From Candidatus Nomurabacteria bacterium (GTDB lineage: Bacteria; Patescibacteriota; Minisyncoccia; Phycocordibacterales; UBA9973): 41,718 bases of DNA. The position numbers were made by a program, and so were the translations under genes. Of this stretch, positions 1-41,718 are shown in pieces. How positions within the stretch are numbered: position 1 is the stretch's first letter; every line of letters begins with the position of its first letter. The DNA is taken from the NCBI GenBank assembly GCA_023898605.1, contig CP060230.1, forward strand, positions 197,944 to 239,661, written 5' to 3'. Below the pieces are notes generated by a model. That model had not been told where the DNA came from and did not search any database. It was given only the letters and a program-made list of their open reading frames with translations.

Positions 1-960
1 TTCGACGTGCTTTCTACAAAAACAAAAGACCTTCTAAAAAAAGTAGATTCTGGCAAGAAATCAAAAACTCTACTTTATATAAACAGACTAGGACTTTTTA
101 CATCTCTTATATGTAAAGACTGCGGTAGTCCAGTCAAATGTCGCATATGTAAAAACAATCTATCGATGGTTGAGTCTCAGAGAAAAGAACGCCAGCACGT
201 TTGTACCAAGTGCGGTTTTAGAGAAAAAGTAACTGAAGACAAATGTCAGAATTGTGATAGTTGGAACATCATGCCTCTCGGCATAGGAAGCGAAAGAGTT
301 TATGAAGAAGCCAAAAAACTTCTAAAAAATACTGAACTTGTTTTGTTCGATAGAAATCACATAACTTCAACCAAAGCTCTAAACGAAAAAATAAAAAAAA
401 TAAACGATGAAGACAAAGTTGTAGTCATAGGAACTGATATGAGTTTACAGTTTTTCGAAAAGTTTGATCATGTTGTCATAGTTTCTCTAGATAGTATATT
501 CTCTCAACCTTCTTACAAGATCACAGAGGAAACGATCAGAAGTCTTATAAGAACTCAAAACCTAGCCAAGAAAGAACTCTTGCTCCAAACAAGAAATCCG
601 GACGAGCCTATAATCAAGTCTTTTATGGAGGGATCTTTTGCCAACATATACACAAGTGAAATAAAAGTCAGAGAAAAACTGGACTTCCCTCCTTATTCTA
701 GATTTTTCAAAATAAGCAGAACTGGAGAAAAGATGTTTTTGGACAAAGAAATATCACAGTTTAGACCAAGAGCAGAATACGTGTTTGGAGAATGGATCAG
801 GAAGAGAGGTTTTTTGTACGAATATACTGCAATAATCAAGGTTCAGTGGTCTCCATCGCCCTATAAATACAAGGCTTCGGAAGACATAGATCGCATGATT
901 TGGACTCTTAGAAATGCAGGGTGGGAAGTTGTTTCAGACATCACCAGAATAATCCCCTAG
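1..960 (+). CDS. priA: Primosomal protein N' (PriA helicase), C-terminal portion; 5' end lies outside the window
   Basis: The frame is open from nt 1 (the track starts it at GTG 7). Two Cys-rich zinc-binding clusters typical of PriA are present (CKDCGSPVKCRICKN; CTKCGF..CQNCDS). They are followed by 'PLGIGSERVYEE' and a C-terminal domain. Confidence 0.8.
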   Translation, partial: FDVLSTKTKDLLKKVDSGKKSKTLLYINRLGLFTSLICKDCGSPVKCRICKNNLSMVESQRKERQHVCTKCGFREKVTEDKCQNCDSWNIMPLGIGSERVYEEAKKLLKNTELVLFDRNHITSTKALNEKIKKINDEDKVVVIGTDMSLQFFEKFDHVVIVSLDSIFSQPSYKITEETIRSLIRTQNLAKKELLLQTRNPDEPIIKSFMEGSFANIYTSEIKVREKLDFPPYSRFFKISRTGEKMFLDKEISQFRPRAEYVFGEWIRKRGFLYEYTAIIKVQWSPSPYKYKASEDIDRMIWTLRNAGWEVVSDITRIIP

Positions 961-1000
961 TCTCTTGTCAACAAAGAGCTATTGTGATAGTCTAGAAGGC

Positions 1001-1228
1001 ATGCGAGCAAAACACATAGTAATAGAAAAAAAGGACGGAGAGAATAATTCTTCTATACTTAGAAGATTCTCAAGAAAAGTTAGAGAGTCTAGAATAATCC
1101 AAACAGTCAAAGGTGAAAGATACTATTCTAGAAAACCTTCTAAACTAACTCAGAAAGAATCAGCACTCAAGAAACTAGAAAGAAGAAGAACTATAGAAAA
1201 GCTAAGAAAACTAGGAAAAGTAGCTTAA
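1001..1228 (+). CDS. rpsU: 30S ribosomal protein S21
   Basis: Small, very basic protein. 'ILRRFSRKVRESRIIQTVKGERYYSRKPSKLTQKE..RRR' fits the S21 pattern. The track start is TTG 965, but the in-frame ATG 1001 (MRAKHIV) is more plausible. Confidence 0.8.
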   Translation: MRAKHIVIEKKDGENNSSILRRFSRKVRESRIIQTVKGERYYSRKPSKLTQKESALKKLERRRTIEKLRKLGKVA

Positions 1229-1242
1229 GAAACCAAAAAGAG

Positions 1243-1629
1243 ATGAATGATTCTACTCTACAAATAACAAAATCCCACAAAGGCCCGCTACCAAGCGTGG
1301 CCTTTTTGGAGATGAAAAACAAAATACTTGGAAAAAAGTATGAACTATCTATATATTTTGCAGATCCTAAAACTTCAAAAAGTTTAAACAAAAAATACAG
1401 AAACAAGACATATATTCCAGACGTGTTGTCTTTCCCCCTTACAGAGTATTCTGGAGAGATTGTCGCCTGTCTCGATGTAATTTACAAAAAGTACAAAGAA
1501 GAAGGTTTCAAAACCAAAAAAAGCTACCTTTCTTTCATGATCATACACTCTATGCTCCACCTAAAAGGATTCGACCATGGAACAAAAATGGAAAAAGAAG
1601 AAGAAAAGTACAAAAAGATCTTTTGTTAA
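1243..1629 (+). CDS. ybeY: rRNA maturation endoribonuclease YbeY
   Basis: Zinc-binding motif 'HSMLHLKGFDHG' (H-x3-H-x5-H) near the C-terminus, 'DVLSFP' motif, size ~128 aa. Confidence 0.85.
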   Translation: MNDSTLQITKSHKGPLPSVAFLEMKNKILGKKYELSIYFADPKTSKSLNKKYRNKTYIPDVLSFPLTEYSGEIVACLDVIYKKYKEEGFKTKKSYLSFMIIHSMLHLKGFDHGTKMEKEEEKYKKIFC

Positions 1630-1660
1630 CAAGCTATAAATTCTCTTGGAAACCAAAAAA

Positions 1661-1669
1661 TGGTATTAT
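1661..1669 (+). promoter_or_regulatory. Extended -10 element TGGTATTAT, 10 nt upstream of the ftsA ATG
   Basis: TGnTAnnAT match read directly. There is no purine-rich SD between it and ATG 1680. Confidence 0.4.
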
Positions 1670-1679
1670 TTCATCATAG

Positions 1680-2840
1680 ATGAAGAAAGAGATAAGTTTT
1701 GCCATAGACATAGGCAGTAGAACAACCAGAATAATTGCCGTTGAAAAGAACCAATCATCCCTACCAAAAGTTAGGGCTATTAGTAAAGTCGATACAAAGG
1801 GTGTAAGACACGGAAGAATAATCGACAGAAGAAAAGCAAAAGAATCTATAATGACAGCCGTTTCTCAAATAGAAGAATCTCTTGGTTTCAAAATAAAAAA
1901 AATAGCTATATCTTCTGGTGGAATTGGCCTTAGAAGTGATATCAATGATGTAGAAATCGCAGTTGGTAGACCAGATGGCGAAATCACAGAAGCTGACACA
2001 AGAAGAGCTCTCAAAGACGCAGAGAGTCTAGCACTTAGCAAAAACAAATGGATACTAGAAACAAAGATAATCGCCTCCAAAGTAGATGGCCAAGAAATCG
2101 AAGGATCTCCAGTTGGTTATCATGGAGAAAACCTAACCATACGAGCTATATCTATAAGTAGCCCATATAAACAAGTAGAAGATATTGCTTCTATAATCGA
2201 GGAAATTGGTATCAAAGTGAGCTCTATTATCCCTGGCGGTGTAGCACTTTCTGAACTAGTACTTAGCGAATCCCAGAAACAAGCTGGTTCGCTTGTCCTA
2301 GATATAGGCGCCGAGACAACAACTGCTACTGTTTTCGAAAACGGAATCCCTGTAGCGGTTTTTGTTTTCTCTTTTGGAGGAGACGATATAACAAACGAAA
2401 TCGCTCTCAAGCTTCGCGTATCGATAGACGAAGCCGAAGCACTAAAAACTGGCGTACCAACAACAATATCTATCGCCAAGAAAAAGTATGACGAGATAGT
2501 AAACGGAAGAATTGAAGAGTTATTCCAAACCGTAGATAATTTTCTGAAAAAAATAAAAAGAAGTGAGCTTCTACCTGGTGGTGTACATATATGTGGTGGT
2601 GGTTCTTTTCTAGATGGGATAGAAAATGTTTGCAAAAACAAACTAAGACTACCTGCACAAGTAGGAACACCACAAGCCAAAGAAGGAGAAAAGAATCCAG
2701 TCAAAGATCCACTTTGGTTTTTGGTTTATGGAGTTGCAATAGAAGACATGAAAGAAGATCATGACGACGTTTCTTTTGACGACGGAGAGAACCCTATCAA
2801 AAATATTTTCAAAAATATTTTCTCACAACTTAAACCTTAG
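1680..2840 (+). CDS. ftsA: Cell division protein FtsA (actin-like ATPase)
   Basis: N-terminal phosphate-1 motif 'FAIDIGSRTTRI', 'LVLDIGAETTT' and 'HICGGGS' actin-fold motifs. It lies immediately upstream of ftsZ. Confidence 0.85.
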   Translation: MKKEISFAIDIGSRTTRIIAVEKNQSSLPKVRAISKVDTKGVRHGRIIDRRKAKESIMTAVSQIEESLGFKIKKIAISSGGIGLRSDINDVEIAVGRPDGEITEADTRRALKDAESLALSKNKWILETKIIASKVDGQEIEGSPVGYHGENLTIRAISISSPYKQVEDIASIIEEIGIKVSSIIPGGVALSELVLSESQKQAGSLVLDIGAETTTATVFENGIPVAVFVFSFGGDDITNEIALKLRVSIDEAEALKTGVPTTISIAKKKYDEIVNGRIEELFQTVDNFLKKIKRSELLPGGVHICGGGSFLDGIENVCKNKLRLPAQVGTPQAKEGEKNPVKDPLWFLVYGVAIEDMKEDHDDVSFDDGENPIKNIFKNIFSQLKP

Positions 2841-2964
2841 ATAAGAAAACACATATCTATTTTGTCAAAAAAAAACAGGAGCGCTCTTCTGTTCTTTTCA
2901 AAAATAAAATATATGCTAATATGCCGGGTATATCAGTCCGAAATATTAATAAACCTATAAAAAT

Positions 2965-4170
2965 ATGCCAAAAATAAGCCCTGAAATACAATCATTCGCC
3001 AGAATCAAGGTTATCGGAATCGGAGGTTCTGGAAAGAATGCACTTAACCACATGGTTAACTCAAAAGTCAAAGGAGTAGAGTTCGTATGTGTAAACACAG
3101 ATACTCAAGACCTTCATCACTGTTTAGCAGACAAAAAAATTCATATCGGTAAGAACCTAACCAAAGGTCTAGGTGCTGGTATGAAGCCAGAAATAGGACG
3201 CGCTGCTGCAGAAGAAACAAAGGCTGAAATCCAAGACACAATCAAAGGTGCAGACATGGTCTTCATCACTTGTGGTATGGGTGGAGGAACAGGAACAGGA
3301 GCATCTCCTGTTGTAGCAAGAGCCGCAAAAGAACAAGGCATACTAACTGTGGCTGTAGTTACAAAACCATTCTTCTTCGAAGGAAATCACAGAATGAGAT
3401 TGGCTGAAAAAGGTATAGGTGAACTAGAACAAGAAGTAGATGCAATCATTGTGATACCAAACGATAGACTACTTGCTATTTCGGGCAAAGAAATGACTCT
3501 AAGAAACTCATTTGCACTATGCGATGAGATACTAAAACAAGCTGTAGAAGGAATCTCAGACCTTATAACAACTCCAGGTATAATCAACGTAGACTTCAAC
3601 GACATCAAAGAAATCATGCACGACGCTGGTAGCGCTCTTATGGGTATCGGTGTTGCATCTGGTGAAGAAAGAGCAAAGAAAGCTGCAATCGAAGCTATCA
3701 ACTCTCCTCTACTCGATATATCTATCAACGGAGCAAAAGGAGTTTTGTTTGCTGTAGCTGGTGGAGAAGATCTAACTATGAACGAACTCCAAGAAGCTGC
3801 TAAGGTTGTTACAGAATCTGTCGACAAGGACGCTAGAATCATACTAGGTACAATCCATGACGAGAGACTCAAGAAGGGTGAAGTTAGAGTTACAGTTATC
3901 GCAACTGGCTTCCCTACTGACACTCCTAGAAATTCACTATTCCAAAAAGCTCCAGCAAACACTGACAAAGAAGACGACGGTAGTGGACTAGGATCTATCT
4001 TTGCTCCAAAAAAGGAAATGAAGAAAACGGAGATACACAACGAGATTATCGAAGACACTCCAGCTCCAGCTCCTAAAAAACCAGAAATAGAAACTTTCGA
4101 CGAAGATGACCTACTAGACGAAGATGATGACTGGCACGCAGTACCATCATTTCTAAGAAGAAAGAAATAA
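2965..4170 (+). CDS. ftsZ: Cell division GTPase FtsZ
   Basis: '[17 protein letters not shown]' and the tubulin signature '[13 protein letters not shown]'. The acidic disordered linker ends in a conserved C-terminal peptide ([15 protein letters not shown]). Confidence 0.97.
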
Positions 4171-4180
4171 TTTGAAAAAT

Positions 4181-4206
4181 CCCGCCTTAATAGGTGGGGT
4201 TTTTTA
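4181..4206 (+). terminator. Rho-independent terminator after ftsZ
   Basis: Stem cccgcc/ggtggg (one G-U) with loop ttaata, followed by a T-run (4200-4206). Confidence 0.6.
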
Positions 4207-4227
4207 TTTGTCCGGAAGCGATTTAGG

Positions 4228-4253
4228 GTTTGCCCCGCAGTTGCGGGGTAAAC
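4228..4253. other. GC-rich 11-bp-stem hairpin without a U-tract (gtttgccccgc-agtt-gcggggtaaac)
   Basis: Inverted repeat read directly in the ftsZ-trxB spacer. It is not followed by a T-run, so it is not a canonical terminator. Confidence 0.6.
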
Positions 4254-4280
4254 TTGACTCTTTAGGAACAGCAATACTCA

Positions 4281-4289
4281 TGCTAAAAT
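4281..4289 (+). promoter_or_regulatory. Extended -10 element TGCTAAAAT, 6 nt upstream of the trxB ATG
   Basis: TGnTAAAAT read directly. ATG is at 4296 and there is no SD. Confidence 0.4.
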
Positions 4290-4295
4290 AGACTA

Positions 4296-5234
4296 ATGGA
4301 AAACAAAACATATGAACTTACAATTATCGGTGGAGGTCCAGCAGGAGTGTCGGGTGCTGTTTATGCTGCAAGAAAAAGGATTAAAACCGCTCTTATAACA
4401 CCAGAATTTGGAGGACAATCTTCTGTATCAGAAAAGATAGAAAACTGGATCGGAGACATAGCCGTATCGGGCTTTGAACTCGCAGAAAGACTAAGAAAAC
4501 ATGCAGAAAGTTACAAGGGTGAATACTTAGATATAGTAAATGGAGAGATTGTAGAAAAAATATCAAAGAACGGAGGAAATTTCTCACTAAAACTTAGCTC
4601 AGGAAAAGAAATCGTTTCAAAAAGCATTCTTATCGCCTCTGGATCAGGTAGAAGAAAACTCCCAGCCAAAGGTGCAGACGTTTTCGAAAACAAAGGTATC
4701 GTTTACTGTGCGTCTTGTGATGGTCCCCTTTTTGCTGACAAAGATGTTGTAGTTGTAGGTGGAGGAAATGCAGCATTTGAAACTGCGGCTCAACTTCTTG
4801 CATATTGCAAAAGCGTTACTCTTATAAACAGAGGTGAAGATTTCCGTGCAGACGAAATAACAGTTGAGAAGGTTCTAAAAGATCCAAAAATGAAAGTTTT
4901 GAAAAACTCAGAAATAACAGAAGTTATGGGTGAAATTTTTGTAAACAAGATAACTGTCAAAAACACTTCTTCTGGAGAAGAATCTACTTTAGATGTCGAA
5001 GGTGTGTTTGTAGAAATAGGACAAATCCCAAACACAGGCTTTGCAAGTGACGTTTTGGAGCTAGATCAGTACGGGAGGATAACAATAGACCCATGGTCAA
5101 ACAAAACCTCTACAGAAGGCATCTGGGCCGCTGGAGACTGCAGCAATATCCTATATCACCAGAACAATATCGCTGCCGGCGATGCAGTAAAAGCTCTAGA
5201 AGATATATATCTCTGGCTTCACAATACAAAGTAG
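4296..5234 (+). CDS. trxB: Thioredoxin-disulfide reductase-like flavoprotein
   Basis: FAD motif 'IIGGGPAGVSGAVYAARK', redox-active 'CASCDG', NAD(P)H motif 'VVVVGGGNAAFE', C-terminal 'IWAAGDC'. Confidence 0.85.
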   Translation: MENKTYELTIIGGGPAGVSGAVYAARKRIKTALITPEFGGQSSVSEKIENWIGDIAVSGFELAERLRKHAESYKGEYLDIVNGEIVEKISKNGGNFSLKLSSGKEIVSKSILIASGSGRRKLPAKGADVFENKGIVYCASCDGPLFADKDVVVVGGGNAAFETAAQLLAYCKSVTLINRGEDFRADEITVEKVLKDPKMKVLKNSEITEVMGEIFVNKITVKNTSSGEESTLDVEGVFVEIGQIPNTGFASDVLELDQYGRITIDPWSNKTSTEGIWAAGDCSNILYHQNNIAAGDAVKALEDIYLWLHNTK

Positions 5235-5236
5235 TC

Positions 5237-5262
5237 AAAAGTCCGGAATATTCGGACTTTTT
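5237..5262 (+). terminator. Rho-independent terminator after trxB
   Basis: Hairpin gtccgga-ata-ttcggac (5241-5257) flanked by an A-run and a T-run. Confidence 0.6.
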
Positions 5263-5270
5263 GATTTCTG

Positions 5271-5299
5271 TTGACAATATATCTATATTCTTGTACTAT
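5271..5299 (+). promoter_or_regulatory. Sigma-70-type promoter (TTGACA - 17 nt - TACTAT)
   Basis: -35 TTGACA at 5271-5276, a 17-nt spacer, and -10 TACTAT at 5294-5299. It lies upstream of ATG 5328. Confidence 0.5.
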
Positions 5300-5327
5300 C
5301 GAACCTGAACCCTTTAAATTGAAGACT

Positions 5328-5618
5328 ATGACGCAGAAAACAAGCGTGGCAGCAGCCACCACTAAACCCTCTATTGAGTGGCACAAAGAAATTGATCTCG
5401 GGAAAGGAATGTACCTGAAAATTCCCCCGAAAAACAATGAAGGCCTGGCACACGGAATGGTCATTAATATCGGCACGGGAGAGCCGCAGATGGTACACAA
5501 CCAAAAATCGGCAGTGGAATTGATCGACCGTATGTGGAACTGCAAAAAAATCACATACAGTGAATACAAGGCCTGCCGCACAGCCATCTGGGAATCAGGA
5601 TTCCCGTCAAAAGAATAG
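5328..5618 (+). CDS. Hypothetical protein (96 aa), G+C-richer than its surroundings
   Basis: ORF with ATG 5328 (MTQKTSVAAA..). The promoter lies upstream and a hairpin terminator downstream. I recognise no family. Confidence 0.5.
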   Translation: MTQKTSVAAATTKPSIEWHKEIDLGKGMYLKIPPKNNEGLAHGMVINIGTGEPQMVHNQKSAVELIDRMWNCKKITYSEYKACRTAIWESGFPSKE

Positions 5619-5640
5619 GCAATTTCGCCTAACAAAAAAA

Positions 5641-5659
5641 GCCCAGCACTTCGCTGGGC
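5641..5659. terminator. Hairpin terminator (gcccagc-acttc-gctgggc) flanked by A- and T-runs
   Basis: 7-bp GC-rich stem, preceded by aaaaaaa and followed by tttcacttt. Confidence 0.5.
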
Positions 5660-5705
5660 TTTCACTTTGCCTATTTAATCCAATCTAAAAAAAGTAAAAG
5701 AAGTA

Positions 5706-5751
5706 AAAAAGGTAACACAAAACTACGATCGTAGTTTTGTGTTACCTTTTT
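5706..5751. repeat. Perfect 46-bp palindrome (23-bp arms, centre 5728/5729)
   Basis: aaaaaggtaacacaaaactacga|tcgtagttttgtgttaccttttt, checked base by base. It is intergenic, between two convergent genes. Confidence 0.95.
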
Positions 5752-5763
5752 GTTTTTGTAAAT

Positions 5764-5791
5764 AAAAAAAACCCGGGCAATCCGGGTTTTT
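5764..5791 (-). terminator. Hairpin terminator downstream of the 90-aa gene
   Basis: aacccgg-gcaat-ccgggtt flanked by an A-run and a T-run. It lies 7 nt from the stop of 5798..6070. Confidence 0.55.
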
Positions 5792-5797
5792 GTTTGA

Positions 5798-6070
5798 TCA
5801 ATGAGATACTGGCGTGCTGTACTGTGTGTACTCGTATTTCTCTTTGTACTCTTCAAGAGGCTCCTCACCCACTTGGGCATAAACATACAGCATTGCTCGA
5901 CTTCCCCCTTCACATTCTGGTGAGGCAAACATTTCCCTCTCTGTAATTTGAGCCTCCGGAAAATGGTTTTCTATCTGAACCATTAATCCCTTTATTTTGG
6001 CAAGGGTGATACTGGGAAAAGGTCCGAACCGTACCATTAAGGTATCCTGAAAAAACTTTGGCTTACTCAT
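5798..6070 (-). CDS. Hypothetical protein (90 aa)
   Basis: ORF with a terminator immediately downstream and a G+C-richer segment. No family recognised. Confidence 0.5.
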   Translation of the reverse strand: MSKPKFFQDTLMVRFGPFPSITLAKIKGLMVQIENHFPEAQITEREMFASPECEGGSRAMLYVYAQVGEEPLEEYKEKYEYTQYSTPVSH

Positions 6071-6072
6071 CT

Positions 6073-6100
6073 TTTTGTGTTTTATTCAACACAAAACTAC
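6073..6100. repeat. Hairpin ttttgtgtt-ttattc-aacacaaaa plus a 13-mer AACACAAAACTAC identical to an arm of the 5706-5751 palindrome
   Basis: The 13-mer at 6088-6100 equals 5714-5726 and is the reverse complement of 5731-5743. Confidence 0.85.
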
Positions 6101-6127
6101 CAAAAATGGGGTCTTTGTCAAGTGGAG

Positions 6128-6619
6128 TTATCGAAGTATAGATCTTGGTCCTATTACTCGTTTTGATCGGAGTTTTCTACCAAGGTGAGAGTATTGTCCT
6201 GCGTCTATTAGTACAAGATAAAGCAAGAATAGCGAATCCACCAAGTGATCATCTACAAATGGGTTATTGTCTGGTGGAATAAGAGCAAAGTACATAAGCA
6301 TAAGCATAAGTATCCCAACCACACTCCCTACTCTAACCATAATTCCTAGAAACAGTGTAAGTCCTACAAACAGTAGTCCTAGCATGAAAACCCAGTCTAC
6401 AAAACTAACTCCTGCAAGCGAACCAAAGAAATCTGCAAACGGTCCTTTGACTCCATGAGTTAGGAAACCTGTCGTTGGTGATCCACCAGAAAGCCACGCC
6501 TTTTCTCTCGTCGTTGCAAATCCGAGGCCAAATAGTTTGTCAAAAAATGCCCAAAGGAACACGAAGCCTAGTGTTGCTCTGGTTATGTTTAGTAGTTTTT
6601 TGTCTGCTGTCATATACAT
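6128..6619 (-). CDS. DoxX-family integral membrane protein
   Basis: About 4 hydrophobic helices. The N-terminal 'RATLGFVFLWAFFDKLFGLGF' and 'GGSPTTGFL' segments are typical of the DoxX/DoxD-like family. Confidence 0.75.
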   Translation of the reverse strand: MYMTADKKLLNITRATLGFVFLWAFFDKLFGLGFATTREKAWLSGGSPTTGFLTHGVKGPFADFFGSLAGVSFVDWVFMLGLLFVGLTLFLGIMVRVGSVVGILMLMLMYFALIPPDNNPFVDDHLVDSLFLLYLVLIDAGQYSHLGRKLRSKRVIGPRSILR

Positions 6620-6677
6620 ACATTATACCAAGGGGAATAAAAAATAAAAAACTACCTTTCCCCTAGGGAAAAGGTAG

Positions 6678-7562
6678 CTATTGAAAAACATTGAAATCAA
6701 AATCGAAATCCGCCTTTTCTCGAAGATCCTCGAGACCCTTGAGATTATCTCTCGGCTCAATAAGCCTGATCAAACCCTTCTCGATCTGGTTCACATCTTC
6801 TCGAACTTCTTCGAGAGTTCTGATGGTACCATCCACAAGAAACGGAATTTCCATTATACAGATTCTATAGTCCTTCTCATTTCGGTCGAAATAGACGCGA
6901 CGATGAGAAGTCTCTCTGTCTTTTGGATACTTCGTAAAGTGAGCGTAAGATGTTACATCTACCCAAGAGTGTTTGAAGTTCTTTTTCTCATTGAAACCTC
7001 CCCCACTCATGCCGATATAAACAAGCTCTTCTTCTTCGAAAATAAAGTAGATTCCAAATCTCCACTTGTAATACTTGAGTGAGAACCTGTCTTCGCCTTT
7101 CTTGTTCTTGTAAAAAGGTGCCACAGTATGTGACCTTATATACTTGATGATGTTTTTCTTTCTACCATTATCAAGCATCCTTTTTACTTTGTTGTAGTGA
7201 GTGTCGATTGGCGTATCGAGATACTCTCTTTTGATTTGCCTTTTGATTCCCTTGAAATGTCCAACCTCTGCAGGTACAACAGCATAATGATAATCACCTA
7301 CATCCTTCTTGAGTCTGTTTCTGACTCGTGAAATAGAAGAATACAAATTCGTTTGAGACTCTCCAACAGAATAGATCCTCTTGGAAAACCTGAACTTGAT
7401 TATATATATACCGCTAACATTGCGCAGATTGGAAAGATCGTCCAATGGTCGATATTTGAGTTTCCAAAGGGTAAAATCAGGATAATCGGTTTTTGGTCGA
7501 GGGACGGTTTTTCTCGTCGCGCGACCAGTTCTGACTTTGTGTTTGCGTCGCGTGACTTTCAT
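6678..7562 (-). CDS. Protein with two tandem GIY-YIG-like nuclease modules and a basic N-terminal tail
   Basis: Module 1: 'SGIYIIKFRFSKRIYSVGESQTNLYSSISR ... REYLDTPIDTHYN'. Module 2: 'FGIYFIFEEEELVYIGMSGG ... IEKGLIRLIEPRDN'. These match the GIY..YIG..R..E..P..N pattern. The N-terminus is 'MKVTRRKHKVRTGRATRK'. Confidence 0.55.
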   Translation of the reverse strand: MKVTRRKHKVRTGRATRKTVPRPKTDYPDFTLWKLKYRPLDDLSNLRNVSGIYIIKFRFSKRIYSVGESQTNLYSSISRVRNRLKKDVGDYHYAVVPAEVGHFKGIKRQIKREYLDTPIDTHYNKVKRMLDNGRKKNIIKYIRSHTVAPFYKNKKGEDRFSLKYYKWRFGIYFIFEEEELVYIGMSGGGFNEKKNFKHSWVDVTSYAHFTKYPKDRETSHRRVYFDRNEKDYRICIMEIPFLVDGTIRTLEEVREDVNQIEKGLIRLIEPRDNLKGLEDLREKADFDFDFNVFQ

Positions 7563-7620
7563 CGATTTTCAATTTTTTACCATTATACAAATAAGTCAAA
7601 ATATCGCAAATTTGACAAAA

Positions 7621-7869
7621 TTATTTTCTATGCGTACAGCCGGGCCAGCAACATGGACGACGTTTGCCATCAGCAAGGTCTTCTCTAGCTCGTCTTATAT
7701 GATCTATCCTAGTTTCTTTTTTCTTGACCGAGATAACCCAACAAATCCATTCATTTCTAGCGAGTGGTGTTATATCTTCCCATGTAGAAAGTGCCTTCTT
7801 GTCTCCGACAATAGCTTCACGTAAATCTGCCGGAACTTTGTGTGCTACACCACTAGAGATTTTTGTCAT
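7621..7869 (-). CDS. YdeI/OmdA-family small protein
   Basis: 'DLREAI...ALSTWEDITPLARNEWICWVISVKKKETRIDHIRRAREDLADGKRRPCCWPGCTH' matches the YdeI/OmdA C-terminal domain pattern. Confidence 0.7.
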   Translation of the reverse strand: MTKISSGVAHKVPADLREAIVGDKKALSTWEDITPLARNEWICWVISVKKKETRIDHIRRAREDLADGKRRPCCWPGCTHRK

Positions 7870-7893
7870 GAAAAGATTATATCATTTAGAAAA

Positions 7894-7921
7894 TAAAAAA
7901 AGCGTCTTTAGGACGCCTTTT
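7894..7921 (-). terminator. Hairpin terminator (gcgtct-tta-ggacgc), with a T7 run on the minus strand
   Basis: The stem was read directly. On the minus strand it is followed by ttttttt. It would end the transcription unit that starts at 8337. Confidence 0.5.
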
Positions 7922-8045
7922 GTGTTACTTTCACGACTACTTTTCTTTCGTTGTGATCGATCACTGTCTCGGCTTTCACCTCGAGAAAGTCTGGGATCTG
8001 AACCCTGGAAACCGCTCTTGCGATACACCGTAGTTCTTCATTCAT
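7908..8045 (-). CDS. Possible 45-aa small ORF (MNEELRCIARAVSRVQIPDFLEVKAETVIDHNERKVVVKVTQKAS)
   Basis: Hand-translated and below the track's size cut-off. Its stop lies inside the terminator hairpin. No family recognised. Confidence 0.2.
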   Translation of the reverse strand: MNEELRCIARAVSRVQIPDFLEVKAETVIDHNERKVVVKVTQKAS

Positions 8046-8091
8046 ATGATCGAGCCGGTACTTGTTTTTTATTCATGCTGGATTTTTGCGT

Positions 8092-8337
8092 TTAATCGAT
8101 AATATCACAAAACTCTTCGGCAAAAGTTACCTTTTCCTGAAGAATTGCTTTTTCCCAATACGAGGCTGCTTCTTCTCTTCCCAATAATCTCAAAGCGGCA
8201 ATTGCATCTTGAGAGAGGACTTCGAAATCACCGTCTATATTTTTTTTCTGAAAAGGCATTTCTGCACCAAGCCACTGCTTTGATATGCCTATACTTGCAA
8301 AACTCCTAGGAATTCTCACAATTCGTATTTTACTCAT
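8092..8337 (-). CDS. Hypothetical protein (81 aa)
   Basis: ORF only. No motif recognised. Confidence 0.4.
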   Translation of the reverse strand: MSKIRIVRIPRSFASIGISKQWLGAEMPFQKKNIDGDFEVLSQDAIAALRLLGREEAASYWEKAILQEKVTFAEEFCDIID

Positions 8338-8376
8338 AAAAAGATCATTTTGATTAAAGTTGTAGAGATACTAACA

Positions 8377-8397
8377 TTTTGTGCCAAAAACACAAAA
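8377..8397. repeat. Hairpin ttttgtg-ccaaaaa-cacaaaa (same core motif as the 5706 and 6073 palindromes)
   Basis: Read directly in an intergenic region. Confidence 0.7.
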
Positions 8398-8482
8398 TAC
8401 TAAAATTATTTTACCTTGACTCTATGGACAAAGCACATCTTTTCGTTGTTCTGTCCTGATCTGATCTGAAGAAAAATCATCA

Positions 8483-8513
8483 AGGAGTAATGAGAAATCA
8501 TTACTCCTTTTTT
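8483..8513. terminator. Strong hairpin terminator (aggagtaatga-gaaa-tcattactcct + T-run)
   Basis: Perfect 11-bp stem and GAAA loop. The T-run is on the plus strand (8508-8513). It lies 21 nt downstream of the minus-strand operon's stop (8534). In the minus orientation the U-tract is displaced. Confidence 0.6.
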
Positions 8514-8533
8514 GTTTTATATCCTCTAAAGAA

Positions 8534-9121
8534 CTAGAACTTGTGGATTTCGTGTATTTGCGACATTAGAGCTTTTTGAAATCCTGCAAATGCGTTCGTT
8601 TCCTCTCTATAAAAATCAAAATCGACTTGGGTGTATGAAGAAATCATAAACTTACTATCAGTCAAAAACTGTTTGTATTTTATAGAGTGATCAAATATCT
8701 TTTGTGAAAAGCCTTTTTTTGATGAATAAGAGATTTCAAGTTGTGATCGTATAGAGTCAAGCTTTAACTCAGCATCAAAAAAGTTGTAAATTACGGCATC
8801 TCTGTGCTTATTTTCAACAGCAGTACCTTGTGAGAACAATTCGGATATTATTTTATGATTTTTCTCGATTAGACAAATAAGATCTTTCACTTCCTCTATC
8901 AAAAGCGATTTAATTCCACGATTGTCATCAATAGCTTTTTTAATCAAAAAAGGAACAAAGCAGGCTATTGAAATAGTTACAAGAAGAGAAATAAAATCTA
9001 GAGTATTGATAGTGTTGTCGATCGTGAAAGCACCTAGTTTACCTATGAGGTGATAATTCAAAATAATTAGTAGTAAATCACCAATTATCAGCAAAAGTGT
9101 AATGATCTTACTTTTTATCAT
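8534..9121 (-). CDS. Two-TM membrane protein with a ~130-aa helical soluble domain (third gene of the operon)
   Basis: The likely start is ATG 9121 (MIKSKIITLLLIIGDLLLIIL..), which overlaps the end of the upstream gene by 14 nt. The second hydrophobic helix is 'FISLLVTISIACFVPFLI'. The rest is predicted helical or charged. No family recognised. Confidence 0.6.
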   Translation of the reverse strand: MIKSKIITLLLIIGDLLLIILNYHLIGKLGAFTIDNTINTLDFISLLVTISIACFVPFLIKKAIDDNRGIKSLLIEEVKDLICLIEKNHKIISELFSQGTAVENKHRDAVIYNFFDAELKLDSIRSQLEISYSSKKGFSQKIFDHSIKYKQFLTDSKFMISSYTQVDFDFYREETNAFAGFQKALMSQIHEIHKF

Positions 9122-9449
9122 GAGTTCGAGGGTTTTTAATCTCAGCAATAATCTCATCAAGTCGAGTAGCACTATCGTCTGATTTAAACTCAATGTGCTT
9201 CAGAACTAAATCAGCAGTTTTACTCAGAGACAGCTTCCCAAATGAACCCGATATAAAAGAGGATGGATAACCCCAAACACCATCTAGGTCGATTAAGATT
9301 TTATAATCATCTTTTACAGCGCCTTCAAAAGCGCCCAGAAGTATATCCTCTAGAAAGGCTTGTCCTGAAAAATCACCATCTTCTCTATATCGAGCTCCTG
9401 GGGAGTCAGAGAAATCATTAGCTATTCTTATTTTCTTCTTTATTTCCAT
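9108..9449 (-). CDS. STAS-like DUF4325-type protein (second gene of the operon)
   Basis: The likely start is ATG 9449 (MEIKKKIRIAN..), 4 nt after the stop of the upstream gene. 'SPGARYREDGDFSGQAF..' and 'YKILIDLDGVWGYPSSFISGSFGKL' fit the DUF4325 (STAS-like) pattern as I remember it. Confidence 0.6.
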   Translation of the reverse strand: MEIKKKIRIANDFSDSPGARYREDGDFSGQAFLEDILLGAFEGAVKDDYKILIDLDGVWGYPSSFISGSFGKLSLSKTADLVLKHIEFKSDDSATRLDEIIAEIKNPRTHDKK

Positions 9450-9453
9450 ATGT

Positions 9454-10506
9454 TTATACGTTGACCAACTCCCAATGTAGGAACGTCCCATCAAAGTCAT
9501 AATCCAAGGACTCGTTCAAACTGTTAGTTAAGTCCATTTTAACATTATTTGTAATAATATAAAACGATTTAAACCAAGGATCTTTTGAGTGTCCTACAAT
9601 CTGGGGTATGCCTTTACCCCTTAACTCTCGATCCTTTTCAATACGAGAATGTATCTTACCTGCCAAAAGATCATCAACAAGATTTATATTTGGATACAGC
9701 CCAGTAATTTTAAGTAGTTTTGTAACGTAACTTTTTGTATGTGTACTTTTAAAGATACCAACCCCCAAATCAATGAAAGTATATGATGTAGAGTTTGTGA
9801 TTGGATTATTATAAACATATAACCACCAACGACATTCTCCTTGTTTACTTAGGTTTGCGTGATTGTGGGTGTTTGCCATACATTCAATCAGGATTTCGTA
9901 GAGAGATGAGTGGATATCATAGGACTCAGCATCGGGTTTTGATTTTTTATACACGTTTTCCATTCCGATGATACAGGCATTTTTCGCTATTTTCTCGACT
10001 ACTTTTTGAGCAAACTCTTTGTGTAACAGGTTTCCGGGTTGGGCTTTTTTAAAACTTACTGCTTTAGTAATATGTTCGTAAAAACCAGACTCGGTAAAGA
10101 TTTTCTTTAGATCATCTTTTTTTGGCTCATTACCCCTAGAATTTCCTGTAGAAGTAAACTTCGGGCTTTTTATACTTGCAACTAATAATGCAACTGTGTC
10201 AGGTGTCATTTGAGAAACATCGGAAATATCAAAGTTCACATTTTTCTTTCCGTAAAAGATTTTTTTGGCATCATTAAAATACTTCAGAACCTCGTTCGTG
10301 TTATTTATAAAGGAGAAATTATCAGGTGCCTTGTGTTCAATGTAGGGCGCTATCTGATGTTTTTTTACAGCAACAAAATGACGATGTTTTGCAACGCCCT
10401 TGTTTTTCTTTCTGTTTTTCCATTTAGCTTTGTGTCTTTTTTCTTGATACCTTTTTCGTATTAAAAATAAAGTCCAAGCAGTACTATTTTTCGTAAGTCT
10501 CTTCAT
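9454..10506 (-). CDS. GHKL (histidine-kinase-like) ATPase with an N-terminal basic tail and a STAS-like segment (first gene of the operon)
   Basis: N-box 'ECMANTHNHA' (E-x3-N-x3-HA), G1 'FIDLGVGIF' (DxGxG), G2 'RGKGIPQI'. Upstream is 'NFDISDVSQMTPDTVALLVASI' (STAS-like). The first ~45 aa are Lys/Arg-rich. No HisKA or receiver domain is apparent. Confidence 0.6.
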   Translation of the reverse strand: MKRLTKNSTAWTLFLIRKRYQEKRHKAKWKNRKKNKGVAKHRHFVAVKKHQIAPYIEHKAPDNFSFINNTNEVLKYFNDAKKIFYGKKNVNFDISDVSQMTPDTVALLVASIKSPKFTSTGNSRGNEPKKDDLKKIFTESGFYEHITKAVSFKKAQPGNLLHKEFAQKVVEKIAKNACIIGMENVYKKSKPDAESYDIHSSLYEILIECMANTHNHANLSKQGECRWWLYVYNNPITNSTSYTFIDLGVGIFKSTHTKSYVTKLLKITGLYPNINLVDDLLAGKIHSRIEKDRELRGKGIPQIVGHSKDPWFKSFYIITNNVKMDLTNSLNESLDYDFDGTFLHWELVNV

Positions 10507-10562
10507 ATATCAATTACCGACACAACGTACAATTGTTCTGGTCAGGTACTTAAAACAACATC

Positions 10563-10571
10563 ATTCTATCA
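10563..10571 (-). promoter_or_regulatory. Extended -10 element TGATAGAAT upstream of the three-gene operon
   Basis: Read on the minus strand, about 55 nt upstream of ATG 10506. It is divergent from the 10601 element. Confidence 0.3.
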
Positions 10572-10600
10572 TTTTTGAACTTAAAAATTAAGCCAGAAAA

Positions 10601-10609
10601 TGCTATAAT
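10601..10609 (+). promoter_or_regulatory. Extended -10 element TGCTATAAT, 6 nt upstream of ATG 10616
   Basis: Consensus TGnTATAAT read directly. Confidence 0.45.
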
Positions 10610-10615
10610 TTCAAT

Positions 10616-10856
10616 ATGCAAAAGATGGAACTCGCCAATAGAAACGGTTTGAAAATCGTAGGAGTACTAGAGAGTAAAAATGAAGCTCCTAGGGGTACTT
10701 GTATTGTTCAACATGGCTGGGGTGGGCATAGAGACAAGGATACCGTACAAGCAATAAAAAATGCTTTTCTTGATGCTGGTTTTCAGACATTCAACTTTGA
10801 TGCTACGCACTCGTTTGGTGAAAGTGATAGTGACTTTGAACAATCAATATCGTTTG
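10616..10856 (+). pseudogene. N-terminal fragment (~80 aa) of an alpha/beta-fold hydrolase, truncated at the tRNA-Glu 3' end
   Basis: 'GLKIVGVLE....GTCIVQHGWGGHRDKDTVQAIKNAFLDAGFQTFNFDATHSFGESDSDFEQS' looks like the first third of a ~220-250-aa hydrolase, and the nucleophile elbow is missing. The track ORF runs on to 10894 only by reading the tRNA antisense. Confidence 0.6.
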
Positions 10857-10928
10857 TGACCCTACGGGGAATCGAACCCCGATTACCGGCTTGAGAAGCC
10901 GATGTCCTAACCGTTAGACGATAGGGCC
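10857..10928 (-). tRNA. tRNA-Glu (anticodon CUC)
   Basis: Hand-folded cloverleaf. Acceptor GGCCCTA/TAGGGTC (one G-U), D-arm GTCT/GGAC with a GG loop, anticodon stem TCGGC/GCCGG with loop TTCTCAA, and T-arm GGGGT-TCGATTC-CCCCG. Discriminator is A. CCA is not encoded. Confidence 0.9.
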
Positions 10929-11021
10929 ATACTTTCCACGCAAAAATGAGTGGAAAGTGGATTTTTTAACAAAAAACAATCGAGAGAGATAATAACATTT
11001 TATAACTATTTTTCAAGAGTA

Positions 11022-12779
11022 TTATCTATCCGGCGGGATGTCGTAATAGTTGATCAAGAACTTAACTGTATCGAAAAACGATTCTCCAAGTGTCTGGGAT
11101 GAATATCTCGCACCAATAGGCTCTTTTATGAAATAAAAGACAAGATATTCTGGATCATATGCTGGGAAGTAACCAAATATAGAGTGTAGATACCTACTCT
11201 CATAATAGCCACCGTTTACAGGATCAGGAATCTGGGCAGTACCCGTTTTGCCCGCAACGCTGTGAGTTGGGATTTTGTAAGAGCCGCTATTCATAGAATC
11301 TAGAACCTCTACAAGCATTCTAGTAATCTCCTCGCTTGTTTCAGGATTGATATTTGACCTCTCTTGTTTATCCCATTTTAGCTCCTTTTCCTTGCCCTCG
11401 TATATGAGCTTTTTGCCTATATGGAGATTCGGTAGCTCACCGTCGTTTGCAAGCGCTGAGAAGGCTCTCACGGCCTCAAAAGGCGTTATGGCGATACCTT
11501 GTCCAAACGATGCTGTGGCATATTCTAGCTGTCTCGGACTATACAAGTTCGAGACCTTACCAGATATCTCACTAGGCAGGTCCACTCCTGTCGGCTCGTC
11601 TATTCCATATCCTAGGAGATAATCTCTCACTCTGTCTTTGCCGAGTTTGTCTGCTACAAAAACCATACCAGTGTTTAGAGACTGGTTTAGAACATCTTGC
11701 ATTGTTGCAGTACCTCTACCCTTCTTGTCGAAGTTATATATAGTCTTGTCTTCTACCACAACAGATCCACCGTCATAGTATGATGTGTCTCTTGTCACAA
11801 CCTTGGAGTTTAGTGCTCCTGCCATAACAAGTGGCTTTATCACAGAACCAAACTCATAAATGTTAGAAGTAAATGGATTGATGAACGAACTTATAGTATT
11901 CACTTTTTCATACTCGTTCGGATCAAAAGACGGTACGAAAGATATCGCGATTATTTCTCCTGTTACAGGATCTAGTATCAAGGCACCAGCTGAAGTAGTG
12001 TTCCATCTCTCGGTTAGATCAAGAAGCGTGTTTCGCAAATAAATCTCTACATTTGGATCGATTGTTGTTATAAGGTTTGCATAACCACTTTTACCAGTGA
12101 TTATGTTTCGAACATTCAAGAATACTTCTGCAAACGGATTGATTGCCACAGAACCCTCGCCACCATCTAGCTCTTCGTTGTAGTATCTTTCTAGTCCGTA
12201 TCTACCAGAAAGTTTATCTCCTTCGAAACCAACAAAACCTACAGTTTGAGCTGCTATGTTGTCCCCTGGATAAAAGCGCCAGTTTTGCGCCGAAATATAA
12301 ACACCTGGTAGTTCTAACTCACTTATAGATACACCTTCGTCTTTGTCTATTTCATGATGCACTTCGTAGAACTTACCGTCAGCTTTTTCGATAGTAGAGT
12401 TATACTTCTCTTCGTCTATGTCTATATATTGTTTGAGTGCTTCTAGCGTTCCGTCTACATCTTCTATCTGGTTTGGAACTATCTGTAGTTTATAACCACT
12501 CTTGGTTGTAGCGAGGGCGATTAGTCCACCGTCTTTGTCTTCCATATAGATATCACCTCTCTTGAAAGTAGGTGATTTCTGACTAACATATTTTTCTTCG
12601 GCTTCTTTTCTGTATTCGTCAACATTCAAAACCTGTATAGTAAAAAGCTTCACTATAACTAAAAGAGAAAGGGCCATAAGCCCTATCGATAGAAAACGTA
12701 TTCTAGATATGTGGGTATTCTTTAGGTTATTCTTGAGAAATGACATAAGCAAGATCCTGCCCCTTGTCTGTATAAGCAA
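11022..12779 (-). CDS. ftsI: Class B penicillin-binding protein, division-specific transpeptidase (FtsI/PBP3-like)
   Basis: N-terminal TM. Motifs SxxK 'GSVIKP', SxN 'SLNTG' and KTG 'GKTGTAQ'. Its position after rsmH and the ftsL-like gene fits the dcw order. The start could be ATG 12746 instead of 12779. Confidence 0.85.
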   Translation of the reverse strand: MLIQTRGRILLMSFLKNNLKNTHISRIRFLSIGLMALSLLVIVKLFTIQVLNVDEYRKEAEEKYVSQKSPTFKRGDIYMEDKDGGLIALATTKSGYKLQIVPNQIEDVDGTLEALKQYIDIDEEKYNSTIEKADGKFYEVHHEIDKDEGVSISELELPGVYISAQNWRFYPGDNIAAQTVGFVGFEGDKLSGRYGLERYYNEELDGGEGSVAINPFAEVFLNVRNIITGKSGYANLITTIDPNVEIYLRNTLLDLTERWNTTSAGALILDPVTGEIIAISFVPSFDPNEYEKVNTISSFINPFTSNIYEFGSVIKPLVMAGALNSKVVTRDTSYYDGGSVVVEDKTIYNFDKKGRGTATMQDVLNQSLNTGMVFVADKLGKDRVRDYLLGYGIDEPTGVDLPSEISGKVSNLYSPRQLEYATASFGQGIAITPFEAVRAFSALANDGELPNLHIGKKLIYEGKEKELKWDKQERSNINPETSEEITRMLVEVLDSMNSGSYKIPTHSVAGKTGTAQIPDPVNGGYYESRYLHSIFGYFPAYDPEYLVFYFIKEPIGARYSSQTLGESFFDTVKFLINYYDIPPDR

Positions 12780-13065
12780 CTCCTACTGGTTCTACAAATC
12801 CCATATCAGCAAGTCTTTTCGAATTACTTATTTCTTGAATCTTCGAGAGGTAATCTATTTGCATAACAGAAAGATCTGTCTTTGCATCTCTAGAATCCTT
12901 TCTCAGGCTCTCTGACTTCACAGCATACGAAGCGGATACACCTATTATATAGAAATATGAGAAAATCCCCAAAAACATAGCCAGTACCATCCTGTTGGAG
13001 TAAACTTTGTATTTATTTTTTTTGTTTCTTTTTCCCATTTTATTTGTTTGATTAATTTTTTTCAA
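12727..13065 (-). CDS. FtsL-like small bitopic membrane protein
   Basis: Basic N-terminus, a single TM (MVLAMFLGIFSYFYIIGV) and a short extracytoplasmic helical region. It sits in the canonical slot between rsmH and ftsI. The assignment rests on position only. Confidence 0.5.
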   Translation of the reverse strand: MKKINQTNKMGKRNKKNKYKVYSNRMVLAMFLGIFSYFYIIGVSASYAVKSESLRKDSRDAKTDLSVMQIDYLSKIQEISNSKRLADMGFVEPVGVAYTDKGQDLAYVISQE

Positions 13066-13948
13066 AAATTCTTAGTTTTGCACTTCTAGATCTAGGATTT
13101 TCTAGAACTTCTTCTCTAGAAGGTTTGATAACTTTTTTGTTTACTCGCTTCCCTTTTCCTTCTTCTTCGAATCTAGAAAAGATTCTTTTGATCAGTCTGT
13201 CTTCTAAGCTATGAAATGTTATGACAGCTATCTTTCCGTTTGGTGCGAGCTTTTCTAATACATCGTTTAGACTTTGCTCTACAGCACCAAGCTCGTCGTT
13301 TACAGCTATCCTTATCGCTTGAAAAGTCTTGGTTGCGGGATTTATCTTGCCGTTTCGGTAAAACCCAGGAACACTACTCTTGATACATTCGACGAGTTCT
13401 AGGGTTGTCTCAAATCTTTTCGTCTTTCTTCTTTCGACGATAGACTTGGCGATTCTTCTAGCGAATCTTTCTTCTCCGTAACCTTCGATTATAGAAACTA
13501 GACTTTCTTCACTCCAGTCATTTACGACATCTTCTGCTGAAAATAGATTTGAATCATCGTCAGAGAGTGTCATAGAGAGTGGTTCATCTTTTTGAAAAGT
13601 GAATCCCCTACCAGAGGCGTCTATCTGGTATGAGCTCACGCCGAGGTCGTATACGATGCCGTTTATTTCTTTTACATTTTGTTCTTCGAGGAATTGTTTT
13701 ATGTTTCGAAAATCTCCTTGGATCGCGCGAAAGTGGCAGTGCGCAAACTTGGATAGTCGTTCCTCAGAACTTTTTATGGCAAACGAATCTTTGTCTATTC
13801 CGATGAGAGTTATGTTTTTGTTTGATTGGCATATCTTTTCGCTGTGCCCACCAAAACCTAGTGTTGCATCGATATATACTCCTCCTTCTTTGATAGAAAG
13901 TCCTTCTATTGCTTCATTTAAAAGTACTGTTTTGTGGTGTAGACTCAT
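13052..13948 (-). CDS. rsmH: 16S rRNA (cytosine1402-N4)-methyltransferase RsmH (MraW)
   Basis: 'HKTVLLNEAIEGL', 'YIDATLGFGGHSE', 'DLGVSSYQID', 'ITFHSLEDRLIK'. It follows mraZ. Confidence 0.95.
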   Translation of the reverse strand: MSLHHKTVLLNEAIEGLSIKEGGVYIDATLGFGGHSEKICQSNKNITLIGIDKDSFAIKSSEERLSKFAHCHFRAIQGDFRNIKQFLEEQNVKEINGIVYDLGVSSYQIDASGRGFTFQKDEPLSMTLSDDDSNLFSAEDVVNDWSEESLVSIIEGYGEERFARRIAKSIVERRKTKRFETTLELVECIKSSVPGFYRNGKINPATKTFQAIRIAVNDELGAVEQSLNDVLEKLAPNGKIAVITFHSLEDRLIKRIFSRFEEEGKGKRVNKKVIKPSREEVLENPRSRSAKLRIFEKN

Positions 13949-13950
13949 AA

Positions 13951-14385
13951 CTAAAGTATTCCTACTTGTCCCAGTTTTTCAGCCAAAGTGTCGGCTTCTT
14001 TCTCTATAGAGTTTTTGTACTTGTTCCAAGAATCAACGTTCCAAAGTTCGACCCTATTGTCTACACCGATGATCGCAACTTTGCCCTTGATACTGGAGCG
14101 CTCTACAAGAAACTGAGGTACAAGTATTCTGCCGATAGAGTCAACCGAAGCCTCTACCGCATTACCGAAAAGAAGACGGGAAAAACTTCGGTTGTCACTT
14201 TGGAGCATCGATGATTCACGAAGTCTTTGTGAGACTCTTTCCCACTCATTCTTGGTGAACATAGCGATACACTTATCCAAACCTATAGCCAAGATCACAC
14301 TTTTTCCGAGTTCTTTTCTGAACTTTGCCGGAAGTGAAACGCGATTTTTTTCGTCTATTGTATGGATAAATTCTCCTATCAGCAT
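13951..14385 (-). CDS. mraZ: Transcriptional regulator MraZ
   Basis: Two SpoVT/AbrB-like halves with the DxxxR signature ('IDEKNRVSLP', 'VDSIGRILVP'). First gene of the dcw block. Confidence 0.95.
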   Translation of the reverse strand: MLIGEFIHTIDEKNRVSLPAKFRKELGKSVILAIGLDKCIAMFTKNEWERVSQRLRESSMLQSDNRSFSRLLFGNAVEASVDSIGRILVPQFLVERSSIKGKVAIIGVDNRVELWNVDSWNKYKNSIEKEADTLAEKLGQVGIL

Positions 14386-14425
14386 ATATACCCCCGTGGA
14401 AACTTTTTTAGAATATTTTTGATAT

Positions 14426-14461
14426 TCCCACTAATTCCCACTTGATACCATTATATCCCAC
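14426..14461 (-). promoter_or_regulatory. Three direct GTGGGA repeats (MraZ boxes) overlapping a TATAAT -10 box upstream of mraZ
   Basis: On the plus strand tcccac occurs at 14426-14431, 14436-14441 and 14456-14461, giving 10- and 20-nt phasing. A minus-strand TATAAT lies at 14450-14455. Confidence 0.6.
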
Positions 14462-14609
14462 AATCAACCAATGCACCACCACAAAATACCACTTTTCCAC
14501 AGAGAAAATGGTTGGAAAATATATTATTTGAAACAAACGTTTATTAGAATAATTACTTTACAAAAAACCTATAATGATGTATGGTATATATTAAATAAAA
14601 ACGCACATT

Positions 14610-14831
14610 ATGGGAAAACAAAGAAGTACTGTGGCTGCGAATATTATAAACAGGCACCTCAGAAGCGGTGCTGGTATCGCTATAGTGAACGGAGAATTTC
14701 AGGTTCACCGGGTACCGAATATTTCCGGTGAGCAAAAAAAAGATAACCCCGGCCTTCTGGTGGTTATAACACCATCCGTAAAAAGGCAGCTCGATCTTTC
14801 TGATCGGGACATTGAAACACTGATGGACTAA
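14610..14831 (+). CDS. Hypothetical 73-aa protein (orphan, G+C-richer by eye)
   Basis: The ORF is followed directly by a bidirectional terminator. No family recognised. It competes with the overlapping ORF 14471..14731. Confidence 0.35.
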   Translation: MGKQRSTVAANIINRHLRSGAGIAIVNGEFQVHRVPNISGEQKKDNPGLLVVITPSVKRQLDLSDRDIETLMD

Positions 14832-14868
14832 AAAACAAAAGCCGATGCTGTACGCATCGGCTTTTTTT
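14831..14868. terminator. Bidirectional rho-independent terminator (gccgatgc-tgtac-gcatcggc)
   Basis: 8-bp GC-rich stem at 14841-14861, with an A-run before and a T7 run after. It serves lysS (minus) and the 73-aa ORF (plus). Confidence 0.7.
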
Positions 14869-16324
14869 AATCTTCTTTTGGTCGCATCAGTGGGAACAGT
14901 GTTGTTTCTCTAAGTGGTTTATCTTCGAAAAATGAGAACAATCTTTCTCCGAAACCAAAACCACAAGTAGGTGGCATACCGTGTTCGAGCATCTCTACAA
15001 ATTCCCATTCTGGCATCATAGCTTCTTCGTCTCCCCTATCTATGAGTTTTTGTTGTAAATCAAATCTTTCTCGTTGGTCTATCGGATCGTTTAGTTCAGA
15101 AAAACCATTTCCAACTTCACTTCCTGCAATTATGATCTGGAATCTTTCTGTCAAAAGTGGGTTGTCAGTTCTAGCCTTGGAAAGTGGTGACACAAGTTTA
15201 GGATGACCTACCAAGAATACTGGTCCAGCTATTTGTTTTCTACAATACTTCCAGAGTGTATCAGTTAAACGCTCTTTGTTGTCTCCTTCGTACGACACAC
15301 CAAGTTCTTTTAGTTTATCTTTCATTTCTTCTTCGCTTGCAGTTAGTACATCGATACCTGTAACTCGTTTTACTTCATCGACATACTCGATACGAGGCCA
15401 ATCACCAGAAAGATCAAACTCTTGTCCGCGTGCAGTAAATTTCATCTTGCCATATACCTTTTGTGCTATTTCTTGGTAAAGTCTTTGAGTTAGAGCCATT
15501 CCGTCTTCGTAGTTTGCATAAGCCCAATAAAATTCCATATTGGTAAACTCTTGAAGGTGCTCTGGACTAGATCCTTCGTTTCTATAAGCACGGCCTATTT
15601 CAAATGTTTTTGGAAAACCAGCCGCCATAAGTCTCTTCTGCCACAACTCTCCTATCGAGATACGCAAATAAACATCGATATCAAAATCACGATGATAAGT
15701 TTTGAAAGGATTCGCTTCTGCTCCACCAGTCGTTACTTCAAGAGTCGGTGTTTCTACTTCTAGGAATCCTTCTTTTTTCAGAAAGTCTCGTGTTACTTCC
15801 CAAAAAATAGATTTACGTACGAAAAGCTCACGTAGTTCTGAGTTCATGGCGATATCTAGATATCTTTTTCTATACCTCTCGTCATCGTCTGTGATACCAT
15901 GCCATTTTTCAGGAAGAGGTAGAAGTGTCTTTGAGCCCATCTGCCAGTCTTTTGCCAAAACGCTCATTTCACCTTTTTGAGTAACGAAAACTCCTCCAGA
16001 AAAACTAACTATATCGCCTATATCAACTGTATCGACAAAAAGTGTAAATACTTTCTCGTCCATTTCGTCTTTCTTCAAAACAACTTGGAACTTTTCTGTA
16101 CCATCATCTAGTACGACAAAAAGTATCGCTCCTTGTCCGCGAATCGCCATGATCCTACCAGCGATAGAAACTTCTTCGCCGCTTTTTTCTATTTGTTCGA
16201 AAGAATCTCGAAGAAGCTTATTGGAGATTGTTTTTTTGATCAAAGATGGATAAGGGTTTATCCCTTCTTTTTGAAGAAGTTCTAGTTTCTTTATTCTAGC
16301 TTCTTGAATATCTTTGAGTGCCAT
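14867..16324 (-). CDS. lysS: Lysine--tRNA ligase (class II)
   Basis: OB-fold N-domain plus class II motifs ('FLEVETPTL', 'RAYRNEGSSPEHLQEFTNMEFY', 'GFGFGERL'). Confidence 0.95.
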   Translation of the reverse strand: MALKDIQEARIKKLELLQKEGINPYPSLIKKTISNKLLRDSFEQIEKSGEEVSIAGRIMAIRGQGAILFVVLDDGTEKFQVVLKKDEMDEKVFTLFVDTVDIGDIVSFSGGVFVTQKGEMSVLAKDWQMGSKTLLPLPEKWHGITDDDERYRKRYLDIAMNSELRELFVRKSIFWEVTRDFLKKEGFLEVETPTLEVTTGGAEANPFKTYHRDFDIDVYLRISIGELWQKRLMAAGFPKTFEIGRAYRNEGSSPEHLQEFTNMEFYWAYANYEDGMALTQRLYQEIAQKVYGKMKFTARGQEFDLSGDWPRIEYVDEVKRVTGIDVLTASEEEMKDKLKELGVSYEGDNKERLTDTLWKYCRKQIAGPVFLVGHPKLVSPLSKARTDNPLLTERFQIIIAGSEVGNGFSELNDPIDQRERFDLQQKLIDRGDEEAMMPEWEFVEMLEHGMPPTCGFGFGERLFSFFEDKPLRETTLFPLMRPKED

Positions 16325-16791
16325 TAGCTGATACTTATAATAGCATATTCTTGCTCTCCTTGTGGAGTAGAAACAACTACCTTATCACCCTTTTTCTTGC
16401 CAAGAACAGCGTGTCCAAGTGGTGATTTGAAAGAAAGCATGCCAAGTGACATGTCAGCTTCTTCTTCTCCGACTAGAGTAAACTCTCTTTCTGATTTGTC
16501 AGATTTTTTCTTTAGTTTTATTTTTGATCCTAGAGAAACTTCTCCCTTTATACCTTTTTCGATAATAACGCTGTTTCTCAATATATTTTCTAAACTTGAT
16601 ATTTTTTCTTCTAGTTTTGCCTGTTCGTCTCTGGCTTGGTGGTATTCCGCGTTTTCAGATAGGTCTCCTAGACCCTTGGCAAAAGCGAGTGTATCCAAGA
16701 TTTCTTGTCTTTTTGGTCCTTTTAATTCTTGGAGTTCTTTCTCAAGAGACTCTTTTTTGTCTAGAGAAAGATAATATTTTGACTCATCCAT
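16324..16791 (-). CDS. greA: Transcription elongation factor GreA
   Basis: N-terminal coiled coil with 'GDLSENAEYHQARDEQ' and a C-terminal FKBP-like domain ('SPLGHAVLGKKKGD'). Its stop overlaps the lysS start. Confidence 0.9.
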   Translation of the reverse strand: MDESKYYLSLDKKESLEKELQELKGPKRQEILDTLAFAKGLGDLSENAEYHQARDEQAKLEEKISSLENILRNSVIIEKGIKGEVSLGSKIKLKKKSDKSEREFTLVGEEEADMSLGMLSFKSPLGHAVLGKKKGDKVVVSTPQGEQEYAIISIS

Positions 16792-16835
16792 ATCGTGAAA
16801 TAATACTTGCTACAAACCCAAAAGTCAATCCGTCT

Positions 16836-18530
16836 TTACTCATCCTCTATAAGGAAGTCGAAAGTATCTACTTTTGAAAGGGTTTTTTGCATAACCCATG
16901 TGGCTCCGGGCTGGTCTAGTGGTCCATTTTCCATAATCACAGCAAAAGCGTACTGTGGGTCATCATATGGGAAAAATCCCACAACCCAAGAGTTGACCCT
17001 CTGTTTTGCGAGACCAACCTGCGCAGTACCAGTCTTGGCAGCAATGTCGATAGGAAGATAACTAAGTGCGATACCAGTACCTTCCAAAACCACGCCTCTC
17101 ATACCCTCTCTTACGACATCAAAATGTTCTGGATCTATAGGAAGAGGCTCTTTGCTAACCAACTCTTCATCACTTGTTATCGTAACGTGTGGAGTAACCA
17201 AAGTTCCACCGTTTGCAATAGCTGCGATAGCTCTAACCATCTGTATAGGTGTTACTTGAAAACCATACTGACCGATAGCAGTGTTATATGTGTCTCCAAC
17301 TCTCCATATGTCACCGTTAAACACCTTTTTCTTCCAATCGGGGTTTGGGATAATGCCGTCTTTTTCTCCAGAAAGATCTATTCCTGTTTTCTCTCCAATA
17401 CCAAACATTCTTGTGTATTTTTCTATCCCACTTATACCAAGACCTTTTTGGTTTTCAAATCCTCCACTAATTTCATAAAAATATACGTTTGAAGAAACAG
17501 TAAGCGCTCTTCTCATATCAACCCAACCGTGAGCCTTGTTGTCTTTGTATGTATAAACAACATCTGGATCATACGGGCTCACAAGACTTATAGAACCAGA
17601 ACTGTATATTTGTTTTTCTTCATCTATTACACCTTCTTCTAGTGCACCTATAGCTACAAACGGCTTTACAATCGAACCGGGCGTGTATAGTCCAGAAAGA
17701 GAGCGTAGAAGGAATGGTTTACTTTTATCGTTTTGATAAGAATTGATTGTTTCTTTATCTTCCCCAAGTGACATAATCTCACTATCGAACTCAGGATAAC
17801 TTGTCATAGCCAAAACCCCACCACTTTTGATACTCATGATTACACCCGCACCACCAACATATCCGTACTCTTCTGAGTGATTCTTGATAGAGTCGTAAAA
17901 TGCAGACTGCAAAACACTGTCGATTGTAAGATATAGGTTTTCTCCAGCAATGCTACTCTTGATACTGTTTTCGGAATAGATATTTCCAAAAACGTCTCTT
18001 TCGATAAGTCTCTCACCATTTTCTCCAGACAATAGATCGTTGTATTCAGCTTCTACCCCACTCTTTCCGATAAAGTCTTCTTGCCAATAATTTCCAGACG
18101 AGTCGAGTTTTGGATAACTAACATAACCAAGTATGTGACTAAAACCACCTCCATCTATATAACTTCTTTTCGGAACTATTTCTCCCTCTTCTTTCTTCTC
18201 GTTCCATGCTAGCTCTACCCCGTTTCTGTCATAGATAACACCACGTTCAGAAAAAAGAATTTCTTTGTCCAGACTGTTTCTGACACTTTGGTCATAGTAT
18301 TTTGCTCCTGCAAAAATCTGCAAACTAGCGAGCCTAGCTGTTATCCCAACAAAAACAAAAAATATAATGAAAGAAAATACTCTGACTGTGGTTTTGGAAA
18401 TAGGTTTTTCGATTGTACCTTCGAATTGCTGGACATTGAAACTCGGCAAGTTAGAAGAGTCGAGAAAAATCTCGTCTGGGTAGATTTCTCGTTTAGAATA
18501 TTTTTTTGAAACTTTTCTAAGTCTAATCAT
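16836..18530 (-). CDS. mrdA: Class B penicillin-binding protein (PBP2/MrdA-like)
   Basis: N-terminal TM. Motifs SxxK 'PGSIVKP', SxN 'SSNVYF' and KTG 'AKTGTAQ'. Confidence 0.8.
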   Translation of the reverse strand: MIRLRKVSKKYSKREIYPDEIFLDSSNLPSFNVQQFEGTIEKPISKTTVRVFSFIIFFVFVGITARLASLQIFAGAKYYDQSVRNSLDKEILFSERGVIYDRNGVELAWNEKKEEGEIVPKRSYIDGGGFSHILGYVSYPKLDSSGNYWQEDFIGKSGVEAEYNDLLSGENGERLIERDVFGNIYSENSIKSSIAGENLYLTIDSVLQSAFYDSIKNHSEEYGYVGGAGVIMSIKSGGVLAMTSYPEFDSEIMSLGEDKETINSYQNDKSKPFLLRSLSGLYTPGSIVKPFVAIGALEEGVIDEEKQIYSSGSISLVSPYDPDVVYTYKDNKAHGWVDMRRALTVSSNVYFYEISGGFENQKGLGISGIEKYTRMFGIGEKTGIDLSGEKDGIIPNPDWKKKVFNGDIWRVGDTYNTAIGQYGFQVTPIQMVRAIAAIANGGTLVTPHVTITSDEELVSKEPLPIDPEHFDVVREGMRGVVLEGTGIALSYLPIDIAAKTGTAQVGLAKQRVNSWVVGFFPYDDPQYAFAVIMENGPLDQPGATWVMQKTLSKVDTFDFLIEDE

Positions 18531-18533
18531 ATT

Positions 18534-18788
18534 TTATGAATCTAAAGAAACTTTTCTAAAGAAAGAAAGTAGTACGAAGGTTAGTATTACGAAAAAAGTA
18601 TGGAACGCCATCATATGCATAAATCCAGAACTAGTAGCAAAAACACTATCTAGATATATAGCTGGAAGTAGCCCTACCAAAGGATGAGCCCCGAAATAGA
18701 TAAAAAACACAAATAAAACAAGTGTCATCCATATAGGCAAAGACATGGCGCTTCCAAGCAAAAATATCGCTGAAATAACGGATATCAT
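18534..18788 (-). CDS. Small polytopic membrane protein (possibly a short MreD-like protein)
   Basis: Three hydrophobic helices in 84 aa. It lies directly upstream of the PBP2 gene, 3 nt away. The MreD idea is positional only. Confidence 0.35.
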   Translation of the reverse strand: MISVISAIFLLGSAMSLPIWMTLVLFVFFIYFGAHPLVGLLPAIYLDSVFATSSGFMHMMAFHTFFVILTFVLLSFFRKVSLDS

Positions 18789-18855
18789 GTACCTAGTATA
18801 TCATGAGGGGGAGGCAGTTTTCAACTCCTATAAATATGTGACCCTAAAAAACGAA

Positions 18856-19272
18856 TTAAGGCAATCTACGCCTAAAAATAGAGCTAAAAATCATATAGAT
18901 AGCAAAAACTAGGAAACCGTAACAGATTATAGCTATCTTGAAAAAGTAATAGAGCCCAGTAAAAAGAAACTGGAGGATCTTTTCTTTTGTTATTTTGTCA
19001 TCTTCTACTGGAACCTCTTCAGAGTCAGGATCTTCTGGAACATCTATCTTTGCAAAAAAGAAATCTCTATAACTTTTTCTTTTTGTTTCAGCATATTCAT
19101 ATATACCGACAAAGAAGTTACTTACACCTTCTGGTATATGGTCTTTTACAAAATTAGAAAGATTCTCTGTGTTTTTTAGGACTTCTTCTGTGCTATTTTT
19201 TTCTTGTGCAAATCCAAAGTTTGGCAAAAATATTGTGAGTGCCAAAAATAATATAAATACTTTTTTCATCAT
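18856..19272 (-). CDS. Secreted/membrane-anchored hypothetical protein (last gene of the surface operon)
   Basis: Signal peptide 'MMKKVFILFLALTIFLPNFGFAQE' and a C-terminal hydrophobic region 'YYFFKIAIICYGFLVFAIYMIF'. Its ATG overlaps the stop of the upstream gene (ATGA at 19269-19272). Confidence 0.5.
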   Translation of the reverse strand: MMKKVFILFLALTIFLPNFGFAQEKNSTEEVLKNTENLSNFVKDHIPEGVSNFFVGIYEYAETKRKSYRDFFFAKIDVPEDPDSEEVPVEDDKITKEKILQFLFTGLYYFFKIAIICYGFLVFAIYMIFSSIFRRRLP

Positions 19273-20990
19273 ATCTTGTTTTCTATATCACCTATTTCGT
19301 TTCCTATTTCTACCTCTGCTTGATCAAGATCTTCTTGGAAATCTTCTAGGAATTCTTTTTCTCTTTTTCCATCAAGACTATTTGATCTAGATGCTACTTC
19401 TAATTCTGTATCTACCCGCTCTCCTAGTGCGTCAAATTTCTCTTCGTTTTTCTTCTCAGCTTCTTTTGCTTCTCTGAATATAAGTGTCCTGTATTTCTGG
19501 AATGAGCGCAGAAGTATCACAAACAAGAATCCGATTATGATTATGACTATAAGTAGCAGTATAAGTGGGATTAGGTACTTGATTATGCTTCTTACAAACA
19601 TAACAAACTTACCAGCCAGAACCTCTACACTTATTTCAGGTAAGTATGAGCTCTCTGCTCCGTTTTCTAGGACAGTTTTTACTCTAAGCGTATATTTACC
19701 ACTAGCCCAGTTAACACTTGTATTTAGACTAAATCTTCCAGTTTCAGAAACCTCTACTTTTAGAAGTAAGTCTGCGCCACTCCTTTTTGGTCTAGCCAAG
19801 AAAGAGTTGAATAGGCCGCCAGACTGACTAACAGCCTCTATATATACAAAGCTTCCAGGTACACCAGAACCAGAAATAAAGAATTCACCTGTAGAAGGTA
19901 TTTCTTGGGTGTACTTGTCTACAGTTGGAAGTGGAACTTTTTCAATCGTTACATAAGCTCCATTTGAAGAATAGTTCCCAGCCTTATCTACTGCTTGTAC
20001 AAAAACAAGTTTTTTACCTGGAGAAACTACAGGAGAGATATAGTCTTCTTCTCCTTCTTTCTTCCAAACAAACGGCTCACTTCCACCGATGCTTATAGTG
20101 TAATAATCAACACCAGAAGTATCGTCGCTAGCTTCTATGAACGCGTGTAGTGTCGAGTCTTGGTAACCTGGTTTTTCTATAACAGAAACAGCGTTTGGTG
20201 GAGTCGTATCTACTCCTATCCTAAAGTGTGATATATCTCCCCATCCAGAAGAGTTTCGCAATCTAACGTGTGCATACCACTCACCATCTGTAAGATCAGT
20301 TTTTGAGTAATTTGTAACAAGTCCTTTTGAAGAAGTTCCCGGATCACCTACGGGGTTTTTATCGACACTATAAGAAACTCCTGTAATTGTGTCGTCTATA
20401 CCCCAAGAAATCGCTACATCTCCACTCTGATACCATGCAAACGGATTTGGGTGTGTAGAAGAAGAAATAATTGGCGGCAAAGGAGAAGAACTTGATCCAG
20501 CTGGAGTAGTTGCAACCGGCACACCTTCGCCTATGGTAAAACTTGCTGTTGGCAATGTTCCAGAAAGAACGTTTGAACCCAATCCATCGTTTGCCAAAAT
20601 CGCAGCTCCAGTTATAGAAAGGTTGGCAACGGCGGAAGCCTTGGGAGAAAAGTTTATCGTTAGGATTTTACCAGAAGAACCTTGATAACCAGGATTTACA
20701 ACCAACCCTTCAAAAACTACAGTTGAACCGTCGACTTTTGGACTAACAGTCCAGAAATTAACAATAGAAGAAGAAATAGAAACAGAAGAAACATTCAAGT
20801 AAGAACTAGGAAAATTTATCTTGCCAGAGAAGGCATTGATAGCCTCGGATGGACTATTTACATAGAGACTTACAGAAAAACTCTGCCCTATCTTATAAGC
20901 ACCAGAAGAAGGAGAAAAAGTGAAATTTGCCCCAAAGGAAGTAAGTGGAAAAAAGAGTAGTATCAAAAATATGGCTCTCCTCAGCATCAT
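19269..20990 (-). CDS. Membrane-anchored surface protein with an N-terminal cohesin-like domain, Ig-like domains, a C-terminal TM and a coiled-coil tail
   Basis: Signal peptide. 'FTFSPSSGAYKIGQSFSVSLYVNSPSEAINAFSGKINFPSSYLNVSSV' is a cohesin-like beta-sandwich start. 'DTTPPNAV...DDTSGVDYY...VDKAGN' is Ig-like. TM is 'LIPLILLLIVIIIIGFLFVILL', followed by an acidic tail. Confidence 0.6.
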   Translation of the reverse strand: MMLRRAIFLILLFFPLTSFGANFTFSPSSGAYKIGQSFSVSLYVNSPSEAINAFSGKINFPSSYLNVSSVSISSSIVNFWTVSPKVDGSTVVFEGLVVNPGYQGSSGKILTINFSPKASAVANLSITGAAILANDGLGSNVLSGTLPTASFTIGEGVPVATTPAGSSSSPLPPIISSSTHPNPFAWYQSGDVAISWGIDDTITGVSYSVDKNPVGDPGTSSKGLVTNYSKTDLTDGEWYAHVRLRNSSGWGDISHFRIGVDTTPPNAVSVIEKPGYQDSTLHAFIEASDDTSGVDYYTISIGGSEPFVWKKEGEEDYISPVVSPGKKLVFVQAVDKAGNYSSNGAYVTIEKVPLPTVDKYTQEIPSTGEFFISGSGVPGSFVYIEAVSQSGGLFNSFLARPKRSGADLLLKVEVSETGRFSLNTSVNWASGKYTLRVKTVLENGAESSYLPEISVEVLAGKFVMFVRSIIKYLIPLILLLIVIIIIGFLFVILLRSFQKYRTLIFREAKEAEKKNEEKFDALGERVDTELEVASRSNSLDGKREKEFLEDFQEDLDQAEVEIGNEIGDIENKI

Positions 20991-21004
20991 ACAAGAATTA
21001 TAAC

Positions 21005-21910
21005 TTATTTATTGTCTTTTTGTCTCTTTATTTTCCCTACAAAGTAGAAGAAAAGTAGAAGTAGTACAAAGATAAGTAGATATGTATATCTAATATCCAA
21101 TCCAGAAATAACAGCTGTGGTTATATTGCCAGCATTGTCTACCGCTCTAACTCTAATCCTAGATTTGAGTGATTGATCCTCTAGTAAATATGGACTTTTT
21201 GCTCTAACCCATGGGCCCTTGCCCTCTTTGACTTCATAATACGCGATGCCTGTTTCTTTGTCTGTGGTTTCAAATATAAGGAAGTATCTTCCATCAAATG
21301 CGTTTGGACTGTTGGTTATTATCGAAGAAAATGCTTCTGGTCCACGAGTGTCTATTATAATGCTGCTCATTTTTTGTCCTCCTACTTCTGAAACAGCAAA
21401 AGAAAATGAATCACTAGAAGTTTTTAGTTTTGTACCGAGACCGTCATTTTTGTAAACTTCAGCTTTTGATATATCGATTGTACCGGAACCTTCTCTTAGT
21501 GGTTTAAAAACGATTCGGAAAAGTTGTCCTGGTTTTTTAGTGTTTGTTATAGGATCGATTGTTCCAGAAAAACCTCCGGCCATGATTCCAGAAAACTGGA
21601 TACTAGATCCAGAAATATTTGGAGATTCAACCCAACCAGTCGCAACAGTAAGTCCGTTGTATATATCGACAACTTCTACTAAATCTTCTGGAAAAGTAAG
21701 CTCTCCTAGAAATGCATTTATTTCTTCTCCTTCACCGTCAACAAAAATATCTAGGTAGAAGTTTTTGTCTGGAGAAAGTATGGCGGGAGTTTCTGTTCCA
21801 AAACTTATAGACGCGGCATTTGCAAAAAACATTGGTATAGCCAACAAAGCTAAACTCACAGAAAATATTATATTTTTTGTAATTTTATATTTCATATTTA
21901 ACCAGTCCAA
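21005..21910 (-). CDS. Membrane-anchored surface protein with a cohesin-like domain, an Ig-like domain and a C-terminal TM
   Basis: Signal peptide. 'FYLDIFVDGEGEEINAFLGELTFPEDLVEVVDI' is cohesin-like. 'DTRGPEAF...DKETGIAYY...VDNAGN' parallels the 573-aa neighbour. TM is 'YLLIFVLLLLFFYFVG'. Confidence 0.6.
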   Translation of the reverse strand: MDWLNMKYKITKNIIFSVSLALLAIPMFFANAASISFGTETPAILSPDKNFYLDIFVDGEGEEINAFLGELTFPEDLVEVVDIYNGLTVATGWVESPNISGSSIQFSGIMAGGFSGTIDPITNTKKPGQLFRIVFKPLREGSGTIDISKAEVYKNDGLGTKLKTSSDSFSFAVSEVGGQKMSSIIIDTRGPEAFSSIITNSPNAFDGRYFLIFETTDKETGIAYYEVKEGKGPWVRAKSPYLLEDQSLKSRIRVRAVDNAGNITTAVISGLDIRYTYLLIFVLLLLFFYFVGKIKRQKDNK

Positions 21911-22836
21911 TAATAAGCAAGTATCGAGAAGTCTACGATTGTAACGATGCCGTCACCAGAAAAGTCTACGTTGCTAGGTGGAGACGGTCTGTAATACCAG
22001 TATGCGAGTATAGAAAAGTCTATAAGGTTTATACGACAGTCTCCGTTAAGGTCATATATACTTCCACAAGTTGGGTAAGCTTGATTTTCACTACCAACGT
22101 TGAAAAGTATACTTTTAGAATATGAAGTTGCTTCACCTGTCAAAAATGCTTGAGACTGTGCGGTATGAGAACCTATTTCAAGAACTGCACTAGAGAATGT
22201 ATAAAGGTATATTCCGTTTTCATCACTTGCTGTATTGAAAAAATGCGGAACTTCTGAGTTTACGTTTATCAAAACTTCAGCATCTGGTGCAGTTTCTCCA
22301 AAAACAGACACCGTGTCTCCACGTTTAACGCTTATCTTATCTAGCGCAATAGTGGGAGCAATAAATATCCCAGATATATAAGTAGTAACACCGCTTGTTA
22401 TATAAAGTGGAAATGTAAATGGCGTAGATCTTCTACCGTCGCTATCTTCTGCCAAAACAGAAAAAGTATAAGTACCAGTTGTCAGGTTTCCTACAAACAC
22501 TGAGAAAAGTGCGTCTGGTCCAGCAATAGTCTGCACTACTTCTTCACCATCCTTGAGGATTATTATAGTTGAAAGCGGATATGCTCTACCGGAAAAACTA
22601 ACTCCGGTTGGAGAAAAACCTCCACCACTACCTCCGCTTCCGCCACCTCCTCCACCTCCGCCACCTCCTCCTGGAGTTGTTGCACCGACAGTGGCACTTA
22701 TACTGACCACGTCAGCAAAAAGTGAACTTGGAAGTGTCACGACAAGTGAAAACATAAACAAAAAAAACGAAGAAACAATAATTATGTCTTGATTCTTCGT
22801 TTTTTTATTGGTTTTGTTTTGTTTTTTAGAAAACAT
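21898..22836 (-). CDS. Secreted protein with a poly-Gly linker, two Ig/CarboxypepD_reg-like domains and a C-terminal dockerin
   Basis: Two dockerin Ca-binding repeats at the C-terminus: 'DLNGDCRINLIDFSILAYWY' and 'DFSGDGIVTIVDFSILAYYW' (DNA about 21901-22065). There is also a 'GGGGGGGGGGGSGGSGGG' linker and a signal/anchor helix. Confidence 0.7.
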   Translation of the reverse strand: MFSKKQNKTNKKTKNQDIIIVSSFFLFMFSLVVTLPSSLFADVVSISATVGATTPGGGGGGGGGGGSGGSGGGFSPTGVSFSGRAYPLSTIIILKDGEEVVQTIAGPDALFSVFVGNLTTGTYTFSVLAEDSDGRRSTPFTFPLYITSGVTTYISGIFIAPTIALDKISVKRGDTVSVFGETAPDAEVLINVNSEVPHFFNTASDENGIYLYTFSSAVLEIGSHTAQSQAFLTGEATSYSKSILFNVGSENQAYPTCGSIYDLNGDCRINLIDFSILAYWYYRPSPPSNVDFSGDGIVTIVDFSILAYYWTG

Positions 22837-22841
22837 CTGGA

Positions 22842-23888
22842 TTATCCAGCTTGGTTTTCACCTTCTGGACCCTGATGATGAGACTCTTCTTCTATTTCTT
22901 TTCTGATCTCTTCTTTCATTTCTTTGATAAGCATGTCCTTGTGTCTTCTAGTTAGTCTCTTGTATAGGAAGCTTAGTATAAACAAAGACACAATTACAAC
23001 TATAAGTAGTTGCCATGGTATAATCCAAAATCCAAACTTTGCATTACTTTCTAGAGAATTATCTCCACCGTAAGTAAGTGATAGCTTAGCGTTGTAGTAT
23101 CCAAAAGCAAAGTTTCTCCATTGATTCTTTACGTTCTGCCAGAAATTCATGTTTTCTGTTTCGGTGGAAAGTCCATTTTTACTTTGCCAAGAAACTTCAA
23201 ACTTTCTGATTTGAGAAGGCAGAACGTTTCCGTCAACTATGTTTGCTGGAATTATAGCTTTTGTAAAACCAAACATGTGCTTTATTGTCACATCTCCTTC
23301 TGGTTTTATTCTGTCGTTACCACCATTTTGGAATCTATAGAACATGTCTACAGGTAGTGATGTAAAGAATTTCTTACCATCTGTACTAGAAAATTCTACT
23401 ATTCCTCCGGCTTCATCTATCTCTCCATTTACTCTCAGAAGAACAAGTGTACCAACTTTGGCACCGATAGAAACTTGGCCTGTACCTGTGCTTGGTGGTT
23501 CATTGCTCCAAAAGATCGCAGCAAAATATCCTCCTGGATCTGCTGATTCTGGGACAGCTATAGTTACAGGAACAGTCTTGGACTCATTTGGATTAAGAAT
23601 AACTTCTTGTGTTGTATATATCCAAGTAGCAAGGCCCTCTCCTCCACTAGTAAAGCTTGGTGTTCCACTTTCTCCTAGTGCTTCGAAGTTTTCAAACGAA
23701 ACGTAAAAAGTTTTTGTTACTGTTTGGTCGTTGTAGAGTTTTAGTTCAGTATTTACTGTTTCTCCTGGATCTGCAGAAACCTCTATTCTTACAGGAGAAA
23801 GTGTCAGAGCGTCAGCAGTTCTAACTTGAAACAAAAACAGAGCAAAAATCGCAAAAAAAGCTGTGCTAATTACTCTAATTTTTGACAT
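22842..23888 (-). CDS. Signal peptide + beta-rich ectodomain + C-terminal TM anchor protein (DUF916/DUF3324-like architecture)
   Basis: 'ALTLSPVRIEVSADPGETVNTELKLYNDQTVTKTFYVS', 'ESKTVPVTIAVPESADPGGYFAAIFWS', C-terminal TM 'IIPWQLLIVVIVSLFILSFLY' and a charged tail. The family call rests on architecture and remembered motifs only. Confidence 0.45.
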   Translation of the reverse strand: MSKIRVISTAFFAIFALFLFQVRTADALTLSPVRIEVSADPGETVNTELKLYNDQTVTKTFYVSFENFEALGESGTPSFTSGGEGLATWIYTTQEVILNPNESKTVPVTIAVPESADPGGYFAAIFWSNEPPSTGTGQVSIGAKVGTLVLLRVNGEIDEAGGIVEFSSTDGKKFFTSLPVDMFYRFQNGGNDRIKPEGDVTIKHMFGFTKAIIPANIVDGNVLPSQIRKFEVSWQSKNGLSTETENMNFWQNVKNQWRNFAFGYYNAKLSLTYGGDNSLESNAKFGFWIIPWQLLIVVIVSLFILSFLYKRLTRRHKDMLIKEMKEEIRKEIEEESHHQGPEGENQAG

Positions 23889-23914
23889 AAATAAATCCTC
23901 TAAAAATTAACTTT

Positions 23915-25006
23915 CTAATAAGCAGCTGTTGCTATATAAGTAACATCTGTTGAATATGATCCAGCTTCAGTAAGTGAAGAAATGTTAGCTAGATATGATA
24001 CGCTGAGTGTCTCTGTTGCTGTAGGACCAGTTTCTGAAACTATTTCTGTTGCTGTAGATGCGACAAATGCAAAATCTGGGGTGGCATCTCTCTGATATCC
24101 TGATGCAATCGTAGCGTCACCATCAGTTGAGACAGAAAGTCCAAACTCTTCTGTTCCCGGGGTACCATCACCATCACCTGTTACAGATGCAACATCTATA
24201 GTATTAGCACCACTTGTAAGTGTTGCGCCATTATATGTTATCGAATATCCAGAAGAAGCATTTGTACCAACTGTCATAGTGTGCGCTGCTGTAGGAGTTG
24301 TTTCAGATGCATCGGTACCGTTTGTGTCACCTGTTGCCCATCTACCGGTAGATGCACTAAGAGTACCAAAACCGACTGTTGTATCGTCTACTGTAAATGT
24401 TATAGAAGGGTCAACTGTAGCTGTGATATTTACTGAGTCGTCAGCAATAATATCGATAGCAGCTGTACCAGAGTCTCCAAATGTTCCACCGATTGTTATA
24501 GAGTGATCGTTTCCAGCTACACCATTTGATATTTGGTTCGCACCAGTACCAGAAGATGTAGCATTTGTACCAACTTCTATCCTTACACACCTTGCTGCAG
24601 TTACAGTGTCTGTACCAGAAGTTATGGTTATAGTCTGACTGGCAATTGAAACACCCCATGTTGTACCAGAAGCAGATGCGGCTGTAGTCTTTTCTGTGTA
24701 ACCGGCTGTAGTACAAGTACCTGAGTCTCCTTCTGCAAAGTCAACGTCATCTTCTACAATAGAACCAAGTCCTGTGAAGTCTGAGTCAAATGTAACCGTT
24801 ATAGTCTCACCTGCTGCAACTCCAGACGGTGTAACAAAGTATATTGTGTGATTTGCTGCAGTAGATGCAGTAAGAGTAGAAAGAACATCTCTAAGAGAAG
24901 TTACAGATGCCGCGATAAGCATCTCTGGTCGAAGGAGTAATGCTCCAAACGCCATGACAACTACAAGGTATGAACCTAGTATTTTTGTTAAAAATTTTTT
25001 ATTCAT
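23915..25006 (-). CDS. Secreted Thr/Ser/Gly-rich protein sharing its C-terminal ~170-aa domain with the giant protein
   Basis: Signal peptide 'LGSYLVVVMAFGALLL'. The C-terminal 'ITFTVDDTTVGFGTLSA..RWATGD..ASSGYSITYNG..TEEFGLSVSTDG..TIASGY..YSTDVTYIATAAY' aligns by eye with the end of the 2547-aa protein. Confidence 0.6.
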   Translation of the reverse strand: MNKKFLTKILGSYLVVVMAFGALLLRPEMLIAASVTSLRDVLSTLTASTAANHTIYFVTPSGVAAGETITVTFDSDFTGLGSIVEDDVDFAEGDSGTCTTAGYTEKTTAASASGTTWGVSIASQTITITSGTDTVTAARCVRIEVGTNATSSGTGANQISNGVAGNDHSITIGGTFGDSGTAAIDIIADDSVNITATVDPSITFTVDDTTVGFGTLSASTGRWATGDTNGTDASETTPTAAHTMTVGTNASSGYSITYNGATLTSGANTIDVASVTGDGDGTPGTEEFGLSVSTDGDATIASGYQRDATPDFAFVASTATEIVSETGPTATETLSVSYLANISSLTEAGSYSTDVTYIATAAY

Positions 25007-25093
25007 TTTATGTGTTTTTTAACTTATAAGTTTTATACCCTTATATTATAATACTTATCCTTCTTACCTTCAAGACTTTTCCACAATAGAGTC

Positions 25094-28000
25094 TTAGAAA
25101 TTACCTGTAACTATATAAGTTACATCTGTAGAATAGTTATCTCCTGACACAGTAAGTGAATTTATGTTGGCTATATAATAAGCCGATATAGTCTCTGTAC
25201 TAGAGACTGCCGATGTTTTAGAGACTATTTCAGTCAAAGTATTGGCTACCCAGCTCCAATCACGGCTTGCAGGAGTAGCGTTGTGATCATACCCAGAAGC
25301 AATCGTACTAGATCCATCTGTAGAAAGCCCCAAACCAAACGCCTCTGTAACACCAGGGTCTCCATCCGCATCGTTTGTTATAGAAGCGGCATCTATATCA
25401 TCCGTACCACTCTTGAGTAAATCTCCAAAATATGTGAGTGAGTACCCAGAGGAAGCTGATGTTTGTATAGTAAATGTATGAGCTGCAACGTCAGAAGATG
25501 AACCACTCAAATCTCCAGTTGCCCACCTTGCATTTAGGATTGTAAGTGGACCAAATCCTATAGTTGTGTCAGATATCGAGAATGTAAGTGACGCATCAAA
25601 CCAACAAGAGTCGTTGTTACCACTGTTGGTAGAGTTTGTTGGGGACATCTGTATAGCTGTACCCTCACAACCTCCGTCTTGAACATCGGCATAATCAACA
25701 CTCGCTGTACCTGTCGGGTTGAAGTTGAACTGTGTACCGCCAGAGGTAGACCTTATAGTTATAAGGTTTCCACTACTACCTGTTACGGTAAATGTACCTG
25801 TTACCGTGTATATTGCACTACCTGTTATAGAAAAGTTGACTTGTTTTGCAGCAGTATGAGTAAGCGTGAGGTCATAGAAAGAAGTTGTACCAGAAATAGT
25901 TGCAGTGTTTGCCCCATTAAAAACGAGAGAAGAAGTATCTGCTGAAAAAGTTCCAGCATTACTAAAGTCTCCAGTTATCGTAATAGTTGATCCGTTGGCA
26001 GTAAATGTTCCAGCTTGTATATCTATAGAACCGACATCGAGGTCATAAGTATCATCAAAAGTGTTGAATCCACTTCCTCCCTGCATTGTAAGTGTTCCGT
26101 TTATAGTAGTAGATTGCTCCATCGCTTTTGTTGCACTAACAGAACTTATAAGAACATTGTAGTAAGTATAAGTACCAAGACCCTGATTTACGTTTGCATC
26201 AAAATCTACTGTCGAATCAGTATTGAGTGTTACTGTTTCGAAACTAGAATAGTTACTATCTAACGCGCCTGGTCCACTTTGGTCCACTTTGATTGTTGCA
26301 GCGTTTACAGTAAGTGTATTTGTACCAGAACCTGTTATGGTATTACCGTCAGGATCAACCGTTCCAGCCGAGACTGTAAAATTGTTTGTTATACCCGTAG
26401 TCGCTGCGAGTGTTTTTGTTCCAGAACCATTTACAACAAGGTCATAAAAACTTGTTGTGTTTGAGTCTGTTATAAAGACATCTCCGGCGCCTGTAAGTTC
26501 TACACTAGAAGTTCCCGCAGAAAAAGTTGCTGATGAACCTCTTGTAAAAACAGTTCCGCTTGTGGCAGTAAGATATATTGTAGATGCGTTTGCAACAAAT
26601 ATAGCACTACCAGCGTTAGTTATTTCAAGTTTACCGGTAGATAGCGTATAGTCGGAATCAGTGCTCAATGTGCCATTCAAAACATTTGTAGTACCTGCCG
26701 CATTTACAGTAGTTGTCCCTGTTAGTACATATGTTTCAGATGCGTTGCTTACAGAAAGATTGTAGTAGTTTACAGAACTAGCAATAGAAGTGTTTCCTCC
26801 TCCATTATTTCCCGTGTATATAACAGTAGAAGTTCCTTCGTTAAAAGTACCAGAGTTTGTAAGCGGTGTTCCATCTGTTCCTGTAAGAGTAAGAGTTATC
26901 GAGCCAAGTGTTATTGTGCCAGATGCACCAATATCAAGGTCAGCAACCGTCAAATCAAAACTTGGAGTAAATGTTCCAGCTGTAAGAGTAAGTGTAGAAT
27001 CAAAAGTAGATGAATCCGCAAGTGCCCAACCTCCACCAGATCCGTTGAATGTAACATTGTCGAAGTTTTCTCCACCATCTGTAATAACATGACCTGTTGC
27101 AGTCGCAGTAAACGTAGTTGTCTGTGAACTAGAGTAACTAAACGTACCTTCGTTTGTAAAATCTCCTCCAACAGAAAGTGCATTGGTTCCCATCGAAAGT
27201 GTTCCTGTCCCGTCTATATGAATATCTCCATCTTTCGAAGAAGACGATGAAGAAGGTGAAGTGGTTACAGTACCACCAGGTGTAAATGTTGAACCGTCCA
27301 ATATATGTAGCTCTACTCCGTCTTCTACAGTCAGAGTATCTGGAGAAGAGTCAACCGCATCATAAAGCATGTTTGTATCGTCTGTAGTACTGTCATAATC
27401 TACAAGATCAAGTATTGTGGCCGGACCTGCATTCTTGTGACCAACTACAACAGTGTCATAATAAAGATCCATTCCCACATCACCACTACCACTTGAAACA
27501 TACACAAGGTTGGCTTTGTTGGTACCCGTAGTATATATGCTTATGGTATCTCCAGCAGAAACTGTTACTGAAGAAAAAGTATATGTACCGTCGGAACTAG
27601 AGCAGGTTGTAGTTTGAGCTGTTCCACCGTTTACTCTAAGTGATACGTTTGCGGTAGTTCCGTCACAGTCACCACCGTTCCCAGTTGTTGCGGCTGTAGA
27701 TTCGTCAGATTTATAAACAGTCCCTGAGACACCAGATCCAGCACTAATCGTAACAGAAGGATATGAACAAGTAGAAGAAAGACAATCTGTAGTACCACTA
27801 GCTTGATATCGCCATACTGGTGTAACCATATCTACATCATATGCTCGGAAATAATATGTAGCAGAAGTAACATTCTCGGCTTTTAGTGGATAATCATACT
27901 CTGTTATAGCAAGACCAGTGTTGTCCATGTTACTTCCTGCTGTAGCATCCTTGTCAGATATGTATGCACCAGTTTCTGTAGAACCGGTAAGATTACTTGT

Positions 28001-31000
28001 GGCGATAGCAGTATTGTCAGAACAAGATCCACAAGTCTCACCGCTTGTAGCATAACGCCACACCGCACTTGTCTCACCTGTATCACCTACATCGGTCCAT
28101 GTTGCAGTAAGTGAATCTGGATCGTCAGTGGTCCATTGAAGCTTCTTACGTAAATCCGCACCATCCAAACTACCAGTTTCAACAAACTGATATCTTAGTC
28201 TTATAAAATCTTCTGCTGCCACTCCAGTAGCGGTAGCGTTTTCTGCCGCTATACCAGTAGATGGAGTGTTGGAAGTATAGTCACTGTAGAACCTCCAGTT
28301 TCTTCCCCATGGAGAATAAAACTTCCAAGCAAAATCATATGGATAAGAAGCTCCAGCAGGATCAGTACCTGGAGCATTATTATTTGGGCAAGCTACTCCA
28401 TAGTTTGTAAGATTTGTTTCGAGGTCAGCGTTGGCGGTAGAAAGCCCAGCACCAGTCCAAAGCTGAGCATACAAATCACAGTCCACGTCAGAAACAGCAA
28501 TCATTATGTCATCTGCATTTGGTGATCCCCAAGCTTTTACGTTTAGGGCGTCGTCAGATGTTGTAATACCTGTTCTGGTTTTTGACCCCCATGTACCTGA
28601 TGGGGTAAATGTAAAGTAGTTGTTTGTTCTAGTTGTGCCCGCGTCGTTGTAAACATGTAAACCCTCTCCGTTGAATCTTTCAAACGCAGTATACGCCTGC
28701 ATACTAACAACTGTTTCTGTTGCAGTGTCAGGACAGTCTGTCACGGCACACACAGTCCAACCATCAGTAGAATCATCTCCTCTCCACACAGCAGAACGGG
28801 TATCGTTACCTTGGGCTGAAGTTGTAACTAGAACTCTCGAACTTGTAGGGTCGGCTTTGGAAACTACCCATTGTCCGTTGGAGCTAGTAGAATATGCGGT
28901 ACTTTCGCCACTCCAACCAGTATCTACGTTGTAAGTTCTGTATTTTATAGCACCAGTTGTAGAGTCAGCATATGAAAGAACGAAGTTGTCTGTAAACTGC
29001 CAGTTACCATCAAAACACATTGCAAACTGACAAGCTACTGCCATAAGAGTTTCTATTGTAGTACCCGAATCCCAAGATGATCCATCCCAATAATATGCAA
29101 ACAAGTCTCTGTTTGCGTCTATAACCAAAAGCATCATTCTATCGGCTCTTTCTGACGCAAGATTATATCCGGAAGCAACCAATCTTATACCCCAAATAGC
29201 ACCGGCCGAACCGGGAAGATCTATTTCGTTTGTTGCACTAGGTGTACCTGGTGAAGAATCTGGTGACCAAGATGATCCATCCCAAAGTGCATAGTACACT
29301 TTGTCTGATACGTTATCAGAATATGCAACCATCGCTCTTCCTGAAAGAGCTTCGTAAGCTATATCAAAAGTTCTAAGACAAAAGCTTCCTGTTCCTGGAG
29401 TGTTACATGTTTGGGTGGCGGAGGTACCTGGGTTATTCCATTGTGCTGTATAGTCACCATTGGCATCACAACCTGTAGTACATGTTTCTACATAGAGTGA
29501 TCCGTCAACTTTAAGTGTTCCTATCATGATCTCTTCTCTGACTGGAGATGTATCTGCTATAACCCACTGAACATAACTCGTGTTTGAGGTTGCTCCGTTT
29601 ATCTCTGTTGCAAATGTGCTCGGGTTTGTAAAAACTCTTGCTCGGAGCACTCCCTGACTCGAGGCATTTGTATCGCCGTAATACATAACACCATTGTTGG
29701 CCACTGCGTCAGAGGCTATCTGCCAGTATCTTCCCTCTTCGAAGAAAACCTCTTCACCAAACCGGAAACTAAGCGGACCTATCAAAAATAGTTCTGGTGA
29801 GATAAGTGGTGCCTTGAACCTATAACTTATAGTTGCAGTTTCTCCTGCGGTTAGAGACAGGCTCCATCTTATTTCTTTCTCTCCAAGGTTTTCTATTATG
29901 TTGTTATAAGGTATACCTTGAGAACCTTTTCTTATATCAAAACTTAGCGGGACTCTTTCTATAACTGTTCCACTCCAGTCTTCTGTTGCAGTAACTTTGA
30001 GAGTGACAGAATATTCTGCTTTCGGGTTTATTCTAGTAGGAGCAATTCTTTCTACATCGAACACTACTCCTTCATCTACCATAAATGAATCTTTGACTGT
30101 TTTTTGCCCATTGGCTGTTATTGCAGAAAGTGTAGTTTTGTATTCTCCTTCGATTGTTGTATCGAAATATGCGTAGTAGTCTGGAACACTTATTATGTTG
30201 TCAGGACCACACTCTTCTTCTCTTGTTATTGTTCCGTTGTCTGTAGACAGCGTTGAGATATTTCCGTCTGGATCTGTAACATACATGGTTAGATCAGCAT
30301 CACAAACAGTTCTACCTCCATCATCCAAAACTCCCATTTGTATATAAGAAGTCATGCCAGGGTAGTACACTGATCTGTCGAAGTTCACCGCCAAAACTCC
30401 CCAACTAAAATCTTTCTGAGTTGTAACTTTTGCTTGTGGTGTATCGACAGAAACTTCTATTGTGTATCTTCCTGGTTTGAAATCTCTCTGGTTTTTATCT
30501 ACAACGATTTGAGTTTTTTCTATTCCTTCATAGAGAACTTTTTTAAAACTATAAGAAAGATCTACCATGTCTCCATACGGGTCAAATATAACTACACTTA
30601 TATCTTCTGGTTGCTCAATATCCTCTAGGAAAACTACGTCTTCTTCTCCTGCAAATAGATAGTTTAGTGGACTTTCTATCTGAACTGTTTCTGGAACATA
30701 TACATCTTCTTCTACAATTTCTTCTTCTGTAGTGTCGGTTGTTTCTATAACTTCTTCTGTAGTAGTTGCGGTATCTGGAAGTTCTATAACTTCAGGAGTT
30801 GGTTCCTCGGCAACTTCTTCAGGCAGAGTAGTTTCTTCAACTACTGGTTCTGGTTCTGGAGTTGGTTCAGGTGCAGGAATTTCTTCTTGTGCTTTTACCA
30901 CTCTTGTTATTCTCTTCCAGAAAGAAACTGTTTCTTCTGGGACTGGTTCTGGTGTTGGTTCTTCTTCGATAACTGGTTCAGGTTCTGGAGTAGGAGTTTC

Positions 31001-32737
31001 TTCAACTACTGGTTCTTCTGGAGCGACTGGAGTTTCTTCGATTGTGTCGGGCTGTGATATTTCTTCTACCACTTCCTCTGTTGGAGTTTGTTCAACTGTA
31101 CCCTGACTTTCTTCTAGAGTTTGCTGGTCCGCTCCATCGCTTTTTTCTATTATGTCTTTTGCTTTGTTTATTATCTGTTCGGTTTTTTGTTCTAGTTTTT
31201 GGTTCAAAACATTTTGGTCTTTTTCTTCTAGACTTTTTACAACTTCACCCAAGAGCCCGTGTTTATCTTCTAGAACATCGGCTTGTTGTTTTGAAACCAA
31301 GTCTCTCGCGTCTTCGATTGTCAAAAGTGGTTCGCTTATGATAAAGCTTGGACTTTGGTTTAGTGTGAAGTCTTGGTCTACTTCAACTATATCTTGTGGG
31401 TCTTTGATGAAAACTTCTGGAGCGTCGTCAATAGGCAGAAGTGTATCGTACTCTACATCGATAGACATACCATCTAGGAAGAAGTCCATGTTACTGTCTA
31501 TGTTTGCAAGTGGTACAACTCTTATCTGTATGTTATCTATATTCTCCCACTTTCTGATCAGACTCTTGTCTACTTCAAAAGAAGGATTTGGTAGTGAGTC
31601 ATAAGTCACAACACCGACTTCTTGCCAGTTGAATCCGTCGAGTGAAAGGAAAACTTTCAAGTACGGAGTCGATGTGTCTTTTGCGTTTTTTGTCTTTACT
31701 GTTTTTTTAGAAGACTTTGAAGCCGGTGTAGTTTCTTCTACGACTTCCTCACTTTCGGAATCTGTAATCTCTTCCGAGTTTTGTTCTTCAATTGTCTCAG
31801 CGGTCTCAATGATCGTCTCTTCTACGACTTCCTCAGTCACTTCTTCCGGTGCAGTAGTTTCTTCAACTACTGGTTCAGATTCTGGAGCTGGTTCAGGTTC
31901 TGGAGCTGGTTCTGGTGTTTCTTCTTGTGCTCTAACTACTCTTGTTATTCTCTTCCAGAAAGAAACTGTTTCTTCTGGAGTTGATTCTGATGCTGGTGTT
32001 TCTTCGATGGCTGGTTCAGGTTCTGGAGTAGGAGTTTCTTCAACTGCTGGTTCTTCTGGAGAAACTGGAGTTTCTTCAGTTGTATTGGTTTCTACGACTT
32101 CTTCTTTCTTTTCTGGTATTTCATTTATACTTCCACCTCCTTCTAGAATATCGTCAACGCTAGGTGCTAGTGCGTCTTCTATGTTTTGTTCTTCGTTTTC
32201 AATTTCTTCTTTTTCTACTTTAGTTGGACCGGTGTCTCTTATCTTGCCTTCTGGGAAAGCATAGAGACTCAAGTTCAAACTAAACTTTTCTGGAACTTTT
32301 TCATTTGGAATATCTCCACCGAAGTTACCACAATAAATATCTCCAGTAGAGTTTGCGAGTATTGCGGAGTATGAAGCGATTTCAGAATTCTTGGACGGCT
32401 CTTGAGGCGCTCCTTCTGCCCGGTCAGCATATTTCCAACTACCCAAACAATCTCCAGGGTAAAATGTTGCAATAGTTGCTCTACTTCTAAACGAGAAGAA
32501 TGAACCACTCAAAATAGCGATAAGCATAACGGCGATGCTTATAAATCTTGTGTGAGGATGGTTCCTAAATGCCTGCCAATCTATCTTGATTATGGGTACT
32601 CTTTTTCTAAGAGAAAGGATTTTCTTTGCTGGATCAATAAAAAGACCCCCGACTTCATCTCGGTATACAGGCCTTTTTTTATTTACTTTTTTTCTCTTTT
32701 TGCGGAAATTTAACATGAAAAATATGTCGAATCCCAA
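25094..32737 (-). CDS. Giant (2547-aa) N-terminally anchored cell-surface protein
   Basis: Uninterrupted 7.6-kb ORF (TTG 32737, with an alternative ATG at 32716). Basic N-terminus plus one TM (FISIAVMLIAILSGSFFSF). Two copies of an acidic Pro/Glu/Thr module. Ig-like middle region. Repeated W-containing Asp-box-like motifs (WDGSSW x2, DTGW, STDGW, SGTW). Long Thr/Gly/Ser-rich repeat region. Shared C-terminal domain. Confidence 0.85.
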   Translation of the reverse strand: MGFDIFFMLNFRKKRKKVNKKRPVYRDEVGGLFIDPAKKILSLRKRVPIIKIDWQAFRNHPHTRFISIAVMLIAILSGSFFSFRSRATIATFYPGDCLGSWKYADRAEGAPQEPSKNSEIASYSAILANSTGDIYCGNFGGDIPNEKVPEKFSLNLSLYAFPEGKIRDTGPTKVEKEEIENEEQNIEDALAPSVDDILEGGGSINEIPEKKEEVVETNTTEETPVSPEEPAVEETPTPEPEPAIEETPASESTPEETVSFWKRITRVVRAQEETPEPAPEPEPAPESEPVVEETTAPEEVTEEVVEETIIETAETIEEQNSEEITDSESEEVVEETTPASKSSKKTVKTKNAKDTSTPYLKVFLSLDGFNWQEVGVVTYDSLPNPSFEVDKSLIRKWENIDNIQIRVVPLANIDSNMDFFLDGMSIDVEYDTLLPIDDAPEVFIKDPQDIVEVDQDFTLNQSPSFIISEPLLTIEDARDLVSKQQADVLEDKHGLLGEVVKSLEEKDQNVLNQKLEQKTEQIINKAKDIIEKSDGADQQTLEESQGTVEQTPTEEVVEEISQPDTIEETPVAPEEPVVEETPTPEPEPVIEEEPTPEPVPEETVSFWKRITRVVKAQEEIPAPEPTPEPEPVVEETTLPEEVAEEPTPEVIELPDTATTTEEVIETTDTTEEEIVEEDVYVPETVQIESPLNYLFAGEEDVVFLEDIEQPEDISVVIFDPYGDMVDLSYSFKKVLYEGIEKTQIVVDKNQRDFKPGRYTIEVSVDTPQAKVTTQKDFSWGVLAVNFDRSVYYPGMTSYIQMGVLDDGGRTVCDADLTMYVTDPDGNISTLSTDNGTITREEECGPDNIISVPDYYAYFDTTIEGEYKTTLSAITANGQKTVKDSFMVDEGVVFDVERIAPTRINPKAEYSVTLKVTATEDWSGTVIERVPLSFDIRKGSQGIPYNNIIENLGEKEIRWSLSLTAGETATISYRFKAPLISPELFLIGPLSFRFGEEVFFEEGRYWQIASDAVANNGVMYYGDTNASSQGVLRARVFTNPSTFATEINGATSNTSYVQWVIADTSPVREEIMIGTLKVDGSLYVETCTTGCDANGDYTAQWNNPGTSATQTCNTPGTGSFCLRTFDIAYEALSGRAMVAYSDNVSDKVYYALWDGSSWSPDSSPGTPSATNEIDLPGSAGAIWGIRLVASGYNLASERADRMMLLVIDANRDLFAYYWDGSSWDSGTTIETLMAVACQFAMCFDGNWQFTDNFVLSYADSTTGAIKYRTYNVDTGWSGESTAYSTSSNGQWVVSKADPTSSRVLVTTSAQGNDTRSAVWRGDDSTDGWTVCAVTDCPDTATETVVSMQAYTAFERFNGEGLHVYNDAGTTRTNNYFTFTPSGTWGSKTRTGITTSDDALNVKAWGSPNADDIMIAVSDVDCDLYAQLWTGAGLSTANADLETNLTNYGVACPNNNAPGTDPAGASYPYDFAWKFYSPWGRNWRFYSDYTSNTPSTGIAAENATATGVAAEDFIRLRYQFVETGSLDGADLRKKLQWTTDDPDSLTATWTDVGDTGETSAVWRYATSGETCGSCSDNTAIATSNLTGSTETGAYISDKDATAGSNMDNTGLAITEYDYPLKAENVTSATYYFRAYDVDMVTPVWRYQASGTTDCLSSTCSYPSVTISAGSGVSGTVYKSDESTAATTGNGGDCDGTTANVSLRVNGGTAQTTTCSSSDGTYTFSSVTVSAGDTISIYTTGTNKANLVYVSSGSGDVGMDLYYDTVVVGHKNAGPATILDLVDYDSTTDDTNMLYDAVDSSPDTLTVEDGVELHILDGSTFTPGGTVTTSPSSSSSSKDGDIHIDGTGTLSMGTNALSVGGDFTNEGTFSYSSSQTTTFTATATGHVITDGGENFDNVTFNGSGGGWALADSSTFDSTLTLTAGTFTPSFDLTVADLDIGASGTITLGSITLTLTGTDGTPLTNSGTFNEGTSTVIYTGNNGGGNTSIASSVNYYNLSVSNASETYVLTGTTTVNAAGTTNVLNGTLSTDSDYTLSTGKLEITNAGSAIFVANASTIYLTATSGTVFTRGSSATFSAGTSSVELTGAGDVFITDSNTTSFYDLVVNGSGTKTLAATTGITNNFTVSAGTVDPDGNTITGSGTNTLTVNAATIKVDQSGPGALDSNYSSFETVTLNTDSTVDFDANVNQGLGTYTYYNVLISSVSATKAMEQSTTINGTLTMQGGSGFNTFDDTYDLDVGSIDIQAGTFTANGSTITITGDFSNAGTFSADTSSLVFNGANTATISGTTSFYDLTLTHTAAKQVNFSITGSAIYTVTGTFTVTGSSGNLITIRSTSGGTQFNFNPTGTASVDYADVQDGGCEGTAIQMSPTNSTNSGNNDSCWFDASLTFSISDTTIGFGPLTILNARWATGDLSGSSSDVAAHTFTIQTSASSGYSLTYFGDLLKSGTDDIDAASITNDADGDPGVTEAFGLGLSTDGSSTIASGYDHNATPASRDWSWVANTLTEIVSKTSAVSSTETISAYYIANINSLTVSGDNYSTDVTYIVTGNF
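30837..31039 (-). repeat. Intragenic repeat copy B (acidic PE/T-rich module containing ETVSFWKRITRVVKAQEE)
   Basis: Nucleotide-level similarity to 31853-32077 read directly. One shared run is ctcttgttattctcttccagaaagaaactgtttcttctgg. Confidence 0.85.
31853..32077 (-). repeat. Intragenic repeat copy A (acidic PE/T-rich module containing ETVSFWKRITRVVRAQEE)
   Basis: See copy B. The copies lie ~1 kb apart in the same gene. Confidence 0.85.
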
Positions 32738-32755
32738 ACAGACCTAACAATAGAA

Positions 32756-32764
32756 ATTATAGCA
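32756..32764 (-). promoter_or_regulatory. Extended -10 element TGCTATAAT upstream of the giant gene / surface operon
   Basis: The reverse complement of attatagca, read directly. It lies 18 nt upstream of TTG 32737. Confidence 0.45.
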
Positions 32765-32881
32765 CCAAAACCCCTGATTTTATATAAGGTTTTTAACCCT
32801 TTATTATTTTGCTGGGTCTCTTGGACAAAGTTAGAACCTCTATTTTATTAGAAAAGACGGTATTTTCTTACACCACCTTTA

Positions 32882-33649
32882 CTATTTAATTAATTTATCT
32901 TTTGTAACTCTAGGTATTAACAAGAATGTTTTAGATTTTCTGTTATAGGACTTTATTTCTCTTGCCTTTATGTGAGTATTTCTTTCTAGAAACTCGTTGA
33001 ATGATTTGTACTCCCCAGTTCCTTTTATATCCATATCGTATAACTTCCAATCATCTAAACAAACAATAGCTGGTTCCGTTATCATTGGAACCAAGAAATC
33101 AAGGACAGTTTTTGAAGAACTATAAGTGTCACAGTCAATAAAAATAATTCCAATATTTCCTATGTCGTGTCTCTGTATTATTTCATCATTAAGAGTTTCG
33201 TTATACCAACCCTTTATCCAAGTTACTTCATCAGGATTCACATCTCTTCTTTTTAGACAATCCTGCATCTTCTCAAAAGAGCATACATAAAAACCTTTTT
33301 GTAAAACATCGTGCTCTTCATCAGTTCCTGATGGTAGTCCTTGAAATGAGTCAAACCCAAAAAATCTCATATTGTTCAAACCCAACTTTTTTGCCGTCAA
33401 ATATGCACTCCCTAAAGAAGAACCGTTAAAAACACCAAACTCAAAGTAATCCCCGATGTCCTCACCTTTTATTGCTTGTAATCTTTTAATGCAACTCTCA
33501 AAGAAAATTTTTAAGGTTTCTGGTGGAACAAGGTTTATTTTGCAAATATCATCAATGTGTCCTTTTGTCCAAGGTGAACCAGGAACAGGATTGAACTTTC
33601 TATACAATTTTTTTAAAGCCCTCGTCAGCTTTGAATATCTATAACTCAT
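32882..33649 (-). CDS. Class I SAM-dependent methyltransferase, TylF/MycF-like (Methyltransf_24-type)
   Basis: 'YFEFGVFNGSSLGSAY', 'FFGFDSFQGLP' and 'IIFIDCDTYSSSKTVLDFL' resemble macrocin-O-methyltransferase-family motifs. The likely start is ATG 33649 (MSYRYSKL). Confidence 0.65.
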   Translation of the reverse strand: MSYRYSKLTRALKKLYRKFNPVPGSPWTKGHIDDICKINLVPPETLKIFFESCIKRLQAIKGEDIGDYFEFGVFNGSSLGSAYLTAKKLGLNNMRFFGFDSFQGLPSGTDEEHDVLQKGFYVCSFEKMQDCLKRRDVNPDEVTWIKGWYNETLNDEIIQRHDIGNIGIIFIDCDTYSSSKTVLDFLVPMITEPAIVCLDDWKLYDMDIKGTGEYKSFNEFLERNTHIKAREIKSYNRKSKTFLLIPRVTKDKLIK

Positions 33650-33731
33650 ATTCAGTATAATATGACAAAAAGTTCTACCTTCCAAGACACCTGCTTGAAA
33701 ATATATTGAAAAACAAAGCTAAAATAATTTG

Positions 33732-33802
33732 CTGCCCGGCAAGGACTCGAACCTCGATACCTTGGACCAAAACCAAGTGTCCTACCATTAGACGACCGGG
33801 CA
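33732..33802 (-). tRNA. tRNA-Gln (anticodon UUG)
   Basis: Hand-folded. Acceptor TGCCCGG/CCGGGCA, D-arm GTCT/GGAC, anticodon stem CTTGG/CCAAG with loop TTTTGGT, and T-arm CGAGG-TTCGAGT-CCTTG. Discriminator is G. Confidence 0.9.
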
Positions 33803-33811
33803 ATATTTATT

Positions 33812-33877
33812 TTGCCCGTCGACTAGACGCCTGTCCGCCCCTGACTACCATCAGGCAGGTTTGGCGGAACCGGGCAA
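33812..33877. other. GC-rich, highly self-complementary 66-nt element next to tRNA-Gln (possible small structured RNA or tRNA-derived remnant)
   Basis: The ends ttgcccg/cgggcaa pair. Internal pairs are tccgcc/ggcgga and cctga/tcagg (minus-strand reading). It is much more G+C-rich than its flanks. Short matches to the tRNA-Gln 5' half (TTGCCCGGT; TGATGGTAG vs TAATGGTAG). Confidence 0.3.
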
Positions 33878-33942
33878 TAACAAAGGCAATACTAACAGAA
33901 AAAGCTATATTTTTCCAGTCCTTACCAAAGTAATCAGCAATT

Positions 33943-33969
33943 AAAAAGCCGGTGTAACCCACCGGCTTT
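33943..33969 (-). terminator. Rho-independent terminator of the sigma-factor gene
   Basis: Minus strand: aagccggtg-ggtta-caccggctt followed by ttttt. It overlaps the stop at 33968. Confidence 0.7.
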
Positions 33970-34846
33970 ACTGTGCAAGAAACTTTTTTAGAAGATCGCT
34001 TCGACCACGAATCCTTAGTCTCGTAATGGCGTTGTCTTTGATCTGACGCACCCTTTCTTTAGTGACTCCAATACTATCCCCAATCTCATCAAAATAATAA
34101 GATCTTGAAAAGCCTATCCCGAAAAACATTTTTAGGACAGTTTTTTCTCTTTCAGTAAGCACCGAAAGAACGTTTTCAACTTCGGCAGAAAGAGACTCTG
34201 TATAATCAACTTCTCTATCTGGAGGAGGAGAATTGTCAGCAACGAGTTCGCCAAGTTCTGAAGCGTCTGGATTTGACTCGTCAACGGTAGCATTTAGTGA
34301 AACGGACTTGAGAGAAACACTCATGGTCAGCTTGATTTCTTCAAGTCCCAAACCAACCATGGCATCTTCCAACTCTTCCATTGTCGGCTCACGCTCATAT
34401 CTTTGTTCCAATTCACTGAAAGCCTTGTTGATTTTGGAAATATTGCCGACCTTATTGAGTGGCAATCTCACAATCCTTGAATTTTCTGCCAAAGCTTGGG
34501 TTATTGCCTGCCTGATCCACCAAACAGCGTAAGAGATAAACTTGAAACCTTTGGTTTCGTCAAATTTCCACGCGGCCCTAGTAAGACCAATGTTTCCCTC
34601 GTTGATAAGATCGTTGAGAGAAAATCCAGCATGTTGGTATTGTTTTGCAACAGAAACAACAAACCGAAGATTTGCTTTGGCCAACCTTTCGACAGCTTCA
34701 GGATCTTTATTTTCCCTGATACGTTTTGCAAGCTCAACCTCTTCTTCTGGTGTAAGTAGATCGATTCTTGAAATCTCTTGAAGGTATTTCTCAAGAGACT
34801 CACTTTCTCGATTGGTGATCTTTTTTGTTATTTTCAATTGTCTCAT
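33968..34846 (-). CDS. rpoD: RNA polymerase sigma-70 family factor (RpoD/SigA-like, short form)
   Basis: Region 2 'DLINEGNIGLTRAAWKFDETKGFKFISYAVWWIRQAI', region 3, and region 4 'IGDSIGVTKERVRQIKDNAITRLR'. The likely start is ATG 34846 (MRQLKITKK). Confidence 0.85.
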   Translation of the reverse strand: MRQLKITKKITNRESESLEKYLQEISRIDLLTPEEEVELAKRIRENKDPEAVERLAKANLRFVVSVAKQYQHAGFSLNDLINEGNIGLTRAAWKFDETKGFKFISYAVWWIRQAITQALAENSRIVRLPLNKVGNISKINKAFSELEQRYEREPTMEELEDAMVGLGLEEIKLTMSVSLKSVSLNATVDESNPDASELGELVADNSPPPDREVDYTESLSAEVENVLSVLTEREKTVLKMFFGIGFSRSYYFDEIGDSIGVTKERVRQIKDNAITRLRIRGRSDLLKKFLAQ

Positions 34847-34900
34847 GAGGAACTGTTTATTTACTAAAAATTTAATATCAAAAGGCACAAAAGTCAAATA

Positions 34901-34909
34901 TGGTATAAT
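34901..34909 (+). promoter_or_regulatory. Extended -10 element TGGTATAAT, 7 nt upstream of ATG 34917
   Basis: Consensus read directly. No SD. Confidence 0.45.
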
Positions 34910-34916
34910 TCACGAT

Positions 34917-35480
34917 ATGAAAAAATTTATTTTGGTGCATCGTTGGAGTGGCGGACCAGAAGACGACTGGAGGCCTTGGCTCAAAACAGAGTTAGAAAAC
35001 TTGGGGTGCGAAGTTCTCGTGCCAGAGATGCCAGAGACTGATACTCCCAGAATAGATGCTTGGGTTTCGCACTTGGAAAATATATCTGGAGAAAATCTAG
35101 AAGATACCTATTTTGTCGGACATAGTATAGGAGGACAAGCGATCATGAGGATGATAGAAAAATCTGACAAAAAAGTTGGTGGAGCGTTTTTTGTTTCTGG
35201 TTGGTTCAATCTCGAGAACTTGGAAGACGAAGAGGTAGCAGAAATTGCAAAGCCGTGGATAGAAACACCGATAGATACAAGTAAACTAAAAGAACTTATT
35301 CCTCATACTTCTCTTGTTATTTCTGACAATGATCCATTTGGATATTTCGAATATAACAAAGAAAAGTTTTCTGAAATTGGCGCAAACATAGTGGTTCTAC
35401 ACAATGCTGGTCATATAACCGAAGACGATGGATACAAAGAACTACCAGAGTTATTAGAAGAAATAAAAAAGATTTTATAA
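34917..35480 (+). CDS. Serine hydrolase, RBBP9/YdeN-like alpha/beta fold
   Basis: 'ILVHRWSGGPEDDWRPWL', nucleophile elbow 'GHSIGG', late 'DNDP' and 'NAGH'. The likely start is ATG 34917 (MKKFILVH). Confidence 0.7.
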   Translation: MKKFILVHRWSGGPEDDWRPWLKTELENLGCEVLVPEMPETDTPRIDAWVSHLENISGENLEDTYFVGHSIGGQAIMRMIEKSDKKVGGAFFVSGWFNLENLEDEEVAEIAKPWIETPIDTSKLKELIPHTSLVISDNDPFGYFEYNKEKFSEIGANIVVLHNAGHITEDDGYKELPELLEEIKKIL

Positions 35481-35483
35481 AAT

Positions 35484-36050
35484 ATGAAAAACGCGATTAT
35501 ATTATACGGGATGCCAAGCAAAGAGGGTCATTACAATCCGTCATATCCATCAAACTCAAACGCACATTTTGTACCATGGATACAAAGACAACTTATTTTG
35601 AAAGACATCTTGACTCAAACACCAGAAATGCCAGTCCCCTACAATCCAGAATATAGTTCTTGGAAAGAAACTCTAGAATACTTCCCTATAAACGAAGAAA
35701 CGATACTAGTAGGACACTCTTGTGGTGGCGGGATGATACTGCGATACCTTTCGGAAAATGACATAAAAGTTGGCAAGGTTGTACTTGTCGCGCCATGGAT
35801 TGATCCAAATAAGAGTTATCTCAAAACTGGAATGTTTGATTTTGAAATAGACAAAAACATTTTGGACAAAGTAGAGAGTCTAGATATCATGTATTCACTA
35901 GATGACGAAGAAGATGTTTTGGAAACAATAAAAATCCTCAAAGACCGCATTCCAGGCGCGAACTATCACGAATTCACCGACAAGGGTCACTTCTGTGAAG
36001 AAGATATAGGTCTAGAGTTTCCAGAACTCAAGAAGATTCTACTCGACTAA
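35484..36050 (+). CDS. Serine hydrolase, RBBP9/YdeN-like alpha/beta fold (tandem paralogue)
   Basis: 'ILYGMPS', 'WIQRQL', nucleophile elbow 'GHSCGG' and 'DKGHF'. It starts 3 nt after the previous gene. Confidence 0.65.
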   Translation: MKNAIILYGMPSKEGHYNPSYPSNSNAHFVPWIQRQLILKDILTQTPEMPVPYNPEYSSWKETLEYFPINEETILVGHSCGGGMILRYLSENDIKVGKVVLVAPWIDPNKSYLKTGMFDFEIDKNILDKVESLDIMYSLDDEEDVLETIKILKDRIPGANYHEFTDKGHFCEEDIGLEFPELKKILLD

Positions 36051-37084
36051 GAAGTAGCTTCGCTACAAATCTCTAGTATTGCAATCTCTAGTGGAAGAGA
36101 TGGTACAGGTGCGTATCTTATATCGTGAAGTGTTCCGATAAGTTTTGCGAGAGACGATGAAGTTATAGTTTTTGATTTTGCACTACCGATAGACATAAGA
36201 AAATCTATGTCTTCTTTACTGTATGAGTCGGCAAAGTCGGCTAGAAGTTTTGGTGCGTATCTTGCGATAAGAGCCAGTCTAAACTCTGCAATAAAAAGTC
36301 TGTAAAATATCTCTACATCTCGCCCCATCTTGGATTCTTCTCTTATTATAGAAAGCGCGTCTTCTACTCTAGATTCTGAAATAGCACTCAACATATTTCT
36401 TATAGAAATCTTTTTCGGTGCTCCGGTTATTTCTGCAACGTGATCAAAGTTTATCTTTTTCTCATCTGTAGAAATAAGAACTTTCTGCAGGTTGGACAAT
36501 GTATCTCGAAAAGACCCGTCTCCTAGAAACGCGATTAGTTCTGCGGCATCTTTGTCGATAGAAACTTTTTCTTTTTTGGAAACAGAAGTTACAAGTTCTT
36601 CTAGCACAGCTTCACCTGGCTTTTTGAAATCATAAGTAACGCAACGAGAAACTATAGTTTCTGGTATCTTTTCAAACTCTGTCGTTGCCAGAACAAAGAA
36701 CGCGTATGCTGGTGGTTCTTCTATAGTTTTCAAAAGTGCGTTGAACGCATCTTTGCTGAGCATGTGCACTTCGTCGATTATGTATATCTTGTAGTCAGAA
36801 GCAAATGGTACAGAAGAAACACTTTCTTTGATACTTCTTATATCGTCTATACCTCTGTTTGAGGCAGCGTCTATCTCGTATATATCTTCTTTTTTTATTC
36901 CTAGTTCTGTCGCAAGTATTCTAGCAACACTAGTTTTTCCTGTTCCCCTTCCTCCAGAAAATATAAAGGCATGAGGCAAATCTCCGCTCTTGATAGCGAC
37001 TTCGAGGCCTTTGACTATATGATCTTGACCTATAACGTCGGCAAATTTTAGAGGTCTATATTTACGATAAAGCACTTCTTGCAT
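36047..37084 (-). CDS. dnaX: DNA polymerase III gamma/tau-like clamp-loader ATPase (short, 345 aa)
   Basis: 'YRKYRPLKFADVIGQ', Walker A 'GGRGTGKTS', Walker B 'IIDEVHML', and the 'SRC' motif ('IVSRCVTYDF'). Confidence 0.85.
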   Translation of the reverse strand: MQEVLYRKYRPLKFADVIGQDHIVKGLEVAIKSGDLPHAFIFSGGRGTGKTSVARILATELGIKKEDIYEIDAASNRGIDDIRSIKESVSSVPFASDYKIYIIDEVHMLSKDAFNALLKTIEEPPAYAFFVLATTEFEKIPETIVSRCVTYDFKKPGEAVLEELVTSVSKKEKVSIDKDAAELIAFLGDGSFRDTLSNLQKVLISTDEKKINFDHVAEITGAPKKISIRNMLSAISESRVEDALSIIREESKMGRDVEIFYRLFIAEFRLALIARYAPKLLADFADSYSKEDIDFLMSIGSAKSKTITSSSLAKLIGTLHDIRYAPVPSLPLEIAILEICSEATS

Positions 37085-37127
37085 TAGAGGATTATAACCT
37101 GTTTTTACCCTTTTTCAAAAAATAAAA

Positions 37128-37150
37128 AATCCGACCATGACGGCCGGATT
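37128..37150 (-). terminator. Hairpin terminator after the 164-aa gene
   Basis: Minus strand: aatccggcc-gtcat-ggtcggatt (one mismatch) followed by a T-run. Confidence 0.5.
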
Positions 37151-37644
37151 TAGGACTTGAGGAGAGGTATTGGTGGTATGTTGTTCACCCAAACTTTTTT
37201 CTCTTCATCAAACTCTTGCACCCTCATAAACTCGCAAGACATAAGTCTTTGGAGAGTCATGAGGTTTCTGATCGTCACCACATCTTCCAATTTGTCTGGA
37301 ACAGGAAGATTGATAACAAAATCAGATTTGCGCAAAGAAAGTGAAGTATTGATGACTCTGGTAGAGAGTTCACGTCTGAGTGGAAACCATCTTTCTTGTG
37401 CGAGACTTACTCGAACAATGTTTTTGGTTTCGAGAAACACGCTGTGAACCCTGATCCCAAAAGCTTTGGTATTTTGGGCAACACTTTTTACCTTGTGCAC
37501 CAACTCTTTCTCCTCCACATCAGTCAATGTAACTGACGGGATAAGAGTGACAGTGCCTACAGGTAAACCTTTCTCCTTAAAAATTTTTTCCAGCTCCTCT
37601 TGAGGGTAGCCGGAAATGAGTGCGACTACGCGGAGCTTTTTCAT
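37150..37644 (-). CDS. Hypothetical protein (164 aa)
   Basis: ORF in an operon with dus. No convincing motif. A faint 2H-phosphoesterase-like layout lacks the HxT/S histidines. Confidence 0.45.
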   Translation of the reverse strand: MKKLRVVALISGYPQEELEKIFKEKGLPVGTVTLIPSVTLTDVEEKELVHKVKSVAQNTKAFGIRVHSVFLETKNIVRVSLAQERWFPLRRELSTRVINTSLSLRKSDFVINLPVPDKLEDVVTIRNLMTLQRLMSCEFMRVQEFDEEKKVWVNNIPPIPLLKS

Positions 37645-37668
37645 GTGATGGAGCTTTATTTGCCCTAT

Positions 37669-38766
37669 TTATAACACAGTAGTACCTAAATGCAAAGTTT
37701 CGATATAGTCCTTGACAACACTCTCTACATCTTGCGAATTTTGGCATTCCATAAGTTTGATGCGGAGTTCTTTTGCTCCGTTCATACCAGACGTATATGC
37801 TTTGAAGTGTTTCTTCATATGATCAAAGCTTTTTACCTTTGTAAGTTTTTGTTCAAATAGTTTTGAGTGCTCTACAAGAACAGTTAGTCTTTCTTCGTCA
37901 GAAACAGACGATATCGTGTATTTGTCTTCACCTTGGATTTTTCTAACCCAAGATCTTGGTAACAAACTTTGAAACGGTATTGTTGTATATCTACCTTTCT
38001 TTTTTATATTTCTATTGGAATCAAATATCCAAGGGTTTCCAAACATGGCTCTACCTATCATCACCCCGTCACAACCAGAAAGTTTTATTTTTTCTTCAGC
38101 ATCAGAGAGTGATATGGCGTCACCGTTACCTATGATGAGTGTATCTTTTCCCATTTTGTCGCGAAGTTTTACGATTTGTTTTATGCGAGACCAATCAGCA
38201 GGAACTTTGGACATTTCTTTTCTAGTTCTTGCATGAACAGTAAGAGCGGGCAAATCTAACTCCAGAAGATTCTTGATCCATGTATCTATCTCTACTTTGT
38301 TATAACCAACACGAGTCTTTACAGAGATAGGGATATTTGGAGCGCCCTCTCTTGCTGCCATGACTACCGACTTGGCAATTTCAAAATCCTTGATCATCGC
38401 TGCGCCACTACCACTTTTCTCAATCGCCTTATCTGGACAACCCATGTTTATATCGATCCCATCGAATCCCAAGTCTTGGCATATCTTCGCAGCTTTTCGC
38501 ATAAATTCTGGTCTAGACGAGAAAAGCTGCGCCACGATTGGCCTCTCGACTTCCCCAAAAGAAAGGTCGATAAGTAGATTCTCTCTACCTTCTGAAACTA
38601 GTCCGTCAGCAGAAGTAAACTCTGTCCAAAAAACATCTGGACCACCGCCAGACTCACCCTTTCTAGAATACTTGGCGATTATTTCTCGAAACGCTGGGTC
38701 AGTAACGTTTGCCATAGGTGCCAAGCAAAAAAAAGGCTTATTTAGTTTTTTCCAAAAATTATTCAC
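37669..38766 (-). CDS. dus: tRNA-dihydrouridine synthase
   Basis: 'LAPMANVTDPAFREI', 'DGIDINMGCPDK', 'VHARTR'. TIM-barrel FMN enzyme pattern. Confidence 0.9.
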   Translation of the reverse strand: MNNFWKKLNKPFFCLAPMANVTDPAFREIIAKYSRKGESGGGPDVFWTEFTSADGLVSEGRENLLIDLSFGEVERPIVAQLFSSRPEFMRKAAKICQDLGFDGIDINMGCPDKAIEKSGSGAAMIKDFEIAKSVVMAAREGAPNIPISVKTRVGYNKVEIDTWIKNLLELDLPALTVHARTRKEMSKVPADWSRIKQIVKLRDKMGKDTLIIGNGDAISLSDAEEKIKLSGCDGVMIGRAMFGNPWIFDSNRNIKKKGRYTTIPFQSLLPRSWVRKIQGEDKYTISSVSDEERLTVLVEHSKLFEQKLTKVKSFDHMKKHFKAYTSGMNGAKELRIKLMECQNSQDVESVVKDYIETLHLGTTVL

Positions 38767-38772
38767 AAGTGA

Positions 38773-39627
38773 TTATCTAAACTTATAGTAAACTTTGTCA
38801 TCAAACCTTATATCAAGATATTCAAGATTTGCAAAGTATTCTTTTTTCGAAGAAGAAAGTGGTTCTGTGCCAAGTGCAGAAGATAGCGCTTCTAGTCTAT
38901 CTTCCCAACCACCGTCGTATGCAAAATACATATTTGAAAAATTATCATAATACGAGAACACTAGCTCTGCTTGTTTCTCATCCCCAAAACTTATTCTTCT
39001 AGACTTGAGCCCAAGTGTATCGAAAACTATTATATGTTTTTTGATTATTTCAAAATCTTCTTCTCCTAGAACAAAGTCCCCTATTCCTTTCTCTATTTTT
39101 TCTGTAGTTTTACTTGAATCAAGGATAATAAAAACAGAACCTATTATAGTCGGAGCTTCTTCATATATATAACCTTCTTCGGAAGTATAGAAACACTCTT
39201 CCATATCTTCTTCTAGAGAGTTACACCAAACAAAAAGTGGATCGTATTCCAAAACAGATATGACTAACTTTCCTCCTCTTTTTTTGAATTCTATTTCTTG
39301 TATTTTTGTAAACTCTACAGACAGCCTGTCTTCTATCTTGTTTTTGGGTAGAAGAAACTTGGAATCTCCCGGCAAGATACCTAGAAGCATTCTTTCTTCT
39401 AGAATTTTTTCTGTTTCTTGTTTCAAGAGATTCGCATCTATAGAACCGGAGTCTTTGATCTCGACGGATTTGATTCTAGCGAAATCTTGGTTGAGTAGCA
39501 CTAGAAGACCAACAAAAAGCACAAGAAACAAAAAAGAAAACAAAATATTCTTGTTTCTTTTTTGAAGTTTCTTTTTTCTCCTTATCTTTTGGATGTGCGG
39601 AGTTTCTATTGATTTCCTTTTTGACAT
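38773..39627 (-). CDS. FtsQ/DivIB-like cell division protein (TM + POTRA)
   Basis: Basic N-terminus and one TM (ILFSFLFLVLFVGLLVLL). POTRA-like 'IKSVEIKDSGSIDANLL...FTKIQEIEFKKRGGKLVISVLEYDPLFVW'. Confidence 0.6.
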   Translation of the reverse strand: MSKRKSIETPHIQKIRRKKKLQKRNKNILFSFLFLVLFVGLLVLLNQDFARIKSVEIKDSGSIDANLLKQETEKILEERMLLGILPGDSKFLLPKNKIEDRLSVEFTKIQEIEFKKRGGKLVISVLEYDPLFVWCNSLEEDMEECFYTSEEGYIYEEAPTIIGSVFIILDSSKTTEKIEKGIGDFVLGEEDFEIIKKHIIVFDTLGLKSRRISFGDEKQAELVFSYYDNFSNMYFAYDGGWEDRLEALSSALGTEPLSSSKKEYFANLEYLDIRFDDKVYYKFR

Positions 39628-39641
39628 AACAAAAGGATTTA

Positions 39642-40907
39642 TTATCTTTCAATAAAATCTTTTCCTATGTATTTCTTGAGAACTTCTGGCACGCGGATTT
39701 TTCCGTCTTCTGTTTGATAGTTTTCTATGATTGCTGTGAGTATTCTAGGCGTTGCAACTGCTGTATTGTTGAGAGAGTGAACGTATCTATTTTTTCCTTC
39801 GTCGTCTTTGTATCGTATGTTTAGTCTTCTAGATTGGAAATCGTGGAAGTAAGAAGAAGAGTGAGTTTCTCTGTATTTATTTTGAGAAGGAACCCATACT
39901 TCTATATCGTATTTCTTTACTTGTCCTAGACCCAAGTCTCCACCACAGTTTATAACCACTCTATAATGAAGTCCGAAATCTTGGAGCATCTCTTCTGCGT
40001 TTTTTGTAAGTTCTTCGTGGAACTTTACACTTTCTTCATGTGATGCTTCACAGAGCACAACCTGCTCTAGTTTAAAAAACTCGTGAACTCTTATAAGACC
40101 CTTCACATCTTTTCCATGACTTCCTGCTTCTCTTCTGAAACATGGTGAGAAGGCTATCATTTTTTTTGGAAGTTCTGCTTTGTCCAAGATCTCGTTTCTA
40201 TAATACGCCATAGTTGCAACTTCTCCTGTTCCGGCCAGGTATTCTTCGTCTTGAGTTTTGTACAAGTCTTCTTCACCATTAGGAAGATAACCTGTTCCAT
40301 AAAGAGTTTCTTTGTTTACAAGAGACGGAACTATCATAGGAATGAATCCTTTGCTTACCATCTTTTCCATCATGTACTGCCAAATTGCAAAAGAAAGTGT
40401 TGCACCCTCGTTCTTCAAGAAATATCCTCTGAAGCCAGAAACTTTTGTTCCTCTTTCGAAGTCTGCAAGATCAAGAGACTCCATAAGTTCTATGTGGTCT
40501 TTTGGAGTAAATGAAAATGTTGGCTTCTCTCCTACTTGTTTTACTTCTTGATTGTCTTCGTCTGTATTTCCATCTGGAACAGAAACATCTGGAACGTTTG
40601 GAACCTCGAGCATAAGCTTCTGCCAAGACACCATAACGTCTTTGAGTTCTTCTTCGAGTGAAGAAAGTCTGGTTTTGACTTCTTTCATTTCTTCTATAAG
40701 TTTATTTCTTTTTTCTGGATCAGATTCTGAAGATATGGATTCAGACGCTTTGTTTTGTTCAGCCCTGAGAGGTTCTACCTGGCTTAGAAGATCTAGTCTT
40801 TTGTCATCAAGCGCCAAAAGCTCGTCCAAATCAACCTTGAACTTCTTTTTAGAAATGGCTTCTTTTACTACATCCTTGTTCTCTCTTATAAACTTTATAT
40901 CTAGCAT
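39642..40907 (-). CDS. serS: Serine--tRNA ligase
   Basis: N-terminal coiled-coil arm ('MLDIKFIRENKD') and class II core ('FRREAGS', 'RVHEFFKLEQ', 'LNNTAVATPR'). Confidence 0.95.
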   Translation of the reverse strand: MLDIKFIRENKDVVKEAISKKKFKVDLDELLALDDKRLDLLSQVEPLRAEQNKASESISSESDPEKRNKLIEEMKEVKTRLSSLEEELKDVMVSWQKLMLEVPNVPDVSVPDGNTDEDNQEVKQVGEKPTFSFTPKDHIELMESLDLADFERGTKVSGFRGYFLKNEGATLSFAIWQYMMEKMVSKGFIPMIVPSLVNKETLYGTGYLPNGEEDLYKTQDEEYLAGTGEVATMAYYRNEILDKAELPKKMIAFSPCFRREAGSHGKDVKGLIRVHEFFKLEQVVLCEASHEESVKFHEELTKNAEEMLQDFGLHYRVVINCGGDLGLGQVKKYDIEVWVPSQNKYRETHSSSYFHDFQSRRLNIRYKDDEGKNRYVHSLNNTAVATPRILTAIIENYQTEDGKIRVPEVLKKYIGKDFIER

Positions 40908-40947
40908 AAGTACTGCTCATTTTAGCAGTAAATGATAAAATCACAAA

Positions 40948-41718
40948 ATGGATCAAAAGATAAAAATACTAAGGGGCGAGGACATCCCAAAACGACTTCT
41001 GGAGATTCCCAAACCTCCAAAAGCCATAAGTATAAGAGGTGCCCTCCCAGAAGAAAGTATGATTTATCTCACAGTTATAGGTTCTAGAAAATACACTCGG
41101 TACGGAAAGGAAGTTATAGAAAAACTAATCTCTAGTCTCCGAGGAAGAAATGTAGTTATAGTCTCTGGACTTGCTCTCGGTATAGATTCTCTTGCACACG
41201 AAGAAGCTATAAAGAATGGACTCAAAACAATCGCCTTTCCGGGATCTGGACTCGACCCGAAAGTCATATATCCAAGAACAAACTTTTCTCTTGCAGAAAA
41301 AATAGTTTCTTCTGGAGGCGCACTCGTTTCGGAGTTTGCACTAGATCAGAGAGCGACCCGTTGGACATTTCCACAAAGAAACAGACTCATGGCAGGAATA
41401 TCTGACGCGATTCTTATAATAGAAGCAGAAGCAAAGTCGGGCTCACTCATAACAACAACTCTAGGACTAGACTACAACAAAAACATCCTTACAGTTCCAG
41501 GGCCTATATTTTCTGAAACTTCGATTGGAACAAACAATCTATTGAAACAAGGTGCAACACCGATAACAAATGCCAAGGATCTACTAGAAGCTCTGGGTCT
41601 TGCAGAAGAAAAAGATACAGAAGAAGAAATAGATCTAGAAGATCTAACGGACGAGGAAAGAACATTGCTCGAAAATCTAAAAGAACCGAGAGATAAAGAT
41701 GAACTCATAAGACTCTCT
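40948..41718 (+). CDS. dprA: DNA-processing protein DprA/Smf, 3' end outside the window (absent from the supplied ORF track)
   Basis: Hand-translated from ATG 40948: MDQKIKILRGEDIPKRLLEIPKPPKAISIRG..VIGSRKYTRYGKEV..VSGLALGIDSLAHEEAI..FPQRNRLMAGISDAILIIEAEAKSGSLIT. It is open to the last base (257 codons). Confidence 0.85.
   Translation, partial: MDQKIKILRGEDIPKRLLEIPKPPKAISIRGALPEESMIYLTVIGSRKYTRYGKEVIEKLISSLRGRNVVIVSGLALGIDSLAHEEAIKNGLKTIAFPGSGLDPKVIYPRTNFSLAEKIVSSGGALVSEFALDQRATRWTFPQRNRLMAGISDAILIIEAEAKSGSLITTTLGLDYNKNILTVPGPIFSETSIGTNNLLKQGATPITNAKDLLEALGLAEEKDTEEEIDLEDLTDEERTLLENLKEPRDKDELIRLS

Follow-up and report, generated by a model that had tools for sequence, protein, structure and literature searches.

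Seven consecutive ORFs lie on the minus strand at positions 18856-32737 of the window, the whole stretch of 41,718 nucleotides that was analysed. Their coordinates reproduce the tight packing described in an earlier reading of the letters alone (the sequence-only reading): in the order of transcription the first three junctions are gaps of 87, 26 and 5 nt, after which come an overlap of 13 nt, a gap of 14 nt and an overlap of 4 nt. The start-codon calls are uncertain. The first gene, for a giant protein of 2547 aa, begins with TTG at 32737 or alternatively with ATG at 32716, and the gene for a 301-aa protein has a TTG start that yields 296 aa if ATG 21895 is used instead, in which case the 13 nt of overlap give way to a 2-nt gap; in other assemblies its product is called with 284 or 296 aa. 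Hydropathy scanning agrees with the sequence-only reading in finding one N-terminal hydrophobic segment in each of the products (7/7) and a C-terminal membrane-spanning segment in four, those of 348, 301, 573 and 138 aa. An operon of exclusively exported or anchored products, conserved and present here in an ultra-small, reduced-genome CPR bacterium (Paceibacteria), is plausibly used in attachment.

The presence of dockerin and cohesin-like modules, and of Ig-like domains in surface proteins, could call to mind a complex that degrades polysaccharides in the manner of a cellulosome, a Gram-positive pilus assembled by sortase or even a type IV pilus. The first is opposed by profile searches across the seven proteins, which matched no glycoside hydrolase or other enzyme family, and the second by the absence of LPXTG from the seven products and of a sortase gene among the window's annotated neighbours; the sequence-only reading had likewise seen no enzyme, sortase or LPXTG motif. 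The third is opposed by the lack of prepilin-like N-termini and of pilus ATPase or platform genes adjoining the operon, and this whole group of identities is very improbable.

The extended -10 element described upstream of the operon is present (TGcTATAAT, TGCTATAAT, minus strand, 32764-32756), and by its consensus match it is a candidate operon promoter ahead of the giant gene. A further consensus match, TTGAAG-17-TATAAT (10/12 matches; 25045..25073, minus strand), falls within the 87-nt gap preceding the pilin gene and is possibly an internal promoter for the major subunit; promoter-like sites are not enriched relative to shuffled sequence, with 33 found and 34.6 expected. A weak terminator-like hairpin, by pattern match, lies at the end of the last gene (18849..18873; 18873-18859, minus strand), and a new promoter-like site at 18824-18795 precedes the gene following the operon.

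The second gene (23915..25006, minus strand) encodes a Pam-type pilin of 363 aa, which scores 81.2 bits with NF058581 against a cutoff of 55. Pam pili, reported for the first time in a bioRxiv preprint of 2026, are CPR-specific, usher-less surface fibres built by donor-strand exchange, the incomplete C-terminal Ig-like domain of one subunit being completed by a strand of the next, and filaments formed by relatives of the pilin domain have been solved by cryo-EM (Troman et al., 10.64898/2026.03.03.709456). The window pilin has a signal peptide, an N-terminal beta-sandwich at about residues 33-185, a linker and a C-terminal Pam pilin domain, and its AF2 model (pLDDT 91.6) consists of two beta domains with an unstructured linker at residues 186-201, matching the architecture of PamA and PamB in that preprint with their N-terminal sandwich, free linker and C-terminal domain. 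The preprint singles out the donated linker as the best conserved stretch of the pilin, and likewise here: the proposed donor strand, VNITATV (residues 192-198; 24413..24433, minus strand), is coil in the monomer model, and its V192, A196, T197 and V198 are invariant or nearly so in 33 homologues. Minimal pilins of 191-193 aa from one related locus, L036, consist of a signal peptide, a V-x-I-x-A-x-V motif and the C-terminal domain, and nothing else. The 1096 homologues of the pilin come from CPR sources only and are all unnamed, and with the whole model Foldseek returns only generic two-Ig adhesins at TM ~0.2. Most likely the fibre would be built from the 363-aa protein, making it the subunit rather than an accessory.

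That the small and giant proteins share a C-terminal domain was recognized from the start and is borne out by 54% identity over the last 177 residues (pilin residues 193-363, E 7e-49); scanned alone, the C-terminal 300 aa of the giant protein reach 57.0 bits with NF058581 (cutoff 55). The domain had been likened to a WxL domain, an identity that was rejected: neither the window proteins nor 33 homologues of the pilin give a PF13731 signal, and NF058581 is above cutoff. With a Pam pilin domain as the shared domain, the system most likely polymerises into a pilus instead of forming a static scaffold. Of the complex first envisaged, a surface attachment apparatus with a WxL/Csc-like chaperone and a cohesin-dockerin pair survives.

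The product of the third gene (348 aa; 22842..23888, minus strand), in which a signal peptide is followed by two Ig-like domains and, at the C-terminus, a transmembrane helix, is a putative membrane-anchored pilus chaperone of WxLIP/PamC/PamD-like architecture, and it is by architecture that kinship to Mycosynbacter PamC and PamD is suggested. Foldseek ranks Enterococcus faecium WxLIP (9i1y/9i25) first for its AF2 model (pLDDT 84.3), then CfaA, CsuC, Caf1M and FimC, at E ~1e-11 to 1e-7. Its profile has EfmWxLIP1 as sole match among PDB sequences (E 0.16), and no NCBIfam model matches it. The protein had been called DUF916-like; its two-Ig fold does resemble that of CscA/WxLIP, but PF06030 is below threshold in it and weakly seen in 9/33 homologues, and PF11797 is not detected. 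A conserved strand, VSIGAKV (residues 139-145; 23454..23474, minus strand), in a low-confidence loop (pLDDT 57 for residues 131-140), is proposed to fill the pilin groove temporarily; among 33 homologues V139 is kept in 27, I141 in 25, G142 in 30, A143 in 29 and K144 in 30.

These features also bear on whether the locus encodes a static complex like those of the WxL/Csc clusters of Firmicutes, where CscA/WxLIP is a DUF916-DUF3324-TM protein and CscB and CscC are small and large WxL proteins (PMC10599100, PMC1534035). The anchored two-Ig protein would then complete the C-terminal domains of the giant and small proteins and hold both on the surface without polymerisation, cohesin-dockerin contacts being added scaffolding. 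In keeping with this, the best structural matches of the chaperone are the membrane-anchored two-Ig WxLIP, both alone and in complex with a long WxL protein, the weak sequence signals (EfmWxLIP1, PF06030) point the same way, the two secreted proteins with a common C-terminal domain, one small and one very large, mirror CscB and CscC, and a hairpin loop strand of WxLIP is predicted to complete the incomplete WxL sandwich (PMC10599100). The silence of PF13731 and the absence of an LPXTG protein are, however, foreign to such clusters, which are described as peptidoglycan-bound complexes rather than fibres and have neither cohesin nor dockerin, and the shared domain belongs to a curated family with filament-forming relatives. 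Furthermore, the pilin linker contains a highly conserved strand whose pattern is that of the chaperone strand, and since a subunit needs a donor strand only if subunits bind each other, its conservation counts against a static complex, which is on balance unlikely.

The giant protein (25094..32737, minus strand) combines a hydrophobic segment near the N-terminus, linkers rich in Pro/Glu/Thr, a long repetitive region rich in Thr/Gly and the C-terminal Pam pilin domain (25097..25627), which its pilin identity and NF058581 mark as a proposed donor-strand acceptor. The donor motif V-x-I-x-A-x-V is absent from this domain and from ~38 large Pam-domain homologues, and an acceptor domain without a donor strand would go in first and become the tip; the protein is accordingly proposed as a tip adhesin. 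Its hydrophobic segment, RFISIAVMLIAILSGSFFSFRS (32483..32548, minus strand), identified by hydropathy scan and translation, is preceded by ~60 residues and may serve as a signal anchor or else be a long signal peptide, with possible cleavage after it at SRA/T; it might stay uncleaved, and a free tip position would not fit with that. Large Pam-domain proteins also precede the pilin gene in relatives, those of 1055 aa (L005) and 1338 aa (L007), both matching NF058581.

The fourth gene (312 aa; 21898..22836, minus strand) encodes a proposed pilus terminator and base adaptor, in which a signal peptide and a VSISATV strand are followed by a poly-Gly linker, then Ig-like domains (Big_6) and, at the C-terminus, a type I dockerin. 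The dockerin had been recognized by eye, and its two calcium-loop repeats, DLNGDCRINLID and DFSGDGIVTIVD (21916..22056, minus strand), are evident in the translation; the PF00404 score is 26.6 bits (cutoff 22.9), the L005 and L007 orthologues likewise pass Pfam and that in L006 has a precomputed Pfam match. VSISATV, at the mature N-terminus (residues 44-50; 22687..22707, minus strand), resembles the pilin linker motif and is likewise a proposed donor strand. The pilin linker, the chaperone loop and this N-terminus each contain the V-x-I-x-A-x-V pattern once; chance would place it in about one-third of proteins this long, and it carries weight through its position and conservation rather than through single-sequence statistics. 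The strict motif is near the N-terminus in 55/60 dockerin orthologues and occurs in 62/87 small Pam-domain proteins, many others having near variants.

The next two genes encode paralogous membrane-anchored proteins with related cohesin-like N-domains. That of 301 aa (21005..21910, minus strand) has this domain (nt 21386-21814), a small beta domain, a transmembrane helix at the C-terminus and a weak OmpL47-type domain, and that of 573 aa (19269..20990, minus strand) has it (nt 20526-20930) followed by Ig-like domains (Big_13) and then a transmembrane helix with a charged tail on the cytoplasmic side. Their earlier designation as cohesin-like is supported by transitive evidence: both are below the Pfam threshold for PF00963, but homologues 44-47% identical to the 573-aa N-domain carry it, and the cohesin-like profile A6 retrieves only Ruminococcus cohesins from the PDB (best E 0.0012).

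Counted over GTDB species representatives, a Pam-domain gene is immediately upstream of the chaperone gene in 64/73 loci, dockerin and cohesin genes are downstream of it in 57/65 informative species-level loci, with the order pilin-chaperone-dockerin-cohesin recurring in these 57, and the presence of the upstream Pam-domain gene is correlated with that of the downstream dockerin and cohesin genes (Fisher p = 5.8e-7). The expected synteny in relatives holds for six genes. The seventh, for a 138-aa protein that has a signal peptide and, C-terminally, a transmembrane segment (18856..19272, minus strand), overlaps the previous gene by 4 nt, yet has no counterpart by tblastn in 80 related loci and its product has no family match in profile searches; its membership of the operon is doubtful and the conserved unit is six genes, not seven.

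It might be that two separate systems are neighbours, a Pam pilus (giant protein, pilin and chaperone) and an unrelated cohesin-dockerin surface display module. Cohesin and dockerin are never mentioned in 10.64898/2026.03.03.709456, a literature search found no link between them and CPR pili, and some related loci have pilin and chaperone genes but lack dockerin and cohesin genes. Even there, as in L026 and L040, the position after the chaperone is filled by a protein that shares the N-terminal motif of the dockerin protein and brings a C-terminal membrane helix of its own. The recurring gene order, spacings of no more than 5 nt or overlaps, and the pilin-type motif that opens the dockerin protein make the independence of the two sets somewhat less credible still than a static complex.

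Probably, then, the seven genes are a Pam-type pilus operon, with a giant tip adhesin and a cohesin-dockerin pair holding the fibre base to the membrane; a base of this kind is apparently new for a Pam-type pilus. We infer the order of assembly and the docking as follows. Sec would export all parts, and the membrane-held chaperone would use its VSIGAKV strand to cap the groove left open in new subunits. The giant protein would be incorporated first and sit at the tip, and pilins, having both the VNITATV donor and an acceptor domain, would polymerise below it until the dockerin protein, with a VSISATV donor but no acceptor domain, ended growth. Its dockerin would then bind the cohesin modules of the two anchored proteins and fix the fibre to the cell, giving a polarity from giant tip adhesin through pilin shaft to a dockerin-bearing terminator on two anchored cohesin proteins.

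The donor-strand logic, on the window side inferred, the chaperone fold and the proposed ending of growth by a donor-only or terminator subunit are shared with chaperone-usher pili (Pap, Fim, CFA/I, Csu, Caf1), whose tip adhesins such as FimH and PapG, like the one proposed here, join a receptor-binding part to an acceptor-only pilin domain. In contrast to those pili, there is neither outer membrane nor outer-membrane usher, the chaperone is tethered by a transmembrane helix, sequence similarity is undetectable, and the donor strand would be an internal interdomain linker instead of an N-terminal extension (it is N-terminal in the minimal L036 relatives). As in cellulosomes and non-cellulosomal cohesin-dockerin assemblies, the genes for cohesin-like proteins adjoin one for a type I dockerin that has two calcium-loop repeats, and at least one partner is cell-anchored, but here through a transmembrane helix in place of an SLH domain or sortase; attached enzymes are lacking, a pilus base is the proposed cargo and the cohesin assignment of the window proteins themselves is sub-threshold.

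The closest system is the Pam pilus of Candidatus Mycosynbacter amalyticus (Saccharimonadia; NF058581, NF058579), with the same pilin C-terminal family above its curated cutoff, a two-domain pilin with a conserved linker strand, a membrane-anchored two-Ig chaperone within the operon, parts that would all depend on Sec, no usher, sortase or ATPase, and restriction to CPR. The differences are that the host here is of the Paceibacteria, while Saccharimonadia and Microgenomatia are named as main carriers (10.64898/2026.03.03.709456); that there is one chaperone instead of two; and that CTD-only PamT is missing (NF058579 28.5 bits, cutoff 240), the acceptor domain being carried by the 2547-aa protein. 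In place of a single transmembrane terminator such as PamR, proposed to anchor the described fibre directly, there are a dockerin-ended protein and two anchored cohesin-like proteins. At one related locus, L006, ATP synthase genes adjoin the operon, matching what is described in the same preprint.

Much of bacterial diversity belongs to the CPR, whose members appear to live attached to other cells by means that, to our knowledge, are mostly unknown. The seven minus-strand genes at 18856-32737 encode, in order, a giant protein, a pilin, a chaperone, a dockerin protein, two cohesin-like proteins and a protein of 138 aa, and very probably constitute a Pam-type pilus locus. The sequence-only reading, which saw in them a Csc/WxL-like and cohesin-dockerin complex, was right to propose an attachment apparatus of a reduced-genome organism and missed the pilus. 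Pam pili were first described in 2026, from one cultured Saccharibacterium; in the preprint from which the family comes, cryo-EM of filaments of Candidatus Mycosynbacter amalyticus identified two pilins, PamA and PamB (10.64898/2026.03.03.709456).

The pilin (363 aa; 23915-25006) scores 81.2 bits against NF058581, the NCBIfam model for 'Pam pilus system pilin subunit' (cutoff 55). The giant protein (2547 aa; 25094-32737) is 54% identical to the pilin over its last 177 residues; NF058581 was not reported for it at full length and was found only with the isolated C-terminus, the last 300 aa scanned alone giving 57.0 bits against the cutoff of 55. The same model matches pilins and large proteins in L005-L007 (L-numbers denote loci related to that of the window), and large upstream proteins of relatives (1055 and 1338 aa) likewise end in it. 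The expectation that the small and giant proteins share a C-terminal domain is therefore borne out, but its assignment as WxL is not, the domain being that of Pam pilins; PF13731 (WxL) had no match at E up to 1 in the window proteins, and none in 33 pilin homologues when E values as high as 10 were admitted. In contrast to a Csc/WxL cluster, the operon has neither a C-terminal WxL domain on its small and large secreted proteins nor an LPXTG-anchored protein of CscD type.

In an AlphaFold2 model of the pilin built with 33 homologues (pLDDT 91.6), beta domains at residues 33-185 and 202-361 are joined by a linker, residues 186-201, that is unstructured in the model and highly conserved, so that the modelled layout is that of a two-domain Pam pilin. 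Single-sequence searches of the PDB with the pilin, chaperone, 301-aa and giant proteins gave chance-level matches only, and the pilin profile found nothing relevant among PDB sequences, where no Pam structure was detected. Foldseek with the full pilin model returned just generic two-Ig adhesins (SdrE, ClfA) at TM about 0.2, with no WxL chain and no Pap or Fim pilins. The 5′ part of the giant gene contains a 232-nt internal direct duplication (30836-31067 and 31874-32105, 81% identical and 1038 nt apart) that encodes Pro/Glu/Thr-rich linkers, each with an odd element ETVSFWKRITRVV(R/K)AQEE.

The AlphaFold2 model of the chaperone (348 aa; 22842-23888), with pLDDT 84.3, consists of two Ig-like domains and, at residues 292-337, a long C-terminal helix. 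Its best Foldseek matches are E. faecium WxLIP, free (9i1y_A) and then WxL-bound (9i25_C), with E about 5e-12, and after these come the chaperones of chaperone-usher systems CfaA, CsuC, Caf1M and FimC; RbmA is also matched, at lower TM-score. The Pam operon encodes PamC and PamD, FimC/PapD-like chaperones with C-terminal transmembrane helices (10.64898/2026.03.03.709456), and by its modelled architecture the window's chaperone resembles them. The DUF916/WxLIP-like component proposed earlier finds support in the two-Ig fold and in the top position of WxLIP in Foldseek, and weak support at best in the families named for it: for PF06030 (DUF916) the score is 17.0 bits, short of the cutoff of 27.3, with weak matches in 9 of 33 homologues (best E 1.6e-4), and PF11797 (DUF3324) was not seen. 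The sole PDB match of the chaperone profile is EfmWxLIP1 (E 0.16), and NCBIfam yielded no model for the chaperone, dockerin or cohesin-like proteins. The analogy with Csc/WxL exceeds mere architectural coincidence, and the chaperone, as modelled, is a structural link between the Pam and WxLIP systems. Common ancestry of the Pam and WxL systems may be hypothesized rather than concluded, because in sequence the Pam C-terminal domain does not match that of WxL.

Conservation in the pilin is highest in the linker, D-D-x-V-x-I-T-A-T-V. Four window proteins have a single copy each of the pattern [VIL]-x-[VIL]-x-A-x-[VIL]. In the pilin it is VNITATV (residues 192-198, in the linker), in the chaperone VSIGAKV (residues 139-145, in a conserved loop that is unstructured in the model, pLDDT 57) and in the dockerin protein VSISATV (residues 44-50), which stands right after the signal peptide and is followed by a poly-glycine spacer. 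The sole copy in the giant protein sits inside its N-terminal membrane segment, and the pattern is absent from both cohesin-like proteins and the 138-aa protein. Among relatives, the strict motif is near the N-terminus of 55 of 60 dockerin orthologues and precedes the C-terminal domain in 62 of 87 small Pam-domain proteins, many of the others having near variants; it is found in none of about 38 large Pam-domain proteins, and alignment at the motif position gives unrelated sequence in the window's giant protein and two large relatives. The motif is short and would occur by chance in about one third of proteins of such length; the argument draws on where it stands and on its being conserved in three protein families that are unrelated and belong to one operon. 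According to a prediction in the WxLIP paper, a hairpin loop of WxLIP that is itself unstructured turns into a strand completing the WxL sandwich (PMC10599100). The pilins of L036 (8504-9079 and 9318-9899; 191-193 aa) consist only of a signal peptide, a VNISATV or VSITATV strand and the C-terminal domain, a minimal layout shared with the classical chaperone-usher pilin. In the same locus the gene for a 2750-aa protein lies downstream, rather than upstream, of that for the chaperone.

From this distribution a mechanism may be proposed in which donor-strand exchange would join the subunits into a helical filament. Sec would carry all parts across the membrane, where the VSIGAKV strand of the tethered chaperone would cap the open groove of fresh subunits. 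Being an acceptor that lacks a donor strand, the giant protein could accept a strand and not give one, and so would come to lie at the distal end as a tip adhesin, a proposed role in which it resembles FimH and PapG. The pilins, both donor and acceptor, would form the shaft, and the dockerin protein, a donor only, would end growth. Its dockerin would then bind the cohesin modules of two membrane proteins and so fix the fibre to the cell. This specific model of tip, shaft, base and docking is considered somewhat better than an even prospect.

The candidate base is encoded by the dockerin gene (312 aa; 21898-22836) and the genes for the cohesin-like proteins (301 aa, 21005-21910; 573 aa, 19269-20990). 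The dockerin claimed earlier is confirmed: PF00404 (type I dockerin) matches two stretches at 26.6 bits, above the cutoff of 22.9; the protein has two clear calcium-loop repeats, DLNGDCRINLID and DFSGDGIVTIVD, and its orthologues in related loci are likewise above the Pfam threshold. The 301-aa and 573-aa proteins have paralogous N-domains that are probably, though not proven to be, cohesin-like, to judge from profile and homologue comparisons; the 573-aa protein has, in addition, Ig-like domains and a tail that is charged and cytoplasmic. PF00963 (cohesin) has no Pfam match on either window protein. It reaches 17.2 bits against 24.1 on an L006 orthologue, is matched in 3 of 10 related domains (best E 1.5e-7) and is carried by homologues 42-47% identical to these N-domains. 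The PDB matches of family profiles A3 and A6 are exclusively Ruminococcus flavefaciens cohesins, with E 0.0012-0.015; a two-sequence cohesin profile had only 8 database homologues and was then enlarged with operon orthologues. Dockerin and cohesin-like genes occur together in 57 loci, each without the other in one, and neither in 6 (Fisher p = 5.8e-7), a co-occurrence that lends indirect support to the predicted calcium-dependent binding between them. In the dockerin orthologues of 13 loci (L014, L015, L017, L023, L040, L046, L048, L068, L070, L073, L077, L082 and L087), a cysteine-rich module with the pattern CG.G......GE.CDG...L.G..C...GF..G.L.C replaces the poly-Gly spacer after the strand.

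The Pam operon also encodes PamT, a tip protein consisting of the C-terminal domain only, and PamR, an RbmA-like transmembrane terminator (10.64898/2026.03.03.709456), and in both respects the window differs. The best match to NF058579, the equivalog model for the single-domain tip pilin PamT, scores 28.5 bits against a cutoff of 240 and covers the shared C-terminal domain only; there is no gene for a C-terminal domain alone in the window. Nor does any window protein join an N-terminal donor motif to a C-terminal membrane helix as PamR does. These features are split, the strand being on the dockerin protein and the membrane helices on the cohesin-like proteins, and the proposed role of PamR may be divided accordingly between a soluble terminator and membrane anchors. 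In L026 and L040, which have no dockerin or cohesin genes, the gene after the chaperone encodes the N-terminal motif together with its own C-terminal membrane helix, which is the layout of PamR.

Other surface assemblies fit less well. Chaperone-usher pili have an outer-membrane usher, and here no large beta-barrel or usher family was matched in operon or flanks. A sortase-dependent pilus would have LPXTG pilins and a sortase; as had been claimed, no LP.TG motif is present in any of the seven proteins, and the scan of neighbouring genes gave no sortase family, so this candidate was rejected. A cellulosome was rejected as no enzymes were found, Pfam and NCBIfam agreeing with the earlier claim by returning zero enzyme families across the seven proteins. 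A type IV pilus was rejected for lack of prepilin N-termini and of an ATPase.

In the protein database, 808 clusters belong to the chaperone family and 1096 to the pilin family, and every named source is a CPR bacterium. Among GTDB species representatives, 279 genomes have a relative of the chaperone, and 80 loci were fetched for synteny counts by tblastn of the window proteins. The operon postulated from sequence is largely syntenic in these relatives: a Pam-domain gene ends 400 nt or less upstream of the chaperone in 64 of 73 informative loci, two such upstream genes being usual (32 of 44 loci), and dockerin and cohesin-like genes follow downstream in 57 of 65; gene tables of three distant relatives show the same order as the window operon. 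The 138-aa gene (18856-19272) had no tblastn match in any of the 80 loci. Titles in the set include Paceibacterota, Nomura-, Staskawicz-, Magasanik- and Falkowbacteria. Many contigs with the operon (L012, L029, L030, L035, L038 and others) are titled 'uncultured Gammaproteobacteria', 'Pseudomonadales' or 'Candidatus Saccharibacteria', and such titles are probably submitter mislabels of Paceibacteria genomes.

Two linked readings may be put forward jointly, tentatively and at a little under an even chance. The first is that in most Paceibacteria a contact between cohesin and dockerin, and not a transmembrane terminator, fastens the base of a donor-strand-exchange pilus to the membrane, a natural 'split PamR'. 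The second is that the Pam pili of CPR bacteria, the WxL/Csc clusters of Firmicutes and chaperone-usher pili descend from a single ancient system, in which an Ig-like domain that is incomplete receives its missing strand from a chaperone; the tethered usher-less form would be its single-membrane version. Neither the Pam preprint (10.64898/2026.03.03.709456) nor the WxLIP paper (PMC10599100) draws such a connection; WxL and DUF916 are unmentioned in the former (10.64898/2026.03.03.709456), and the words 'chaperone' and 'pilus' are absent from the latter (PMC10599100). What would be new here is a version of the Pam pilus, in Paceibacteria, that has a giant protein at its tip and, probably, a cohesin-dockerin base, both unreported in the preprint (10.64898/2026.03.03.709456). 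If true, this would be the first pilus known with a cohesin-dockerin module, put to a new use at the fibre base. A related operon is conserved in Paceibacteria and allied groups, in at least 279 genomes at species level, where its proteins are still labelled hypothetical. The order of assembly that the operon suggests is legible in the sequence itself: an acceptor-only giant tip, a donor-plus-acceptor shaft and a donor-only base. Giant variable tip proteins would be natural candidates for determinants of host recognition, and the likeness in structure to WxLIP is a hint that strand completion may also be the chemistry of the WxL/Csc clusters, which are poorly understood, in lactic acid bacteria and enterococci.

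Some loci have further components. Just upstream of the main pilin in L034, L038, L040, L047, L051, L063 and L072 are genes for Pam-domain proteins of a third class, about 316-358 aa long, which contains cysteine and a conserved '...TNAH.G....Y..K.CA' stretch, is without the donor motif and has no member in the window; these could be minor or tip-adaptor subunits. In L078 (9947-14153) there are three chaperone paralogues (348, 329 and 339 aa) with an extra Pam-domain protein in between, recalling the PamC/PamD pair of Mycosynbacter.

As to the layout, the seven minus-strand ORFs lie with the tiny gaps and overlaps described for them, and the extended -10 TGcTATAAT is present upstream at 32764-32756. 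The last gene is overlapped at its end by a weak hairpin resembling a terminator, and the gene that comes next, an 84-aa ORF followed by PBP2, has a promoter-like site before it; such sites are only suggestive, because as a class promoter-like matches show no excess over shuffles (33 found against 34.6 expected). The hydropathy scan bears out an N-terminal export or anchor segment for every product, with one N-terminal hydrophobic segment in 7 of 7, and C-terminal membrane segments in the four proteins of 348, 301, 573 and 138 aa. Origin from a mobile element or phage was rejected in view of the housekeeping flanks and the even GC content: ordinary chromosomal genes stand on one side (PBP2, GreA, LysRS, MraZ, MraW and an FtsI-type PBP) and on the other (a TylF-like methyltransferase, sigma-70 and DnaX), and base composition is even. 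Identical operon proteins are present in four public assemblies, including GCA_020428735.1, and close homologues are labelled Candidatus Paceibacterota.

The TylF-like O-methyltransferase gene (32882-33685, minus strand) is immediately upstream of the operon, with the sigma-70 gene (33968-34897) next after it; a serine of PamA carries an unidentified modification (10.64898/2026.03.03.709456). ATP synthase genes directly follow the pilus operon in L006 (15140-20999), a neighbourhood likewise noted for the Pam operon (10.64898/2026.03.03.709456); the window's neighbours are PBP2, GreA, LysRS and MraZ and not ATP synthase, and PBP2 is near the operon in 9 of the 80 loci. The 84-aa ORF (18534-18788, minus strand), directly upstream of PBP2, is part of the PBP2 unit rather than of the pilus operon; it has no family match and no tblastn match at E 1e-5 in the 80 related loci, and a similar-sized gene occupies its place in L001 and L007.
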